Of a DNA stretch of 64,000 nucleotides, positions 1-64,000 are shown one piece after another. A model generated the notes under the pieces. The model was given only the letters and a program-made list of their open reading frames with translations. It had not been told where the DNA came from and ran no database searches. Numbering within the stretch: position 1 is the stretch's first letter; each line of letters begins with the position of its first letter. A program made the translations under genes and the position numbers. The DNA comes from an uncultured bacterium. GTDB taxonomy: Bacteria; Fidelibacterota; Marinisomatia; Marinisomatales; Marinisomataceae. The stretch lies in the NCBI GenBank assembly GCA_943841495.1, contig CALSYL010000003.1:16915-80914 (forward strand), in the 5' to 3' direction.

Positions 1-1452
1 CCCTTTTTCATCAAAAGCCATTACAATAACTGCTGCACCAAATTCTTTAACTATTTCAGCATGTTTTATAAACTCATCTTCTCCTTCTTTTAAGCTTATG
101 GAGTTAACAATAGGTTTACCTTGAATATTTTTTAGCCCTTCTTTTAAAACACTCCATTTAGATGAGTCTATCATAATAGGTACTTTGGATATATTTGGAT
201 CTGCAGATATAAATCTGAGAAAGGTTTCCATAGCTTTTTCAGAATCAAGCATTCCTTCATCCATATTTACATCAATAATTTGTGCACCATTGTCTATTTG
301 TTCTTTTGCAACATTAAGAGCTTTTTCATAATTATCACTTAGAATTAATTTTTTAAAAATAGAAGATCCAGTCACATTAGTACGCTCTCCTATATTGACA
401 AAGTTTATATTATCTCTAAAAATAAATGGCTCCAAGCCTGCAAATGATGTTTGATAATTAATACTAGGAACTATTCTAGGAGCTTCATTTTCTAACTTTT
501 TCTTTTATTGCCTTGATATGTCCTGGTCCTGTTCCACAACAACCGCCTACAATATTTAAATATCCATTTGATGCTAAAGCCGATATTTCTTTTGCCATAA
601 ATTCAGGGCTATCATCATATTCTCCTAATTCATTAGGTAATCCAGCATTAGGATGTGCTGAAACAAAAGTATCTGCAATTTTTGATAATTCAGCTATATA
701 ATACTTCATATCTTTAATTCCTAAAGCACAATTAATACCAATGCTTAATGGATTGCTATATTTTATTGTATGCCAAAAAGCTTCTAATGTTTGTCCAGAT
801 AAAGTTCTACCACTTTTATCTACAATTGTTACAGAGATCATAATTGGGATATCAAGATTATGATCAGTTAAATAGTTATTTATAGCAATGACTGCAGCCT
901 TACAATTCAAAGTATCAAAAATAGTTTCAATCATTAGCAGATCTACTCCACCTTTTACTAATCCATCTACTTGTTCATAATAAGTCTTATAGAGCTCATC
1001 AAAAGTAATATTTCTAAAAGATAAATCTTCAACTTTAGGAGATAGAGAAGCTGTTCTATTTGTTGGGCCAATACTTCCACAAACAAATTTTTGACTGGTA
1101 TTTTTTTTATAATATCTTTTAACAGCATTTTTTGCTAACTGAGCAGATTTAAAGTTCATTTCAAAAACATAATCTTCTAGATGATAATCTGATTGAGATA
1201 TACTATTTGCATTGAATGTATTTGTTTCAATTATGTCTGCACCAGCTTCTAAATATTTATAGTGTATATCTTCTATTAATTGAGGTCTGGTTAAGATAAT
1301 AAGTCATTATTGCCTTTCAAGCTGGATTCATAATTAGAAAATTTTTCTCCTCTATAGTCATCTTCATCAAGCTGAAATTCTTGAATCATTGTACCCATAG
1401 CACCATCTAAGATTAAAATCCTATTTTTTAATATATTTCTTATATCTTTCAT
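1..1452 (-). CDS. metH: Cobalamin-dependent methionine synthase, N-terminal part (homocysteine-binding and pterin-binding domains); runs off the window edge; two frameshifts (~1295, ~490)
   Basis: Manual translation from ATG at 1452: MKDIRNILKNRILILDGAMGTMIQ...GNNDLLS; shifted frame TRPQLIEDIH...AGADIIETNTFNA joins ORF 485..1159 (GSIGPTNRTAS, GINCALG, HPNAGLPN, GGCCGT); after the second shift FVNIGERTNVTGS...IIDVNMDEGMLD...MIDSSKW. Confidence 0.93.
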
Positions 1453-1456
1453 ATAC

Positions 1457-1482
1457 AAAAAAACCAGCTGCTAAGCTGGTTT
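1457..1482 (-). terminator. Intrinsic terminator hairpin just upstream of the metH start (riboswitch expression platform)
   Basis: Minus strand AAACCAGCT-TAGC-AGCTGGTTT followed by a T-run, ending 4 nt before the ATG. Confidence 0.75.
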
Positions 1483-1490
1483 GATTATTT

Positions 1491-1543
1491 ACCATTTTAG
1501 CATTTTTTTTAACGTCGCAGCAATATTGTTCAAATCACGACTT
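1491..1543 (-). ncRNA. SAM-II/SAM-V-like riboswitch aptamer
   Basis: Minus strand AAGUCGUGAUUUGAACAAUAUUGCUGCGACGUUAAAAAAAAUGCUAAAAUGGU: P1 GUCGU/GCGAC, loop GAUUUGAAC..UAUUGC and 3' GCUAAA match the SAM-II/V pseudoknot core; located upstream of a methionine-synthesis gene. Confidence 0.7.
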
Positions 1544-1549
1544 CTGGAG

Positions 1550-1555
1550 ATTATA
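1550..1555 (-). promoter_or_regulatory. Putative sigma-70 -10 box for the riboswitch-metH transcript
   Basis: TATAAT on the minus strand ~7 nt before the aptamer; -35 match is weak (TTATTA at 17 nt). Confidence 0.45.
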
Positions 1556-1660
1556 AGGCTATTTTTTCTAAATAATAAATGTTTTTTTTAATATTGATTT
1601 AAGACTATATTCGCAGCAGAAATGATTAAAAAGCAATATATAAAGAGTATCAACTTAAAT

Positions 1661-2380
1661 ATGTCTATAATTGACCAAATAATTCTATTACAAGATGTTG
1701 ATAATAAATTATTTGAAATCAATAAATTGCTAGGCAATCTTCCAACAAAAGTCCGAGAATTAACCGAAGAAGAAGATTCAGTTAAATTATCACTAGAAAA
1801 TAAAGAAAATGATCTAAAAGAGACCTCTGTGCTAATTAGCACAAATGAAACACTAGTCCAAACTACATTGATAAAATAAATTCATTGAAAGATAAGCTAA
1901 TTGATGGTTCTATTTCTACGAATAAAGAGTATGACGCGATGATGGAAACGATAGATTTTGAAAAAAATCTTTTAGATCAAAAAGAGCTAGAATTAATTGA
2001 GTTAATGACAAAAAAAGAAAATTTAGCAAAAGAAATTGATGAAGATAAAGCTTCCTTAGATGGAATCATTTCAGAATTAAAGTCAAAAAAAGATGATTTA
2101 AATTCTAAAATGGAAGAAGTGTCAGAAGAAAATAATGCATTAAAACTTGAGAGAGACAATTTTGCAAATGACATTCCAGAAGATATCATAGAAAAATATA
2201 TGCAAATATATAATGCTAGAAAAGGTGTAGCGTGTTGCAGAAATTTTAGATAATAACTGTGAAGGTTGTGGAGCATATATTCCTCCTCAATTAGTGAATG
2301 AAGCCCTATCTAAAGAACTAGTCAATTGTGGCACATGTAGTAGATTTTTGTATAAGTCAGAAAACAAATCAGAAAATTAG
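1661..2380 (+). CDS. Coiled-coil protein with C-terminal C4 zinc ribbon (DUF164/CT398-like); two frameshifts (~1875, ~2235)
   Basis: ORFs 1622..1879 and 1885..2253 join into one coiled-coil (LQDVDNKLFEI...KEYDAMMETID...YMQIYNARKGVA); shifted frame continues VAEILDNNCEGCGAYIPPQ...NCGTCSRFLYK to TAG at 2380. Confidence 0.85.
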
Positions 2381-2398
2381 TCATTCGTTAAGTTTTTT

Positions 2399-4326
2399 TT
2401 AATCACTCAATTGATTTGATAAGCCTAATTGTAATTCTTTAATCTCTCTTAATAATAGGTCAATCTTATTTTTCTTGATTCCATGTTTTTTAGCACCTGA
2501 GATAATATCTTCCCATGGAGACAAGTCACATCCAGTGCAAAACATGCCATATTTTTCAAAAATTTTTTCAACTTCTTCTCCAAAAATTTCAATCATACTG
2601 CTGGATGGACATTTTTTCATTTATAGTTCCAGAAAATATTGACAATTTTTCACTCTTTTTTTGTTCATATGGTCCTTGAAGGTAGTCTTAAAAATCCTGT
2701 CTTTACTTGGTCTGTATCTCTCCACCATTTTATCCAATAACCAACCCTAGCTTCATCCCAAGAAAGGTTGCCATTTAATAATAGTTTTGAAGAATATCTT
2801 CTGTTATCTCTAAACGATATTTAGTGTCGGCTTTAATTTGAGAATCTTTTTTGCTTTATTTTCAGATTGCCATTTAAAATTTCAAAATTAAATTCAAAAT
2901 TTAAATTATCCCACTTTTTACCCCAACATTTTAAGTTGACATTAATATCTTCACAGGTTTTTATATCAGGACTGTCATTGAGATAGAGAAAATAATTTTT
3001 TAATTCTTGTTTAGTAACTTTTTTTTCTTTTGTATTCCAATAGTCGCTAATCTTTAATTTATGGCCATTCTTGCTGTAATCTTCTTTAACTGTTTTTTAA
3101 AATATGCTTCTGATTATATATCAACTTTCTATCTTCCCAATATCTATTAATTTCATTATTTTCTGTATTCCAGCTATCACCAGGTATTAAGTCTATTAGT
3201 TTATTTTCTAATCCATTATTCTGTAAACCCTATTAAGATATCATCAATACTATTAGTTATGATTGATTTTAAATAATGTTCATGTTCTGGTTGCCAAAGA
3301 CGAAAGTGTGATGCAAAAGGGATTATATAATTGGCTTCATACAGCTTTGTAGCTTCAATTAATAGCTTAATTTTTCCCTCACATGCTTTTTTCATAATAT
3401 TTTTTCTTCTCTTTTAAGCTAAGGTGTTGCCAAGTAAATGGGTATCCAGAAGCTCCAGTAGAAAAAATACAAACTAACTGCATCAACAGGCTTTACATCT
3501 TCTGCGATATTAGGGTTCAATCCTGCATCATTTAGATTTAAGTACCCTATATCCATCTATATCAATTAATGTGATAGAATCATTAAAAACGCTAACAGGT
3601 TTAAAAAATTTAATCTTTATTTTTTCATGTATATTTATTTCCTGCTCAAAGCTGACTACCTTAACATTAATAAAGCCTAGCTTTTTGAGAAATTTTTGCA
3701 TTCTTTTGTTAGGAAAGTCAGGGATTAAAATAGGAGTCTTTTTATTAAACTTAATTAAAGTAGGAATATGAAAATGATCAGAATGTTCATGTGTAAATAA
3801 TAATAGAATAAGGCTTAATATCTTTTGCCTTAATGTCGGTTAATGGATATTGCCTCCATGCTCCAAGCATGGCAGGTCCCTCAATCCATGGATCAATCAA
3901 TACATTAAGTTTTTTGAGGCTTATATTTAGAGTCGCATGAGAAATTAGTTTTATTTTAATAGGCTTTTTGATGTTTTGAGTTGTGTGAGTGTTTTAGCTA
4001 TAATTTTTGATTTTTTCTTTGTTATTTTAGAGCTATCAACCCATAGAACATCATCGGTTATATTTATGTCTATTAGTGACAATATTTTGAGAGCTATTAG
4101 TACATTTGCCAGATGATTTATTAAATTTCCAATTATGAATTGGGCATAAAAAAACCTCTTCCTTTTTATCAAATTCAATAGATCCGCCCATATGTGGACA
4201 TACCGTAGATCCTAAAAAATATTTTCCATCATTTTTCAATAAAAAATAGTCCTTATCATTCAGAACAATTTTTTTTGGTAATGTAAAATTTTTTTCTTTT
4301 TTTAAATCAATGATTTTTATTTTCAT
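2399..4326 (-). CDS. Rieske [2Fe-2S] + metallo-beta-lactamase-fold CMP-N-acetylneuraminate hydroxylase (CMAH)-like protein with C-terminal DUF1858-like domain; roughly 10 frameshifts
   Basis: Rieske motifs CPHMGG and CPIHNW in ORF 4051..4326; manual frame-walking gives ISHATL..LIDPWIEGPAMLGAW, THEHSDHFHIPTL, LNLNDA, STGASGYPFT, IIPFASHF; ends with KYGMFCTGC...HGI (ORF 2399..2620). Confidence 0.8.
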
Positions 4327-4482
4327 TTAACAAATTTAGGATAAAAAATTTATTTTAAAATAATTTTCTTTTTAATTAGCCTTTAATATGATTATTATAT
4401 TTTGATAATTATAAGTAAAAAACGAACTATAATTAATTTTTAAATTTTTTTTAATAAATAAAAATGCTAAGGTGCATTTAAC

Positions 4483-5342
4483 ATGAAAATAGAACAGCTT
4501 ATATCAAAAATTTTGTCTATAAAGTCAATACCAAACTCAGAATGGATGGAAGGATTAGAAGACAGAAAATTAAAAGAACTAGAGTTTCATGACCAAGATA
4601 GAGATAAAGAGTTTAAAAAAGAATCAAAAGATGAAGGTGATTATGAAAAATATTATGGAAATAGAAAATATTATTCTACAGTGCATAGATCACAGGAATA
4701 CATTAAAAATTGGATTATAAAAGAATCAAAAGATAAGGTGTTTTTTAGATTACGCTTGCGGTGAAGGGGATTATGGTATTCTTGCTGCAGAGTCAGGTGC
4801 AACTTTATCTCTTGGTCTGGACATATCCCCTCTTTCAATTGAAAATGCCAATGAAAAAGCAAGAGAAAAGAATAGTACCTTTAGACCAAAAGGGCGGAAT
4901 TATATTTTTTCAGGGGGATTGCGAAAATACTAAATTACCTGATAACTCTATTGATACAATCATTTGTTCTGGTATGTTACATCACTTAGATAGATCATAT
5001 GCTTTTCCAGAGTTAAGAAGAATTCTAAAGCCTGGTGGAAAAATATTAGCTGCGGAAGCATTAAACTATAATCCTGCAATCAAACTTTATAGAATGCTTA
5101 CGCCTGCAATGCGTACTGATTTTGAGAAAGAACATATTCTTTCATTAAAAGATTTAAAATTTGCAAAACACTTTCTTGATGTTAAAGAAATCAAGTTTTG
5201 GCATGTTATTGGTTATGTTGGCGGAAAATTACCGTTTTTGTTTCCTATACTAGACAATATTGATAAAATACTAGAAAAAATTCCTTTTATCAATTTAATG
5301 GGTTGGCAGTTTACTTTCGTTCTACAAAAACGAGAAGATTAA
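4483..5342 (+). CDS. Class I SAM-dependent methyltransferase; frameshifted (~4745, ~4860-4910)
   Basis: Joined frames give FLDYACGEG (motif I), GLDISPLSIE, GDCENTKLPDNSIDTIICSGMLHH, ELRRILKPGG. Confidence 0.85.
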
Positions 5343-5445
5343 AATAAATTATTTAATTCTATTTAGTAAATCATAGGTGATACTTAAAAGATTCTTTTAA
5401 TTTTTTTCTTCTTAATTCAATTTCTATCCCTTATTATACCTTAAT

Positions 5446-5785
5446 GAGCTGATTGGATGATTACTCGATTTTTTCGAGAGGAAAGTCCGGGCACCGCAGA
5501 GCATAGTGCCACCTAACAGGTGGGATTCGTGAGAATATGGACAGTGCAGCAGAAAGTAGACCGCCATTTATTTGGTAAGGGTGAAACGGTGGTGTAAGAG
5601 ACCACCAGTAATAGTGGTAACATTATTAGCTGGTAAACCCCACTAGGTGCAAGATCACGTAGACCCGAGATGCTGCTCGCATCATTTGAGGGAAGGGTAG
5701 ATTGCTAGAGTTTTATAGAAATATAAAATAGAGAGGAATGATCATCGCATCAATGATGTACAAAACCCGGCTTATAAATCAGCTC
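5446..5785 (+). ncRNA. rnpB: RNase P RNA (bacterial type A)
   Basis: Conserved GAGGAAAGTCCGGGC, AGTGCAGCAGAAAG, GGGTGAAACGGTGG, GGTAAACCCC, ACAAAACCCGGCTTAT; terminal helix GAGCTGATT/AATCAGCTC. Confidence 0.97.
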
Positions 5786-5796
5786 AAAAAATTGTT

Positions 5797-6795
5797 ATGA
5801 AGAAATCAAAAATAGCAGGTATTGGATTCAATGTTCCAAATAACGTTGTAACAAATCATGATCTAGAAGACATGATGGATACAACGGACGAATGGATTAA
5901 AACAAGATCAGGAATTGAAGAAAGAAGATGGGTAGAACCAGGAACTGCAAATTCTGATTTGGCATTACCAGCATGCATAGAAGCAATCCAAAAAGCTGGC
6001 ATTACTCCAAATGAAATAGATATAATCATAGTTGGCACAGTAAGCTCAGATTATAATTTTCCTGGAATGGCACCGATTATTCAACAAAAATTAGGTATTG
6101 CTAATCATGTTCCTGCATATGATATCAGTGCAGCATGTTCAGCTTTTATTTATTTGTTAGAAATGGGCGACCAATACATTAAATCTGGAAAATATAAAAA
6201 TGTACTTTTAGTTGGTTCTGATTTGATGTCAACAATAATAGATCGTTCTCCTGAAGGAAGAGCAACAGGTGTCTTATTTGGGGATGGATCTGGTGCAGTC
6301 GTACTTCAAGAGTCCCAAGATGATAGTCAAATTTTATCAACCCATCTTTTTGCTGATGGAAAAGGAGTAGAGCATTTAGGCGCAAAAGCGCCGGGCTCTA
6401 TTTTCAATCCGCTTAGAATAGATAAGAAGATAGTAGCAGATAGAGACCATTTACCCTATCAAAATGGTAGAGAAGTTTTCAAAAATGCTGTAACAAGAAT
6501 GCCAGAAGCTATCAATGTTGCACTTGAGCATAATCATTTAAACATAGAAGATGTTTCATTGGTTATTGCTCATCAAGCAAATAAAAGAATTTTAGAGACA
6601 TGTGCTAAAAGAATGAATCTACCAATGGAAAAAATGTTTGTAAATATTCATAAATATGGAAATACAACCGCTGCTACTATTCCAATTGCTATATGCGAGG
6701 CTTTAGAGGAAAATAAATTTTCTAAAGGCGATTATATTATTTTAACAGCTTTTGGCGCAGGATATACTTGGGCATCGGCAGCTATTAAATGGTAA
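5797..6795 (+). CDS. fabH: 3-oxoacyl-ACP synthase III
   Basis: DISAACSAF (catalytic Cys), IAHQANKRI, KYGNTTAATIP, AFGAGYTW. Confidence 0.95.
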   Translation: MKKSKIAGIGFNVPNNVVTNHDLEDMMDTTDEWIKTRSGIEERRWVEPGTANSDLALPACIEAIQKAGITPNEIDIIIVGTVSSDYNFPGMAPIIQQKLGIANHVPAYDISAACSAFIYLLEMGDQYIKSGKYKNVLLVGSDLMSTIIDRSPEGRATGVLFGDGSGAVVLQESQDDSQILSTHLFADGKGVEHLGAKAPGSIFNPLRIDKKIVADRDHLPYQNGREVFKNAVTRMPEAINVALEHNHLNIEDVSLVIAHQANKRILETCAKRMNLPMEKMFVNIHKYGNTTAATIPIAICEALEENKFSKGDYIILTAFGAGYTWASAAIKW

Positions 6796-6796
6796 A

Positions 6797-9085
6797 ATGA
6801 ATAATTTTAAACAGCTTAAAGATTTTTTCTTAAATAATAGATTTCCAATACTTTGGTTTTTCCTGCTTTCATTTGCTATATCCTTAACTTTTCCAACTGG
6901 ATTTTCAATTAGATATTCTTATCAGTTAAATGATATTGCCAATGAACCAATAATTGCACCTTTTGATTTTGGAATTCTTAAAACAGATCAAAAGCTTAAA
7001 AAAGACCTAGATGAAGCAAAGAAATCAGTACCTTTTTCTTTTAGCAGAAATCAAGATTTTGTTGATAATCAAATTGCTTCCATTGACACATTTTTTATTT
7101 ATCTAAATGATATCTATAGTTCACATGAGCTATTTATTTCATCACAAGATTCACTTTATAAATATCGATATGAACCTGAATTTGAAAGTTTTCAAACTAG
7201 TTTTGTTGCTGATAGTACTACCTATGTAACGCTATACAATGAGTTCTTAAATCAATATCAGTTCCAAATTAAAAAAAATCAATGGGATCAATTGCTGGGC
7301 ATTAACGAAAGCCTGATGGAGCCTATAAATCTAGAGTTGTTTAAAAAACAAGTTAAACAAATATGTCTTAATAGATGGGCTGAAGGCATAGTCGATGAAC
7401 CATTAGAAAATATTTTGAGTGATGAAATTAGTATAGTCCAGGGTGGCGAATTGATTATTGCACCAACAAAAAACTATAATGATATAGAATCAGCTTGGAA
7501 AAAAAATAAAGAAGAAGTAAACCTGCTTTATAATAATGATTTAGATATCAAATCTATTTTGAGCTATGAGTTAATTAATGAGTTTACAAAACCAAATATC
7601 ATTTTTGACAAGGAGTTAACTGAATCAAGGCAAAAAGAACGCTTAGATAGAGTATCGCGTTTTCAAGGAACAGTACTAGCGAATGAATTAATTGTTGATA
7701 CAAATAATCGAATTACAGATTCTGTATTATTAAAATTAAAATCTTTAAGAGTTGAATCAGAAAGAAGATTAGGGTATGAGAAAGCTGCCGATAAATTTAG
7801 AGAATATTTAGGAGCCTTTTTTGTTGTTTCAATACTACTTTTTTTACTTTTTTCTTTTTTCTACATCTATAGAGGAAACTATTTTGAAAACTATAAGATT
7901 TTAGTTTTAATCGGATTTTTAATGTATTTAATTGTATTTTTTTCGTGGATAATTGTTAATTATCAATTACCTGTTTATATAATTCCTATAGCAATGTTTT
8001 CTATTCTAATGACTGTATTACTCGATACAACAGTTGCCTTGATTTCTTCCACTATCTTGATTTTATTAATTTCATTACTTATTGGTAATGATTTAGATTT
8101 TGCTATTATTCAGTTTATTATTGCTTGTATTGCAATATTTAGCGTTAGAAAGCTTCGTAAAAGAAGGCAAATTATTGCAACAATGTTAACATTAGTTTTT
8201 TGTAGTTTATTTGTATTCTTTTCTGTGATGCTTTTTAAGGGAATTGATTTCCTTGATTATAATTATTCTACTGTAGGATATTTGGCCCTAGCTAGTTTTC
8301 TTTGTCCAATTCTTTCTTTTGGCTTAGTCCCCTTATTTGAATCATTCTTTGGTATTACAACAGATTTAAGCTTAATAGAATTACTTGATTATGATCAACC
8401 GCTTCTGAAAAAACTAATGGAAGATGCACCAGGAACACATACACATAGTGTTAAAGTTGGTACATTGGCTGAGTCATGCGCTAATGCCATAGGAGCACGT
8501 GCACTGCTTTGCAGGGTAGGTTCATATTATCATGATATAGGTAAAATTAAAAAGCCTGAGTATTATGCTGAAAATCAAACGGGAGAAAATAAGCATGATT
8601 CTATTTCACCGCATATGAGTGCTAAAATATTAAAGCAGCATGTAACAGATGGACTTTCCTTAGCAGATGAATATGGGTTACCTAAAATCGTTAAAGATTT
8701 TATTGAAACACATCATGCTAAAAATAGAATGGAATTTTTCTACCAGAAAGCATTATCAAATGCTAATAATTCAGAATCTGTAGATGAAAATGAATTTAGA
8801 TATCCTGGGCCTAAACCAAATTCTAAAGAGACTGGCATTGTAATGATTGCAGAAGCAATAGAGGCACAAGCAAATTCTATTAAAAATCCTACGCTTGAAA
8901 AATTTGAAAAGATGATAGATAAAGCAATACGTAGCCGATTAGAAGATGGCCAGTTGGACGAATGCCCTTTAACAATGGCAGACTTACAAAAAATTAAAGG
9001 TAGAAGAGATGGCAAACATGGCCTTATACCAGTGCTTTCAGGGCTATATCATTCAAGACCAGAATACCCTTCAAAAGATGATTGA
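6797..9085 (+). CDS. 7TM-HD family phosphohydrolase (YqfF/PgpH-like)
   Basis: N-terminal TM, large extracellular domain, multi-TM block, then APGTHTHS, YYHDIGK, HHAKNRMEFFY, FRYPGPKP; true start probably ATG 6797 rather than the ORF-track 6752. Confidence 0.88.
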   Translation: MNNFKQLKDFFLNNRFPILWFFLLSFAISLTFPTGFSIRYSYQLNDIANEPIIAPFDFGILKTDQKLKKDLDEAKKSVPFSFSRNQDFVDNQIASIDTFFIYLNDIYSSHELFISSQDSLYKYRYEPEFESFQTSFVADSTTYVTLYNEFLNQYQFQIKKNQWDQLLGINESLMEPINLELFKKQVKQICLNRWAEGIVDEPLENILSDEISIVQGGELIIAPTKNYNDIESAWKKNKEEVNLLYNNDLDIKSILSYELINEFTKPNIIFDKELTESRQKERLDRVSRFQGTVLANELIVDTNNRITDSVLLKLKSLRVESERRLGYEKAADKFREYLGAFFVVSILLFLLFSFFYIYRGNYFENYKILVLIGFLMYLIVFFSWIIVNYQLPVYIIPIAMFSILMTVLLDTTVALISSTILILLISLLIGNDLDFAIIQFIIACIAIFSVRKLRKRRQIIATMLTLVFCSLFVFFSVMLFKGIDFLDYNYSTVGYLALASFLCPILSFGLVPLFESFFGITTDLSLIELLDYDQPLLKKLMEDAPGTHTHSVKVGTLAESCANAIGARALLCRVGSYYHDIGKIKKPEYYAENQTGENKHDSISPHMSAKILKQHVTDGLSLADEYGLPKIVKDFIETHHAKNRMEFFYQKALSNANNSESVDENEFRYPGPKPNSKETGIVMIAEAIEAQANSIKNPTLEKFEKMIDKAIRSRLEDGQLDECPLTMADLQKIKGRRDGKHGLIPVLSGLYHSRPEYPSKDD

Positions 9086-9518
9086 AATTAATATTTTTAA
9101 TAAAGAAGAAACCAATCTTAATATCAACGATTATAACCTTAGCGAGTTAGCGAATCTTGCATTAGAAGAAACATCCTATGAAAAAATAAATTTGAATTTT
9201 ATTTTTTGTAACAATCAAACATTAAATGCTTTCAAGCTAAGATACTTCAATGATGATGTTCTAACAGATATTGTAACCTTTCCAATAAAAAATGATTCAG
9301 AACTTGAAGCTGAAATATACATTAGCACTGAGATGGCAAATAGTAATGCAAAAGAATTTAAAGTATCATTAGATAATGAAATTTCACGTTTAATAGTTCA
9401 TGGAATATTACATTTAATTGGATATGATGATAGTTCAGAAGAAGAAAAAAAAGTAATGTTTAAAAAACAAGAGCAAATTATAGCAAAATATAATAAACAG
9501 GTTTGTAATGAAATTTGA
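9078..9518 (+). CDS. ybeY: rRNA maturation endoribonuclease YbeY
   Basis: TDIVTF, AEIYIS, RLIVHGILHLIGYDD; follows 7TM-HD gene; start ATG 9078. Confidence 0.9.
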   Translation: MIEINIFNKEETNLNINDYNLSELANLALEETSYEKINLNFIFCNNQTLNAFKLRYFNDDVLTDIVTFPIKNDSELEAEIYISTEMANSNAKEFKVSLDNEISRLIVHGILHLIGYDDSSEEEKKVMFKKQEQIIAKYNKQVCNEI

Positions 9519-10287
9519 ATCGTTAAAAGAGCTTATAGATATTGTAGTTACCCTAAGATCTGATAATGGTTGTGAGTGGGATAAAAAACAAACTCCAGAA
9601 TCTTTAACTCCTCATCTAATTGAAGAAACACATGAAGTAGTTGACGCAATTCTAGATAATAATTCTGAAAACTTAAAAGAAGAGTTAGGCGATTTATTAT
9701 TACACATTATTTTTCAAGTAGTTATTGCTTCAGAAAGAAATCAATTTGAACTAGATGATATTATTAAAAATATCAATAAAAAATTAACTGACCGCCACCC
9801 ACATATCTTTGATAAAAATTATAAAGGCGAGGATTCATCTAGATCAAAGAATTGGGAGCTTAATAAGAAAAAAGAAAAAAACAGAAAATCAATTTTAGAT
9901 GGGGTACCCAATTCTCTATCCTCACTTATTGTATCGCAGAGATATCAAGATAAAACTGGAGCTGTAGGTTTTGAATGGGAAAATTCCGATCAAGCAATGC
10001 TTAAAGTGGATGAAGAGCTGAATGAGTTGAAAAACGCTATTAAAAATAATGATGATAAAAATATTGAAGAAGAAATAGGAGATCTATTAACTACAGTTGT
10101 AAATATAGCTAGATTTTTTAATGTATCTGCTGAGCTTGCGCTAAAAAAAACAAATAAAAAGTTTTACAACAGGTTTCATTATATTGAGAAAGCACTTGCT
10201 AATAAAAAGCAAAATATTGAAAAGTTATCTTTAAAAGAACTCTTAAATTATTGGGAGAAAGCAAAAAGTGAAGAAAAAACAAATTAG
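9508..10287 (+). CDS. mazG: Nucleoside triphosphate pyrophosphohydrolase MazG
   Basis: LRSDNGCEWDKKQT, EELGDLLLHI, RHPHIF, second domain EEIGDLL. Confidence 0.93.
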   Translation: MKFESLKELIDIVVTLRSDNGCEWDKKQTPESLTPHLIEETHEVVDAILDNNSENLKEELGDLLLHIIFQVVIASERNQFELDDIIKNINKKLTDRHPHIFDKNYKGEDSSRSKNWELNKKKEKNRKSILDGVPNSLSSLIVSQRYQDKTGAVGFEWENSDQAMLKVDEELNELKNAIKNNDDKNIEEEIGDLLTTVVNIARFFNVSAELALKKTNKKFYNRFHYIEKALANKKQNIEKLSLKELLNYWEKAKSEEKTN

Positions 10288-10690
10288 AGGTATAACGTTT
10301 GGATCATTTGATTTATGTCATTATGGTCATGCATTAATGTTCGAAGAATGTAAACAATATTGTGATTACTTAATTGTTGGAGTTCAATCAGATCCTAGTA
10401 TTGATAGACCTGAAAAAAATTCACCTATTCAATCGCATATTGAAAGAATGGGAATAGTAAGCTCTTTAAAATTTGTTGATGAAGTAATTCCATACAATAC
10501 TGAATCTGATTTAATTAAAGTATTAAAAGAAATAAATCCAGATGTCAGAATTTTAGGGGCAGACCATGAAGGTACAAAATATACAGGACATGAACTCCCT
10601 ATAAAGTGTGTATTTAACTCAAGAGATCACGGATACTCTACGTCAGAGCTTAGAAAAAGAGTTTATAACGCTGAAAAAAAGAAAATCTAA
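10268..10690 (+). CDS. Cytidylyltransferase family protein (glycerol-3-phosphate cytidylyltransferase-like)
   Basis: FGSFDLCHYGH (HxGH), LIVGVQSD, RDHGYSTSELR. Confidence 0.85.
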   Translation: MKKKQIRGITFGSFDLCHYGHALMFEECKQYCDYLIVGVQSDPSIDRPEKNSPIQSHIERMGIVSSLKFVDEVIPYNTESDLIKVLKEINPDVRILGADHEGTKYTGHELPIKCVFNSRDHGYSTSELRKRVYNAEKKKI

Positions 10691-11269
10691 TTACCTGTAA
10701 GATAATTAAATACTATAGCAGACATTAACTTGGTATAATCTATATTCTCAATATTGATTTCATTTAATAAGCTCTTATTTTGAATTGCCAGAACTCTCAG
10801 TTTTTCTCCAACAAAAATTTGCCTAGTATTTAAATCAATATTCTGAAAATTTATTTTGTATGGATTGTCTTTCATTATTTCTGAAAGAGAATATTGACTA
10901 GGTGAATACTCAGGAAGAATTTTTTTTAAAAAAATTGAAAAAGTGTAATCAGAATTAAAATTATCAATAATCAATAATGAACCATTTAGTATATTTTGTT
11001 GAAGGCTAATAATTTGAATTTCAGATAATTTAAGATATGCATCAGAACATAAAATAATTATTGCATGATTATTAAATTCATCAACATCATCAAGGCTGAT
11101 TTGTGAGAGAAATTTCAATTTTTGAACGATCACTTAAAAAAGAGGTAAGAAAGGTGATATTGTTAATATTACATTCTCCTTTGAGCAAGATTTTATCAGA
11201 TTGAGCGTGTAGGTTTTCTAAAAGAAGCCCAATTATCAATAAAACAACTATATTTAGTTTTTTAATCAT
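10687..11269 (-). CDS. Secreted DUF4159-like protein; one frameshift (~11095)
   Basis: Signal-peptide ORF (MIKKLNIVVLL..LHAQ) joins ORF 10687..11133 (DEFNNHAIIIL..LQQNILNGSLLIIDNF..FLKKILPE), weakly resembling DUF4159. Confidence 0.45.
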
Positions 11270-11300
11270 TATTAACAATTTAGGTTTTAATTTTATTTAA

Positions 11301-12470
11301 ATGAAAACACTAAAATTCTATCTTATAATTTTAATAACTATATCTTTTGTTATTTCACAAGAAAAGAGTTTTGATCAATCAATTAAAGATACTGAAAATC
11401 AAATTAAGGAATTGAAGAATTCTATTAATGTTGGAAATAATGAAGTAAAAAAGCTCCAGAGTCAGTCCAAAAAAACTAAAGAAATATTAGCGCTAACCAA
11501 AAAAAACATTAACAACTCAAATACATTAATAAAGACCTATGAAAGACAAATTAGTTTGTATAATAAACAATTGAGCAATCTTCAAACTGCAATTAATAAA
11601 AATAATTCAACAATTAGTGAAATAAAGAAGTCTTATGAAACAAGATCAATTAGTCTTTACAAGAATAAGAATGTTGGATTCTCAAATTATATATTTAATT
11701 CCCAAAGCTTTTCACAAATGATTTATAGGCTAAAATATTTCAATATTATATCTGAAATTAACCAGGATTCAGTTAATAAAATTAAAACAACACAAAGATA
11801 TAATAAGCAAAAAACAAAGGAAATTGAATTATTGATGTCGAGAGTTGAATCAAGTAAAAGCTCAAAAAAGAATGAAATAGCACAATTAAGTGATAAGAAA
11901 AGATATCAGGAAAAGCTACTAAGCCAACTTAAAAATGAAGAAAGACTTGTTAAGCTTGAAATTGATAAACAATTACAACAGATAAAATCTTTAGAGCAAT
12001 TAAGAAAGAAAATTATTGCTGAAAAAGAGAAGTATAATGCTCAGCAACTGGCAAGTTTAAATAAAATTGATAGAGATATAAGAAAGTACAAAGGAAAATT
12101 GCAGTGGCCAGTGAAGGGAAAGATAGTAAAATCCTTCGGACCTCAATGGAACCCTAAATTGAATACAACTCTTGATAATCCTGGGATAGATATAAGCGCC
12201 AGAGCAACTACACCTGTTAAAAGTGTATTTGACGGGTATGTTTCAACCATAACATTTATTGCTGGGTACGGCACAACCGTGATTGTTGATCACAATAATA
12301 GTTATTATACCGTATTTACTCATCTTGAAAATTTATTGATCACAGAAGATATAAATATTAGAGAAGGTCAAAATATTGGCTATGTTTCAAAAGAAAATAT
12401 TATACATTTTGAAATTTGGGGAAATAACCAAAAACTAAACCCTGAAGGTTGGTTGATAAGTGGAAATTAA
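11301..12470 (+). CDS. envC: Murein hydrolase activator EnvC family (coiled coil + degenerate LytM/M23)
   Basis: Signal peptide, long coiled coil, GKLQWPVKG, NPGIDI and IHFEIW (zinc ligands degenerate as in EnvC). Confidence 0.8.
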   Translation: MKTLKFYLIILITISFVISQEKSFDQSIKDTENQIKELKNSINVGNNEVKKLQSQSKKTKEILALTKKNINNSNTLIKTYERQISLYNKQLSNLQTAINKNNSTISEIKKSYETRSISLYKNKNVGFSNYIFNSQSFSQMIYRLKYFNIISEINQDSVNKIKTTQRYNKQKTKEIELLMSRVESSKSSKKNEIAQLSDKKRYQEKLLSQLKNEERLVKLEIDKQLQQIKSLEQLRKKIIAEKEKYNAQQLASLNKIDRDIRKYKGKLQWPVKGKIVKSFGPQWNPKLNTTLDNPGIDISARATTPVKSVFDGYVSTITFIAGYGTTVIVDHNNSYYTVFTHLENLLITEDINIREGQNIGYVSKENIIHFEIWGNNQKLNPEGWLISGN

Positions 12471-13524
12471 GGATATACAAAGCGGAGTATCTAAGCTCCT
12501 GGGTTCTGCTATTAATGAGAAAAGAATTTCTAATGCCTATATCTTTTATGGAACATCAGGATCAGGGAAGGAAGCTCTAGCGCTTGAATTTGCAAAAGAA
12601 ATCTCATCCACAGATTCAGAAAAATTTATTTCTAGCGACAATATATTTTTCATCATTCCGGCTAAAAAAGATTTTTATGAAAAACTATTTAAGAGTAAAT
12701 CATTTGATTCAGATGAGTATAAGAATTGGAAACAGTTTCTAAGTAATAAAATTCACAATCCTTTGCAAAAAAAAATACTGTCACATAGTAATAATATTCC
12801 TGTAGAAGCAATTAAAAATCTTAAAGAAAAAATTTATTTCAAATCTAACAATAGAAAAGTAGTATTAATTTTTAACTCTGAAGCATTATCACATGGCAGT
12901 GCTGAATCAGCAAATATGTTATTAAAAATTCTTGAGGAACCTCCTAAAAATACAACATTTATATTAGTAACTGACTTGATTGATCAAGTGACTCCAACAA
13001 TTAAGTCTAGATGTCAAACAATATATGTTCCAAGGTTAACCTCTGAAGTTATATCGAGTATATTTTCAAGCAATAAATCTTTTTCTACTGACTTTATATC
13101 TTTTATTACTGATAATAACTTAAATACAATTGATAGTTTGATGTTATGGAATGAATCAAAAGTACTTGAATGTATAAAAAATTATATGAATGCAATCAGG
13201 TATAAAAATGCAGATTCAATTTCAAATTTTACTAATTCAACTTTGAATCTATACAGTTCATCAAAAAGTGAATTCAACCTATCTTTTAGAGTAATTAAAA
13301 AATTTATAAAATTACTCTCTATGAAAAATAAATCTATAGATTCTAAAATTGGCTTTAATGAGTTTGAGGAGCTTGCATGTATCGTAAGTTCTAAATTCAT
13401 CAACATGAATCATACTGAACTAGTTAAAAATATCGAAGACTTTTACTTAGGTATAGATGCAAATGCAAACCCTCAATCATCTCTAATGAATATGATAATA
13501 AAATCAAATAAGGCATTAAATTAG
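12460..13524 (+). CDS. holB: DNA polymerase III delta-prime subunit
   Basis: AYIFYGTSGSGK, SANMLLKILEEPP, TIKSRCQ; upstream of metG-tatD. Confidence 0.88.
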   Translation: MEIKDIQSGVSKLLGSAINEKRISNAYIFYGTSGSGKEALALEFAKEISSTDSEKFISSDNIFFIIPAKKDFYEKLFKSKSFDSDEYKNWKQFLSNKIHNPLQKKILSHSNNIPVEAIKNLKEKIYFKSNNRKVVLIFNSEALSHGSAESANMLLKILEEPPKNTTFILVTDLIDQVTPTIKSRCQTIYVPRLTSEVISSIFSSNKSFSTDFISFITDNNLNTIDSLMLWNESKVLECIKNYMNAIRYKNADSISNFTNSTLNLYSSSKSEFNLSFRVIKKFIKLLSMKNKSIDSKIGFNEFEELACIVSSKFINMNHTELVKNIEDFYLGIDANANPQSSLMNMIIKSNKALN

Positions 13525-13527
13525 TAT

Positions 13528-15003
13528 ATGCAAAAATACTACCTAACTACACCTATTTATTATGTAAACGATAAACCGCATATTGGGCATGCCTATACAA
13601 CAATTTTAGCAGACACTCTTGCAAGATATCGCGCACTGCTAGGAGAAGACCCCATATTTCTAACAGGTCTTGATGAACATGGGCTCAAGGTACAGCAAGC
13701 AGCAGAAAAAAATGGTAAATCACCAAAAGATCATTGTGATGATATGGCCCCAGCTTTTATAAATCTTTGGGAAAAATTAAATATACAATATTCAGATTTT
13801 ATCCGAACAACAGAAGAGAGGCATACTACTATTGTGCAAAAAATTCTTGATGAAGTATATCAAAATGGTGATATCTATATCGATGAATATGAGGGATGGT
13901 ATTCTGTATCTGAAGAAAGGTTTATCACAGATAAGGAATTAGATAGCGGAAAATTTGGTCAAGTCAAAAAGATTAAAGAAAAAAATTATTTTTTTAAAAT
14001 GAGTAAATATCAAACGAAGCTAATTGAAAAAATTGAAACTGATGAACTTTTGATTCAGCCCCTTAGTAGAAAAAATGAAGTACTAGGATTTTTAAGGAAC
14101 AAACTTTCAGATTTATGTATTTCAAGACCGAAATCACGTTTAGAGTGGGGAATTGAATTACCATTTGATAAAGAATATGTAACCTATGTTTGGTTTGATG
14201 CGTTAATTAATTATGTTTCTGCAATAGGCGCCTTTAATGATACAGAAAACTTTGAAAGATTATGGCCAGCAGATGTTCATTTGATTGGCAAAGACATTTT
14301 AACAACACATTCAGTGTATTGGCCTACTATGTTACTATCTTTGAATATGCCGCTACCTAAGCAAATTTTTGCGCATGGATGGTGGTTAACTGATAATGAA
14401 AAAATGAGTAAATCTTTGGGAAATGTTGTTAGCCCTTTATTGCTAATTGATGATTTTGGTGTTGACGCTGTAAGATACTACTTGATGTCAGAAATGGTAT
14501 TGGGGATGGATGCTACATTCTCATCTGAATCTTTTGAAAAGAAATATAATAGTGATTTAGCTAATGATTTTGGCAATCTTGTTAGTAGGGTTTCAACATT
14601 AATAAACAATAATTTTGATTCTAAGATTCCAATTCCATCTACCATGGAAAGTGATTTAGCAAATAACTATAAGAAAATTAATTTAAAGGATAGTCTCGAT
14701 AATCTAGCAATAGACAAGGTTATAAACGATACAATGACTTTTATAAGAAGTATAAACGTATTTATGGAAAAAAATGAACCATGGAAGTTGGTTAAAGAGG
14801 ATAAAAAGAAGGCAGGTCATATACTATTTCATTGCGCTGAAGCATTAAGATTGTCAGCTATTCTTCTTTCACCGGTAATGCCTTCAAAGTCAAATGATAT
14901 CCTTAAAATTTTAGGAACAAAAGAAAAAAGTTTAGCATGGGGTCAATTAAAACCTAGCTCTAGTATTACGCTTTCAAAACCAATATTTCCAAGAATAAAT
15001 TAA
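13528..15003 (+). CDS. metG: Methionine--tRNA ligase (short form, no C-terminal tRNA-binding domain)
   Basis: YYLTTPIYYVNDKPHIGH, YVWFDALINY, KMSKSLGN. Confidence 0.97.
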   Translation: MQKYYLTTPIYYVNDKPHIGHAYTTILADTLARYRALLGEDPIFLTGLDEHGLKVQQAAEKNGKSPKDHCDDMAPAFINLWEKLNIQYSDFIRTTEERHTTIVQKILDEVYQNGDIYIDEYEGWYSVSEERFITDKELDSGKFGQVKKIKEKNYFFKMSKYQTKLIEKIETDELLIQPLSRKNEVLGFLRNKLSDLCISRPKSRLEWGIELPFDKEYVTYVWFDALINYVSAIGAFNDTENFERLWPADVHLIGKDILTTHSVYWPTMLLSLNMPLPKQIFAHGWWLTDNEKMSKSLGNVVSPLLLIDDFGVDAVRYYLMSEMVLGMDATFSSESFEKKYNSDLANDFGNLVSRVSTLINNNFDSKIPIPSTMESDLANNYKKINLKDSLDNLAIDKVINDTMTFIRSINVFMEKNEPWKLVKEDKKKAGHILFHCAEALRLSAILLSPVMPSKSNDILKILGTKEKSLAWGQLKPSSSITLSKPIFPRIN

Positions 15004-15761
15004 TGGCTTTAATTGATACTCACGCTCATCTTTACTATGAAAATATGGAAAATGTTCTTTCTGAAGTACTTTCAAGAGCAAGTTCCAAAGGAGTTAATAA
15101 GATTGTTTGTATAGGAACTGATCTAGACACTTCTTTAAAATCAGTGAAGATTGCAGAAAAATATGATAATGTATTTGCTACTGTTGGCATTCATCCTCAT
15201 GACGCTAAAGATGTATCATCAGATTATATCATTCAATTAGAAGACTTGTCAAAGCATGAAAAAGTGGTAGCGATAGGTGAAATAGGTATTGATACTTTTA
15301 GAAATCTATCTCCAATTAATATTCAAAAAAGAGTAATGATTGAGCAGATGGAGTTAGCAGCAACACAAAATTTACCTATTGTTTTTCATAACAGAGATGC
15401 TGACAATGATATTTTGGATATATTAACCAGGCATAAATTTTATAAGGCATTAGCTCATTGTTATTCAAGTAATTTGTTGTTTGCAAAAAAACTTATTTCT
15501 TTAAATGTATTATTATCATTTTCGGGCAATGTAACTTTTAAAAATGCTACTAATATTGAAGTAATACAAAATATTTCATTGAATAATTTTGTCTTAGAAA
15601 CAGATTGCCCATTTCTAGCGCCACATCCATTTAGAGGTTCAAAAAATGAACCTTTTCATGTATATACTATTGCAGAAAAAATTGCTGAAATAAGATCTGA
15701 CAGTTTTGAAAATATTGCAGAAGCTACAACAAGAAATGCACAAAATTTTTTTAACATATAA
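15003..15761 (+). CDS. tatD: TatD family nuclease
   Basis: DTHAH, GIHPH, IGEIGID, FHNRDA, HCYS, LETDCPFLAP. Confidence 0.93.
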   Translation: MALIDTHAHLYYENMENVLSEVLSRASSKGVNKIVCIGTDLDTSLKSVKIAEKYDNVFATVGIHPHDAKDVSSDYIIQLEDLSKHEKVVAIGEIGIDTFRNLSPINIQKRVMIEQMELAATQNLPIVFHNRDADNDILDILTRHKFYKALAHCYSSNLLFAKKLISLNVLLSFSGNVTFKNATNIEVIQNISLNNFVLETDCPFLAPHPFRGSKNEPFHVYTIAEKIAEIRSDSFENIAEATTRNAQNFFNI

Positions 15762-16523
15762 ATGGTATTTGCAAAGAAAAAGTGGGGACAAAATTTTTTA
15801 GTAGATAATAACCTGCTTGAAAAAATTATAAATACTGTTGATTTAAATAATCAAAGTGAAGTGTTAGAAATTGGGCCAGGTCATGGTGCATTGTCTGAAA
15901 AGATTGCTTTAAAAACTAAAAATCTTACAATGGTTGAAATTGACATTGATTTAATACAGTCAATTAAACAAAATTTAGCAATATCTCATTTCCCACTTTT
16001 AAATCAAGACATATTAAAAACAAACATTAAAGACATTGACATAAGTAATCCGAAAGTAATTGGGAATATCCCATATAATATTACATCTCCAATCATTTTT
16101 TGGTTAATTGATAATTTACCATATTGGGATGAATCATTTTTAATGGTACAAAAAGAAGTAGCACAAAGATTGGTTGCAAAAAGTGGAACAAAAGAATATA
16201 GTAGGATCACAGTCATGACCAGCCTTTATTTTGATATTAAAATTTGTTTTTATATTTCGCCAAATGTTTTTAAGCCTAAGCCTAAAGTTGACTCTGCGTT
16301 CATATCTATTAAAAAAAATAATAAATATGATATTAATAAAATTGATACTAAAAAATTTAGTCAAGTTGTTCGAATGGCGTTCAATCAAAGGAGAAAAATG
16401 TTGAGAAATTCTCTTTCTTCATTAAATATTAATCATGATAAATGTTCAGTAGATTTTCAGCAAAGACCTGAGCAGCTATCTATTGATCAATTTGTAGATA
16501 TTTCAAACAATATTATATCATAA
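15762..16523 (+). CDS. rsmA: 16S rRNA adenine dimethyltransferase
   Basis: KKKWGQNFL, LEIGPGHG, GNIPYNITSP, MVQKEVA, PKVDSA. Confidence 0.95.
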   Translation: MVFAKKKWGQNFLVDNNLLEKIINTVDLNNQSEVLEIGPGHGALSEKIALKTKNLTMVEIDIDLIQSIKQNLAISHFPLLNQDILKTNIKDIDISNPKVIGNIPYNITSPIIFWLIDNLPYWDESFLMVQKEVAQRLVAKSGTKEYSRITVMTSLYFDIKICFYISPNVFKPKPKVDSAFISIKKNNKYDINKIDTKKFSQVVRMAFNQRRKMLRNSLSSLNINHDKCSVDFQQRPEQLSIDQFVDISNNIIS

Positions 16524-16560
16524 TTGGCATTTCTGTATTTTATCGTTAAGTTTCCGCACA

Positions 16561-16755
16561 ATGATTGAAGTAAATATAAAAGACAACGAGTCTCTAGAAA
16601 GAGCTTTAAGACGTTTCAAAAAGAAATGGGAACGTTCTGGTGTTCTAAAAGATGTAAAAAGAAAAGCTTTTTACGAGAAGCCAAGCGTGACAAAGAGAAT
16701 CGCTAAAAAACAAACTATCCGTAGAGCAGTAAGACTAGCAAAGTTCAATAACTAA
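16561..16755 (+). CDS. rpsU: 30S ribosomal protein S21
   Basis: ESLERALRRFKK, FYEKPS. Confidence 0.95.
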   Translation: MIEVNIKDNESLERALRRFKKKWERSGVLKDVKRKAFYEKPSVTKRIAKKQTIRRAVRLAKFNN

Positions 16756-16807
16756 TTAGTCGATAACTCCTCTTTCAATTCTAGTTAAAAATTTCTAACC
16801 TTTTACT

Positions 16808-18145
16808 ATGTTTATAAGAAGCGCATCTGGCCTAAGAGGAATAGCGAAGGAAGATTTTTCTCCCGATGTTATTGATCAATATGTTTGCTCGTATATTCTA
16901 AATCAAAATATCCAAAAATGTACCATAGGACGAGATGGAAGAAAGTCTGGAAATGAAATTTCAAAATGGGTTATTAATTCTTTAATAAATAACGGAGTTG
17001 ATGTAGTAAATTGTGACTTGGCCACTACTCCAACTATGCAATTAATTACAGAAAAAAGTGATTGTAATGGAGGTATTGTTATTACAGCTAGTCACAACCC
17101 AGCAGAGTATAATGGATTAAAATTTTTACAATCAGATGGAACTTTCTTAACTCCTAAGCAATGTGAAGAATTATTTAAATCAGTCGATAATGAGGAAAAA
17201 ATAGAATTACAAACAAATATTGGACATATTTCTCACTATGCAAATGCTGATAAAGATCATATAAATGCTATTTTAAACTTGTCATGTATTGAACGAGAAA
17301 AAATTAAGAGTAATAAATTTAAAGTTGTTATAGATGCTACAAACGGTGGAGCTTCAAAGATCCTACCTCTACTATGTAGAGAGCTTAGTTGTTCAGTTGT
17401 TACAATTAATTGTGATGGCAATGGAGATTATTCTAGAAATCCGGAACCATTGTCAATTAATTTAGGCGAGCTTGAAAAAAGAGTAAAAAAAGAAAATGCT
17501 GATATAGGATTAGCTACAGACCCTGATGGCGATAGATTATCTATAGTGTCAAACGATGGAAAAGCAATTGGTGAAGAACTTTCCTTACCCTTAGCTATAA
17601 TGAATTATAGTTTTTATTCAATCAAACCCGAGACATTTGTTACAAATTTATCTACATCTATGATGGTTGATGATGTTGTTAGTAGCTTTAATGGTACACT
17701 GCTAAGATCAAAAATAGGAGAAGCAAATGTTGTATCCTTGATGAGAAAACATAATGTTAATCTTGGTGGAGAAGGTAATGGAGGAATAATACTTAAGGAG
17801 GCTCATTTGGGTAGAGACTCATTAGTCGGAGCAGCAATGGTATTAAACTTAATGTCTATTAAAAGTAATACCCTGGACAATATTATTACTGAAATTCCTC
17901 AGTATGTTTTTATTAAAGATAAAATTAACCTCAATTCATCTAAAGAAATAGATATTGATAGTCTTGATAGTGTTTTCAATTGTGACGAAATTAATAAGTT
18001 AGATGGCATCAAGTTCATTTGGTCAAATAAATGGATCCATATTAGAAAATCTAATACTGAACCCATCCTCAGAATTTTTGCGGAAGGTACATCCATCAAT
18101 GAGCTGAGATCATTAACAAAAAAGCTACAAGAGTTTGTAAGATGA
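16808..18145 (+). CDS. glmM: Phosphoglucosamine mutase / alpha-D-phosphohexomutase
   Basis: ITASHNP, DPDGDR, GGEGNGG, RKSNTEP; exact substrate not certain. Confidence 0.8.
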   Translation: MFIRSASGLRGIAKEDFSPDVIDQYVCSYILNQNIQKCTIGRDGRKSGNEISKWVINSLINNGVDVVNCDLATTPTMQLITEKSDCNGGIVITASHNPAEYNGLKFLQSDGTFLTPKQCEELFKSVDNEEKIELQTNIGHISHYANADKDHINAILNLSCIEREKIKSNKFKVVIDATNGGASKILPLLCRELSCSVVTINCDGNGDYSRNPEPLSINLGELEKRVKKENADIGLATDPDGDRLSIVSNDGKAIGEELSLPLAIMNYSFYSIKPETFVTNLSTSMMVDDVVSSFNGTLLRSKIGEANVVSLMRKHNVNLGGEGNGGIILKEAHLGRDSLVGAAMVLNLMSIKSNTLDNIITEIPQYVFIKDKINLNSSKEIDIDSLDSVFNCDEINKLDGIKFIWSNKWIHIRKSNTEPILRIFAEGTSINELRSLTKKLQEFVR

Positions 18146-20766
18146 AATTACTAGAAAAAAAACATATCCCATCTGAGATTGAACAAAAATGGTATGATTA
18201 CTGGCTTAAAAAAAAATACTTTTCAAGCAAGGAATCAGATAATCATTATACAATCGTTATACCCCCACCTAATGTTACTGGTAAGCTTCATATGGGGCAT
18301 GTTCTTAATAACACCATTCAAGATATATTAATTAGAAAAGCTAGGATGGAAGGTAAGAATGCTTGTTGGATTCCTGGAACTGACCATGCCTCGATTGCTA
18401 CTGAATCAAAAGTCACAAAAATGTTACAAGAACAAGGAATTAACAAAAAAGATTTATCTAGAGATGAATTTCTTGAACATGCATGGCAATGGAAAGAAAA
18501 GTATGGTGGAACTATTATTAATCAATTACAAAAACTAGGATGTTCATGTGATTGGGATAAAACAAGCTTTACAATGGATCCAGATTATTCAAAAGCTGTT
18601 TTAGAGTCTTTTGTTAGACTTTACAATAAGGGTTTAATATATAAGGGAAGTAAGCTTGTTAATTGGTGCCCAAAATCACAAACTGCGCTAAGCGATGAAG
18701 AAGTCATGTTTAAAGAGGTTAATGGAAAGCTTTGGCATATTAAATATGCAATTAATAATAGTGACTCATTTATAGAAATTGCTACAACTAGACCAGAAAC
18801 GATGTTAGGCGACACAGCTATTGCTGTTAACCCCAAAGATAATAGGTATAAGCAAATGGTTGGTAAAACAGCATCCTTGCCGCTAGTGGGAAGAAATATT
18901 CCAATTATTGCCGATAGCATGGTTGATCCAGAATTTGGTACCGGCTGTGTAAAAATTACTCCAGCACATGATTTAAATGATTATGAGGTTGGTATCAGAC
19001 ATAATCTTGAAATAATAAATATCATGAATTCAGATGGGTCTATAAGCAATAAAGCTCCAGATAAATATGTAGGCTTGAGCAGAGAGGATGCAAGAAAAAA
19101 AATAGTCAATGATCTCAAAGATCTAGGTCATTTGTCTAAAGAAGAGGAGTATTTACATAAAGTAGGATTCTCGGAAAGAGGAGACGTACCAATAGAATAT
19201 TATTTATCTGAGCAATGGTTTTTAAAAATGAAAGATCTTGCTATGCCTGCTAGCAAAGCTGTTAAAGATAAAGAAATAAATTTTTATCCTAATCATTGGG
19301 TAAAAACGTACAATCATTGGATGGACAATATCCAAGATTGGTGTATTAGTAGGCAGTTATATTGGGGGCATCAAATACCAGTATGGTATAAAAAAGATTC
19401 AGATAGAACCAATCAAGAAAACTGGTATATTTCTACTACTCCTCCATCGGACATAGAAAATTGGGAGCAAGATGAAGACGTGCTAGACACTTGGTTTAGT
19501 TCATGGCTATGGCCTTTCGCTGTACATGGGTGGCCAGATAAAGAAAAGACCAATTATTTTCCAACTAATGCACTAGTAACAGGCCCAGATATTATATTTT
19601 TTTGGGTCGCTAGAATGATTATGTCAGGGTATGAATTCATGGGAGATTTGCCATTTAGAGATGTTTATTTTACCAGCATTTTAAGAGACGAAAAAGGAAG
19701 AAAGTTAAGCAAGTCGCTTGGAAATTCTCCTGACCCTATAACACTTTTTGATAAATATGGCACTGATGCAACCAGATTTTCAATAATGCTAATGTCTCCA
19801 CAAGGATCAGATGTTTATTTTTCAGAGAAAGGAATTGAGGTTGGTAGAAATTTTATGACAAAGATCTGGAATGCTAGCCGATTTATTATGCTAAATCATA
19901 ATGACGATTTTTCTGATGAAATTGATTATGACAATATTGATAATTTTGACAAATGGATTTTAAGCTCATTGGATGATACAGTAAGAGAAGTAAATAAATC
20001 ATTTGATAAATATCAATTTAATGAAGCAATCAAAAAAATATATGATTTTACCTGGAATGAATTCTGTAATTGGTATATTGAAATTGTAAAAGACAGATTT
20101 AATAGTTCAAACTTATCTCTTAGAAGCAATGCATTTAATATTTCAAAATATATTATCAAAAAAATACTATTATTATTACACCCAATTTCTCCATTTATTT
20201 CGGAAGAAATTTGGAATCATTTAAAAAACAAAAATGATAAAGATATTATAATATCTCCATGGCCATCTACTAGTAATAAAGTTAAATCTTATGATAATGA
20301 AAGCATTAAAGATTTTAAAGAAATCGTAACATCTATTAGAACCATACGTTCAGAATTAAATATTGCTCCATCTAAAAAAATTGATATTATAATATCAGTT
20401 AAGAGTGATTTAGAGGTAAATACAATCAATGCTTACACACATTTGATAAGAAAGCTTTCAAATACTGATAAAATTGATTTAGGTCTCAAAATAGAAAAGC
20501 CTTCTAACTCAGCACTTGCAGTATGCAGAATAGCAGAAATATATATTCCATTGGGCAAGCTTGTTGATAAGAATGAAGAAATTTTAAAACTAAATAAAAG
20601 ACTATCTGAACTCGATAAATTAATTTCGTCGATTGAAGCCAAGTTATCAAATAAGCAATTTATTGATAAAGCTCCTGAAAAAGTTGTAGATGGAGAAAAA
20701 AATAAACTAAATGATTTTATCATTGAAAGAGAAAAAATTCTTTCTAATATTGAGGTATTAAAATGA
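18142..20766 (+). CDS. valS: Valine--tRNA ligase
   Basis: PPPNVTGKLHMGH, DWCISRQLYWGH, DVLDTWFSS, KLSKSLGN, C-terminal coiled coil. Confidence 0.97.
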   Translation: MKLLEKKHIPSEIEQKWYDYWLKKKYFSSKESDNHYTIVIPPPNVTGKLHMGHVLNNTIQDILIRKARMEGKNACWIPGTDHASIATESKVTKMLQEQGINKKDLSRDEFLEHAWQWKEKYGGTIINQLQKLGCSCDWDKTSFTMDPDYSKAVLESFVRLYNKGLIYKGSKLVNWCPKSQTALSDEEVMFKEVNGKLWHIKYAINNSDSFIEIATTRPETMLGDTAIAVNPKDNRYKQMVGKTASLPLVGRNIPIIADSMVDPEFGTGCVKITPAHDLNDYEVGIRHNLEIINIMNSDGSISNKAPDKYVGLSREDARKKIVNDLKDLGHLSKEEEYLHKVGFSERGDVPIEYYLSEQWFLKMKDLAMPASKAVKDKEINFYPNHWVKTYNHWMDNIQDWCISRQLYWGHQIPVWYKKDSDRTNQENWYISTTPPSDIENWEQDEDVLDTWFSSWLWPFAVHGWPDKEKTNYFPTNALVTGPDIIFFWVARMIMSGYEFMGDLPFRDVYFTSILRDEKGRKLSKSLGNSPDPITLFDKYGTDATRFSIMLMSPQGSDVYFSEKGIEVGRNFMTKIWNASRFIMLNHNDDFSDEIDYDNIDNFDKWILSSLDDTVREVNKSFDKYQFNEAIKKIYDFTWNEFCNWYIEIVKDRFNSSNLSLRSNAFNISKYIIKKILLLLHPISPFISEEIWNHLKNKNDKDIIISPWPSTSNKVKSYDNESIKDFKEIVTSIRTIRSELNIAPSKKIDIIISVKSDLEVNTINAYTHLIRKLSNTDKIDLGLKIEKPSNSALAVCRIAEIYIPLGKLVDKNEEILKLNKRLSELDKLISSIEAKLSNKQFIDKAPEKVVDGEKNKLNDFIIEREKILSNIEVLK

Positions 20767-22097
20767 AAAAAATAATTTTACTCTTTTTATCGTTAAATCT
20801 TGTTTTTGCACAGCTTGATAGCCCTGCTAGATCGCTCACGATATATAAAGATAATTTTGCTTTAGTAAATGAGCCGATTGTTTGGAATTTGAAATTGGGA
20901 AGAAATATTTCTTCGTTTACCAATATATCACAAAATCTCCTTTTTGATTCGCCTGTGCTTAGTGTAGAAGGTGTTCAAGTATTATCTCAAACTTTAAATA
21001 GAAATTTTTCATCAACTGACGCATTTTTAAAAAATAATATTGGTGCTGCTGTTGAAGTAAAACCTAATGATGGTTCCAATGTGCAAGGAATCCTAATGGA
21101 TTATAATGGTTCAACTATTTCAATAAAGACAAATAAAGGATTAGTTGTATTTCAAAGATCGCAGTTGAGTTATTTCACATTAAAATCCTCAACTGTTCAA
21201 GATAAGTTTACGCCAGAAATTCGCTGGGAAATAATTTCAGATGAAGATAAATCAGTCAATGCTGATTTATCATATATTACATCAGGTTTTTCATGGAAAC
21301 CAATTTATACATTAACAATCAACAATTCTGATTCTTCAGCTATGTTGTCGATAAATGCTGAAGTATCTAATAATTCTAATGTTAATTTGTTTGCTTTAGA
21401 TTTAAGCGTAGTTGAAGGCAATGTGCCATTGCATTCTTCTAGAAAAAATTCTAGCAGCTATCAAATGGTGGAATCTAGAGGGAGTGCCATGGAGAATCGT
21501 GCCATGCTTGGAGATTTCTATATTTTTAATTTAGGAAAAAATTTGAATTTAGATGCTATGCAAACAATTCAATTACCTATGATGAAAACAAGAAATATTT
21601 CCTATGATAAAAAATATATCTATAAAAATTCGGAAAGAGAGCAAGGAGATGGACCATTAAGCGTTGAAGTATCATTTGAAAATTCCATTGAAAATAATCT
21701 TGAACTTCCTCTTCCATCTGGCATTTTATATTTGTACGAAAAAAATGTTACAGGGGGATTAAGTTTTTTAGGTAGAAATGGATTATCTCAATTGTATAAA
21801 GGTGGTACTGCTATTTTAGATGGTGGAAAAGCATTTGATGTTATAGGTAAAAGAAGGATTTTAAACTTTGATAGACAAACTAATAGTGAAGAATCAACTA
21901 TCTCAATACAAATTATTAATACTAGCGATAAATCTATTAAAGTGAAGGCCATTGAAAACATTATTGGTGATTGGGTAATTAAAGAATCTTCATCAATGTA
22001 TATTAAAGAAGATGCTTCTACTATCTATTTCCCACTTGAAATCGAAGCTGGAGCTTCCGAGCTTATCACATACACTTACAAAAAAGAATGGAAATAA
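20763..22097 (+). CDS. Secreted DUF4139 domain protein
   Basis: Signal peptide, LTIYKDNFALV, LSYITSGFSWKPIY, LPLPSG. Confidence 0.7.
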   Translation: MKKIILLFLSLNLVFAQLDSPARSLTIYKDNFALVNEPIVWNLKLGRNISSFTNISQNLLFDSPVLSVEGVQVLSQTLNRNFSSTDAFLKNNIGAAVEVKPNDGSNVQGILMDYNGSTISIKTNKGLVVFQRSQLSYFTLKSSTVQDKFTPEIRWEIISDEDKSVNADLSYITSGFSWKPIYTLTINNSDSSAMLSINAEVSNNSNVNLFALDLSVVEGNVPLHSSRKNSSSYQMVESRGSAMENRAMLGDFYIFNLGKNLNLDAMQTIQLPMMKTRNISYDKKYIYKNSEREQGDGPLSVEVSFENSIENNLELPLPSGILYLYEKNVTGGLSFLGRNGLSQLYKGGTAILDGGKAFDVIGKRRILNFDRQTNSEESTISIQIINTSDKSIKVKAIENIIGDWVIKESSSMYIKEDASTIYFPLEIEAGASELITYTYKKEWK

Positions 22098-22103
22098 TGT
22101 CTT

Positions 22104-24203
22104 TTGAGCGAAGCGTTACAAAATTCTAATTCGTTAGAAACACCAATACAGTATATTAAAGGAGTCGGTCCTAAAAGAGCTAATGCGCTTGAATCCCTTA
22201 ATATTTTTACAATCAAAGATTTACTTTATTATTTTCCAAGAAAATATGTTGATAGAACATCTTTATCTACTATAGGATCAATTAAGGAAGGAGAAGAAGT
22301 CAATCTTGTTGGTAGAGTAAAGTCTGTCAGTCTAAAAAGAATGAAAAAAGGGAACTTTGTTACATCAACTGTGGCTGATCATACTGGATCAGTACGATTA
22401 ATGTGGTTTAATGCTGCAGACTATATTCACCAATCTTTAAAAGTAGGAGATTTGATTACTATTCATGGAAAAGTAGCGGCTTACAAGGGAAACCCACAAA
22501 TTGTCCATCCAGAATATGATAAACTAAATGCTAACGAAATTTCGTTAACAACGGGATTTATTATTCCCGTATATCCTTTAACAGAAGATTTAAAAAAATC
22601 GGGTCTAGATAATAGAAATTTAAGAAAGATAATATATCTAGCTTTGGAGTCGATTGATAATATTGACGATCATTTCAACCAAGAGTTAAGAAAGGAATTT
22701 GAAATCGAAGATTTAAATACATCTTTGCGCAATATTCATTATCCAAAAGATTTTAAATCATTAGACAATTCAATTCATAGGCTAAAATACGATGAACACT
22801 TTTTTCTTCAACTGCTATTAGCATTACGAAAAAACAAAATCAAAGAAAATAAATGTGATTCTATAAAGTTTAAAACAACTACTTATAATAAAATTTTAAA
22901 CAATCTTCCTTTTGATTTAACAGGTAGTCAAAAACTTACACTTAGAGAAATTGTAGATGATTTTTTATCCGAAAATCCAATGAATAGAATGATTCAAGGT
23001 GATGTTGGATGTGGTAAAACAATCGTATCAGTTCTTGCTTCTGCTATTGTAGTTGACAATAATTATCAAGTTGCTATTATGGCACCTACAGATTTACTAT
23101 CAAAACAGCTCTATAAAAATTTTAAATCTCATTTTGATCAAGCTAATATTAAGTGTTCGTTGTTAGTTGGAAGTCTAAAGGCAAACGAGAAAAAGAAAAT
23201 ATTAGAAAACATAAAAAGCGGTAAATCTAATATAGTTATTGGCACGCATGCACTATTCCAGAAGGATGTAGTTTTTAATAATCTTGGGTTTGTAGTTATT
23301 GATGAACAACATCGTTTTGGAGTAAACCAAAGAGAAAAATTACTATCAAAGAGCAAGAATCCAAACCTTATGGCAATGACAGCTACGCCAATACCAAGAA
23401 CACTAGCTATTACTTATAATGGAGATATGGATCTTTCAATAATTGATGAATTGCCAAAAAATAGGCCGGAAATACATACTTCATATATTGCAAAGGACAA
23501 TCTTTCAACTGCATATAATTTCATTAGAGAAAAAGTTGATGACGGTGGTCAAACTATCATTGTATATCCACTAATCAATGAAAGTGATAAACAGGATCTT
23601 TCAGCTGCAGTTGAATCATATGAATATTTAAGAGATAATATATTTCCTGATTTAAAAGTTGGACTGATGCATGGAAAACTAGAGAATGAGTTAAAAAATG
23701 ATGAAATGAAAAAGTTTATGAATGGAGAAATCAATATTTTAGTTTCGACAACAGTTGTTGAGGTGGGCATAGATAATCCGAATGTAAACGTAATATTAAT
23801 CAATAATACAGAAAGATTTGGTCTAAGTCAGATTCACCAATTAAGAGGTAGAGTTGGTAGAGGAGTATTGACAAGCTATTGTCTATTATGTAGTGATAGC
23901 GAATCTCCTAAAACAAAAGAAAGACTGCAAATTATAGTTAACTCAAGAAATGGTTTTGATATAGCAGATGAAGATTTAAAATTAAGAGGACCAGGAGAAT
24001 TTTTTGGTGAAAAACAAAGTGGATTTATAAAGTTTAGAATTGCTGACTTAACTACAGATGGTCCAATTATTAGAAATGCTCGAATGAATGCTTTTGAAAT
24101 TATTAAGAATGATGCAAATTTGACCCAAGAAAAACATTTAATTATCAAAGAAAAATTTGATGAGGAATATTTAAAATTATTTTTAAAAACAACAGTAAAC
24201 TGA
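22104..24203 (+). CDS. recG: ATP-dependent DNA helicase RecG
   Basis: IKGVGPK, wedge domain, QGDVGCGKT, DEQHRFG, MTATPIPRTL, QLRGRVGR, DLKLRGPGE. Confidence 0.97.
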   Translation: MSEALQNSNSLETPIQYIKGVGPKRANALESLNIFTIKDLLYYFPRKYVDRTSLSTIGSIKEGEEVNLVGRVKSVSLKRMKKGNFVTSTVADHTGSVRLMWFNAADYIHQSLKVGDLITIHGKVAAYKGNPQIVHPEYDKLNANEISLTTGFIIPVYPLTEDLKKSGLDNRNLRKIIYLALESIDNIDDHFNQELRKEFEIEDLNTSLRNIHYPKDFKSLDNSIHRLKYDEHFFLQLLLALRKNKIKENKCDSIKFKTTTYNKILNNLPFDLTGSQKLTLREIVDDFLSENPMNRMIQGDVGCGKTIVSVLASAIVVDNNYQVAIMAPTDLLSKQLYKNFKSHFDQANIKCSLLVGSLKANEKKKILENIKSGKSNIVIGTHALFQKDVVFNNLGFVVIDEQHRFGVNQREKLLSKSKNPNLMAMTATPIPRTLAITYNGDMDLSIIDELPKNRPEIHTSYIAKDNLSTAYNFIREKVDDGGQTIIVYPLINESDKQDLSAAVESYEYLRDNIFPDLKVGLMHGKLENELKNDEMKKFMNGEINILVSTTVVEVGIDNPNVNVILINNTERFGLSQIHQLRGRVGRGVLTSYCLLCSDSESPKTKERLQIIVNSRNGFDIADEDLKLRGPGEFFGEKQSGFIKFRIADLTTDGPIIRNARMNAFEIIKNDANLTQEKHLIIKEKFDEEYLKLFLKTTVN

Positions 24204-24210
24204 GGACGTT

Positions 24211-24528
24211 ATGAAAGAAAAACCAACAGAAAAACAATTATTTGATGCTTTAATATCACAAACAGCATATGGTATTTGGGTATCATTAGGAAAGCTGCAA
24301 AATCCAGTGAGTGGAGAAACTTCAATAGATCTTACACAGGCTTCAATCCAAATAGATATGTTAGGAATGATTAATAATAAAATGCACGCAAGTCTTACAG
24401 ATGATGAAAGAGAATATATTGATAAAGTTTTAGCAGAAGCAAAAATGAATTACATCGAAGTAGAAAAAAATGAAGAAAATAATGCAAGTGAATCTTTAGA
24501 AGAAGAAAATAAAGATACTGAAAAATAA
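24211..24528 (+). CDS. DUF1844 domain protein
   Basis: SLGKLQNPVSGETSIDLTQASIQIDMLGMI. Confidence 0.7.
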   Translation: MKEKPTEKQLFDALISQTAYGIWVSLGKLQNPVSGETSIDLTQASIQIDMLGMINNKMHASLTDDEREYIDKVLAEAKMNYIEVEKNEENNASESLEEENKDTEK

Positions 24529-24529
24529 A

Positions 24530-27412
24530 TTGAATTTTTTCACTTCCTATAGTAAAAAATTAGAGCATACAATAGCAGCAATATTATTTATAATTACTTT
24601 TGCTATTTATTTCTCTACCATGGCTCCAACTGTTTCTTTTTGGGACACAGGAGAGTTTATTGCAACTTCTCATATCCTTGGGGTTCCTCATCCCCCTGGT
24701 AGTCCATTATTCTTACTCATAGGAAAGTTTTTTACTTTAATACCTATCAGCAAGGATATTGCATTTAGATTCAATATTTTTTCACCAATAATTAGTGCAT
24801 TAACTATCAGTCTATTATTCTTGATATGTAATCAATTTATTAACAGGCTGGATACAAATGATGAATCAAAGTTTTTTAAGATGTGGTCCTCAGTTACTGC
24901 TTCATTGACTTTTGCATTTACACATAGTCATTGGTTTAATGCAGTAGAAACAGAAGTGTATGCTTTTAGCGGTTTTATGACAGCACTGGTTGTGTATTTA
25001 ATTATGCTTTGGTCTAAAAATATTCAAAAGGACAATCATATTATTTATTTGATTTTCATTGCGTATATCATTGGACTGGCTACAGGACTTCACTTGCTTA
25101 ATTTGCTAACAATTCCCTTTATTGGTCTAATTATATATTTTACTCTAGGACATTTAAGTAAGGTTAATTTTTTAATAACAATAATTATTTCGTTAGCTGT
25201 TTTCTTTGGGATTCAGGATGGAATAATTAAAGGTATACCTATTTTAACAAATTCTATTGGCCTTTATGGTTTGTTAGCAACTCTAATATCACTATTAATT
25301 TTTACTGCTTATTCAATTAAGAATAACAAAATAATATTGTCTATTTTTTCAACATCCATAGTGTTAATTATTTTAGGTTATTCAACTTATTTTGCAATTT
25401 TTATCAGATCAGGTCAAGACCCTAATATAGATGAAAACAATCCTGAAACTATAGCTGAAGCTATATCATATTTAAACAGAGATCAATATGGGCAAATGAC
25501 TATTTTACCAAGAAAATTTAATTCACTTCCTTCAAAGATATCAATTGTTGGGTCTCCAGAAAATGGGGGTACTGATTTTTCTATCAATCAAAATATTGAC
25601 TATATGTTATATGAAATTCCATCTCAGATGAATTTTTTATGGAATTATCAAATCAAAAAAATGTATATAAGATATTTTCTTTGGCAATTTGCTGGAAAGG
25701 GAGATAGTGAAGATCCTTTTGTAGCAGCAGTTGGTGCAAAGGAGGCCGAAGATGGAGTTGATTGGAGACAATTTGGATTACCTTTGGCATTGATAATGGG
25801 TTTAATTGGAATGGTTTATCACTTTAGAAGAAATAAGTATGATGCTTTTTCTTTAATGGTATTGTTCTTAATGACCGGCTTAGCAATTATCTTTTATTTA
25901 AATCAAGATTCTCCTCAACCTAGAGAGAGAGATTATTCATACGTTGCAAGTTTCATGACATTTTCTATTTGGATAGGTTTAGGAGTGTATGCATTCATTA
26001 ATTTTATTTCTGATACTTTCTTGGAAAAATCTATTAAACTAAAATTTTCATATTTTATGATTTCTCTATTTATTCTATTTATGCCCATGAGAATGTTGTT
26101 AGCCAATTATGATAGACATGATAGAACTGGAAATTACATTGCATGGGATATGGCTTATAATATGCTTCAAACATGTGAACAAAACGCCATTTTATTTACA
26201 AATGGAGATAATGATACATTCCCATTATGGTATTTGCAAGAAGTAGAAGATATTAGAAAGGATGTGGTAGTTGCAAATTTAAGTCTATTAAATACACCTT
26301 GGTATGTTGAGCAATTAAGAGATAGATACCCTAGTAATCCATTTATAAAAATGAATAATTCTGAGATTAAACAGTTAGATTTTAAAAGATGGGAAGCTAA
26401 AACAATATCAATCAATGCGCCTAAAAATGAAAATAATATTGAGGGGAAAATAGAGTGGGAATTAAATCCCACTTATTTAGGGGTAGCATTGAGGACTCAA
26501 GATATTATGGTATTAAGGATTATAAACGATAATAATTGGAATAGACCAGTTTATTTCGCGGTGACAGTTTCTCCTACAAGCATGCTAAATCTTGATAATT
26601 ATTTACAAATGGAAGGGTTAGCTTATAGGCTGGTTAATAATTCTAAAGATGTTATAAATCAACAAAAAATGACTGAAAATCTTATGAATTATATAGGAGA
26701 TAAGTCCTGGTTTCAGGACTACGACGCAAATCAGAATGTCAAATCCAAAGATTCTATTTCAAAACAATATCAAAGAGGATATATCTATAGGAATCTAGCA
26801 AATCCAGGGGTCCACGTTGATCCACAGCTTGGAAGATTAATCCAAAACTATAGAACTGGTTTTGTAAGACTATCTATATCACACTATCTAGAAAAAAATT
26901 ATCAGCAAGCAGAAAATGCTTTATTAAAAATGGAAGAGATAATGCCAAGCAGTGTAGTGCCAATACCATCAAAAGAGTTACAGTATCAGATTGCTCAAGT
27001 GTACAACGGAATAGGCAATCAAGAAAAAATGAAATATCATATGAAAGAGTTGGTTGCTCGTAAGGACTTGATGCTTTCTGATTATTTATTATATGGAAAA
27101 ACATTTATTCAATCATTAGAAGATTTTGATGAATCAAGATTAATTTTTGAAACCATTTATCAGAACTATAAAATCATAGATCGGGCTATTTCTAAAAAAG
27201 GATTTGCCGCAACAAAAATTTCACAATCAGAATGGAATGAATGGCAAAAATCATTACCTGAAATCATTTATTTATTATACTTAAGCTATAAAAACTTAGA
27301 GATGTATGAAGAGGCTAAGATTTTGTTGAAAGAATGGATTGATAAAAATCCTTTAGATGACAACGCTCAAAAATTATTAGACGAGATTATTCTGTTAGAA
27401 TCTTCATCATGA
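24530..27412 (+). CDS. DUF2723 / TMEM260-like GT-C membrane glycosyltransferase with TPR-like C-terminus
   Basis: APTVSFWDTGEFIA..LGVPHPPGSPLF, AVETEVY, many TM helices, PRERDYSY, FTNGDNDTFPLWYLQEVE, NLSLLNTPWY. Confidence 0.85.
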   Translation: MNFFTSYSKKLEHTIAAILFIITFAIYFSTMAPTVSFWDTGEFIATSHILGVPHPPGSPLFLLIGKFFTLIPISKDIAFRFNIFSPIISALTISLLFLICNQFINRLDTNDESKFFKMWSSVTASLTFAFTHSHWFNAVETEVYAFSGFMTALVVYLIMLWSKNIQKDNHIIYLIFIAYIIGLATGLHLLNLLTIPFIGLIIYFTLGHLSKVNFLITIIISLAVFFGIQDGIIKGIPILTNSIGLYGLLATLISLLIFTAYSIKNNKIILSIFSTSIVLIILGYSTYFAIFIRSGQDPNIDENNPETIAEAISYLNRDQYGQMTILPRKFNSLPSKISIVGSPENGGTDFSINQNIDYMLYEIPSQMNFLWNYQIKKMYIRYFLWQFAGKGDSEDPFVAAVGAKEAEDGVDWRQFGLPLALIMGLIGMVYHFRRNKYDAFSLMVLFLMTGLAIIFYLNQDSPQPRERDYSYVASFMTFSIWIGLGVYAFINFISDTFLEKSIKLKFSYFMISLFILFMPMRMLLANYDRHDRTGNYIAWDMAYNMLQTCEQNAILFTNGDNDTFPLWYLQEVEDIRKDVVVANLSLLNTPWYVEQLRDRYPSNPFIKMNNSEIKQLDFKRWEAKTISINAPKNENNIEGKIEWELNPTYLGVALRTQDIMVLRIINDNNWNRPVYFAVTVSPTSMLNLDNYLQMEGLAYRLVNNSKDVINQQKMTENLMNYIGDKSWFQDYDANQNVKSKDSISKQYQRGYIYRNLANPGVHVDPQLGRLIQNYRTGFVRLSISHYLEKNYQQAENALLKMEEIMPSSVVPIPSKELQYQIAQVYNGIGNQEKMKYHMKELVARKDLMLSDYLLYGKTFIQSLEDFDESRLIFETIYQNYKIIDRAISKKGFAATKISQSEWNEWQKSLPEIIYLLYLSYKNLEMYEEAKILLKEWIDKNPLDDNAQKLLDEIILLESSS

Positions 27413-28422
27413 CGGTTTCGATAATTATTCCACACCATAATGGTAAAAAGCTATTATTTGATTGTGTCGATTCTATATATAAAAACATTACCACTCAAGA
27501 CTTTGAAGTAATTGTCGTTGATAATATGTCAAATGATAATTCTGCTGACGAGGTTAAAGAAAAATTTCCAACAATTAATCTTCTCAAAACAGGTTCAAAT
27601 ATAGGTTATAGTGGAGGGTGTAATTTTGGAGCAAAACATGCTCAAGGCGAATATATAATTTTCTTAAACAATGATACTTTACACACAAAAAATTGGATTG
27701 AAGAGTTGGTAAATTTTTTAGAAAACAATCCTCAAGTGGGAGCTGCTCAACCTAAAATCCTGAATGCAATTAACAGAGAGATGTTTGATTATGCAGGTGG
27801 TGCGGGAGGATTTATAGATAAATATTGTTTTCCGTTTGTTAGAGGAAGATTATTTAATACTCTTGAAAAAGATATTAACCAATATGGAAATCCTAAGAAA
27901 ATATTTTGGGCTTCAGGCGCTGCTTTCATTATCAGAAAGCGTTTATTAGAGGAATTAGATTATTTTGATAATATCTATTTTGCGTACATGGAAGAAATTG
28001 ATCTGTGTTGGAGATTACAGTCGTTAGGATGGAGTGTTTGGTATGTTCCTTCCTCTTTGGTATATCATTATGGCAAGCAAACAATAAAAGAGAATTCTTT
28101 CAAATCACATTATTTTAATCACCGAAATTCTTGGATTTTATTCTTCAAGAATTCCCATTCATTTGAAAATGGATTATTAATTTTCAAGAGATATATCTTA
28201 GATCATATGGCTGCTATTTATTCTATTTTAATCTTAGACTTTAATAGATTTTTAGCAATTTTTGCTTCTCATTTATGGATAATTTATAATTGCAGAACTT
28301 TATTTCATTCTCGTAAAAATAATCATCTAAGAAATTCAAAAATAGATTTAATCTATGAAAATAGTATCGCTGTAGATTATTTTTTTAAAGGTAAAAAATA
28401 TTTTTCTCAAATATTCGACTGA
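27409..28422 (+). CDS. Glycosyltransferase family 2
   Basis: SIIIP, VVDNMSND, GYSGGCNFG, FLNNDT, YMEEIDLCWR. Confidence 0.9.
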   Translation: MTVSIIIPHHNGKKLLFDCVDSIYKNITTQDFEVIVVDNMSNDNSADEVKEKFPTINLLKTGSNIGYSGGCNFGAKHAQGEYIIFLNNDTLHTKNWIEELVNFLENNPQVGAAQPKILNAINREMFDYAGGAGGFIDKYCFPFVRGRLFNTLEKDINQYGNPKKIFWASGAAFIIRKRLLEELDYFDNIYFAYMEEIDLCWRLQSLGWSVWYVPSSLVYHYGKQTIKENSFKSHYFNHRNSWILFFKNSHSFENGLLIFKRYILDHMAAIYSILILDFNRFLAIFASHLWIIYNCRTLFHSRKNNHLRNSKIDLIYENSIAVDYFFKGKKYFSQIFD

Positions 28423-29276
28423 AAATCTTTATATATATTTGATCTTTGAGAATCCAAATATTGCATTTTAGTTAACATTTCTGTTTGTCCTAATTTTTCC
28501 ATTATTTCTCCAATTTTAGGTCCATGATATTTCATAAACATGCTTGTATAGTTTTCCTGTGTATAATTATCATAAATTTCATCGAGGTTTTTAATTATTT
28601 CTTTTAAAGAAATAAGGCAGTCGTCAATATTCCCATTATCAAATAATTCATAGGTAAGATATGTAGAGTACCTAAGTTTTCTTAAACCATTGTTTTCAGA
28701 AAGAATATTAATTTGCAATAGCCTTTGTTCCCAGCCTCGCGAGAAATTAGATGCATTAGAACGTACTGCTATGCTCCTTGCTTTTTCGTAGTGTTGATTT
28801 CCACCATAAAGACTCCAACTATCGAGCTCAGATCCTAAAATTATATTACCATAAAATCCAAGCAAACTCGATAACGGATCATAATATACACTATCATAAT
28901 AAAGAGATGAATTTTGACTTAAGGAAAACTGCGAACCTTTATCAAAAAAATGTAAATCTACATTATTGCTAAAAAGTGATTGGATTAAAAAAGCTTCAGA
29001 ATTTCCCGTATTTGCATTGCCTTCAAAAATAATTTGAATATTTAAATTCAGTTCTAAGTCTCGGTATTCATCATTCCATACAGTATCAACATAAAATTTT
29101 TTAATACTATTATTCAAATTAAAAAGTGCAGATTTTTCATCATCTCTAAGCAGTCTGTCATCAAATGAAATCGTTACATCTTTAAATTGAGCATAAAGAT
29201 TTGAGAAGAACATTAATATGATAATATATTTAATCACTTTTAATGCAAAAGTATATTTTATTAGTTTTCTTAGCAT
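28407..29276 (-). CDS. DUF4835 family protein (PorD-like)
   Basis: LLGFYGNIILGSELDSWSLYGGNQHYEKA...GW resembles the DUF4835 core; signal-peptide-like N-terminus. Confidence 0.65.
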   Translation of the reverse strand: MLRKLIKYTFALKVIKYIIILMFFSNLYAQFKDVTISFDDRLLRDDEKSALFNLNNSIKKFYVDTVWNDEYRDLELNLNIQIIFEGNANTGNSEAFLIQSLFSNNVDLHFFDKGSQFSLSQNSSLYYDSVYYDPLSSLLGFYGNIILGSELDSWSLYGGNQHYEKARSIAVRSNASNFSRGWEQRLLQINILSENNGLRKLRYSTYLTYELFDNGNIDDCLISLKEIIKNLDEIYDNYTQENYTSMFMKYHGPKIGEIMEKLGQTEMLTKMQYLDSQRSNIYKDFQSNI

Positions 29277-29306
29277 AATAGACCTATATATTTTTTAATT
29301 TACAAA

Positions 29307-30731
29307 ATGACAATAATTAAAGACATAATTAACCAAAATAAACGCTTAAGCAAAATTGCAGAAGTTATTGCAGAGCTGAGTCATAAAACTAAGACACCTT
29401 CTTTTTTAGTCGGTGGATGTGTTAGAGATCTCATGCTAGACCCTGAAAAAGAATCAATAGATATTGATATTATGGTTGAAGGAGATGGAATACAGTTTGC
29501 ACAACAATTAGCCAAAAAGCTTAACGTAAGAAAGGTTGTCCCGTTTCCAAAATTTGCAACTGCTAAAATTCCATATAAAGAATGTGAAATTGAAGTAGCT
29601 TCAGCGAGGCTAGAAATTTATGATAAAAGTTCAAGAAGTCCTTCATCGGTTACTTTAGCAGATATAAAAGATGATTTAATGAGGAGAGATTTTAGAGTAA
29701 ATGCGATGGCAATATCTTTAAATAAGAATAATTATGGTGAATTTATAGATCCTTTTAAGGGGTTGGATGATTTAAGAAATAAAGTTTTGAGAACCCCTCT
29801 TGATCCAGATTCTACTTTCTCCGATGATCCATTAAGAATGGTAAGAGCTGCATACTTTGCTTCAAAATTATCACTTGAAATTAATGAAGAGTGCTTATTA
29901 TCGATGCAGAGGAATTGTGAAAGAATTAAAATTGTCTCTCAAGAGAGAATTACCAATGAATTATTCAAAATTCTAGGTACAGATAAACCTTCTATTGGGT
30001 TGGATATTTTACAAAAAGTAGGACTAATGGAATTTGTATTTAATGAAATTTCAATAATGTATGGACTTGACCAGTCCAATGAATATCATCATAAAGATAT
30101 TTTTTATCACACCTTAGAGGTTGTTGATAATGCAGCAACTTTATCTTCAAAAGTAGAACTTCGACTAGCAGCTCTCGTTCATGATATTGCTAAGCCAAAA
30201 ACAAGAAGACTGAACAAGGTTAAGGGATATACATTTTATGGCCATGATGATGTGGGAGCCAGAATGTTAAAAGATATTTCCAGTAGAATGAAGTTTGCAA
30301 ATATAACAAGAGACTATATATCCAAATTAACAGCTTTGCATTTAAGACCAATTAGTCTTGCTAAAAAGGAAGTCACTGATTCTGCAATAAGAAGACTCAT
30401 AGTAGATGCAGGAGAAGAAATTGATGATTTAATGATTTTATGTAGAGCTGATATCACAACAAAGAATCCAAAAAATATTGCTAAATATTTAGGAAACTTT
30501 GATAGGGTGGAAAAAAGGATAAAAGAGGTTATCGAAATAGATCAATTGAAAGCTTTTCAGTCCCCAGTTAGAGGAGATGAAATAATGAAAATGTTTGACT
30601 TAAAACCAGGGAAAGAAGTAGGAAAAATTAAAAATATGATTGAAGAAGCAATCATTAATGGTGACATCAAAAACGATTATTCTGAAGCTTTATCTTTTTT
30701 AGAAAAAATTAAACAAGAAAAAACCAAATAA
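29307..30731 (+). CDS. cca: CCA tRNA nucleotidyltransferase with HD domain
   Basis: LVGGCVRD, DIDI, DLMRRDF, DDPLRMVRA, HHKDIFYHT, VHDIAKP. Confidence 0.92.
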   Translation: MTIIKDIINQNKRLSKIAEVIAELSHKTKTPSFLVGGCVRDLMLDPEKESIDIDIMVEGDGIQFAQQLAKKLNVRKVVPFPKFATAKIPYKECEIEVASARLEIYDKSSRSPSSVTLADIKDDLMRRDFRVNAMAISLNKNNYGEFIDPFKGLDDLRNKVLRTPLDPDSTFSDDPLRMVRAAYFASKLSLEINEECLLSMQRNCERIKIVSQERITNELFKILGTDKPSIGLDILQKVGLMEFVFNEISIMYGLDQSNEYHHKDIFYHTLEVVDNAATLSSKVELRLAALVHDIAKPKTRRLNKVKGYTFYGHDDVGARMLKDISSRMKFANITRDYISKLTALHLRPISLAKKEVTDSAIRRLIVDAGEEIDDLMILCRADITTKNPKNIAKYLGNFDRVEKRIKEVIEIDQLKAFQSPVRGDEIMKMFDLKPGKEVGKIKNMIEEAIINGDIKNDYSEALSFLEKIKQEKTK

Positions 30732-30865
30732 CTTTTTTGATAATTATGTTCGAAGATGAGTATTGTTATAGCTATTAAAATTATATAAATTGCTAGCTTG
30801 TGAATAGTAAGAAATATTGAAACTTTTAGTCATAAATTGTGTCTAAGAAATATCTAAGGATTAAA

Positions 30866-32134
30866 ATGAAGAGAAAATTTTTATTTATATTATTACTTTG
30901 TGTAGCAAATGCCCAAACATTAAGCATTGATGAGGCAGTTAGAATTGCTCTTGAAAATAAGGCAGCAATTACTAATGCTGAAAAAGATGTTACTATTGCT
31001 AGACTAAACAGAAGCTCTTCTGCAGCATTATTGCTTCCATCTATCAGTGCAAGTAATTCTTACAGAGAAACAACATATGGTAGTTCACTGATTTCAGGTG
31101 GAGAATCATATTCTGGAGGAGTTAATTTATCTCAAAGCCTTTTTAATTTTGGAAATAGAGTCAATTCGGTTCGTCAGAGCGATAATACCTACCAGATTTC
31201 TAAGATTCAAAAAAGAGAAACAACCTCTAGAATTATTTTAAATGTATACACATTTTATTATCAGTATTTAAAAAATTCAGAACTTTTCGAAATTGCAAAA
31301 GAGGACTTATTGTTATCAAAAAAACAACTAAATCTTGTAAAGCAGCAATTTGAATTAGGCGCAGTAAGCAAGACAGACTATTTAAAAGCAACCGTTAGAT
31401 ATGGGACTGCAAAATCTACTCTTCTCAATAGAGAGCTTAACTTCAATAATTCTGTAAAAAATTTAAGAAATAGTATGGGATTGATTGGTAAAGATATTTC
31501 AATTAATCTACCAAAGAAAGTAGAAATTAACCTCATCATACCTTCTTTTGAAGAGGCTTTTCAGTTAATGTCCCAAAACAGTCCAAGTTTAAATATTTTA
31601 GATAGAAGGGTAGACTCTGCAAAAATTAGTGTTAAACAATCATGGGCTTCAAGCTTGCCAAGCTTAAGCATGAATGTGGGTTATAATGCGACTTCAGGCG
31701 ATCAAATTACAAAACAATATTTTGAGGATAATTATATTAAAAGTGCTAATTTGACCTTAAGTATTCCAATATTTAATGGTTTTAGAAAAAGAAATGATGT
31801 TAAAATTTCTAAACTACAATTATCAAAACAAAAATCATCATATAGCACTGCATTAAAAGATGCTCAAGTAGAATTACATTCGACTATTAATAGGTTAAAT
31901 AATTATGAAGAGTTAATCCCTATTCAAGAAGAAGTATTGTTATCTGCGGAGGAAGATTTGAAACTAGCACAACAAAAATATGAGTTAGGTTCAGCAAATA
32001 TATTAGAATTATTAGATGCTCAATTAGCTGTTATCCAAGCTAGCTCATCATTGGTTGGTACAAAATATGATGCTGCAATTCAATTAGCTAGTTTAGATAA
32101 TTTAATTGGTACACTTGATAGAAAATATAAATAA
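30866..32134 (+). CDS. TolC family outer-membrane efflux protein
   Basis: SD AAGGA before ATG 30866, signal peptide, two TolC repeats (FELGAVSKTD, YELGSANILELLDAQ). Confidence 0.9.
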   Translation: MKRKFLFILLLCVANAQTLSIDEAVRIALENKAAITNAEKDVTIARLNRSSSAALLLPSISASNSYRETTYGSSLISGGESYSGGVNLSQSLFNFGNRVNSVRQSDNTYQISKIQKRETTSRIILNVYTFYYQYLKNSELFEIAKEDLLLSKKQLNLVKQQFELGAVSKTDYLKATVRYGTAKSTLLNRELNFNNSVKNLRNSMGLIGKDISINLPKKVEINLIIPSFEEAFQLMSQNSPSLNILDRRVDSAKISVKQSWASSLPSLSMNVGYNATSGDQITKQYFEDNYIKSANLTLSIPIFNGFRKRNDVKISKLQLSKQKSSYSTALKDAQVELHSTINRLNNYEELIPIQEEVLLSAEEDLKLAQQKYELGSANILELLDAQLAVIQASSSLVGTKYDAAIQLASLDNLIGTLDRKYK

Positions 32135-32143
32135 GGAGTTTTT

Positions 32144-33406
32144 GTGAAAAAGTTCATTGATTTAGTTATGCAAAATAAAATAAAAGCACTTGGTGCTTTA
32201 GTAGTTACAGCTTTAGGTTTCTCTTTTTTCGGTGGAAGCAATGATGAAAGTATGCTTGAAGTATCTGTGCAAGAGGTTATCACCAAAGATTTAAGCAGCA
32301 AGGTAGTAGCTGATGGAGTATTAACTCCAGAAACTGAAGTAAAGCTTAGTGCAAATAATACTACATATATCACAGCAATTGCTGTAAAAGAAGGTGATTT
32401 TGTTAAAAAAGGGGACTTTTTAATGTCATTAGATGATCGTCAACAAAAAGCAGCTACTGAAGCTTCAAGAGCAGGTTTAGAAGCAGCTAAAGTTCAGCTT
32501 GAACAAAGAAAAGCACAGCAAGAAAGACAATCAAAGCTATATAGCCAAGGATTAATTTCAGATCAGGAAATGGAGTCAACTAATTCTTCATACGCTTCAG
32601 CATTAAGTTCTTATAATGGTGCACAATCTAGATTAATACAAGATGAAGATGCATTATCTAAATTAAGATTGATTGCTCCCCAAGACGGTACAATAACTTT
32701 TATTGATGGCGAGGTTGGAGATTTAGCTCAAGGCGGTATGTTTAATCCAAGTGTACTGTTAAAGCTATCTGATTTATCAAAGATGGAAGTGTACGTTAAT
32801 GTTAATGAGAATGATATTGCAGATATTTCATTAAATGACGTTGCATTAATTCAGGTGGATGCTTATCAAAATAAAAAATTTAAAGGAGTTGTAAAAGAGG
32901 TTGCATATGCAGCAACAACTTCTAGTGGAGGCTCTTCTCAGCAAGTAACAAATTTTCAAGTAAAAGTTCAAATGTTGGAAGTGTTAGATGGTATGCGCCC
33001 AGGAATGAGTGCCACCGTTGATATTATTACAGAAGAAAGATTAGGAGTGATTGCTATACCAATTCAAGCACTAACAACTCCTAGACCTTCTAAAAAATCT
33101 GAGGGCAAAAAACCATCAATGTCTGTAGAAGTTTCATCGGGAGGAAAAGATTGGTCTCAAATGAGAGGAAATTCTGATAAAAAAGCTAAATCAACTGTTG
33201 TATTTGTATTAAAAGAAGATAATACTGTAGAAGAACGAGTTGTTGAAGCTGGTATTGTTGGCGATAGAGATTATGAAATTCTCTCAGGGCTTGAAAAAGG
33301 TGAAAAAATTGTTACCGGAAGCTTTATTGCTATAAGTAGAGAGCTATATGATGGAGCAACAGTTAAAGTAAAAGAAAATTCCAGACCTAGTCGTAAACGT
33401 GGTTAA
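32144..33406 (+). CDS. Efflux periplasmic adaptor subunit (MacA-like)
   Basis: [41 protein letters not shown]. Confidence 0.9.
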
Positions 33407-34088
33407 AAACAAAAAAGAAATTATAGAAATACAATCTGTTTCAAAAATTTATAACCTTGGACAGACTGTTGTTAAAGCCTTAGATAATATATCATTAAGT
33501 ATTTATGAAAATGATTATATATCAATTATGGGTCCATCAGGATCAGGTAAATCAACTTTAATGAATATTATTGGATGTTTGGATGTTCCAACAAAAGGTG
33601 ATTATAAATTTAATAGTGAATTGATATCAGAAATGAATGACAATCAGCTTGCGAATATTAGAAATCAAAAAATTGGCTTTGTCTTTCAGACATTTAATCT
33701 TTTGCCAAAATTAAATGCAATGCAAAATGTTGAAGTTCCTTTGATATATTCTTCTTTAGGTAAAAAAGATAGAACTGAAAGGGTTGAAGAAGCTCTGAGT
33801 ATTGTTGGTTTACAAGATAGAATGACACATAAACCTAATGAGCTTTCAGGAGGTCAAAGACAGAGGGTTGCAATTGCTAGAGCGCTTGTCAATAAACCAT
33901 CTATTATTCTAGCTGATGAGCCGACTGGTAATCTTGATTCAAAAAGTGGAAATGATATATTAAAATTCTTTTCAAAATTGCATAAAGCTGGAAATACTAT
34001 CATTATGGTTACGCATGAAGAATCTGTTGCAAAACTTTCAAAGAGAAGAATAGATATTTTTGACGGGAAAATTGCAAGAGATGAATAG
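33399..34088 (+). CDS. ABC transporter ATP-binding protein (MacB/LolD family)
   Basis: [34 protein letters not shown]. Confidence 0.95.
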
Positions 34089-35322
34089 TTTTTTTAAAAA
34101 TATTTTAATCGGTTTATTTTCAATCAGGTCTAATATGACCAGAGTTATTTTAACCTCAACTGGCTTAACTATTGGTATTTTTACAGTTAGTTTAGTGACA
34201 GCATCAATTTCGAGTATCGACAAAGAATTTGCAAAATCCATGGAATACTATGGAAATGATAAAATATATGTAGGTACGTGGCCTTGGTCTTTTGATTTTG
34301 ATTGGTGGAAATATAGAAATCGCCCCAAAATTGATGAGTCATCTTTAGAGTATATAAATCAATACAGTGAATATATTACCGATGTAAGTATTAAAAAAAA
34401 TACTTGGACTAGAGCAAGCTATGGGAATAAAGCTTCTTGGGTTCAATTAAATGGTGTATATCCTAGTTATCAAGATATGCTTAGCGGCACAAAGATTGTT
34501 AATGGACGATTCTTTTCGCAAAATGAGTGGGACTTACAACGAAGAGTAATTATTGTAGGTGGTACAGTAAGAGATGGTTTTTTTGAAGGGGAAGATCCTA
34601 TTGGTAAAAAAATTAGACTAAATAATGTTACATTTGAAATCATTGGCGAGCTGAAAAAACAAGGGATGGGAATGGTACCAGGAGGAACTTTAGATAATTT
34701 AGTTATCATGCCTTCAACAACCTTTGAACGTATTTTGACTAGGTGGGGATTTGATGAACTAGTTCTTCAAACTAATGCTGATGAAATCCCTCAAGCAAAA
34801 GAAGAGGTAGGTATGATCATGCGTGTTGCTAGAAAAATACCCCCAGGAGATGATGATAATTTTGCTGTGAATTCTGCAGATGCTTATCAGGCTCAATTTA
34901 ATGATATGAAAAATGCTATTGCAGGGATGGGATTTTTAGTCACTGGAATTTCTTTAGTTGTATCTGCTATTGGAATTATGAATGTAATGTTTGTTTCTGT
35001 TAGAGAAAGAACTAGAGAGATTGGTTTGAGAAAAGCAATGGGCGCTACAAATTTTAATATTTTAACTCAGTTTTTAAGCGAGGCTGTCGCTATTGCAATT
35101 ATTGGTGGATCTGTTGGTATTTTACTTATACGTCTAACTGTTTTTGGTATTTCTTCTTTTCCGATTGAAAGTTTCAATGGCTCCACTCTTCCAGTAAGTT
35201 TCGATATTATTTTAGTTTTTTACACTTTTATGGTTTGTGTAGTAATTGGTGTTTTAGCTGGAATGATTCCTGCTAGAACTGCAGCAAATTTAAATCCAAT
35301 TGATGCCCTAAGAGATGAATAG
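34081..35322 (+). CDS. MacB/FtsX-like ABC permease 1
   Basis: Periplasmic core, [33 protein letters not shown]. Confidence 0.92.
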
Positions 35323-36583
35323 AGTATTTAGTTATCTTGTTGATGCTGTTGGAGGTGTCTTATTCTATTTTGGCCAAACAAAATTAAGAACTGCATTAAC
35401 TTTAATGGGTATCACTGTTGGTGTTTCATCAATCATTGCAATAATGACTGTTTTAGCTACTTTTGAAAAACAAACTGAGATGCTTGTCAGTGACATGAAA
35501 ACCAATATTTTTTATATCACAAAAGATAATCCTATTGATATTCAATTTGGACCCAGCACTGGTCGTAAAGGAAGAATTCCAAGAATTACATGGGATGAAT
35601 ATGAACAATTAAAACGCACTCTTACTTTAACAACAAATATGGCCGCCACTACAACTGAAGAGCCAAGCGATAGAACGATATCTGTTGGAAAAGAAGAGTT
35701 GAAAAGCAGACTTGCAAGTTTTTGGGGCTCTGATGGAGATGTATTATCTGTATCCAAATATGATATTCTTGATGGAAGAAATATTCAAGATATTGATATA
35801 GAAAATTCTCGTCGAGTTGCTATTGTAGGATATTATATTAAAGAACAACTTTTTCCGTATTCAAATCCTGTTGGTCAATCAATCGAAATTGATAATATTC
35901 CGTTTGAAATCATTGCTTTAACAGAACCAAAAGGTGAATTATTAGGACAAAATATGGATAGTATGATTGGTATCCCAATTAGCACTTTTTTGAAATATTT
36001 TGGTTCAAAAGGATGGAGAGGGAGACCCGATCTTCAACTTATTCTAGAAGCGGAATCTATGGATAGTTTGGCAGATGCTACTGATGAGGCTATCGGTGTG
36101 TTTCGAGCGATAAGAAAAATTCCTCCAGGAGATCCAAATAATTTTTATATCGCAACAAATGATCAACTAATGGATACATTTGGAGGTTTTACTTCTTCAC
36201 TAACAATTTTTGTTGGATTGATTGCAGGTATTTCATTGTTGGTTGCAGGGATTGGTATTGCCAATATTATGCTAGTATCACTCACAGAAAGAATCAAAGA
36301 GATTGGTATTAGAAAAGCACTAGGTGCGAGAAGAATAGATATTTTCTTACAGTTCTTAATAGAAGCGATTTTGATTTCTCTTCTTGGTGGAATAGTTGGA
36401 ATTATTTTAGGATTATCATTTGGAAGTGTTGTTGCAATATTTTTGGAGCAGGACCCTGTAATTCCATTTGATTGGGTGTTTTATAGTTTACAAATCTGTG
36501 CTTCTATGGGAATTATTTTTGGTTTATACCCAGCAATAAGAGCTTCAAGATTGAATCCTATAGATTCTATGAGATATGACTAG
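35315..36583 (+). CDS. MacB/FtsX-like ABC permease 2
   Basis: GIANIMLVSLTERIKEIGIRKALGA, PAIRASRLNPIDSMRYD. Confidence 0.92.
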   Translation: MNRVFSYLVDAVGGVLFYFGQTKLRTALTLMGITVGVSSIIAIMTVLATFEKQTEMLVSDMKTNIFYITKDNPIDIQFGPSTGRKGRIPRITWDEYEQLKRTLTLTTNMAATTTEEPSDRTISVGKEELKSRLASFWGSDGDVLSVSKYDILDGRNIQDIDIENSRRVAIVGYYIKEQLFPYSNPVGQSIEIDNIPFEIIALTEPKGELLGQNMDSMIGIPISTFLKYFGSKGWRGRPDLQLILEAESMDSLADATDEAIGVFRAIRKIPPGDPNNFYIATNDQLMDTFGGFTSSLTIFVGLIAGISLLVAGIGIANIMLVSLTERIKEIGIRKALGARRIDIFLQFLIEAILISLLGGIVGIILGLSFGSVVAIFLEQDPVIPFDWVFYSLQICASMGIIFGLYPAIRASRLNPIDSMRYD

Positions 36584-36642
36584 GCTTAAAGCCTTTTGCT
36601 TGCTGCAAAGTACTTAATCATCTAAATTCGTTTTAATCAATT

Positions 36643-36950
36643 ATGTCTAAAAAAAATAAAATCACAGAAGAAGAAGTAAAGAAAATTGCTAGTCTTTCAA
36701 GATTATCTTTAACTGAAGATGAACTTCAAAAGCGTACAGAGGATATGAATAATATTTTGAATTACATGGATTCATTGAATGAGATTAATACCGATAATGT
36801 AAAAGAGCTTAATAATGTTCATGATATGAATGCTTCTTTAAGATCAGATTCATCTGATGAGTCACTAAATCAACAAGATATTTTAAATAATAGTCCTAGC
36901 TCAAATGGAGATTATATTAAAGTACCTTTAACGGTTAAAAAGGAAAGCCA

Positions 36951-36954
<4 letters not shown>
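36643..36954 (+). CDS. gatC: Asp/Glu-tRNA amidotransferase subunit C
   Basis: ITEEEVKKIASLSRL, LNEINTDNV, LRSD, YIKVP. Confidence 0.9.
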
Positions 36955-39230
<2,276 letters not shown>

Positions 39231-39231
<1 letters not shown>

Positions 39232-40058
39232 TGGCAATAAATAAAGTTCAGGTAGCAAATATTATTTTTGGAGATAATTCAATTCCTTTTATTGGGGGGC
39301 CATGCGTTATCGAAAGTAGAGATCATTGCTTTGGTATGGCTGAACAAATTACTGAGGTAGTGACAAGATTGAATATACCTTTTATTTTTAAAAGCTCTTT
39401 TGATAAAGCGAATCGTACTTCAATATCTTCATTTAGAGGGAATGGCATTGAAGAAGGATTAAAAATTTTAGAAGAAATCAAAAACAATTTTAATATTCCT
39501 GTAACAACAGACATCCATCTTCCAGAACATGCTAAGGAAGTATGTGATGTGGTAGATATAATCCAGATTCCAGCATTTTTATGTCGACAGACAGACTTAT
39601 TAATCGCTGCAGCTAAAACAGGAAAGGTGATAAATATTAAAAAAGGACAATTTTTATCTCCTTATAAAGTTGGAAATATTATTAAGAAAGTGCAAGATGT
39701 TGGAAACAATAATATTTTAATTACAGAAAGAGGCAATACATTTGGTTTTGATAGTTTAGTCACTGATTTAAGGTCAATTCCAATTATGAGAAAATTTGGT
39801 TATCCGGTTATTTTTGATGCGACTCACAGTGCACAAATACCTGGAAATCATGAGAAAACAACAAGTGGAAATAGAGAATTTATTCCATCTCAAACATTCT
39901 CAGCTGTATCATCTGGTGCAGATGGTATTTTTATGGAAGTGCATGATGATATAGAAAATGCATATAGCGATGCAAGTACCCAGTGGCCAATTAGTAAACT
40001 TGAAAAAACTTTAAAATCAATATTAGCATTTAGGGAGACTTATTTAAAACATGGATAA
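39231..40058 (+). CDS. kdsA: KDO 8-phosphate synthase (metal-dependent type)
   Basis: GPCVIES, KSSFDKANRTS, IPAFLCRQTDL, NIKKGQF, FDATHS. Confidence 0.95.
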
Positions 40059-40593
40059 AAAATTAAAAGAAAAGCTTTCAAAAATTAAACTATTTATTTG
40101 TGATATCGATGGTGTCTTAACAGATGGAGCTTTTATAAAAAGCACATCAGGAGAAGAGCTTAGGTCATTCAATGCTTTAGATGGTGTTGGATTTGTGATG
40201 CTTCGTTTGTTACAGCTTGATATTAAAACTGCTTGGATTACAGGTAGAGAGTCTGCAACTACAACACTAAGAGCAGAAGAATTGCAAATTGATGACATCT
40301 ATAATGGCGTTATAAGAAAGATTGATGCATATAATGAGTTAAAAAGTAAGTATAGTGTTTCAGATGATGAAGTTTGTTTTGTAGGAGATGATATAATTGA
40401 TATCCCACTACTTGAAAAAGTTGGTTTTGCAGTTACAGTACCAAATGCTCCCAAATATATTGGTAATTATGCACACTATACTACTTCTTTGTCTGGAGGA
40501 AAAGGGGCAGTAAGAGAAGTAATCGATATGTTGATTGAATCTAGAGGGAATTATACTGCTCATCTAGATAAGCTTCTCAAAGAATTAAGATGA
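40051..40593 (+). CDS. kdsC: KDO 8-phosphate phosphatase
   Basis: DIDGVLTDG, ITGRES, GDDIID, GGKGAVRE. Confidence 0.93.
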   Translation: MDKKLKEKLSKIKLFICDIDGVLTDGAFIKSTSGEELRSFNALDGVGFVMLRLLQLDIKTAWITGRESATTTLRAEELQIDDIYNGVIRKIDAYNELKSKYSVSDDEVCFVGDDIIDIPLLEKVGFAVTVPNAPKYIGNYAHYTTSLSGGKGAVREVIDMLIESRGNYTAHLDKLLKELR

Positions 40594-41117
40594 TTAAAAG
40601 ATTTAATAGTTTTTTTATCCTTAACATGTTTTTTTTAATTGGATGTTCAAATTCTGAGACCAATAAGAATATCGTTGAAAGTCGCCATGATCAAGTATCA
40701 AGCAATGTAGTAATTACCTTAACAAAGAAAGGAAATATTACAGCAAAAATACAGTCTGATATTCTTAAAAAAAATAACGAATCATTACAGCTAGAGCTCT
40801 ACGATAATGTCAATGTAAATTTATATGACGAAAATTTTATGCATAAATCTTTAATTAAATCTCAGTCTGCAATTGTGGATGAAAAAGATAATCGAATTGA
40901 GGCTTTTGGTAGTGTAAGCGTAGAATCAAATGACGGTAAAAAATTATTGACTGATTCCTTGCTTTGGGATAATAGCTCAGACAAAATATTTACCGAAGCA
41001 ACATTGAAATTTATAACTTCAGACACAGATACATTATATGGTAAAGGATTTGAATCAAACATAGATTTAACAAATTGGAATATCCTAAATCCAAGGGGTT
41101 CAATTAGTAATGAGTAA
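40590..41117 (+). CDS. lptC: LPS export protein LptC (lipoprotein-type)
   Basis: Lipobox FLIGC, LLTDSLLWD, IFT, LYGKGFES; position before lptB. Confidence 0.75.
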   Translation: MIKRFNSFFILNMFFLIGCSNSETNKNIVESRHDQVSSNVVITLTKKGNITAKIQSDILKKNNESLQLELYDNVNVNLYDENFMHKSLIKSQSAIVDEKDNRIEAFGSVSVESNDGKKLLTDSLLWDNSSDKIFTEATLKFITSDTDTLYGKGFESNIDLTNWNILNPRGSISNE

Positions 41118-41841
41118 GATTTTAAAAGCAAAAAATTTGGTCAAAAAATATGGAGATTTTTATGCGGTCAATGATATTGATCTAAACTTACATAAAGGAG
41201 AGGTTGTGGGCTTGTTAGGCCCAAATGGTGCCGGGAAAACAACAACATTTTATATGATAACTGGAATGATTAGACCTTCTTCAGGGCAAATTACATTTGG
41301 AGAAGAAAATATTACAAAATCTCCTATGTACAAAAGAGCTAGAATGGGCATAGGATACTTAGCACAAGAACCATCAATATTTGCTAAGCTTAGTGTAGAA
41401 GATAATTTAAAAATTGTTTTAGAAACAATCATCCCTGATAAAAATGAACAAAATACATTAATTGATAAATTATTGAATGAATTCAATATTTCTCATATTA
41501 GAAATAATATAGGCGCAGGCTTATCTGGTGGCGAAAGAAGAAGAGTTGAAATTTGTAGAACTTTAGCTCTAAAACCAGATTTTGTTTTACTTGATGAGCC
41601 TTTTGCAGGCGTCGATCCAATTGCTGTTGAGGATATTCAACAGATGATAATATCATTAAAAAAACAAAATATAGGCGTATTAATTACCGATCATAACGTC
41701 AGAGAAACATTATCCATTACTGATAGATCATATTTGTTGTATGGTGGAAAGATTTTGAAATCTGGAGACGCGCAAACACTTTCAAATGACGAAGAAGTAA
41801 GAAGAATATATCTTGGAAAAAATTTCAAACTCGATCAATGA
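41110..41841 (+). CDS. lptB: LPS export ABC ATPase LptB
   Basis: GLLGPNGAGKTTTFYM, LSGGERRRVEI, LDEPFAGVDPIAV, ITDHNVRETL. Confidence 0.96.
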   Translation: MSKILKAKNLVKKYGDFYAVNDIDLNLHKGEVVGLLGPNGAGKTTTFYMITGMIRPSSGQITFGEENITKSPMYKRARMGIGYLAQEPSIFAKLSVEDNLKIVLETIIPDKNEQNTLIDKLLNEFNISHIRNNIGAGLSGGERRRVEICRTLALKPDFVLLDEPFAGVDPIAVEDIQQMIISLKKQNIGVLITDHNVRETLSITDRSYLLYGGKILKSGDAQTLSNDEEVRRIYLGKNFKLDQ

Positions 41842-43130
41842 GCAAACTTTCAACTAAGCTTAGACAAAAACAATCCATTGTTCCACAGCAAATTATAAAG
41901 TCAAGATTGCTAGAACTTTCTGTAGAGGAACTGGAAAAAGATTTAGAAAATGAAATTCAAATTAATCCGGTTTTAGAAGAAAAAAGTATTCAAGAATCAA
42001 AGGCGGTTAATGAATTTAAAGATGGTTTTGCTGATCAAGGATCATACGATTTATTTCTAGCAAATATTCCTGAGAAAAAAGATATATCTGATGACCTTAT
42101 CAACCAAATAGACACATCAGATTTAGATGAAAGTGATAAGCTTATTGCAAGAGAAATTATTTTCAATTTAGATAAGAACGGCTTCTTAGATGCTGAATTA
42201 GAATTAATTGCGGACAACAATGCAGTAGATGTGGAAAAAGTAGATAAAATTAGAAAATATGTGATGCAATTAAATCCAAATGGAATAGCATCTAGAGATT
42301 TGCAAGAATATTTAACTTTTCAATTAAATGGCATAAATAATCTTTCAACAGAAATTGTTAAAAATCATTTTAATCAATTTTTATCGCAAGATATAAAAGG
42401 AATCAAAGATACATTGGATTCTGACTCAGAAGAAATTGATCAAGCGTTGCTATTAATAGCAGAGCAAAACTTTTCACCAATATTTGATGTAGATTTAGGA
42501 GATGAAAATATTATACCAGACGCAGTTGTAAAGTTAAAAGATGATGGATGGCTCATTTTAATTAATGATAGTTTTTTAAATAAATATCAAATATCCCAAG
42601 ACTATTTAGATGCAGCAATAAATATAAAATCTTCAGAACAAGAGAAGTCTTTTTTAGAAAATCATATAAGCAGCGCTCAAAATATTCTAGATACACTCAA
42701 CTATAGATCAACAGTATTAAAAGAGGTCATAGAGCAAATACTTTTAGTGCAAGGCGATTATTTGTCAGAAAAATCAGAATTTTTGAATCCATTGAAATTA
42801 GAAGATATAGCAAAAAAAATTGAAAAAGATATTTCGAGTATCAGCAGGGTAATAAAGAATAAATATATTGATTCTCCTATTGGAATTATTAGCTTAAAAA
42901 GTTTATTTTCTAGTTCATTAATAAAAAATTCTGGAGAAGTATCATCTTCAAACGAATTAAAGTATATGATTTTAAATATTATTGAAAATGAAGATAAAAA
43001 TAAACCACTTTCTGATTCAGATATAGTAGAAAAATTAATGATAAAAGATTTTTTAGTTGCTAGAAGGACTGTTGCTAAATATCGTAAAATATTAAAAATT
43101 AAAAATGCAAACCAAAGGAAAGAGCAATGA
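41838..43130 (+). CDS. rpoN: RNA polymerase sigma-54 factor
   Basis: Region I QKQSIVPQQ..LLEL, NPVLE, ISSISRVIKNKY, RpoN box ARRTVAKYR. Confidence 0.93.
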   Translation: MSKLSTKLRQKQSIVPQQIIKSRLLELSVEELEKDLENEIQINPVLEEKSIQESKAVNEFKDGFADQGSYDLFLANIPEKKDISDDLINQIDTSDLDESDKLIAREIIFNLDKNGFLDAELELIADNNAVDVEKVDKIRKYVMQLNPNGIASRDLQEYLTFQLNGINNLSTEIVKNHFNQFLSQDIKGIKDTLDSDSEEIDQALLLIAEQNFSPIFDVDLGDENIIPDAVVKLKDDGWLILINDSFLNKYQISQDYLDAAINIKSSEQEKSFLENHISSAQNILDTLNYRSTVLKEVIEQILLVQGDYLSEKSEFLNPLKLEDIAKKIEKDISSISRVIKNKYIDSPIGIISLKSLFSSSLIKNSGEVSSSNELKYMILNIIENEDKNKPLSDSDIVEKLMIKDFLVARRTVAKYRKILKIKNANQRKEQ

Positions 43131-44050
43131 ATGTAAAACATTGTATTAAAGTTGATGATTTCAACAAGAATGAAATATTAGATTTATTTGAATTAGCAGC
43201 AGAGCTGAAAGCAAAGTATAGAAATAAAGAAAGTTATACACCATTCAAAGATCATTCAATGGCAATGATATTTGCAAAACCTTCTGCCAGAACAAGAGTA
43301 TCTTTTGAAACTGGATTTGCTTGGATGGGAGGACATGCTATTTATTTAGCACCGCAAGATATTGGTTTAGGGACTCGCGAAAGTGCTTCTGATTTAGCAC
43401 AACTTTTTAGCAGATATAACGATATGATTATGGCAAGAGTCTTTAGTCACAAAGATATGCTAGATTTTGAAAAGCATGCGACTGTTCCAGTGATCAATGG
43501 CTTAACAGATTATAATCATCCGTGTCAAATACTTACTGATATTTTTTCTATCTGGGAGAAAAAGAAGGATAATTTTGAGAATCTGAAAATTGTCTATGTT
43601 GGAGATGGTAATAATATTGTTAATTCTTGGATACGATTAGCAGCTATTCTTCCATTTGAATTTACTTGTGTATGTCCACAAGGGTTCGAACCTGACGCTG
43701 ATACAATATCTTTTGCTAGGTCTAAAGACATATCAACAATTAATATTTTACACGATCCTATTGAAGGAGTTCAAGATGCGGATGTCATATATACAGATGT
43801 ATGGGCATCAATGGGACAAAAAGAAGAAATTGAAGAAAGAATAAAAATATTTTCTCCATTACAAGTAAACGAAGAACTTATAAATCATGCTAAAGATGAT
43901 TATATGTTTATGCATTGTCTTCCAGCTGAAAGAGGTAGAGAGGTGACTGATGGAGTTATCGATTCAGAAAATTCTATTGTTTTTGAACAGGCAGAAAATA
44001 GATTGCACACTCAAAACGCAATAATGGTATCATTAGCAGATAAAGCATAA
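43127..44050 (+). CDS. argF: Ornithine carbamoyltransferase
   Basis: FAKPSARTRVSF, HPCQ, GDGNN, TDVWASMG, HCLP. Confidence 0.92.
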   Translation: MNVKHCIKVDDFNKNEILDLFELAAELKAKYRNKESYTPFKDHSMAMIFAKPSARTRVSFETGFAWMGGHAIYLAPQDIGLGTRESASDLAQLFSRYNDMIMARVFSHKDMLDFEKHATVPVINGLTDYNHPCQILTDIFSIWEKKKDNFENLKIVYVGDGNNIVNSWIRLAAILPFEFTCVCPQGFEPDADTISFARSKDISTINILHDPIEGVQDADVIYTDVWASMGQKEEIEERIKIFSPLQVNEELINHAKDDYMFMHCLPAERGREVTDGVIDSENSIVFEQAENRLHTQNAIMVSLADKA

Positions 44051-44051
44051 A

Positions 44052-44783
44052 TCAAATACTATTAACTGTTACTGACTGTCCATCATATTTGATGTAATTA
44101 AACTTATTTTCTGAGCAATCATCAATAATAATTAACTCCTTGTTATTTTCCGAATAATGAAAAGAATGATGATAATGCCCCATAATTACTAAATCTGCCC
44201 CTTTATCCCACTCTTTTCTAGAAAATTGAATCAATTCATTATGAATTTTTTCCAGTAATGCATTATTAACTTGATGAGAATCTTTCCTTTCGTATGATAT
44301 TTTTTTTGCAATCGATAATGCAAGAGATTTAGGAAGCATTGAGTAGAAAAAATTAAATATTCTACTTCTTAAAATTGTTTTTAATAATCGATAGCCTTTG
44401 TCCCATGATAGTATCCCGTCTCCATGAGTCACATATATTTTTTTGGCACCAATCGATATAGTTTGATCAACAAGAAATGACTTGGTAGTATAAGAGCGAA
44501 ATTTATCTCCTATCCAATAATCATGGTTGCCAGCCATAAAGTAAATTTCAAAACCTGTTTTTTTGATTTTATCAAGCATTGAAAAAATATCATCAAAATA
44601 ATCAGGATTATTTTTTTTGTACTCAAAGTAGTAATCGAAGAAATCCCCCATTATAAAAATACTTCCTTTATTTTCTTCTAGAGAATTAATGAATTCTTCA
44701 AGTTTTTTAATTTTCTTATCATTTGATAAAGATGGAGTAGGGGAAAAATGATTATCTCCAAAAAAATAAATAGGTAATTGCAT
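44052..44783 (-). CDS. lpxH: UDP-2,3-diacylglucosamine diphosphatase (LpxH-like metallophosphoesterase)
   Basis: GDNHF, GDFFDY, GNHDYW, THGD, GHYH. Confidence 0.75.
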   Translation of the reverse strand: MQLPIYFFGDNHFSPTPSLSNDKKIKKLEEFINSLEENKGSIFIMGDFFDYYFEYKKNNPDYFDDIFSMLDKIKKTGFEIYFMAGNHDYWIGDKFRSYTTKSFLVDQTISIGAKKIYVTHGDGILSWDKGYRLLKTILRSRIFNFFYSMLPKSLALSIAKKISYERKDSHQVNNALLEKIHNELIQFSRKEWDKGADLVIMGHYHHSFHYSENNKELIIIDDCSENKFNYIKYDGQSVTVNSI

Positions 44784-44932
44784 GGAAAAACTTAATCTTT
44801 TATGAAAATTGCATCAATGAATTAATATTATATATTTTTTTTAAGGGTAATTATTCATTCTTTGATAGTAAAAATTAATTCCATTCTTTAAATTAATTGA
44901 AACTTTACCAATTTTTTAACTTATAAAATCAT

Positions 44933-47900
44933 ATGAAAGCCATATTAATTCTAATATTATTTGTAAATCAATTATTTGCCCAAAGTTTTGGGCAAAATAA
45001 AGTTCAGTATGACACTTTTGATTGGGAATATGTTGTTAGTCCAAATACTAATGTGTATTACTACGGAGATAATTATGATTTAGCTATATTTACTTCTAAG
45101 GTTGCTGAGAAATCTTTGGAGCAAATTGGTAAACATCTTCGCTGGAGTAGCAATAAGCCAATTAAAATTATTGTATACACATCTCATAATGATTTTCAGC
45201 AGACTAATGTAGTTAATGTTTATATGTCTGAAGGTGTTGGTGGAGTTACAGAATTATATAAGAATAGGATTGTAATCCCCTTTGAAGGGTCATATGCTCA
45301 ATTTGAGCACGTAATTCACCATGAATTAGTTCATGCTGCGATAAACGAATTAGTTTACGGAGGAAATGCTCAAGGTCTTATAAGTGGTAGAATATTGCTA
45401 CAAGTACCTTTGTGGGCGAATGAAGGATTAGCAGAATTTTTATCAGTTGACTGGGACTCTAATTCAGATATGGTACTGAGAGACCTAGCTATTGAAGAGA
45501 GATTACCATCGATTCCGGAATTAAATTATTCTATTCTTGCCTATAAAGGCGGACAATCAGTTTGGCAATATATTACTCAAAAATATGGTCGAGAAAAAGT
45601 TGGAGAAATATTTCAGCAAATGAGAAGAACACAAAACGCAGAAAGAGGTTTTGAAAGTGCATTAGGGGTAGATTTTGAAAAATTAACAGATGACTGGCAC
45701 GATTTTTTAAAAAGAGAATATTGGCCTGACCTAGTGAACAGAGAAAATTTTGACGATTTTTCAACAAAAATCACTGATAGGTCAAAAACGAGAAATTTTT
45801 ATAATGTAAGCCCTTCGTTTTCTCCAGATGGGAATACAGTAGCATATTTTACAGATCAGAGTGGTTATATGGATTTAATTTTGTATGAAGTTGGTTCAGA
45901 AAAACAGAAAAAGAGATTGATCAGAGGAAACACATCTCCAGACTTTGAAGAATTAAAGTGGTTACAACCAGGAATCTCTTGGTCTCCAGATGGCGATTTT
46001 ATATCGTTTGCCTCTAAAAGTGGAGAGCAAGACTCAATTATTATTGTAAATGTAAAGTCCGGAAAGTATAAAAAGATTCCCATAGACTTAGACGGAGTTT
46101 TTACTACTTCATGGCATCCATATGAAAACCAAATTGCATTTATGGGACACAAGGATGATTCGAGTGATATATATGTAATTGATTTAGATAGTAATGCGAT
46201 AAGAAATATAACAAATGATATATTTTCTGAAGCTTCTCCAAGCTGGTCACCGGATGGATCTAAAATATATTTTACCTCTGATAGAGGAGTTAATTCTAAG
46301 GTTGATGCAATGTTTGATGTTGATTTTTCACAAACTGATATTTTTGAATATGACTTTGGTAATGCTAAAATATCCCAAATTACTAATACAGATGTAAATG
46401 AAAATTATCCTGTAGGAAATGCTGATGGTGATTTATTCTATACTTCAGACTATAATGGAATAACTAATATTTTTAAACATAATCTTTCTAGTAATGATTC
46501 ATTTCCAATTACAAATGTTGTTACGGGAGTTCAGCAAATAGATATAGATAAAAATAATAATTTAGTTTTTTCAGGCTTTAAAGAAAGAGGATGGGACTTG
46601 TACTTAATGAGTAACGCAAATCAAGTTTCAAGAAAAGAAGTTAAGGAAACAAAATTCTATGCAGAAAAAGGCTTAAGTAATGATTTTGAAGATTTAAGAT
46701 CTTTAAAGAAAAATCAGAAAGTTGCTACTCAGCAAAACTATTCAACGTACATCTTTGCAAGAAATTATAAATACAAAAATTCAGAAGACAAAGAAACCGA
46801 GGAGACAGAAATTGATTCTTTGAGATTCAAAGATGAGTTTATTGCGAGAAAATATCAAACTGAATTTTCAGTAGACTATATTTCCACTTCAGCAACAATT
46901 GATAATCTTTTTGGAACAAGAGGGGTTGCCAATTTAGCATGGAGCGATGTAATGGGAGATCATCGTATTAATATTGGAACAAACCTTGTGCTAGATTTAG
47001 ATAATAGTGATTTTGTTGTTCAGTACGCATATTTAAAGAATCGTACTAATTATTATACAACCTTATTTCAACAGGCAAACACTTTTTCATTAGGATATAA
47101 TTTAAGCTATGATTTTATAGGACAGTTGAGAGACTATGGAATTGGGTTCTTTGGGCAATATCCTTTTTCAAAATTTTCAAGGTTAGATTTTGGAGCCACA
47201 CTTAGATCGGTAAATTATACAATAAAACAATTTGATATTTTTACATATCAAACTACTACCAATTATGAAGAAAATTTAAAAGCCTTAGTACCATTAACTA
47301 GTTTTGTATATGATAATACTACAAATGGATATACTGGTCCTGTAGATGGATTTAAGCAATATCTAACATTTCAATTTAGTCCTGACATTGGTAGTAACTC
47401 TGTTCCTTTCCAGACATTGAAATTAGATATGAGAAAATACTTTAAATTAAGTCGAAATTATAGCATTGCAGCACGATTAATGCTTGGTAAGAGCGTGGGG
47501 GATAAACCACAAAAATTCTTTTTAGGAGGGAATTCTCAAATGATGATATTCTCCGATACTCAAACCGAAGGAAGAGATGATTCTGGATTTTATGCTCAAA
47601 GAGTTTTGGATTATGAAAATACAAGTATTTTAGAGGATGTTTATTTTAGTGAATATGTTTTTCCGTTAAGAGGTGCAAGATATAGAGAAAGAGTTGGTGA
47701 AAATGTTGCTGTAGCTAATTTTGAATTTAGATTCCCATTTGTAAACTATGTTGATGTTAGTTTTCCTGCTAGAATAAGATTTGGAAATATTTTTGGGCAT
47801 TTATTTTTAGATGTTGGAGCTGCATGGGATTCTTCTGATGAATTTGATAATAGCGAACTTGTTAGAAGTAAGTATGGATTAACTGACCCTAAAGCTTCTC

Positions 47901-48040
47901 CCGTGTTGACCACTTTTGGATTTGGTACTAAAATCTTTACTCCTTTTGCATTAATTAGAATTGATACAGCATGGGATAAATATCCAAGCGGAGGGTACTC
48001 TAAACCTCAATATATTATTTCCTTTGGTTATGATTGGTAA
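44933..48040 (+). CDS. Omp85/BamA-family outer-membrane protein with N-terminal zincin peptidase domain and PD40/TolB-like beta-propeller
   Basis: Signal peptide; HHELVH + NEGLAE; repeats SPSFSPDG, SWSPDG, SWHPYEN, PSWSPDG; barrel C-terminus with EFRFP, FLDVGAAW, terminal YIISFGYDW. Confidence 0.85.
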   Translation: MKAILILILFVNQLFAQSFGQNKVQYDTFDWEYVVSPNTNVYYYGDNYDLAIFTSKVAEKSLEQIGKHLRWSSNKPIKIIVYTSHNDFQQTNVVNVYMSEGVGGVTELYKNRIVIPFEGSYAQFEHVIHHELVHAAINELVYGGNAQGLISGRILLQVPLWANEGLAEFLSVDWDSNSDMVLRDLAIEERLPSIPELNYSILAYKGGQSVWQYITQKYGREKVGEIFQQMRRTQNAERGFESALGVDFEKLTDDWHDFLKREYWPDLVNRENFDDFSTKITDRSKTRNFYNVSPSFSPDGNTVAYFTDQSGYMDLILYEVGSEKQKKRLIRGNTSPDFEELKWLQPGISWSPDGDFISFASKSGEQDSIIIVNVKSGKYKKIPIDLDGVFTTSWHPYENQIAFMGHKDDSSDIYVIDLDSNAIRNITNDIFSEASPSWSPDGSKIYFTSDRGVNSKVDAMFDVDFSQTDIFEYDFGNAKISQITNTDVNENYPVGNADGDLFYTSDYNGITNIFKHNLSSNDSFPITNVVTGVQQIDIDKNNNLVFSGFKERGWDLYLMSNANQVSRKEVKETKFYAEKGLSNDFEDLRSLKKNQKVATQQNYSTYIFARNYKYKNSEDKETEETEIDSLRFKDEFIARKYQTEFSVDYISTSATIDNLFGTRGVANLAWSDVMGDHRINIGTNLVLDLDNSDFVVQYAYLKNRTNYYTTLFQQANTFSLGYNLSYDFIGQLRDYGIGFFGQYPFSKFSRLDFGATLRSVNYTIKQFDIFTYQTTTNYEENLKALVPLTSFVYDNTTNGYTGPVDGFKQYLTFQFSPDIGSNSVPFQTLKLDMRKYFKLSRNYSIAARLMLGKSVGDKPQKFFLGGNSQMMIFSDTQTEGRDDSGFYAQRVLDYENTSILEDVYFSEYVFPLRGARYRERVGENVAVANFEFRFPFVNYVDVSFPARIRFGNIFGHLFLDVGAAWDSSDEFDNSELVRSKYGLTDPKASPVLTTFGFGTKIFTPFALIRIDTAWDKYPSGGYSKPQYIISFGYDW

Positions 48041-48046
48041 CCAAGA

Positions 48047-49168
48047 TTGAAATTCACTGTTTTATCGGAAGACGGTCACTCGTTAGCACGAACTGGTAAA
48101 ATTGAAACTGATCATTCTGTTATCGAAACACCTGTTTTTATGCCTGTTGGCACTCATGGAGTAGTAAAATCACTTTCACCTAATGATCTCCACAATCTTG
48201 AAGTAGAGATGATGTTATCAAATACCTATCATCTATATTTAAGACCTGGAACAGAAATCATTCATGAAAATGGAGGCCTTCATCAATTTTTAAACTGGAA
48301 TAAAAGTATTTTAACAGATAGTGGCGGCTATCAAGTATTTTCCTTAAGTAATATGAATAAAATTACTGACACAGGAGTTAATTTTCGTTCACATTTAGAT
48401 GGAAGTGAACATTTTTTTACTCCAGAAAAATCTATGGAAGTTCAAAGGCAGCTTGGTTCAGATATTATCATGGCATTTGATTACTGTCCACCTGCAGACT
48501 GTTCAAAAAAAGAACTTAAGAGAGCTTCAAGGCTTACTGAAGACTGGACCAGACAAGCTTTTGAGTATATTGAAAGTAAATCTAATGTATATGGACATAG
48601 CCAGACAATGTTTCCAATTATACAGGGCGGAATTGATCCATCTGAAAGAATGAAATGCTTAGAGCAAATGCTTCCATTTGCAAAGTGTGGAATTGCTATT
48701 GGAGGACTTTCAGTTGGAGAAAAAAAAGAGCCTATGCTAGACATTGTAGAACTATTAGGAAAAAATATGCCAACAGAACAACCAAGATATTTGATGGGAG
48801 TTGGAAAACCGACCGATTTAGTAAAAGCTATTTTAAGAGGGATAGATATGTTTGACTGTGTATTACCTGCCAGAAATGCAAGAAACGGACAACTTTTTAC
48901 GCATGATGGAGTTATTAATATAACGAATAATAAATATGCACATGATACTTCTCCAATTGATCAACATAGTTCAATTGAGTTTGCAACACAATTTTCAAAA
49001 TCATACTTACGTCACTTGTTTAAAGTAAATGAAATGTTTGGATTGAGAATTGCTACTCTTACAAATATTGCATACTACTTTGATTTGATTAAAGAAATTA
49101 AAAATGAAATTAATAATAATACTTTTGTAAAATGGTCTGAACAATATTTACAAAGATATGATAAATAA
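48047..49168 (+). CDS. tgt: tRNA-guanine transglycosylase
   Basis: TPVFMPVGT, SNTYHL, TDSGGYQVFSL, GGLSVGE, YLMGVG, DMFDCVLP. Confidence 0.97.
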   Translation: MKFTVLSEDGHSLARTGKIETDHSVIETPVFMPVGTHGVVKSLSPNDLHNLEVEMMLSNTYHLYLRPGTEIIHENGGLHQFLNWNKSILTDSGGYQVFSLSNMNKITDTGVNFRSHLDGSEHFFTPEKSMEVQRQLGSDIIMAFDYCPPADCSKKELKRASRLTEDWTRQAFEYIESKSNVYGHSQTMFPIIQGGIDPSERMKCLEQMLPFAKCGIAIGGLSVGEKKEPMLDIVELLGKNMPTEQPRYLMGVGKPTDLVKAILRGIDMFDCVLPARNARNGQLFTHDGVINITNNKYAHDTSPIDQHSSIEFATQFSKSYLRHLFKVNEMFGLRIATLTNIAYYFDLIKEIKNEINNNTFVKWSEQYLQRYDK

Positions 49169-49171
49169 AAA

Positions 49172-49631
49172 ATGTTAAAAGTTGGCCAAAAAGCTCCATT
49201 ATTTGTTTTAAAAAATCAAAATGATAAAGATATCTCTTTAGCAAATTTAATAGGCTCAAAAGTATTCATTTGGTTTTTTCCAAGGGCAAGTACTAGCGGG
49301 TGTACGAAAGAGGGCATCGGATTAAATGATCAAATAAACGTATTTAAGAAAAAAAATATTTCAATTATCGGAATAAGCAAAGATTCAGTAAAAGCACAAA
49401 AAAACTTTTGTTCTAAAAATAGTTTTAAGTTTGATATTCTATCAGATGTAGAATTGAAAGTTCTTAAAGCATATAAAGCATGGGGATTAAAAAAAATGTA
49501 TGGAAAAGAATACGAAGGTATTCTTAGAATATCATACCTGAGTTGATGAAAAAGGAAATATTGAAAAAACATTTGATAAAGTTAAAACTGCTACACATGC
49601 CACAGACGTTCTTGAGTCACTTAATGCGTAA
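49172..49631 (+). CDS. bcp: Peroxiredoxin Bcp/PrxQ; one frameshift near 49540
   Basis: FFPRASTSGCTKE (PxxxTxxC); shifted frame continues VDEKGNIEKTFDKVKTATHATDVLESLNA-stop at 49631. Confidence 0.9.
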
Positions 49632-50658
49632 TATCTATTTATTATCTATTATTTTTTTATGTTCTTGTGCATCAGTCATGTCTCCTTCTGGCGGCGATGA
49701 AGACTCAATGCCCCCTGTATTAAAAAAAACATTGCCAAGCGATTTAACTAATTTATCATCTGAACAAAATATAACCCTTTTTTTTAATGAGTACATTCAG
49801 GAGCAGTCTTTAAAAAAAGCAATTCAAATTTTCCCAAGCATAAATGAAAAAATTCAATATGAATATAAAGGGGATAGAATAATTGTAACGCTTCCAAGCG
49901 GTCTTGATAACAAAAAAACCTATATTATGACTTTAAACTCAAATTTTTCAGATGAACATAATGTCAAGCTCAAAGAGGATATAGTAATTCCATTTAGCTT
50001 ATCAAGTTTAATAAATGATGGTAAGATTAGTGGAGAAATATATGGTTCATTTACTAAACCATCTATTTTGTTGTGGAAAGGTAAGATTAACAAAGAAGAA
50101 ATGTTAAGCATTGAGCCAGATTATATACTATCAGGATCAAACACTTACAATTTTGATTTTTTACCATATGATGATTATACTATTCTAGCTGTAGATAAAT
50201 ATAATAGAAGACTAAACTTGAATGAGAATATTGTATCTTTTAGTTCCTTGTCTCATATATCAATTAAAAAAAATATCATAGGTAAAGCAAATTTCTTTTT
50301 TAATGAAAAATTTATTGAGGAAGATTCAGATAGTCTTGAAACAGAAAAAATTGATAACGCTGGCAATGCAGTGTTACTAGGAAAAGTGAGTGGGAATTTT
50401 ATATTACCAACAATTGTAAGCATTAGTAATGGAGCTCATTCATTTTCAGCTAATGTTGGTATCAATGGGGAATTTAGTATTGTTAATGCTGTTGAAGGAG
50501 ACTATCAGTTAGTAGCTTTTCAAGATAGAAATAATAACCAGATTCTTGATACAGGATCTTTTATAGACAATGTATTTTCAGAAAAATTTTCAGTATATCC
50601 AGATACGTTGAGTTTAAGATCAAATTGGGAAATAGAAATAGCAGATTGGAGATTATAA
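49624..50658 (+). CDS. Lipoprotein with Ig-like (Big_5) domain
   Basis: ATG 49624, lipobox FLCSC, CASVMSPSGGDEDSMPP, LFFNEYI, AFQDRNNN. Confidence 0.7.
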   Translation: MRNIYLLSIIFLCSCASVMSPSGGDEDSMPPVLKKTLPSDLTNLSSEQNITLFFNEYIQEQSLKKAIQIFPSINEKIQYEYKGDRIIVTLPSGLDNKKTYIMTLNSNFSDEHNVKLKEDIVIPFSLSSLINDGKISGEIYGSFTKPSILLWKGKINKEEMLSIEPDYILSGSNTYNFDFLPYDDYTILAVDKYNRRLNLNENIVSFSSLSHISIKKNIIGKANFFFNEKFIEEDSDSLETEKIDNAGNAVLLGKVSGNFILPTIVSISNGAHSFSANVGINGEFSIVNAVEGDYQLVAFQDRNNNQILDTGSFIDNVFSEKFSVYPDTLSLRSNWEIEIADWRL

Positions 50659-51072
50659 ATGAATAAAAAATTAACAACGGTAGCTGTGAGTGGGTATTTT
50701 GATCCAATACATGTAGGTCATCTTGAATACCTGCAATTAGCAAAAAAATTAGGAGATAAGTTGATAGTTATTATTAATAATAATTTTCAAGCAAAACTAA
50801 AAAAAGGCTCAACATTTATGGATGAAAAAGATAGAATGGAAATAGTTGCAGCCTTAAGATGTGTGGATGAGGTTTTTTTAAGCATTGATGAAGATAAAAG
50901 TGTTTGTAAAAGCTTAGAATATATAAAGCCAGATATATTTGCAAATGGAGGGGATAGATCTTTAGAAGAAATACCTGAAACTGCTGTAATGGAAAAATAT
51001 AATATTAAAATGGTAGATGGTTTAGGGTTAAAAATAAGAAGTAGTAGCGATTTAACTGGACTAGGGAAATGA
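50659..51072 (+). CDS. Cytidylyl/adenylyltransferase family protein
   Basis: SGYFDPIHVGH, FANGGDR, KIRSSS. Confidence 0.85.
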   Translation: MNKKLTTVAVSGYFDPIHVGHLEYLQLAKKLGDKLIVIINNNFQAKLKKGSTFMDEKDRMEIVAALRCVDEVFLSIDEDKSVCKSLEYIKPDIFANGGDRSLEEIPETAVMEKYNIKMVDGLGLKIRSSSDLTGLGK

Positions 51073-51353
51073 AAAGAAAAATTGATAAGAAGAAAACCCA
51101 ATTGCTTGAAGACTTTTTATCGCTAGGTGAAAAGTGTAATATTAAAATTATCCATGATAAAGGAGATTTTAACGGGGACAACTGTTTGCTTTTTGCCAAT
51201 AATACCATTGTAATCAATAAACACAAACCATTAGATCAACGATTACATGTTTTGGCAAAGTGTTTTAGTCAAATTAATCTTGATAATGTTTATATTAAGC
51301 CTGTATTAAGGGATTTAATAGAACAAGTAAAAGCAGATAAAGTATATGAGTAA
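51069..51353 (+). CDS. Conserved hypothetical protein
   Basis: Operonic overlap at both ends; IIHDKGDFNGDNCLL..IVINK..YIKPVLRD. Confidence 0.6.
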   Translation: MKRKIDKKKTQLLEDFLSLGEKCNIKIIHDKGDFNGDNCLLFANNTIVINKHKPLDQRLHVLAKCFSQINLDNVYIKPVLRDLIEQVKADKVYE

Positions 51354-51843
51354 TCAAAAGCATTTATGGGCTCCATGGAAGATGGATTACCTTGAAAATA
51401 AAAAAGGAGATTCCCAGAAAATATTTTTAGATAAAGCAAACGAATCGAACGATAGAGAAAATTTGATATTGCATCGTTCTAATTATTGTTATGTTATTAT
51501 GAATTATTATCCGTACAATAATGGACACTTAATGGTTGTTCCTTATAATGAAGTAGATAGATTTGAAGATTTAGAAGATGCAACATTGACTGAAATTATT
51601 ACCTTATCAAAAAAAATTATGAAAATATTAAGATCAAATTTCAACTGCGATGGTTTTAACTTTGGAGCTAATATTGGAGAAGGTTCTGGAGCTTCCATTC
51701 AATCGCATTTACATTTTCATATTGTTCCTAGATGGAAATCAGATACATCATTTATGCCAGTAATTGGAAATACCAAAGTAATGCCACAAACCTTGGATGA
51801 TACATATCAGCAATTATCAACTTTATTTAAGGAAAACTTATAA
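51346..51843 (+). CDS. HIT family hydrolase (Ap4A phosphorylase/hydrolase-like)
   Basis: LWAPWKMDY, YPYNNGHLMVVP, HLHFHIVPRW. Confidence 0.92.
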   Translation: MSNQKHLWAPWKMDYLENKKGDSQKIFLDKANESNDRENLILHRSNYCYVIMNYYPYNNGHLMVVPYNEVDRFEDLEDATLTEIITLSKKIMKILRSNFNCDGFNFGANIGEGSGASIQSHLHFHIVPRWKSDTSFMPVIGNTKVMPQTLDDTYQQLSTLFKENL

Positions 51844-52127
51844 TGGATTTATTTTCACATTCCTGGCTTCCTTTTATATATCAATATGGTTTCGGAGTAT
51901 TAATCTTTGGTGGTGGACTATTTGCAGTATTTAAAGCATATGGGGGTCAACAATTTTGGAATGAGTACAAGATTTGGATTCAAATTCTTGTATGGGGTTT
52001 CATTTATGTTACTTCTATTCATTTGCTTATGACTGTTTCTGCTCTTAATGATTTTCCTCAATTATATTTTGTTATTTTATTGATGTATGTATTTAATGTC
52101 ATGTTATTAACAAGGAAACTTTCATGA
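51843..52127 (+). CDS. Small membrane protein coupled to the downstream symporter
   Basis: Three hydrophobic stretches; overlaps HIT stop and symporter start. Confidence 0.65.
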   Translation: MDLFSHSWLPFIYQYGFGVLIFGGGLFAVFKAYGGQQFWNEYKIWIQILVWGFIYVTSIHLLMTVSALNDFPQLYFVILLMYVFNVMLLTRKLS

Positions 52128-53995
52128 CCACTATTCCAACTACAGAACTTTTTTGGGTTATTCTTACAGCATATGTTTTTTTTGTTTTAGGTGCTGGTTT
52201 ATTTTTTGCTCGTAATAATCAGTCCACTGAAGACTTTTTCTTTGGAGGAAGAAGATTTTCTTGGTGGTTAATTGGAATGTCCATGTTAGCTACTGGTGTT
52301 GGATCACATAGTTTTGCAAAGTATGCATCAAAAGGATTTGAATACGGATTTTCATCCACAATGACTTACATGAATGATTGGTTCTTTATGCCATTATTGT
52401 TATTTGGCTGGATACCAATTATTTACTATATGCAGGTTAATTCTATTCCAGAATATTTTGAAAGACGTTTTAATTCCACGGTAAGAAATTTGTCAACAAT
52501 CACTATGCTGCTTTACCTCATTGGCTACATTGGTATTGGGTTACTAGCTCTTGGATCATTATTGCAGCCAATATTAGGATGGGAGATAAATACGATTATC
52601 ATTGTAGTTGCAGTTATTTCAGGAGTATATGTTTCTCTGGGAGGTCAAACTGCTATTATCTTTACTGATTTTCTTCAAGGAGTAATTTTGCTTTTTGCAG
52701 GACTATTAATTTTTGGGCTAGGTATTGCATATATAGGTGGATTTGATTTGTTCTGGGACAATCTTTCTACAACCAATAAGTTACCATTGGCTGACTTTAA
52801 TTCACCTCCAGATTTTAATTTTGTAGGAATTTTCTGGCAAGATGGTGTGGTAGGTTCTGTTGGATTCGCATTCATGAATCAAGCAGTAATTATGCGATTT
52901 TTAGCATCTCGTTCTGTAGCGCATGCAAGAAGAGCAACGATGATGAATGTACTTGTATTTCTACCAATTGGAACCGTAGCGGTTTCTAATTCTGGATGGA
53001 TTGCAAGGGCTATAGCTAATATTAATCCAAATATTATTCCAGAAACAACAAACCCTAATGGAATCTTTACTGTAGTTGCTTCCTTGGTATCTAATTCTGA
53101 ACCAATTTTTGCATTTTTAGTTGCAGCTGTTGTTGCAGCCTTAATGTCTAGTCTAGATTCTCAAATTAACGCTTCGGCAGCAGTAGCTGTAAATGATGTA
53201 TATACTCCATTAAGCAAAAATCCTTCTGAAAAAACACGTTTGAGAGTATCTATGCTTACTTCTTTGTTGGTAACGTTTATTGGCATTCAAGCAGCATTCT
53301 TATTTGCACAATATGGAACTATTTATGAGGCACATGGAGCCTTTCATAGTGTAGTAACTCCACCTATGGTTACGGTTATATTTTTAGGAATTTTCTGGCA
53401 ACGATTCTCATCAAGAGCGGCCATATTAACCTTTTTGCTAGGAGCAGTATTTATTTTCTTAGGTATCCAGTATCCACAATTTTTTGTTCAACCATTTTCG
53501 CATGGCATAGAGTACGTTGAAGCAAAACCATGGTCATACATAAGAGCGCTTTATAATGTATTTGCCTGCACAACCATTGGAGTGATTGTAACATTATTAA
53601 CAACCAAGCCTGGCAAAGATCATTACAAAAAAATTAAAGGATTAACCTTGTGGACTATTAAAGATGGTCCAGAGTATTTCAAGGGGTCTACAGTTAATGA
53701 AAATGCTGGAAGTAAAATTACCTTTAATGGTGAGATGATTGAAGTTATTAGTAGTACATCTAACGAAATTAATTTACCAAAGGATTTAATGGATGAACTA
53801 GGGGCAAAAGAAGGTGATTTTGCATACATATCAGATGTAAGATGGTATTTTGGAGGACTAAAATCCACCCATGCCAATATCGGAAAATGCTCTTCAAATA
53901 AAAACATTCAGATTTCAGATAATGTCCAAAGTCATGGTCAATTTGACCTTACAAAAAAAATTATTTATCGAGCTAGAATTATAGTTTTTTTTTAA
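52124..53995 (+). CDS. Sodium:solute symporter (SSS/SLC5) with C-terminal soluble extension; true end probably ~53974 (A-run slip)
   Basis: EDFFFGGRRFSW, IPEYFERRF, GGQTAIIFTD, QAVIMRFLA, AALMSSLDS. Confidence 0.9.
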   Translation: MTTIPTTELFWVILTAYVFFVLGAGLFFARNNQSTEDFFFGGRRFSWWLIGMSMLATGVGSHSFAKYASKGFEYGFSSTMTYMNDWFFMPLLLFGWIPIIYYMQVNSIPEYFERRFNSTVRNLSTITMLLYLIGYIGIGLLALGSLLQPILGWEINTIIIVVAVISGVYVSLGGQTAIIFTDFLQGVILLFAGLLIFGLGIAYIGGFDLFWDNLSTTNKLPLADFNSPPDFNFVGIFWQDGVVGSVGFAFMNQAVIMRFLASRSVAHARRATMMNVLVFLPIGTVAVSNSGWIARAIANINPNIIPETTNPNGIFTVVASLVSNSEPIFAFLVAAVVAALMSSLDSQINASAAVAVNDVYTPLSKNPSEKTRLRVSMLTSLLVTFIGIQAAFLFAQYGTIYEAHGAFHSVVTPPMVTVIFLGIFWQRFSSRAAILTFLLGAVFIFLGIQYPQFFVQPFSHGIEYVEAKPWSYIRALYNVFACTTIGVIVTLLTTKPGKDHYKKIKGLTLWTIKDGPEYFKGSTVNENAGSKITFNGEMIEVISSTSNEINLPKDLMDELGAKEGDFAYISDVRWYFGGLKSTHANIGKCSSNKNIQISDNVQSHGQFDLTKKIIYRARIIVFF

Positions 53996-54001
53996 AAAAA
54001 G

Positions 54002-54031
54002 TTGACAAATGTTTTTCTTTTTTTTTATAAT
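54002..54031 (+). promoter_or_regulatory. Near-consensus sigma-70 promoter
   Basis: TTGACA (54002-54007), 18-nt spacer rich in T homopolymer, TATAAT (54026-54031). Confidence 0.7.
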
Positions 54032-54055
54032 CGCGTAGTTAAAATCGCTTTTTAA

Positions 54056-54409
54056 GATGTTGAAGCAGGTCTTAATGAAAAAAACTGACCTGGCCATGCA
54101 CTTAAAAAGAGTTTCATTCTTTCATTATCATATGAAAGAGGCCCAGCGACTGTTCGTCTTTCACTTAATCATCAAGGAGAATTCCTTGAAGAATTTAATG
54201 ATTCAAAGTATGAAGATAGATGGTATGATAAGTCAACATATGTTGATTTAAATGCAAATTATAATTTAAGGGAGAATATGTCTATCTATGCTGATTTCAA
54301 TAATTTAACTAATCAGCCATTGAGATATTACCAAGGAAGTAGCAGATATATGATGCAAGAAGAGTATTATAATAGAAAATTTACTTTCGGAATAAAGGCA
54401 GATTTATAA
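54056..54409 (+). pseudogene. C-terminal remnant of a TonB-dependent receptor (absent from the ORF track)
   Basis: Open frame 54089..54409 without usable start: PGHA..LSLSYERGPATVRLSLNHQGEFLEE..DRWYDKSTYVDLNANYNL..SIYADFNNLTNQPLRYYQG..QEEYYNRKFTFGIKADL-stop; in-frame TGA at 54086. Confidence 0.8.
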
Positions 54410-54465
54410 AATAAGATTAATAATTCTTGTTTTTTAAGTAATAATATTAAAAATTTCTACCATAT

Positions 54466-54538
54466 TCCGGAGTAGCTCAGTTGGTAGAGCGAGTGACTGT
54501 TAATCACCAGGTCGGGAGTTCGAGTCTCTCCTCCGGAG
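54466..54538 (+). tRNA. tRNA-Asn(GTT)
   Basis: TCCGGAG/CTCCGGA acceptor stem, TAGCTCAGTTGGTAGAGC, anticodon loop CTGTTAA, GTTCGAGTC; CCA not encoded. Confidence 0.97.
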
Positions 54539-54577
54539 CAATAATTAAAGAGTTCAATAATAAGGGAATAAAATAAA

Positions 54578-55563
54578 TTGGATTTTCTTACACTATGGTC
54601 TTTATTAGGTTTCTTATTTGCAGTATATGCTGTTACTGCTAATGATAGTATTCAAACGCTAGGAACTTATATTTCATCAAACAAAGATATTAAATGGTAT
54701 TGGATGTTTGCATATATGGGATCGGAATTTTTGTTCTTACAATGTTTCAGGGTTTTGGTACTAACGATCCCGCTTTTGGTAGGTTAGATAAATTTCCTGA
54801 TCCAATTTCTATTCAATGGTATCACGCACTGGCTCCACTCGTTCTTGTTGCTTTGACCAGGTTAAAAATTCCAGTTTCAACCACCTTCTTAGTGCTTATC
54901 AGTTTTTGCATCTTCTGTTGTTATGGAAAAGATGTTGCTTAAAAGCTTTCTTAGGTTATGCAGTATCATTTGTTTTTGCATGTGGATTCTTGGTACCTAA
55001 TAAGTAAATATTTTCTTAATGAAGGAGAAAAAGGTAAAAATAAAAACAATGATTATTGGAGAGTAGCACAATGGCTAACAACTGGCTGGCTGTGGTCTAC
55101 ATGGTTAAAGCATGATTTAGCGAACATAATGATTTTTTTACCTAGATATAGCTCTGTCTCAAAGTTTTCAGTTTCAGTTATTTGTTGTACTAGTTATGTT
55201 CTTGGGCTTAGCGTTTATGTTTTATGAGCGTGGAGGAAGAATTCAAGAAATTGTTCTATCTAAGACCAATACGCAGTTACGTAAGGTCTGCCACACTTAT
55301 TGATTTAGTGTATTGTTTTGTTCTTTACTACTTCAAGGAGGTGAATAATATCCCCATGAGTACGACTTTTGTTTTTATGGGAATGCTTAGCTGGAAGAGA
55401 GCTCGGTATCTGGATGTCTATCGGTTATGGTGAATTAACCTATACTAGCAGGCATAAGAAAGCAATTTTCCCAATGTTATATATGGATTTTTTAAGGCTA
55501 ATGCTTGGTCTAATGATTAGTGTTTCCTTAGCATATGGAATTCAATGGTATGCTAATTTATAA
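54578..55563 (+). pseudogene. PiT/PHO4-like (phosphate/sulfate) permease-family membrane protein broken by about 5-6 frameshifts (pseudogene or sequencing error)
   Basis: Five overlapping ORF fragments join: YAVTANDSIQTLGTYISSN, FGRLDKFP, IPVSTTFLVL, HDLANIMIFLPR, RSATLIDL, NIPMSTTFVF, LAGRELG. Confidence 0.6.
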
Positions 55564-55580
55564 TACTTTATTTTTAAATA

Positions 55581-56414
55581 ATGAATCTTAAACATAAACA
55601 TGTTTTAATTACTGGTGGAGCAAAAGGAATTGGTTTAGCAACCGCTAAGCGTATTTTAAATGAAGGTGCCAATGTTATTCTTTGGGATTTCAAAGAAGAT
55701 GATTTATCAGCAACAGTTCAAGATTTAAAAGAAAAAGGTCATCATGTTTTTTCTCAAATCTGTGATGTGACCAACAAGGAGCAGGTATATCAAAATGCTG
55801 CAATCATTAAAGAAAAGTTTGGAGGCATTGATATATTAATAAACAATGCTGGTACTGTATATACGGGCTATATGTTAGATAGAACTGATGAAGAGCTTGA
55901 GAACCTTATTAATGTAAACTTCACATCAATGATTTATACTATTCGCGCTTTTATGCCAGGGATGTTAGAGAAAAATCTTGGACATATTATTAATATTTCC
56001 TCTGCTTCTTCGTTAACTGGTGCTCCAAAATTAGCTGTATATGCAGCAACAAAGTGGGCAGTAGCAGGACTAACGGAATCCCTTAGATTAGAAGTAAAAA
56101 AAATGGGGAAACATGGAGTGAAGTTTTCTTCAGTTCACCCAAACTTTCTTAAAAAAGGATTATTTGAAGGTACAAAACTTAATTTTTTAGGGCAGTTATT
56201 AGCTCCAGGAGTTAAAAGTCATGATCAAGTTGCTAAAGTGATTGTAAATAGAGCAATTAAGCTTGGATTTCATTCACCAAAAGTTCCATGGATTATGAAT
56301 CAAATGGTATTATTCAGAGCATTATTACCAAGCTCACTTCTTATTAAGCTAAGTAGTTTTTATGGGTTATATAATATGATGGATGACTATCAAGGGTATA
56401 AAGACGGCAGATAA
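55581..56414 (+). CDS. Short-chain dehydrogenase/reductase
   Basis: TGGAKGIG, NNAG, YAATK. Confidence 0.93.
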   Translation: MNLKHKHVLITGGAKGIGLATAKRILNEGANVILWDFKEDDLSATVQDLKEKGHHVFSQICDVTNKEQVYQNAAIIKEKFGGIDILINNAGTVYTGYMLDRTDEELENLINVNFTSMIYTIRAFMPGMLEKNLGHIINISSASSLTGAPKLAVYAATKWAVAGLTESLRLEVKKMGKHGVKFSSVHPNFLKKGLFEGTKLNFLGQLLAPGVKSHDQVAKVIVNRAIKLGFHSPKVPWIMNQMVLFRALLPSSLLIKLSSFYGLYNMMDDYQGYKDGR

Positions 56415-56455
56415 TTTTTCTTTACTATTCTTTTTAATCATTATAGAATTCATAC

Positions 56456-57212
56456 ATGAAACACACATTTAAAATCTATTTTATATTTATCTCATTTTTA
56501 ATTTATTCTTGCAATTCAACTGAAGATATTGCTGTTGAGAGCGATAAAGAGCTAATGGTTACTTTTCAAGACTCCTTAAGTTATGCTATGGGTATTAATA
56601 TAGCTGGAAATTTACCAGACGCAGAAATTAATCAAGAATTATTAATTGAAGGGCTTACCGACTATTGGAATAAAGAAAATCCTAGATTAGATGCACCTAC
56701 ACGAAATGATATTCTTAGAGCATTTAATATTATGAACTCACAAATTGAGCGTGATAAAATGCAAGCAAATGGGAGAAAAGGCTAAAGAGCTTTCAAGGGA
56801 AAACAAAATGAAGGGCCAAGAATTTCTTAATAATAATAAAGTTAAAGAAGGTATAAGAGTTTTAGAAAGAAGCCAGATTCAATATAGAGTTATTGCTGCT
56901 GGAACAGGAGAAATCCCAGATTATGATGATTCTGTCGTTGTTCACTATAATGGTTATTTAATAGATGGATATAAATTTGATAGTAGTTATGATAGAGGGC
57001 AGCCTGCAACTTTTGGAGTGAAAGGTGTTATAGTTGGCTGGCAAGAAGTTTTACAAAAAATGCCAGTGGGTTCTAAGTGGGAAGTATTTATTCCTCAAAA
57101 TTTAGCTTATGGTACAACTGGAGTTCCCTCAGATTCAAAAAAAGGTGAGTATGTTATTCCACCATCTTCAACATTGATTTTCGAAATTGAACTTTTGAGT
57201 ATTGTTGATTAA
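56456..57212 (+). CDS. FKBP-type peptidyl-prolyl isomerase lipoprotein; one frameshift (~56770)
   Basis: Lipobox LIYSC, DSLSYAMG (FKBP_N), VHYNGYLIDGYKFDSSYDRG, WQEVLQKMPVGSKW, LIFEIELL. Confidence 0.9.
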
Positions 57213-57215
57213 TAA

Positions 57216-58163
57216 ATGAAAAATATTAAACTATTCTTTCTATTCATTATTGTTTCATTGATTGGCTGCAATACTAAAACAGAAACAATTACATTAACAA
57301 ACCCGATGTTTTATACGGAACCTGTTGAAGATGCAGGAATGGATAGTATTGGATTTTTAATGCGAAAACATGTCATTGTTGTTACTGTAAAAGATAAAAA
57401 TGAGATTCATCTTTATGGTGCAATGGATGGTAAATTTAAAAAATCAATTCCTCGTGAAGGCGCCTTTCCAAACGGGGTTACTGTTATTAATGATCAATTT
57501 GTTTTAGTTACTGAAAGAGATAATAAGCATGTTGCTGTTTTTAATACTTCAATGGATTATTTAGGTTCTTTTGGCGCAAATGAATTAAGAAGTCCTTATG
57601 GTATTTCGTTCTATAAAATTGACGATGGAAAATATAAAGTGTTTGTTACTGACAGTTATGAATATAATAATCCTAAACAAGATAGAATTCTGTCATGGGA
57701 TTTTAATATCGAGAGCGATGCTTTTACAGTTAGCTCTGCATCAGTTTTTGGAAGTCCAACTTTATATCAAGTTGAAAGTATCCATGTAGACAAGCATTTC
57801 AAAACAATGTTAGTAGCTGAAGAGATGGAAGAACATCATAAAGTAATGGCGCTCGACTTAGAAACAGGTCAAACAATAATTGAAGATTTAGGAAATTTCA
57901 ATAGAGGGAATGATCCGGAAGGAATTGCCTTAGTTATTAATCGCGATAATACAGGATATTGGATTTGCACAGAACAAAGCAAAGATGATAATCGTTTTCA
58001 TTTATATAATCGTGAAGATTTAACCTATATCAACACTTTATATCTTAAAGATGTATCATATACGGATGGAATTGCTACAGCCTATATGCATGGTAAGTGG
58101 TTTTTATATGCAGTAGATAGCGATAAAAGAATTGCAGCTTTTGAATTACCAGCAATCAATTAG
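57216..58163 (+). CDS. Beta-propeller phytase-like lipoprotein
   Basis: Lipobox LIGC; FPNGVTV, VTERDN, PYGISFY, VESIHVD, DPEGIAL..TGYWICTEQ..NRFHLYNRE, TDG resemble Bacteroidetes-type 3-phytases. Confidence 0.72.
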   Translation: MKNIKLFFLFIIVSLIGCNTKTETITLTNPMFYTEPVEDAGMDSIGFLMRKHVIVVTVKDKNEIHLYGAMDGKFKKSIPREGAFPNGVTVINDQFVLVTERDNKHVAVFNTSMDYLGSFGANELRSPYGISFYKIDDGKYKVFVTDSYEYNNPKQDRILSWDFNIESDAFTVSSASVFGSPTLYQVESIHVDKHFKTMLVAEEMEEHHKVMALDLETGQTIIEDLGNFNRGNDPEGIALVINRDNTGYWICTEQSKDDNRFHLYNREDLTYINTLYLKDVSYTDGIATAYMHGKWFLYAVDSDKRIAAFELPAIN

Positions 58164-58172
58164 TAGATAATT

Positions 58173-59048
58173 ATGCTTTTATACCTATTATTTTTTATTG
58201 TATTAATTATTTTCATCTATTTTTTTCGTAATTCAATAATTATAAATATCTATAAACTGCCGATGATACGAAAGTCTTGGCAGCTTCCTCATATGAATGC
58301 ACACAATGTTAATCTTGTTAATAATGATAAGCCTGTAGTTGTTTGTTGTGGTGACAGTATCACTCATGGTCATATTGGATACGATTGGGTGAGCACTTTA
58401 AGAAAGAATGATGATTCAAAAGTCTATATCAATGCGGGTATTAATGCAGATCTGACTTGGAATTTAAATCAACGAATTGAAGATATTATCAAGCACGATC
58501 CGGAATACATTACTATTTTAATTGGAACAAATGATGCAATTGGAAGTCAACCAGTTAAGTTAATACAAGATTATTATATGGAAACTAAAGGGTTGCCACA
58601 AAAACCTTCGATAGACTGGTACAAAGAACAGTTAGAATTTTTTATAAAAAATATTAAAGAACATACTAATGCTAAAATTGCAATTTTCACACTTCCTTGG
58701 TTAGGAGAACAAAAAACATCTTCTATTATGCAAGTTGTAAGAAGTCACAACAAAATAATTAAAGATTTAGCTAAAAATTATAATCTAGAAATCCTTGATC
58801 TGTATAATGAATTTGATTTGAATATTACAAAAAACAATAGCGTACCATATACAACATCAGAACTAAGAAGATTAAGAGGGTTGAGGGCAGTTGTTCTCCA
58901 TTATGTATTTGGCTGGAGTTGGAATGATATTGGGGAAAAATATAGATTGAAATTATTATGTGATCATATCCATCTAAATGAAAGAGGGGGATTGATTATA
59001 AAGAATTTGGCAAAAGGTTTTCTATCAAATTCGTCGTACCCCGGATAG
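58173..59048 (+). CDS. SGNH/GDSL hydrolase with N-terminal membrane anchor
   Basis: GDSIT, NAGINAD, LIGTND, DHIH. Confidence 0.9.
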   Translation: MLLYLLFFIVLIIFIYFFRNSIIINIYKLPMIRKSWQLPHMNAHNVNLVNNDKPVVVCCGDSITHGHIGYDWVSTLRKNDDSKVYINAGINADLTWNLNQRIEDIIKHDPEYITILIGTNDAIGSQPVKLIQDYYMETKGLPQKPSIDWYKEQLEFFIKNIKEHTNAKIAIFTLPWLGEQKTSSIMQVVRSHNKIIKDLAKNYNLEILDLYNEFDLNITKNNSVPYTTSELRRLRGLRAVVLHYVFGWSWNDIGEKYRLKLLCDHIHLNERGGLIIKNLAKGFLSNSSYPG

Positions 59049-59110
59049 GATTTGAACCTATGACCTACGGATTAGAAATCCGTTGCTCTATCCAGCTGAG
59101 CTACCGGGGC
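59037..59110 (-). tRNA. tRNA-Arg(TCT)
   Basis: Reverse complement GCCCCGGTAGCTCAGCTGGATAGAGCAACGGATTTCTAATCCGTAGGTCATAGGTTCAAATCCTATCCGGGGTA. Confidence 0.97.
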
Positions 59111-59191
59111 ATGGGCCAAATTTAATCAAATAAAAAAATATTTAAAGCTTTTTTGTAAAAATTTATAGAGGGGGCTCCGTCGAGAAATTTC

Positions 59192-59220
59192 TTGCAAAAA
59201 ATTGTGTTTAGATGTAGACT
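59192..59220 (+). promoter_or_regulatory. Sigma-70 promoter of the small tandem-repeat protein gene
   Basis: TTGCAA - 17 nt - TAGACT; SD AAGGAG at 59259-59264. Confidence 0.6.
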
Positions 59221-59271
59221 TGTTTAGTAATAAAAATAAAGCTTATAAATAATCTTTTAAGGAGAAAAAAA

Positions 59272-59499
59272 ATGGCTGAAAAAGTAAAAACAACAGGTGT
59301 TAGTAAAGAAAAAGGCTATCTATATTATTTAGGTAAAGATGGTAATGTATGGCGTTCAGGTATGTCAAGAGGCGGATCTGGTGGCGGAAATGCAGAAAAA
59401 GTTGCTGACGCAGGCGTAACCCGTGAAAGCGGTTTCCTATACTTCATCGATAAAGATGGTGATGTATCACGTGCACCTATGGCTAGAGGTAGAGGTTAA
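59272..59499 (+). CDS. Small basic two-repeat protein, candidate nucleoid-associated protein
   Basis: 75 aa; AEKVKTTGVSKEKGYLYYLGKDGNVWRSGMSRG / AEKVADAGVTRESGFLYFIDKDGDVSRAPMARG; own promoter, SD and terminator. Confidence 0.85.
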   Translation: MAEKVKTTGVSKEKGYLYYLGKDGNVWRSGMSRGGSGGGNAEKVADAGVTRESGFLYFIDKDGDVSRAPMARGRG

Positions 59500-59525
59500 G
59501 AAACTTTTATCGTTTAGGTATAATT

Positions 59526-59558
59526 AAAAAAAAGAGCACTTAGGTGCTCTTTTTTTTT
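59526..59558. terminator. Bidirectional intrinsic terminator
   Basis: A8-GAGCAC-TTAG-GTGCTC-T9 between convergent genes. Confidence 0.88.
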
Positions 59559-60177
59559 ACTTAACTATTGAATTTTTGTGATTTCCAACTATCCCACTTG
59601 TAACTATCATATTGAAAGCTTCTTCAACATCAATATCTGCAGGAGTCGTATCTTCTTTTGCAATAATTAAAAAGAAACCTGAAGTAGGATTAGGAGTGGT
59701 AGGTACAAAAATATGATAAAATTCTTCGTTAGCTTGATTTGTTGATTCGCTTGTAACAAATCCAAGTGTCCACATGCCTTTTCTAGGATACTCAACATAG
59801 ACAACCTTTTGAAACGAATCATTATTTGATCCTGAAACAGTTTCAATTAATTGCTTTGTTGTTCCATATATTGTGTCTATTAAAGGAATTTTCTTAAAAA
59901 TGCTCTCAAACCATCCAACTACTTTTTTACCAAAAACATTTCTTGCCAGGGCACCAAAAATAAATAGAGCTAAGAATACTATAATTAGACCAACTAATGA
60001 ACTTAATAGACCAAACCCAGGAAAAGTTACATCTACAAATCTTTTTAATGGTTCTGCAACTGTTCCACCAATCCAATATGTAATTTCTAAAGTAACTTGT
60101 AAAACATATACTGTTAACGCTAAAGGAACAATAGTAGCAATACCAGCAAGCAGATTTGATTTAATTTTTTCTATCAT
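59557..60177 (-). CDS. DUF502 domain protein
   Basis: LAGIATIVPLALT, IPLIDTIY, VEYPRKGMW, FVPTTPNPTSGF. Confidence 0.9.
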   Translation of the reverse strand: MIEKIKSNLLAGIATIVPLALTVYVLQVTLEITYWIGGTVAEPLKRFVDVTFPGFGLLSSLVGLIIVFLALFIFGALARNVFGKKVVGWFESIFKKIPLIDTIYGTTKQLIETVSGSNNDSFQKVVYVEYPRKGMWTLGFVTSESTNQANEEFYHIFVPTTPNPTSGFFLIIAKEDTTPADIDVEEAFNMIVTSGIVGNHKNSIVK

Positions 60178-60202
60178 AATTTAATTTATTATAAAATAGG
60201 TT

Positions 60203-61084
60203 CTATTTCCTATAGATTAGTATAGAACTTCCTAAAATAAGTAAAGTTCCTATTATTTCCTGTGAAGACAGTATTTCTCCTAAAAATACCCAACCTAAGA
60301 AGATAGCCACTATAGGCGGAAAAATAGCAACATAGGTTACTTGAGTTACATTTAAATGCTGATACAGCCAAAAATAGATACCCCACGATATAAATCCGCC
60401 AAAAACAATTAAATAAAGAGTTGAGAGTATTAACTCATTGTTCCAAACAATGACAGATAAATCTTCATTGAACACTGAAGACATTGAAAGCATAACAATC
60501 CCCGTCATAACTTGACAAACTGCATTCATTTGGTAAGGACCAACCTCATCGTTATATTTTTTGTATTGAACGCTAGGATATGCTGCAATTATTATAACGC
60601 TAATTAGTACTAAAATTGCAGAAAAAGATTGTGAAGCAAGATCAATTTCTTGATTAGCACTCATAATTGCTACTCCAGTTAGTCCCATCATTAAAGCACC
60701 AATCTTGTTTTTATTAAGCCTTTCATCTGGATCATCTTTTATCATAAAGTGTGCCATAAGACTGGTAAATAACGGGAATAACCCCCATAATATTGACGAA
60801 ATGCTTGAATAGATATATTGTGTTGCCCAGTATGTCATTCCATATGATAAACTGAAATTTAATAAACCAAAAGACAGGTATAATTTTATTGCCTGTGGAG
60901 TGGTGGGAATAGATAGTTTTTTATAATATATGTAAACAAAAAATATTATTCCTGAAAATAGAAAACGTAAACCAACTCCATAAAAAGGAGGCACTCCAGC
61001 ATTCAGTGAAATCTTGATGAAATACCATGTGGATCCCCAGATTAAGCATAAAGCTATAAAAGGAAATAGAATCCTATTATTCAT
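60203..61084 (-). CDS. EamA/DMT family transporter
   Basis: LIWGSTW, LRFLFSG, ten TM segments, FLGWVFLGE. Confidence 0.9.
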   Translation of the reverse strand: MNNRILFPFIALCLIWGSTWYFIKISLNAGVPPFYGVGLRFLFSGIIFFVYIYYKKLSIPTTPQAIKLYLSFGLLNFSLSYGMTYWATQYIYSSISSILWGLFPLFTSLMAHFMIKDDPDERLNKNKIGALMMGLTGVAIMSANQEIDLASQSFSAILVLISVIIIAAYPSVQYKKYNDEVGPYQMNAVCQVMTGIVMLSMSSVFNEDLSVIVWNNELILSTLYLIVFGGFISWGIYFWLYQHLNVTQVTYVAIFPPIVAIFLGWVFLGEILSSQEIIGTLLILGSSILIYRK

Positions 61085-62004
61085 TATTTAGAATTCTGAT
61101 AAATGGTAGCAAGTAGTGCACTTGCGATATAAATACTTGAGTATGTTCCAATAATCACACCCACTAGCATTGTAAATGAAAATGGTCTAATAACTTCTCC
61201 ACCGTAAACAAGTAAAACAAGAATTACTAATAATGTTGTTAAAGAGGTTATTAATGTTCGACTTAATGATTGATTAATGCTTTTATTAATAGTTGATTCA
61301 AACATTACAGTCCCTGAAGATTTCATATTTTCTCTAATTCTATCAAGTATAACGATTGTATCATTCAGTGAATATCCTACAATAGTCAAGAAAGCTGCTA
61401 CTGTGCTTAACGTAATTTCAAAACCGGTGAGAGAAAAAATTCCTAACGTTATAACAACATCATGCACCAAGGCTAAAATTGCTCCAAGAGCAAATCTAAA
61501 TTCGAATCGAACAGAAATATAAAATAATATAAGAACAAGCGCTGAAATTACTGACCAAAAAGCTTTTCCACTTAGCTCTGATCCGACTTTAGGACTTACT
61601 GAACCAAGAGATAAAATAAAATCATTTTTGTTATCCGGGGCTTTGTTAGTTAAGGAACTATATAAATGATTGATTATAACCTGACCAAAATTTTCCGGTT
61701 CATTTTCAAGCGTTTTAATCTTAATCATTACATCGCTTTTACTACCAAAATATTTAATTTCCTCTGCACTTAAATCAAAGTTGATATCGTTTACAGATAC
61801 TGTTTTTAATGAATTTCTAACTTCTTCAATTGTTATCTCTTCAGAAAAACTGACTCCAATAGCAGTTCCACCCTTAAAGTCTATTCCTAGATTTACACCC
61901 ATTAAAAGCAATATTACAGAACCTAGAGCCATTGCAGAAGATAATCCAAACCCGAAGGTTTTAAATTTCATAAAATTGATTTTAGTATTTTCCATAAACT
62001 TCAT
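61084..62004 (-). CDS. secF: Protein translocase subunit SecF
   Basis: LGIDFKGG, VHDV, GYSLNDTIVILDRIRE, GTYSSIYIA. Confidence 0.96.
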   Translation of the reverse strand: MKFMENTKINFMKFKTFGFGLSSAMALGSVILLLMGVNLGIDFKGGTAIGVSFSEEITIEEVRNSLKTVSVNDINFDLSAEEIKYFGSKSDVMIKIKTLENEPENFGQVIINHLYSSLTNKAPDNKNDFILSLGSVSPKVGSELSGKAFWSVISALVLILFYISVRFEFRFALGAILALVHDVVITLGIFSLTGFEITLSTVAAFLTIVGYSLNDTIVILDRIRENMKSSGTVMFESTINKSINQSLSRTLITSLTTLLVILVLLVYGGEVIRPFSFTMLVGVIIGTYSSIYIASALLATIYQNSK

Positions 62005-62006
62005 AA

Positions 62007-63806
62007 TTATATACTCAGCTTTTCAATATTTTTTCTAGATGTAACAAAGTCAAAAACAAATCTCGTGACAATTATTGCAGTAAACATGCTAACAATAATT
62101 CCCCAAAATAATACAGTTGCAAAACCCTTAATCGGACCGCTACCATATTGATATAAAACAGCTGCAGCTATTCCTGTAGTTAAATTAGCATCAACAATTG
62201 TTGTGATTGCTCTTTCGTAGCCTGAGTCAATAGCAGATCTAACAGATTTACCATTTCTTAGTTCTTCTTTTATTCTTTCAAAAATAATAACATTAGCATC
62301 TACAGACATACCAACAGTTAATATTAATCCAGCAATTCCAGGAAGTGTTAAAGTCGCTTCAAGTAAAGCAAGAACACCTAGAAGTAAAATCAATGTCCAC
62401 ATAACTGAAAAACTAGCAATAAGACCAGACATTTTATAAAAGAGAACAATAAAGATAACAACAAGTAATAAACCGATACCCATTGAAAGTGTTCCCTTGG
62501 AAACAGAGTCTGCACCTAATGATGCACCAACAGTTCGTTCTTCTGCAATAGTAACAGGAACTGGAAGAGCACCAGCTCTTAATACAATTGCTATATCTTC
62601 AGCTTCTTCAATAGAGTCTAAACCTTCAATGACAGTTCCTCCACCAAAAATTTGACTTCTAATTACAGGAGCCATATGTACTTTTCTATCTAAAACAATT
62701 GCAATTCTATTGTTGATATTAGCACCAGTAATTCTAGCCCATTCTCTGGAACCTTCAGTATTCATTTCAACTTCAACAACTGCTTGTCCAGCTGTTACGC
62801 CTGCTTGACTTAATCTCATTTGAGCATCTTCTATAACACCGCCTGTTAATTCTGCATTATTGAACAAATGATATAACGTATAAAATTCTTCTTCTTCTCC
62901 AATTTCATTGACCAGAACAATTGGTGAATTGCTAGTTAAAATAGTGCTATTTGTAGCATCTAAAATTTGCTTAACGTTATCTTGAGACAAAATATCCTTA
63001 TAAGAGACTAAATTTTTGGATGAGATGGCTAGATTTCCTCCAACAGATATTAACAATGAAGAAAAGTTAAATTCACCTGAGTTTGTTGCATCAAATAGTT
63101 CATTAATTTCGTTTTCATTATTATTTAAAACTTTTTCATTTGATGTTGAAGTAATACTATCTAGCTGTCTAATTAAAGCATTAGTGCTTTCAATATCTTT
63201 AACAATCATTAGCTCTAAAAGCGCAGTACTCTGTAAAAGATCTCTTGCTCTTTCGGAATCTTGAATCCCAGCAAGTTCTACAATAACACGATTGTTTCCT
63301 TGTTTTTGAATAGTTGGCTCAGCAACGCCAAATTGATCAACACGATTTTGAAGAATTTCAATAACTCTTCTTATTGAATCTTCTGATTGAAGCGAGAGTT
63401 GAGCAATAATTTGTTCTTTAGTTTTACCATAATTGATAAAATATCTTGGCAATTTTAAATCTTTTGTATCTGCTAATTGTTCAAAAACTGTAAAGAAGTC
63501 GCCGGAACTACTATTATATTCATTTTTTAGTTCATCAAGAAATAAGTCAAAATTTTTATCTTTATTCTTTGCAAGATTGTTAACTAATTGAGGTAAATCA
63601 ACCTCAAGAACTATATAAATTCCACCTTTTAGATCTAATCCTTGTTTGATAGTTTTTGCATCATAATAGTCAGCTTCTTCCTGTGAAAGGTTAGAAATTT
63701 TTTCATCACTAAGCATAGCATAGCGTAACGATGGGAAGAGGGCATAAATCCCCAATCCAAAAACAAAAAGGATTGTTAATAATCTATTTCTTATTGAATT
63801 ATCCAT
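62007..63806 (-). CDS. secD: Protein translocase subunit SecD
   Basis: GLDLKGG, NRVDQFGVAEP, LRAGALP, GMSVDANVIIFERIKEE, GPIKGFA. Confidence 0.97.
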   Translation of the reverse strand: MDNSIRNRLLTILFVFGLGIYALFPSLRYAMLSDEKISNLSQEEADYYDAKTIKQGLDLKGGIYIVLEVDLPQLVNNLAKNKDKNFDLFLDELKNEYNSSSGDFFTVFEQLADTKDLKLPRYFINYGKTKEQIIAQLSLQSEDSIRRVIEILQNRVDQFGVAEPTIQKQGNNRVIVELAGIQDSERARDLLQSTALLELMIVKDIESTNALIRQLDSITSTSNEKVLNNNENEINELFDATNSGEFNFSSLLISVGGNLAISSKNLVSYKDILSQDNVKQILDATNSTILTSNSPIVLVNEIGEEEEFYTLYHLFNNAELTGGVIEDAQMRLSQAGVTAGQAVVEVEMNTEGSREWARITGANINNRIAIVLDRKVHMAPVIRSQIFGGGTVIEGLDSIEEAEDIAIVLRAGALPVPVTIAEERTVGASLGADSVSKGTLSMGIGLLLVVIFIVLFYKMSGLIASFSVMWTLILLLGVLALLEATLTLPGIAGLILTVGMSVDANVIIFERIKEELRNGKSVRSAIDSGYERAITTIVDANLTTGIAAAVLYQYGSGPIKGFATVLFWGIIVSMFTAIIVTRFVFDFVTSRKNIEKLSI

Positions 63807-63850
63807 AAGTGAGTGAATTTAATACATTAAGTGCTTTTTTCACTAATTTT

Positions 63851-64000
63851 TTAAATAATATTTAAGGACTTTCCACAATCATGAAATGCTTCTACAGCAT
63901 AATCTAATTGTTGTTGAGTATGCAGAGATGAGAGTTGCACCCTAATTCTTGCTTGATCTTTTGGTACAACAGGGAAAGAAAATGGTATGACATAAATATT
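63851..64000 (-). CDS. kbl: C-terminus of glycine C-acetyltransferase (class II PLP aminotransferase family), partial
   Basis: Manual translation NIYVIPFSFPVVPKDQARIRVQLSSLHTQQQLDYAVEAFHDCGKSLNII-stop. Confidence 0.8.
   Translation of the reverse strand, partial: NIYVIPFSFPVVPKDQARIRVQLSSLHTQQQLDYAVEAFHDCGKSLNII

What the first reader, a model, noticed from the sequence alone, without database searches (positions are those of the whole stretch)
1457..1555. SAM-II/SAM-V-like riboswitch with a complete transcriptional switch upstream of metH
Seen on the minus strand, in order: TATAAT, aptamer (P1 GUCGU/GCGAC; GAUUUGAAC..UAUUGC; GCUAAA), then a terminator ending 4 nt before the ATG. The aptamer 3' strand GCUAAAAUGGU (1491-1501) is complementary to the terminator 5' arm and loop ACCAGCUUAGC (1470-1480): GCUAA/UUAGC and UGGU/ACCA. 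This gives a mutually exclusive antiterminator. Established: SAM-II/V pseudoknots are best known from Proteobacteria (including SAR11) and Bacteroidetes and are mostly described as translational switches. Inference: here SAM binding ties up the antiterminator strand and terminates transcription. The aptamer mixes a SAM-V-like AUUUGAAC with a SAM-II-like GCUAAA and may be a variant class.
Basis: partly seen in the sequence, partly recalled or inferred. Interest (0 to 1): 0.7.

Follow-up and report, generated by a model that had tools for sequence, protein, structure and literature searches.

The report
SAM-II riboswitch terminator before metH
This is an ordinary member of the known SAM-II riboswitch family: a short RNA leader that most likely stops transcription of the methionine synthase gene when S-adenosylmethionine is plentiful, found here in an uncultured marine bacterium of the Marinimicrobia (SAR406) group.

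Summary
On the minus strand, 1555..1450 holds a TATAAT box, a pseudoknot aptamer, a hairpin followed by seven U, and the metH ATG four bases later.

- **Family:** Rfam's SAM_alpha model (RF00521, SAM-II) matches 1551..1476 at 37.1 bits, just above its cut-off of 36 (E 9e-5). SAM-V scores 15.5 against a cut-off of 41, and SAM-II long-loop 25.7 against 44.
- **Relatives:** The same leader precedes metH in eleven related contigs (MetH 58-100% identical), two of them from MAGs labelled Marinimicrobia. The terminator stem shows one compensatory G-C to U-A change.
- **Antiterminator:** The proposed pairing is real and non-random, at -11.5 kcal/mol against -3.2±1.7 for 2000 randomised hairpins. Its UUAGCA partner is also kept in metY leaders that have different terminator stems. 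It is the predicted lowest-energy fold just before the terminator's 3' arm is transcribed.

It is a SAM-responsive OFF transcription attenuator. However, the literature says most SAM-II elements already pair with terminators, so this is the canonical arrangement and not a new class. SAM binding and termination are inferred, not tested.

The metH copy in this window carries two frameshifts. Interest is low: a new member of a known kind.

The parts
1550..1555 (-). -10 promoter box TATAAT. The likely transcription start is a few bases before P1.
   Evidence: Read directly. The box is conserved at the same place in L001, L129, L181 and L182. No good -35 was found: TTATTA at 17 bp spacing, and the consensus scan did not report this site. 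Corbino 2005 describes the same placement for SAM-II.
1537..1541 (-). P1 helix, 5' strand (GUCGU).
   Evidence: Pairs with 1514-1518. It sits inside the P1 pairs of the RF00521 alignment. The closing pair varies among relatives: U-G, C-G or U-A. An optional sixth pair covaries A-U/U-A.
1531..1536 (-). L1, GAUUUG. The three U form the major-groove triplex strand that contacts SAM in solved SAM-II structures.
   Evidence: Invariant in all 13 aligned leaders. It matches the RF00521, RF01726 and RF01826 consensus. The role of the U triplet is taken from PMC3303485.
1520..1529 (-). P2 5' strand inside the P1 loop: ACAAUAUUGC. UUGC is P2b and the upstream part is a short A/U-rich P2a.
   Evidence: UUGC pairs with GC(U)AA at 1501-1497 and is invariant. 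P2a pairs 1526-1494 (A-U/G-U) and 1529-1491 (A-U/U-A) vary compatibly among relatives.
1514..1518 (-). P1 helix, 3' strand (GCGAC).
1503..1513 (-). A-rich linker (L3), GUUAAAAAAAA, between P1 and the pseudoknot 3' strand.
   Evidence: Matches the UUAAA.AA consensus of RF00521 and RF01726.
1491..1502 (-). Switching strand UGCUAAAAUGGU. It is the 3' strand of pseudoknot P2 (unpaired U1499 is the base that pairs with the adenine of SAM in solved structures) or, alternatively, the 5' strand of the antiterminator.
   Evidence: Invariant UGCUAAAA.GG in 13 leaders. Pseudoknot pairs were counted and antiterminator pairs. The structural role comes from PMC3303485.
1483..1490 (-). Variable A/U-rich spacer between the aptamer and the terminator.
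   Evidence: This is the most variable stretch in sequence and length among relatives, while both flanks are conserved.
1469..1480 (-). Antiterminator 3' strand ACCAGCUUAGCA: the terminator's 5' arm, its loop and the first base of its 3' arm.
   Evidence: Complementary to 1491-1502. The duplex is -11.5 kcal/mol against -3.2±1.7 in 2000 randomised hairpins. It is the predicted lowest-energy fold at transcript lengths 80-83. UUAGCA is kept in the metY leaders L095 and L144, which have different stems.
1457..1482 (-). Intrinsic terminator: 9-bp stem AAACCAGCU/AGCUGGUUU, loop UAGC, and a run of seven U (1463-1457).
   Evidence: Terminator scan. Hairpin energy is -11.1 kcal/mol. In ten relatives 94% of cells pair, with one compensatory G-C to U-A change (L182) and two wobble changes.
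1..1452 (-). metH (cobalamin-dependent methionine synthase), N-terminal 484 codons. It runs off the window start and is broken here by two single-base deletions, near 1295 and near 488-491.
   Evidence: Three-frame translation. The repaired N-terminus is 84% identical to MetH of a Marinimicrobia MAG and hits PF02574 + PF00809 proteins. The 99%-identical contig L129 is intact at the first site.

Best explanation
The leader is a SAM-II class riboswitch (Rfam RF00521) that works as a genetic OFF switch for metH by transcription attenuation.

1. Transcription starts a few bases after the TATAAT box.
2. P1 forms first. The 3' strand UGCUAAAAUGGU can then fold back onto UAUUGC in the P1 loop to make the H-type pseudoknot, with the three U of GAUUUG lying in its groove.
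3. When SAM is bound, this pseudoknot is locked. The switching strand is then unavailable, the downstream hairpin AAACCAGCU/AGCUGGUUU plus U7 forms, and RNA polymerase terminates just before the ATG.
4. When SAM is scarce, the switching strand is free as ACCAGCUUAGCA emerges. It pairs with that sequence (6 bp + 4 bp), which occupies the terminator's 5' arm and whole loop. The terminator cannot form and transcription continues into metH.

Shown here: the sequence elements, family membership by covariance model, conservation in relatives, non-random complementarity, and the predicted folding order. Inferred: SAM binding, termination itself, and that the decision is kinetic.
For: **Family membership**
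- RF00521 scores 37.1 bits against a cut-off of 36, E 9.2e-5. It is the only riboswitch hit in the window.
- Five of the metH leaders (L001, L087, L101, L103, L129) also pass, at 37.1-42.4 bits.
- All nucleotides that contact SAM in solved SAM-II structures are present and invariant in 13 relatives: the UUU of L1, the UU|GC step, and the unpaired U of GCUAAA.

**Gene context**
- The context is the classical Met/SAM regulon. Here the gene is metH. Close aptamer relatives from metagenomes precede metY, bhmt-like, metF, metX and mmuM-like genes.

**Terminator**
- It was detected only in the sense orientation.
- It is conserved from 70 to 100% MetH identity while the spacer drifts.
- L182 carries a compensatory G-C to U-A change.

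**Antiterminator**
- 0 of 2000 randomised hairpins match its stability.
- It is the lowest-energy fold of the nascent RNA at 80-83 nt, and the terminator takes over only once its 3' arm exists.
- All four substitutions seen on the terminator side keep or improve antiterminator pairing.
- Leaders with unrelated terminator stems keep UUAGCA in the loop (L095 p=0.011, L144 p=0.003). A metF leader (L130) has its own tail-to-terminator complementarity (p=0.012).

**Literature**
- A promoter just before P1 and a terminator after P2 is the usual SAM-II layout.
- Increased termination on SAM binding is proposed, from Northern and stability data, for S. meliloti metZ.

**Translation context**
- The genome rarely uses Shine-Dalgarno sequences: 7 of 33 starts have an SD-like 4-mer. 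An SD-masking platform would therefore have little to act on.
Against: - The Rfam score clears the cut-off by only 1.1 bits.
- Within this clade the core pairs of P1 and P2 never vary, so covariation support from these relatives alone is weak: 35 of 500 shuffles reach the observed score. The antiterminator has no two-sided covariation, because its 5' strand is the invariant ligand-binding strand.
- The most distant metH leaders (L179 and L180, MetH 58% identical) have a different terminator with no significant complementarity to the tail (p about 0.5-0.6). There the tail instead pairs with the adjacent spacer. The exact antiterminator design is therefore not universal.
- The antiterminator is about 1-2 kcal/mol weaker than the terminator (-9.8 against -11.1), so the model needs kinetic control, which was not tested.
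- The whole leader does not fold unusually well (z = -1.4). This is expected for a pseudoknot that the folding program cannot model.
- The metH copy in this window is frameshifted.
- No binding or termination experiment exists for this RNA.
Confidence: 0.78

Rival explanations
1. The hairpin acts mainly or additionally on translation. Because it ends 8-11 nt before the AUG of a gene without a Shine-Dalgarno sequence, the SAM-stabilised hairpin would hide the A/U-rich ribosome landing region. The antiterminator fold would leave AGCUGGUUUUUUUGUAU single-stranded. The switch would then be translational or dual (transcription plus translation).
For: - The U run abuts the start codon in every metH leader of the clade, 0-5 nt away. 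This holds even in L179 and L180, which have a different terminator.
- The genome is SD-poor, so an unstructured A/U-rich leader is probably what ribosomes need. This last point rests on my own knowledge of Bacteroidetes-type initiation.
- The terminator and antiterminator differ by only about 1-2 kcal/mol, so they could interconvert on full-length mRNA.
Against: - The start codon and the 8 nt before it stay unpaired in both folds.
- A GC-cored hairpin followed by U7 is a canonical intrinsic terminator.
- The related metY leaders L095 and L144 place the same hairpin about 45 nt upstream of an SD-bearing start, where it can only act on transcription.
- Tight spacing may simply reflect a streamlined genome.
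Confidence: 0.12
2. The element is a dead relic in this particular genome. metH and three neighbouring genes are disrupted, so the leader no longer regulates anything here.
For: - There are two frameshifts in metH.
- There are 23 single-base indels between 1295 and 4875 relative to the 99%-identical contig L129, whose ORFs are intact.
Against: - About as many indels as substitutions (23 against 26), nearly all of them extra bases in the window, looks like assembly or polishing error and not decay.
- No indel falls inside the leader, and the leader differs from L129 at only three bases.
- The rest of the window has intact ORFs.
Confidence: 0.06
3. It is a distinct aptamer class or specificity variant, a SAM-II/SAM-V hybrid, possibly with altered ligand preference.
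For: - L1 and the P2 5' strand (AUUUGAACAAUAUUG) match the SAM-V consensus AuUUGAACuGUAUUG more closely than the GC-rich alphaproteobacterial SAM-II consensus.
- P2a is short and A/U-rich, as in SAM-V and the translational metX SAM-II.
- The Rfam score is borderline.
Against: - It passes the SAM_alpha cut-off, while SAM-V scores 15.5 against 41 and long-loop 25.7 against 44.
- The C-G pair of UUGC/GC is the SAM-II state. SAM-V has U-A there.
- It has no SD in P2a and no P3.
- All ligand-contacting positions are the canonical ones.
- SAM-II and SAM-V cores superimpose at 0.37 Å and bind SAM identically, so a 'hybrid' lies inside known variation.
Confidence: 0.04

Closest known systems
SAM-II riboswitch (Rfam RF00521 SAM_alpha; metA motif of Agrobacterium tumefaciens; terminator-type metZ leader of Sinorhizobium meliloti)
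   Same: - Single stem P1 plus an H-type pseudoknot.
- GAUUUG / UUGC / GCUAAA core.
- Promoter a few bases before P1.
- Intrinsic terminator between P2 and a methionine-pathway ORF.
- OFF logic.
   Different: - The host is a 30% GC Marinimicrobia-like genome, not a proteobacterium.
- P2a is short and A/U-rich instead of the GGCC/GGCC helix of the consensus (alignment).
- The regulated gene is metH.
- The terminator's U run reaches to within 4 nt of the start codon.
SAM-V riboswitch (RF01826; Candidatus Pelagibacter ubique metY and bhmT)
   Same: - Same fold and SAM pocket.
- Very similar L1 and P2 5' strand sequence, AUUUGAAC..UAUUG, and an A-rich tail ending in GG.
- Marine, AT-rich hosts.
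   Different: - SAM-V is translational, with the SD inside P2a. This element has no SD, and a terminator follows.
- It has a C-G pair where SAM-V has U-A.
- The model score is 15.5, far below the cut-off of 41.
SAM-II long-loop variant (RF01726; Bacteroidetes metK leaders)
   Same: - Same core and the AAAAAAAUGCUAAA tail.
- It was found in the same metagenome scan upstream of metK at 45-68 bits.
   Different: - The window scores only 25.7 against a cut-off of 44.
- P1 abuts GAUUUG directly, without the extra internal 3-bp helix and spacer.
Tandem SAM-II/SAM-V leader of Pelagibacter bhmT
   Same: A marine SAM-II aptamer followed by a hairpin and poly-U that is thought to act on transcription.
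   Different: No second aptamer follows here. The ATG comes right after the U run.
Transcriptional preQ1-I and S-box (SAM-I) attenuators of Firmicutes
   Same: Same logic: ligand binding sequesters a strand that would otherwise form an antiterminator. preQ1-I also uses the 3' tail of a small H-type pseudoknot (otherwise my own knowledge).
   Different: Unrelated aptamer folds and ligands (preQ1-I), or a four-way junction aptamer (SAM-I).

Membership tests
SAM-II (RF00521) | Covariance-model score at or above Rfam's curated gathering cut-off | tested here: met
   37.1 bits against 36, E 9.2e-5 in 64 kb. Five of the related metH leaders score 37.1-42.4. The margin is small.
SAM-II (RF00521) | P1 stem enclosing L1 and the 5' strand of P2 | tested here: met
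   G1541-U1537 pairs with G1518-C1514. Four pairs are invariant. The closing pair is U-G, C-G or U-A, and an optional sixth pair is A-U or U-A in relatives. P1 differs in sequence but is kept in wider relatives, for example GUGG/CCAC, AGGG/CCCU and AAUCG/CGAUU (by eye).
SAM-II (RF00521) | Pseudoknot P2b: UUGC in the P1 loop pairs with GC(U)AA downstream, leaving one U unpaired for the SAM adenine | tested here: met
   U1523-C1520 pairs with G1501, C1500, A1498 and A1497, with U1499 unpaired. All are invariant in 13 leaders, so they are conserved but not covarying. The structural role comes from PMC3303485.
SAM-II (RF00521) | U-rich L1 (AUUUG) available for major-groove base triples | tested here: met
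   A1535-G1531 is invariant. Triplex formation itself is not testable here.
SAM-II (RF00521) | P2a helix extending the pseudoknot (often 5 bp and GC-rich) | tested here: inconclusive
   Only a short interrupted helix is possible: 1525-1495, 1526-1494, 1528-1492 and 1529-1491. Pair 1529-1491 shows A-U/U-A in 8 of 13 leaders and is mismatched in 5. A short P2a is known for the metX SAM-II.
SAM-II (RF00521) | Location in the 5' leader of a methionine or SAM metabolism gene | tested here: met
   It lies directly upstream of metH. Relatives lie upstream of metY, metF, metX, bhmt-like and metK genes.
SAM-II (RF00521) | Selective binding of SAM over SAH | not testable with these tools
   Needs in-line probing, ITC or equilibrium dialysis.
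Transcription-attenuating riboswitch (aptamer / antiterminator / terminator) | Intrinsic terminator between the aptamer and the ORF, in the sense orientation | tested here: met
   9-bp stem with 4 G-C pairs plus U7. It is conserved, with one compensatory change.
Transcription-attenuating riboswitch (aptamer / antiterminator / terminator) | An alternative helix that shares one strand with the ligand-bound aptamer and the other with the terminator | tested here: met
   1491-1502 pairs with 1469-1480. Randomisation gives p<0.0005. It is the lowest-energy fold of the nascent transcript. Parallel cases are L095, L144 and L130, but not L179 or L180.
Transcription-attenuating riboswitch (aptamer / antiterminator / terminator) | Ligand-dependent termination | not testable with these tools
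   Needs single-round transcription assays or metatranscriptome coverage.
SAM-V (RF01826) | Covariance-model score at or above the cut-off | tested here: not met
   15.5 bits against 41. No SAM-V hit at E<=0.5 in any of 17 related loci.
SAM-V (RF01826) | Shine-Dalgarno sequence inside P2a, next to the start codon (translational switch) | tested here: not met
   The tail is AAAAUGGU, not AAAAAGGAG. The ATG lies 38 nt further on, after a terminator.
SAM-II long loop (RF01726) | Covariance-model score at or above the cut-off | tested here: not met
   25.7 bits against 44.

The most novel reading that the evidence does not exclude
In Marinimicrobia, which largely lack Shine-Dalgarno sequences, the SAM-II expression platform may be a compact two-level device. 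The terminator's 3' arm and U run would double as the ribosome landing pad directly in front of the AUG. One SAM-controlled refolding would then set both termination and, on read-through transcripts, translation initiation. The clade's aptamer, whose sequence lies between SAM-II and SAM-V, would mark the evolutionary bridge between the transcriptional and translational branches of this fold.
Probability: 0.2. Interest if true: 0.45.

Novelty: new member of a known kind. Interest (0 to 1): 0.2.

Why it matters
It adds little that is conceptually new, because Rfam-based annotation would already label this element.

Its modest value is threefold:
- It places a SAM-II riboswitch, with a readable antiterminator, in an abundant but uncultured marine phylum (SAR406/Marinimicrobia). 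No paper in the searched library mentions riboswitches in that phylum.
- It indicates that these cells sense SAM to control B12-dependent methionine synthesis.
- The terminator-loop motif UUAGCA is held constant because its partner is the invariant ligand-binding strand. This is a tidy example of how an aptamer constrains its expression platform, and it could help predict platforms for other SAM-II members whose switching mechanism is still described as not experimentally established.

Tried and rejected
- **SAM-V and SAM-II long-loop membership:** both score far below their cut-offs.
- **Weak Rfam hits over the same stretch** (OrzO-P, STnc50, STnc370, Phe leader, S15, 6A): all are far below their cut-offs and are driven by the terminator or the A-runs.
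- **Promoter-like site 1512..1484 inside the aptamer:** the scan found no more promoter-like sites than shuffled sequence gives (4 against 5.3), so I treat this one as chance in AT-rich DNA.
- **SAM-II leaders before metH in other phyla:** none of the other 79 best genome matches (MetH 53-60% identical) has the GATTTG..TTGC..GCTAAA pattern. Four contigs holding MetH at about 61-62% identity, three of them measured at 55-66% GC, have no such leader.
- **Scan of viral contigs for the aptamer pattern:** 54 hits, all inside coding sequence and without a P1, so chance matches.
- **Formal covariation on the clade alignment:** too little variation to be decisive for P1/P2 or the antiterminator. I used a randomised-hairpin test instead.
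- **Antiterminator in L179 and L180:** not significant. Those leaders may switch differently.
- **Taxon names from protein clusters of window genes:** none were returned. The assignment to Marinimicrobia rests on MAG labels of L001 and L179. One 2-kb contig with the same leader (L182) sits in a MAG labelled Gammaproteobacteria, probably mis-binned.
- **Poiata 2009 (SAM-V discovery paper):** not held in the library.

Full report
**What is there**

Read on the minus strand, the stretch 1555..1450 contains, in order:
- a perfect TATAAT box (1555-1550);
- a 5-bp stem P1 (G1541-U1537 with G1518-C1514);
- inside its loop, GAUUUG (1536-1531) and ACAAUAUUGC (1529-1520);
- an A-rich linker;
- the strand UGCUAAAAUGGU (1502-1491);
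- an 8-nt A/U spacer;
- a hairpin AAACCAGCU-UAGC-AGCUGGUUU (1482-1461) whose 3' arm runs into seven U (1463-1457);
- GUAU, then ATG (1452-1450).

The ORF that follows is the N-terminal part of cobalamin-dependent methionine synthase. With two single-base deletions repaired, it is 84% identical to MetH of a MAG labelled Candidatus Neomarinimicrobiota. It also matches proteins carrying PF02574 and PF00809.

**Is it more than chance?**

Rfam's SAM_alpha model (RF00521, the SAM-II riboswitch) matches 1551..1476 at 37.1 bits against a curated cut-off of 36. The E-value is 9.2e-5 for the whole window against all 4227 families. Apart from RNase P RNA and two tRNAs, it is the only RNA family hit in 64 kb, even with permissive filters. 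The terminator scan reports the hairpin as terminator-like in the minus orientation only, with 3 sites found in the 800-nt region against 0.3 expected.

The proposed antiterminator is in fact one pair longer than stated:
- U1502-A1497 pairs with U1474-A1469 (6 bp);
- a 2x2 mismatch follows;
- U1494-U1491 pairs with A1480-A1477 (4 bp).

I randomised the terminator 2000 times, permuting and flipping its base pairs and shuffling its loop. No version was as complementary to the tail: -11.5 kcal/mol against -3.2±1.7.

**Relatives**

One genome scan, one metagenome scan and look-ups of MetH homologues gave eleven further metH leaders of the same build:
- L129 is 99% identical to the window;
- L001, L087, L101, L103, L181 and L182 have MetH about 84-86% identical;
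- L176 and L177 have MetH 70% identical;
- L179 and L180 have MetH 58% identical.

L001 and L179 come from MAGs labelled Marinimicrobia. L001, L103 and L129 also share the nearby RNase P RNA gene with the window. The five close leaders that were scanned pass the SAM_alpha cut-off, at 37.1-42.4 bits.

Across the alignment, the aptamer core and the terminator are conserved, while the spacer between them drifts in sequence and length. The terminator stem pairs in 94% of cells. L182 has a compensatory G-C to U-A change, and L103 and L182 have wobble changes. All four substitutions on the terminator side keep or improve the antiterminator.

Two metY leaders (L095, L144) have a very similar aptamer but different terminator stems: AGCCGG/CCGGCU and CCGGU/ACCGG. 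They still carry UUAGCA in the terminator loop, which is exactly complementary to UGCUAA of the aptamer (p = 0.011 and 0.003). A metF leader (L130) has its own tail-to-terminator complementarity (p = 0.012). This is what one expects if the ligand-binding strand cannot change and its antiterminator partner must therefore stay fixed while the rest of the stem is free to covary.

L179 and L180 are the exception. Their terminator has no significant complementarity to the tail, and the tail pairs with the adjacent spacer instead.

**Folding order**

I folded growing transcripts of the window leader.
- Up to about 71 nt, the only stable element is P1, apart from a weak 5-bp hairpin within the tail.
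- At 80-83 nt, when the terminator's 5' arm and loop have emerged, the lowest-energy structure is P1 plus the antiterminator (-13.9 to -14.4 kcal/mol in total).
- The full-length lowest-energy fold has the terminator (-18.7). In the near-identical L129 the terminator takes over as soon as its 3' arm is made.

The antiterminator hairpin (-9.8) is slightly weaker than the terminator (-11.1). The choice must therefore be made kinetically, as in other attenuating riboswitches. The ten antiterminator-forming bases of the tail all lie inside the pseudoknot 3' strand, which comprises P2b G1501, C1500, A1498 and A1497 and P2a A1495, U1494, G1492 and U1491. A SAM-locked pseudoknot therefore excludes the antiterminator completely.

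**Mechanism**

The best-supported reading is a SAM-II OFF switch acting on transcription. With SAM bound, the pseudoknot holds the tail, the terminator forms, and RNA polymerase stops at the U run just before the ATG. Without SAM, the tail pairs with ACCAGCUUAGCA and transcription reads into metH.

The sequence anatomy, family membership, conservation and predicted folding are shown here. SAM binding, termination and the kinetic decision are inferred.

**Comparison with what is known**

The layout is the canonical one.
- Corbino et al. 2005 describe SAM-II as a single stem plus a pseudoknot. It usually has a promoter a few nucleotides before P1 and, in many members, an intrinsic terminator between P2 and the ORF.
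[quoted passage not shown] - In S. meliloti the metZ SAM-II leader yields a terminated small RNA.

The SAM-V consensus is AuUUGAACuGUAUUGU...ACUAAAAAGGAG, and this clade's short A/U-rich P2a resembles SAM-V and the marine metX SAM-II. Against that:
- the element has the SAM-II C-G pair (UUGC/GC);
- it has no Shine-Dalgarno sequence in P2a;
- it scores 15.5 against the SAM-V cut-off of 41;
- the two classes share one fold and one pocket in any case.

All nucleotides that contact SAM in the solved SAM-II structure are present: the L1 U triplet, the U|G step where the adenine stacks, and the unpaired U of GCUAAA.

**What is mildly new**

- **Host.** The host is a 30% GC marine genome, most likely Marinimicrobia/SAR406. 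The searched literature holds nothing on riboswitches in that phylum.
- **Restriction to the clade.** Among the 80 best genome matches to this MetH, only the Marinimicrobia one has the leader. The high-GC homologues lack it.
- **Spacing to the start codon.** In all eleven metH leaders for which the sequence up to the start codon was read, the U run reaches to within 0-5 nt of the start codon. Only 7 of 33 genes in the window have an SD-like motif.

That spacing leaves room for a second, translational effect of the same hairpin. I rate this as a minority possibility. The AUG and the 8 nt before it are unpaired in both folds, and the metY relatives place the same hairpin about 45 nt from an SD-bearing start.

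**Caveats**

- The Rfam margin is 1.1 bits.
- The clade is too uniform for strong covariation statistics on P1 and P2.
- The copy of metH in this window has two frameshifts. The first 5 kb carry 23 single-base indels relative to the 99%-identical contig L129, whose genes are intact. The leader itself has no indel.

**Verdict**

This is a new member, in a new phylum, of a well-known kind. Interest 0.2.

Noticed in passing
window 1-4900 (indels at 1295, 1650, 1869, 2237 ... 4875; second metH frameshift near 488-491): Relative to the 98.96%-identical metagenome contig L129, the window has 23 single-base indels, 21 of them extra bases and in both homopolymer and non-homopolymer contexts. They break four genes: metH, a CT398-like coiled-coil/zinc-ribbon gene, a 637-aa Rieske-domain gene and a class I methyltransferase. 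L129 has all four intact, and ORFs from 5797 onward in the window are intact. This looks like a local assembly or polishing problem and not gene decay, but that is not proven.
   Followed up: partly
window 5445-5790 (+): Bacterial RNase P RNA class A, 265.9 bits. The same gene lies near the metH leader in L001, L103 and L129, so the neighbourhood is conserved.
   Followed up: partly
window 54466-54539 (+) and 59036-59110 (-): tRNA-Asn (GTT) and tRNA-Arg (TCT). The rest of the window is ordinary chromosome: valS 18142-20766, recG 22104-24203, pyrG 37624-39231, secD 62007-63806 (-), and a sodium/solute symporter at 52124-53995.
   Followed up: partly
window, 33 ATG starts between 5797 and 63806: Only 7 of 33 start codons are preceded by an SD-like 4-mer. 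Upstream regions are A/T-rich. This suggests Bacteroidetes-like, SD-independent initiation in this organism.
   Followed up: partly
L095 (2331-2390, -) and L144 (91-164, -), metagenome contigs: metY leaders with an aptamer nearly identical to the window's. The terminator stems differ but the loop motif UUAGCA is the same. A long spacer and a clear AGGAG/GGGAG Shine-Dalgarno sequence follow, unlike the window's genes. The taxon is unknown.
   Followed up: partly
L112 (2884-2958), L146 (831-905), L152 (2051-2125): SAM-II-like aptamers just below the Rfam cut-off (26.7-32.5 bits) lie upstream of betaine-homocysteine-methyltransferase-like genes. A hairpin without a U run follows, so the expression platform is unclear. 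[quoted passage not shown]
   Followed up: no
L179 (about 1113-1200) and L180 (about 437-525): In the most distant metH leaders the aptamer tail can pair with the spacer right after it. The registers differ: GGUGC/GUACC in L179 and UGCUA/UAGCA in L180. The tail does not pair with the terminator, so how SAM would control termination there is unexplained.
   Followed up: partly
L182 (contig JABIYK010000017.1, 2 kb): A contig with this Marinimicrobia-type leader and a MetH 85% identical to the window's belongs to a MAG labelled Gammaproteobacteria. It is probably a binning error.
   Followed up: no
L177 (contig 21580_2__contig_13622_pilon): The metH of this relative is also split into several called genes (377 + 40 + 181 + ... 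aa). This again suggests frameshift errors in a long-read assembly and not real gene fission.
   Followed up: no

What the first reader, a model, noticed from the sequence alone, without database searches (positions are those of the whole stretch)
2399..4326. Bacterial CMP-Neu5Ac hydroxylase (CMAH)-like enzyme with an extra C-terminal DUF1858-like domain, hidden by frameshifts
Seen: three short minus-strand ORFs plus unannotated frames between them join into one ~640-aa protein. Rieske (CPHMGG/CPIHNW) is followed by SHATL..DPWIEGPAMLGAW, HEHSDH..PTL, LNLND, GASGYP and PFASHF, then a CxxC domain (YGMFCTGC..HGI). Established: animal CMAH is a Rieske + metallo-beta-lactamase-fold monooxygenase converting CMP-Neu5Ac to CMP-Neu5Gc, with the same motif order as I recall it (DPWLxGPAF, HxHSDH, GASGFP, PFAGYF). 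Inference: this is a prokaryotic CMAH homologue that may hydroxylate a nucleotide-activated nonulosonate/KDO-type sugar for surface glycans. The fused DUF1858-like domain, a family often tied to Fe-S handling, is not part of animal CMAH and might supply or repair the cluster. Automatic annotation would miss this gene.
Basis: partly seen in the sequence, partly recalled or inferred. Interest (0 to 1): 0.8.

Follow-up and report, generated by a model that had tools for sequence, protein, structure and literature searches.

The report
Bacterial CMAH-like sugar hydroxylase, broken by errors
The broken reading frames hide one intact 637-residue bacterial relative of the animal enzyme that makes the sialic acid Neu5Gc; the breaks look like sequencing errors, and related genes sit mostly inside operons that build sialic-acid-like surface sugars, so its untested function can now be tested.

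Summary
Window 2399-4326 (minus strand) encodes one protein. Removing 14 extra bases gives a 1914-nt ORF identical to a 637-aa protein found intact on 17 metagenome contigs. The frameshifts belong to a local patch (2237-4875) of 20 insertions, with no deletions or substitutions. The patch also covers spacers and neighbouring genes, so I read it as an assembly artefact, not a pseudogene.

The protein has a Rieske [2Fe-2S] domain, a metallo-beta-lactamase-fold oxygenase domain, a further C-terminal region shared with CMAH, and a true DUF1858 CxxC domain. It aligns with authentic vertebrate CMAH over CMAH's whole length (hhalign probability 100%, E 4e-43). It nevertheless falls in a sister clade, in which the DUF1858 fusion is general (25 of 25 aligned members).

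Of 38 dereplicated loci, 23 have a NeuB-type synthase within 10 kb and 28 have some nonulosonate-pathway gene. A 70%-identical relative heads such an operon. The likely role is O2-dependent hydroxylation of an activated nonulosonic acid.

The host is a Marinimicrobia (SAR406) bacterium with no such genes in this window. Bacterial CMAH-like sequences are already known in the literature, but their activity is unconfirmed.

The parts
2399..4326 (-). Coding region of the 637-aa Rieske / MBL-fold / DUF1858 protein. In this window it carries 14 extra bases at 13 sites.
   Evidence: Removing the 14 bases gives an ORF identical to P0001.
4026..4326 (-). Rieske [2Fe-2S] domain, aa 1-100. The cluster ligands are C43, H45 (4192-4200) and C61, H64 (4135-4146).
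   Evidence: Pfam PF00355, E 2e-10. The ligands are invariant in 34 bacterial and animal sequences.
3285..3963 (-). Metallo-beta-lactamase-fold catalytic core, aa 121-345. It holds D144-P-W, H178-E-H-S-D-H183 (3774-3791), D248 (3579-3581) and D265 (3527-3529), plus the GASGYP and PFASHF motifs.
   Evidence: Pfam Lactamase_B_2/B_3. Residues shared with vertebrate CMAH. Foldseek hits to MBL-fold proteins including the diiron monooxygenases FrsH and CmlA.
2673..3284 (-). C-terminal alpha/beta region, aa 346-547. It has no Pfam family but is shared with CMAH, and ends in the LSWDEARVGYW motif.
   Evidence: The hhalign alignment runs to P0001 residue 547 and CMAH residue 562 of 579. The AF2 model is confident here.
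2429..2627 (-). DUF1858 domain, aa 563-628, with invariant C592-x-x-C595 (2528-2539) and H610 (2483-2485). Animal CMAH lacks it.
   Evidence: Profile A3 against PDB: 2k53 E 1e-13, 2k5e E 5e-9. TIGR03980 E 1e-9. Fused in 25 of 25 relatives.
2237..4875 (.). Insertion-only patch of 20 extra bases, about 1 per 132 nt. There are no deletions, and no substitutions against four independent metagenome contigs. It covers the end of the CdsZ-like gene, this gene, the 4327-4482 spacer and the methyltransferase gene.
   Evidence: About 58 substitutions would be expected over the substitution-free tract 2267-5456 from the flank rate; none is seen. On the + strand 9 of the 20 insertions are G and none is C (P about 7e-4).
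4483..5342 (+). Divergently transcribed class I SAM-dependent methyltransferase (285 aa when intact), broken here by insertions at 4740 and 4875. It is a candidate partner in this lineage only.
   Evidence: Methyltransferase genes also flank the homologue in Brevibacillus, Paenibacillus, L017 and L019. Only 3 of 130 nearest neighbours family-wide are class I methyltransferases.

Best explanation
Window 2399-4326 (minus strand) is an intact gene in nature. In this particular sequence it was corrupted by insertion-type sequencing or assembly errors.

It encodes a 637-aa, three-module oxygenase of a Marinimicrobia (SAR406) bacterium. An N-terminal Rieske [2Fe-2S] domain passes single electrons to a non-heme iron site in a metallo-beta-lactamase-fold domain. 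That site is built from the HxHxDH motif plus conserved aspartates. There O2 is activated to hydroxylate an unactivated C-H bond. A C-terminal DUF1858 domain with an invariant CxxC...H is added to this CMAH-type core.

The protein belongs to a rare bacterial sister clade of animal CMP-Neu5Ac hydroxylase. Most members are encoded inside legionaminic-, pseudaminic- or neuraminic-acid-type (nonulosonate) operons. The most likely reaction is therefore hydroxylation of an N-acyl group of a (CMP-)activated nonulosonic acid destined for a surface glycan. In some lineages, including this one, O-methylation by a neighbouring methyltransferase may follow.

Shown here: the gene structure, domain content, homology, conserved ligands and gene-context statistics. 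Inferred: oxygenase chemistry, substrate, regiochemistry and the role of DUF1858. For DUF1858 my best guess is a built-in redox or metal-handling module standing in for the cytochrome b5 system that animal CMAH needs.
For: Gene and artefact
- Against L001 there are 2183 of 2200 identities, 17 gaps, all extra bases in the window, and no mismatch.
- The same 20 insertions appear against all four contigs that reach them, and the flanks carry substitutions but almost no indels.
- The repaired ORF equals P0001, which is intact on 17 contigs.
- The rest of the window has normal long ORFs.

Homology
- Rieske plus MBL Pfam hits.
- BLASTP to dog CMAH gives E 3e-23, colinear over residues 3-535 against 19-550.
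- hhalign of 25 bacterial against 10 vertebrate sequences gives probability 100%, E 3.9e-43.
- The Rieske ligands, D144, H178/H180/D182/H183, D248 and D265 are invariant across both clades.
- The AF2 model has pLDDT 88.5 and pTM 0.86. Its MBL-fold neighbours include the diiron monooxygenases FrsH and CmlA.

DUF1858
-. The family also has CxxU selenoprotein forms, which suggests a redox-active motif (PMC9312934).

Context
- NeuB|X|Epimerase_2|CTP_transf_3 in L007.
- Full 5,7-diamino-nonulosonate operons around X in L018 and L009.
- The 70%-identical relative in L023 heads X-UDPG_DH-GT2-DegT-DegT-NeuB-SDR-SDR-NeuB-CTP_transf_3-HAD.
- 23 of 38 dereplicated loci have NeuB within 10 kb, and 28 of 38 have some nonulosonate-pathway gene.
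- An unbiased Pfam count of the 130 nearest neighbours is led by Polysacc_synt_2/Epimerase, NeuB, Epimerase_2, CTP_transf_3 and DegT.

Host: PyrG is 82% identical to named Marinimicrobia proteins.
Against: - No NeuB-type synthase or nonulosonate cytidylyltransferase lies in the 64-kb window; only kdsB and kdsA are present. None lies within 10 kb in the same-species contigs L001-L004.
- 10 of 38 loci show no nonulosonate genes in the flank available.
- The protein is in the sister clade of CMAH, not in CMAH proper, so its substrate and regiochemistry may differ.
- Several residues conserved within each clade differ between them: E179 against M, H346 against D, N264 against V.
- No activity of any bacterial CMAH-like protein has been reported (PMC6724515).
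- No reads are available, so the artefact reading of the insertions rests on their pattern alone.
- The CxxC loop is the least confident part of the model (residues 593-597).
Confidence: 0.7

Rival explanations
1. The gene is a real, decaying pseudogene in this strain, and the insertions are true mutations.
For: Thirteen frame changes would abolish the product. No reads are available to exclude it.
Against: - There are 20 insertions, no deletions and no substitutions in 2.6 kb, where about 58 substitutions would be expected from the flanks over the substitution-free tract.
- The patch also hits the spacer and two neighbouring genes.
- 9 of the 20 inserted bases are G on one strand and none is C. 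That looks like read chemistry, not mutation, and bacterial decay is biased towards deletion (general knowledge).
Confidence: 0.08
2. The family works in nonulosonate pathways but does not make an N-glycolyl group. It could oxidise another position, act on a pre-activation intermediate, or perform a different O2-dependent reaction such as desaturation or N-oxygenation.
For: - It is in the sister clade of CMAH, with clade-specific residues near the metal motifs.
- Most host operons are of the 5,7-diamino-9-deoxy (Leg/Pse) type rather than the Neu5Ac type.
- MBL-fold oxygenases such as CmlA and FrsH hydroxylate quite different substrates.
Against: - There is full-length colinearity with CMAH, including the C-terminal region that no other MBL family shares.
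- N-acetyltransferase genes (Hexapep, GNAT) co-occur and would supply the N-acetyl group.
- An N-glycolyl legionaminic acid has been suspected in a bacterium by mass (PMC5378307).
Confidence: 0.2
3. In this Marinimicrobia lineage the enzyme has left sugar chemistry. Together with the adjacent SAM methyltransferase(s) it hydroxylates and then O-methylates some other metabolite, such as a lipid, quinone or small molecule.
For: - The only conserved functional neighbours here are methyltransferases: class I in the window and L001-L004, and two FkbM-type genes in operon in the 65% relative L019.
- The methyltransferase's best models are UbiE/MenG-like, though far below cut-off.
- No nonulosonate genes lie nearby.
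Against: - The 70%-identical relative L023 sits at the head of a nonulosonate operon.
- The next subclades (P0042 in L017, and the P0020 contig) lie in glycan clusters.
- A GT2 gene and a UDP-sugar dehydrogenase gene lie about 8-10 kb away in the same species (L002).
Confidence: 0.12
4. It is an ordinary metallo-beta-lactamase-fold hydrolase (UlaG- or NAPE-PLD-like) that happens to carry extra domains.
For: The best Foldseek hits by E-value are hydrolases (NAPE-PLD, UlaG).
Against: - Those hits cover only the MBL core (TM normalised to the query is 0.33 or less).
- An invariant Rieske cluster has no role in hydrolysis.
- Homology to CMAH spans about 530 residues.
Confidence: 0.02

Closest known systems
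Vertebrate CMP-N-acetylneuraminate monooxygenase (CMAH, EC 1.14.18.2)
   Same: Rieske domain followed by an MBL-fold domain and the same unnamed C-terminal region, colinear over about 530 residues. The Rieske ligands, DPW, HxHxDH, D248, D265 and the GASG[YF]P and PFA motifs are shared. Both are linked to nine-carbon acidic sugars.
   Different: Only 22% identity, and a sister clade rather than an orthologue. It has an extra DUF1858 CxxC domain. Clade-specific residues differ: HEHSDH against HMHSDH, H346 against D371. The host operons are mostly of the legionaminic/pseudaminic type. Animal CMAH takes electrons from cytochrome b5 and its reductase (PMC4819959); no such partner is evident here.
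Prokaryotic and algal CMAH-type proteins without DUF1858 (for example P0114-P0116 and P0448; Ostreococcus and cyanobacterial homologues in Simakov 2015 and Peri 2018)
   Same: Rieske plus MBL architecture in microbes, with unconfirmed activity (PMC6724515).
   Different: They are closer to animal CMAH than to this protein: P0115 against dog CMAH gives 181 bits, against P0001 130 bits. They carry the GWWL, HNHPDH and FAGGASGFP motifs and are about 520-590 aa with no DUF1858. Some end in a short CxxC tail instead.
MBL-fold diiron beta-hydroxylases CmlA (4jo0) and FrsH (8a90)
   Same: An MBL fold used for O2 activation and C-H hydroxylation. They are the nearest solved oxygenases by sequence (E 7e-4 for residues 122-232) and by fold.
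   Different: They have no Rieske domain and no DUF1858, and act on carrier-protein-bound amino acids. Similarity is limited to the MBL core.
DUF1858 / TIGR03980 'hybrid cluster protein-associated redox disulfide domain' (solved: 2k53, 2k5e)
   Same: The C-terminal 65 residues match, with the CxxC and HG aligned.
   Different: Those are small stand-alone proteins of unknown function, whereas here the domain is fused to an oxygenase.
NamH, the mycobacterial UDP-MurNAc hydroxylase (from my own knowledge; not tested here)
   Same: A bacterial Rieske-dependent conversion of an N-acetyl to an N-glycolyl group on a nucleotide sugar. This is the reaction type proposed here.
   Different: As far as I recall, NamH is a classical Rieske oxygenase rather than an MBL-fold enzyme, and it acts on a different substrate.

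Membership tests
CMAH superfamily (Rieske + MBL-fold monooxygenases) | Rieske CxH...CxxH cluster-binding motif at the N-terminus | tested here: met
   C43, H45, C61 and H64 are invariant in 34 sequences. Pfam Rieske E 2e-10.
CMAH superfamily (Rieske + MBL-fold monooxygenases) | MBL-fold domain with HxHxDH and downstream Asp ligands | tested here: met
   H178, H180, D182, H183, D248 and D265 are invariant and shared with vertebrate CMAH. Pfam Lactamase_B_2/B_3. Foldseek MBL hits.
CMAH superfamily (Rieske + MBL-fold monooxygenases) | Full-length colinear homology to authentic CMAH, including the C-terminal region that has no Pfam family | tested here: met
   BLASTP E 3e-23 over 551 residues. hhalign probability 100%, E 3.9e-43, 496 columns, reaching CMAH residue 562 of 579.
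CMAH proper (orthologues of EC 1.14.18.2) | Branches within the clade that holds animal CMAH | tested here: not met
   In a neighbour-joining tree the 25 DUF1858-bearing proteins form a sister clade, while P0114-P0116 group with the animals. This is a crude distance tree; a maximum-likelihood analysis has not been done.
CMAH proper (orthologues of EC 1.14.18.2) | Two-module architecture with no further domain | tested here: not met
   About 90 extra C-terminal residues form a DUF1858 domain.
CMAH proper (orthologues of EC 1.14.18.2) | Converts CMP-Neu5Ac to CMP-Neu5Gc using cytochrome b5 and its reductase | not testable with these tools
   This needs enzyme assays. No bacterial CMAH-like activity has been confirmed in the literature (PMC6724515).
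Nonulosonate (NulO) biosynthesis cluster component | Encoded next to NeuB-type synthase, CMP-transferase and related pathway genes | tested here: inconclusive
   Met for the family: NeuB within 10 kb in 23 of 38 loci and some pathway gene in 28 of 38, including the 70% relative L023. Not met for this window or for the same-species contigs L001-L004.
DUF1858 (PF08984) | Match to the family model or to solved members, with a conserved CxxC | tested here: met
   As a single sequence it is below Pfam's gathering score (18.4 against 32.2 bits). The family profile hits 2k53 at E 1.2e-13 and 2k5e at E 4.7e-9. C592, C595 and H610 are invariant.
Classical Rieske non-heme iron oxygenases (alpha subunits) | Rieske domain followed by the classical mononuclear-iron catalytic domain (2-His-1-carboxylate) | tested here: not met
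   The catalytic domain is MBL-fold. PDB hits to classical Rieske oxygenases cover only the Rieske part.

The most novel reading that the evidence does not exclude
This DUF1858-bearing clade could be the long-sought bacterial enzyme that makes N-glycolyl (and, with neighbouring methyltransferases, O-methyl-glycolyl) legionaminic, pseudaminic or neuraminic acids. If so, some environmental and flagellated bacteria would display Neu5Gc-like epitopes made de novo. The fused CxxC domain would act as a self-contained electron-entry or iron-loading module that makes the enzyme independent of cytochrome b5.
Probability: 0.3. Interest if true: 0.7.

Novelty: new variant of a known kind. Interest (0 to 1): 0.5.

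Why it matters
Reviews state that no bacterium has been shown to make N-glycolyl sialic acids, and that bacterial CMAH-like sequences have unconfirmed activity (PMC6724515). An N-glycolyl legionaminic acid has only been suspected from mass data (PMC5378307).

This analysis shows a distinct clade with a fixed extra redox-type domain, and most of its members sit inside nonulosonate operons. That turns a vague homology into a concrete experiment with defined candidate substrates and culturable carriers (Brevibacillus, Paenibacillus).

A soluble bacterial homologue could also give the first structure and mechanism for the CMAH class. A 2016 review reported no CMAH structure (PMC4819959), and I found no full-length analogue in the PDB copy searched here.

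For genome annotation, the case is a reminder that a run of frameshifts in one stretch can be a local assembly fault and not gene decay.

Tried and rejected
- **Pseudogene reading:** rejected on the pattern of insertions only, no substitutions, and spread across spacers and neighbouring genes.
- **UlaG-like hydrolase:** rejected.
- **DUF1858 as a separate gene:** rejected. The stop codon in the window comes from the frameshifts, and the domain is fused in 25 of 25 relatives. Two representatives (P0400, P0401) end just before the domain, but I cannot tell whether they are truncated.
- **A general hydroxylase-methyltransferase pair:** this was suggested by the first ten contexts. The unbiased neighbour count weakened it, with class I methyltransferases being only 3 of 130 neighbours. 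I keep it as a lineage-specific feature.
- **A 'TylF-MBL fusion' (P0030):** rejected as a miscall on a 3x-coverage long-read contig with a garbled linker.
- **Look-up of a window protein to find the source record:** nothing on record.
- **Promoter and terminator scan:** no better than shuffles in this AT-rich DNA.
- **Viral structure library:** no full-length analogue.
- **Supplement of Peri et al.:** not held, so I could not check which bacterial clade they listed.
Full report
**What is in the sequence**

The pieces are about a dozen short ORFs, not three. A stitched translation scores as Rieske plus metallo-beta-lactamase (MBL) fold in Pfam. The last 73-residue ORF scores weakly as DUF1858 and better against TIGR03980, a CxxC 'redox disulfide' domain.

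A protein search found intact 637-residue relatives covering 100% of the stitched query. The closest, P0001, lies on 17 metagenome contigs. Four of them (L001-L004) share the window's gene order: fabH, RNase P RNA, a divergent methyltransferase, this gene, a convergent CdsZ-like zinc-ribbon gene, then metH.

**The frameshifts**

Aligned to L001, the 2.2 kb around the gene shows 2183 of 2200 identities. There are 17 gaps, all extra bases in the window, and not one mismatch.

Against all four contigs the picture is the same:
- Between 2237 and 4875 the window carries 20 extra bases, with no deletions.
- There are no substitutions between 2267 and 5456. From the flank rate of 1.8% about 58 would be expected there.
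- The flanks carry 1-2.4% substitutions and almost no indels.

The insertions also fall in the 4327-4482 spacer, in the methyltransferase gene (4740, 4875) and at the end of the zinc-ribbon gene (2237). Twelve of the 20 duplicate a neighbouring base. Nine are G on the plus strand and none is C (P about 7e-4). The remaining 59 kb of the window has normal, tightly packed long ORFs.

Deleting the 14 extra bases inside the gene gives a 1914-nt ORF that translates exactly to P0001. The stop codon that seemed to separate the DUF1858 part comes from the frameshifts.

I conclude that this is a local stretch of poor or patched assembly. It may have been built from a few error-prone long reads of a slightly different strain. 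It is not gene decay. Without reads this stays an inference from pattern.

**What the protein is**

Pfam on the intact protein gives:

| Residues | Match | Score |
|---|---|---|
| 17-80 | Rieske | E 2e-10 |
| 124-241 | Lactamase_B_2/B_3 | E 1e-5 |
| 564-613 | DUF1858 | 18 bits, below the 32-bit cut-off |

A profile of the last 90 residues of 24 family members hits the two solved DUF1858 proteins, 2k53 (E 1.2e-13) and 2k5e (E 4.7e-9). The CxxC and the HG are aligned, so membership is real.

In an alignment of 25 diverse relatives (31-79% identity) these residues are invariant:
- the Rieske ligands C43, H45, C61 and H64;
- D144-P-W;
- H178, H180, D182 and H183;
- D248 and D265;
- C592, C595 and H610.

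To compare with the animal enzyme I used a mouse CMAH sequence recalled from memory only as bait. It returned database proteins named CMAH from many vertebrates, the best 96% identical to the bait. All tests used those authentic sequences.
- P0001 against dog CMAH gives BLASTP E 3e-23, 22% identity, colinear over residues 3-535 against 19-550.
- The profile-profile comparison gives probability 100%, E 3.9e-43 over 496 columns, reaching CMAH residue 562 of 579.
- The Rieske ligands and all candidate iron ligands are shared.

An AlphaFold2 model is confident (pLDDT 88.5, pTM 0.86). The CxxC loop (593-597) is one of its two least certain segments.

Nothing solved resembles the whole protein. Foldseek finds only MBL cores, among them the diiron monooxygenases FrsH and CmlA. 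The viral structure library holds no analogue.

**Where it sits in the family**

In a distance tree the vertebrate enzymes group with a set of 520-570-residue marine microbial proteins (P0114-P0116). Those proteins lack DUF1858 and share the animal-type motifs. The 25 DUF1858-bearing proteins form the sister clade. P0115 scores 181 bits against dog CMAH but 130 bits against P0001.

A full scan of 1.84 billion cluster representatives found 567 proteins at E 1e-30 or better. Only about 52 are full-length representatives that run through the DUF1858 positions. Below roughly 275 bits the hits are CMAH-type proteins that stop before it. So this is a small clade with a fixed extra domain. It is a relative of CMAH, not CMAH itself.

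**What it probably does**

Gene context gives the strongest functional evidence.
- In a MAG (L007) the homologue lies between NeuB and Epimerase_2/CTP_transf_3.
- In a Tara contig (L018) and a Bacteroidetes MAG (L009) it sits inside complete operons of the 5,7-diamino-nonulosonate type. These hold DegT, hexapeptide acetyltransferase, NeuB, hydrolysing 2-epimerase, a PtmE-like CBS-nucleotidyltransferase, a MocA oxidoreductase and a cytidylyltransferase.
- I fetched 80 further metagenome loci and dereplicated at 80% identity. Of 38 loci with at least 4 kb of flank, 23 have a NeuB-family gene within 10 kb. Five more have other pathway genes.
- An unbiased Pfam count over the 130 nearest neighbours is led by Polysacc_synt_2/Epimerase (9-11), NeuB (8), Epimerase_2 (8), CTP_transf_3 (7), DegT (6), GNAT (5), CBS-nucleotidyltransferase (4) and Hexapep (4).
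- A 70%-identical relative of the window protein (L023) heads the operon X-UDPG_DH-GT2-DegT-DegT-NeuB-SDR-SDR-NeuB-CTP_transf_3-HAD.

The window itself has no such genes. It has only kdsB-pyrG-kdsA, 32 kb away. In the same species a GT2 gene and a UDP-sugar dehydrogenase gene follow the metH-metF-metK-ahcY block about 8-10 kb from the gene, outside the window.

Methyltransferase genes flank the homologue in this lineage, in its 65% relative (two FkbM-type genes in operon), in Brevibacillus next to flagellar genes and in Paenibacillus. This is not a family-wide rule.

**Mechanism proposed**

By homology with CMAH, an outside donor reduces the Rieske cluster. The cluster feeds the iron site of the MBL-fold domain, where O2 is activated and a C-H bond is hydroxylated. 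The most likely target is the methyl of an N-acetyl group on a CMP-activated nonulosonate. All of this is inferred.

Animal CMAH depends on NADH, cytochrome b5 and its reductase (PMC4819959). No conserved reductase or ferredoxin gene appears next to the bacterial genes. The fixed DUF1858 module has an invariant CxxC...H, and the DUF1858 family is known to include CxxU selenoprotein forms (PMC9312934). It is therefore my best candidate for an electron-entry or iron-handling module.

**Comparison with what is known**

- CMAH homologues in two green algae and about 60 prokaryotes, including the FCB group, have been reported (Simakov 2015, PMC4729200; Peri 2018, PMC5767959).
- A 2019 review states that CMAH-like sequences occur in some bacterial genomes, that their activity is unconfirmed, and that no Neu5Gc-producing bacterium is known (PMC6724515).
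- An N-glycolyl legionaminic acid was proposed from mass data only in Tannerella forsythia UB4 and called undescribed in bacteria (PMC5378307).
- Intact copies of this protein are already labelled automatically: 'CMP-N-acetylneuraminate monooxygenase' by IMG and 'Rieske 2Fe-2S domain-containing protein' by NCBI.

In the library I could search I found no description of three things: the separate clade, its fixed DUF1858 fusion, and its strong residence in nonulosonate operons.

**Host and verdict**

PyrG in the window is 82% identical to proteins named Candidatus Marinimicrobia/Neomarinimicrobiota, and a 100% identical copy exists in metagenome data held at ENA. The window has 30.6% G+C.

The 'hidden by frameshifts' aspect is an artefact. 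The gene is a new variant of a known kind and is of moderate interest, because it makes an open question in bacterial glycobiology directly testable.

Noticed in passing
window 1476-1551 (-): A SAM-II (SAM_alpha) riboswitch, 37.1 bits against a gathering score of 36, lies directly upstream of the metH start codon (window 1452, minus strand). This suggests SAM-controlled methionine synthase in a Marinimicrobia bacterium, although the Rfam family is named for alpha-proteobacteria.
   Followed up: partly
window 5445-5790 (+): A bacterial class A RNase P RNA (266 bits) lies between the methyltransferase gene and fabH.
   Followed up: no
window 2267-5456: There are no substitutions against four metagenome contigs, while both flanks differ by 1-2.4% and about 58 substitutions would be expected. 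The tract nearly coincides with the insertion-rich patch. Either the assembly is chimeric here or the hydroxylase-methyltransferase pair swept recently through the population.
   Followed up: partly
window 496, 1294, 1650, 1868 (also 5542, 9339/9342, 11106): Further single-base indels against the metagenome contigs break metH and the CdsZ-like gene (1661-2380). The first 5 kb of the window is generally of lower quality than the rest.
   Followed up: partly
L004 6672-7391 against L001 10651-11370: The CdsZ-like zinc-ribbon gene is 7.6% diverged between two contigs whose neighbouring genes are identical. This hints at local recombination.
   Followed up: no
window 30839-40058 (+): A TolC/MacA/MacB-like efflux operon (30839-36583) is followed by kdsB (36951-37634), pyrG (37624-39231) and kdsA (39231-40058). 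The KDO genes show that the host makes a KDO-containing lipopolysaccharide-type envelope.
   Followed up: partly
proteins P0115, P0116, P0448 (relatives, not in the window): Microbial CMAH-type proteins that lack DUF1858 end in a short CxxC tail (CGSCEALNQ, CNSCDKLNQ, CNICEKIIQ). A C-terminal cysteine pair may matter across both clades.
   Followed up: no
proteins P0028, P0031, P0044 (729-779 aa relatives): Some family members carry an N-terminal extension of about 150 residues in front of the Rieske domain. Precomputed Pfam hits to an integrase-type Arm DNA-binding domain (PF13356) are listed for P0031, P0036 and P0038, but not for P0028 or P0044. This could be a real fusion or a gene-calling run-on.
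   Followed up: no
L005 (Brevibacillus parabrevis) 1-10766: The homologue and a methyltransferase gene sit beside fliD/fliS/fliT/flaG, two MocA oxidoreductase genes and a GDSL esterase gene. This looks like a flagellin glycosylation island in a culturable organism, which makes it useful for experiments.
   Followed up: partly
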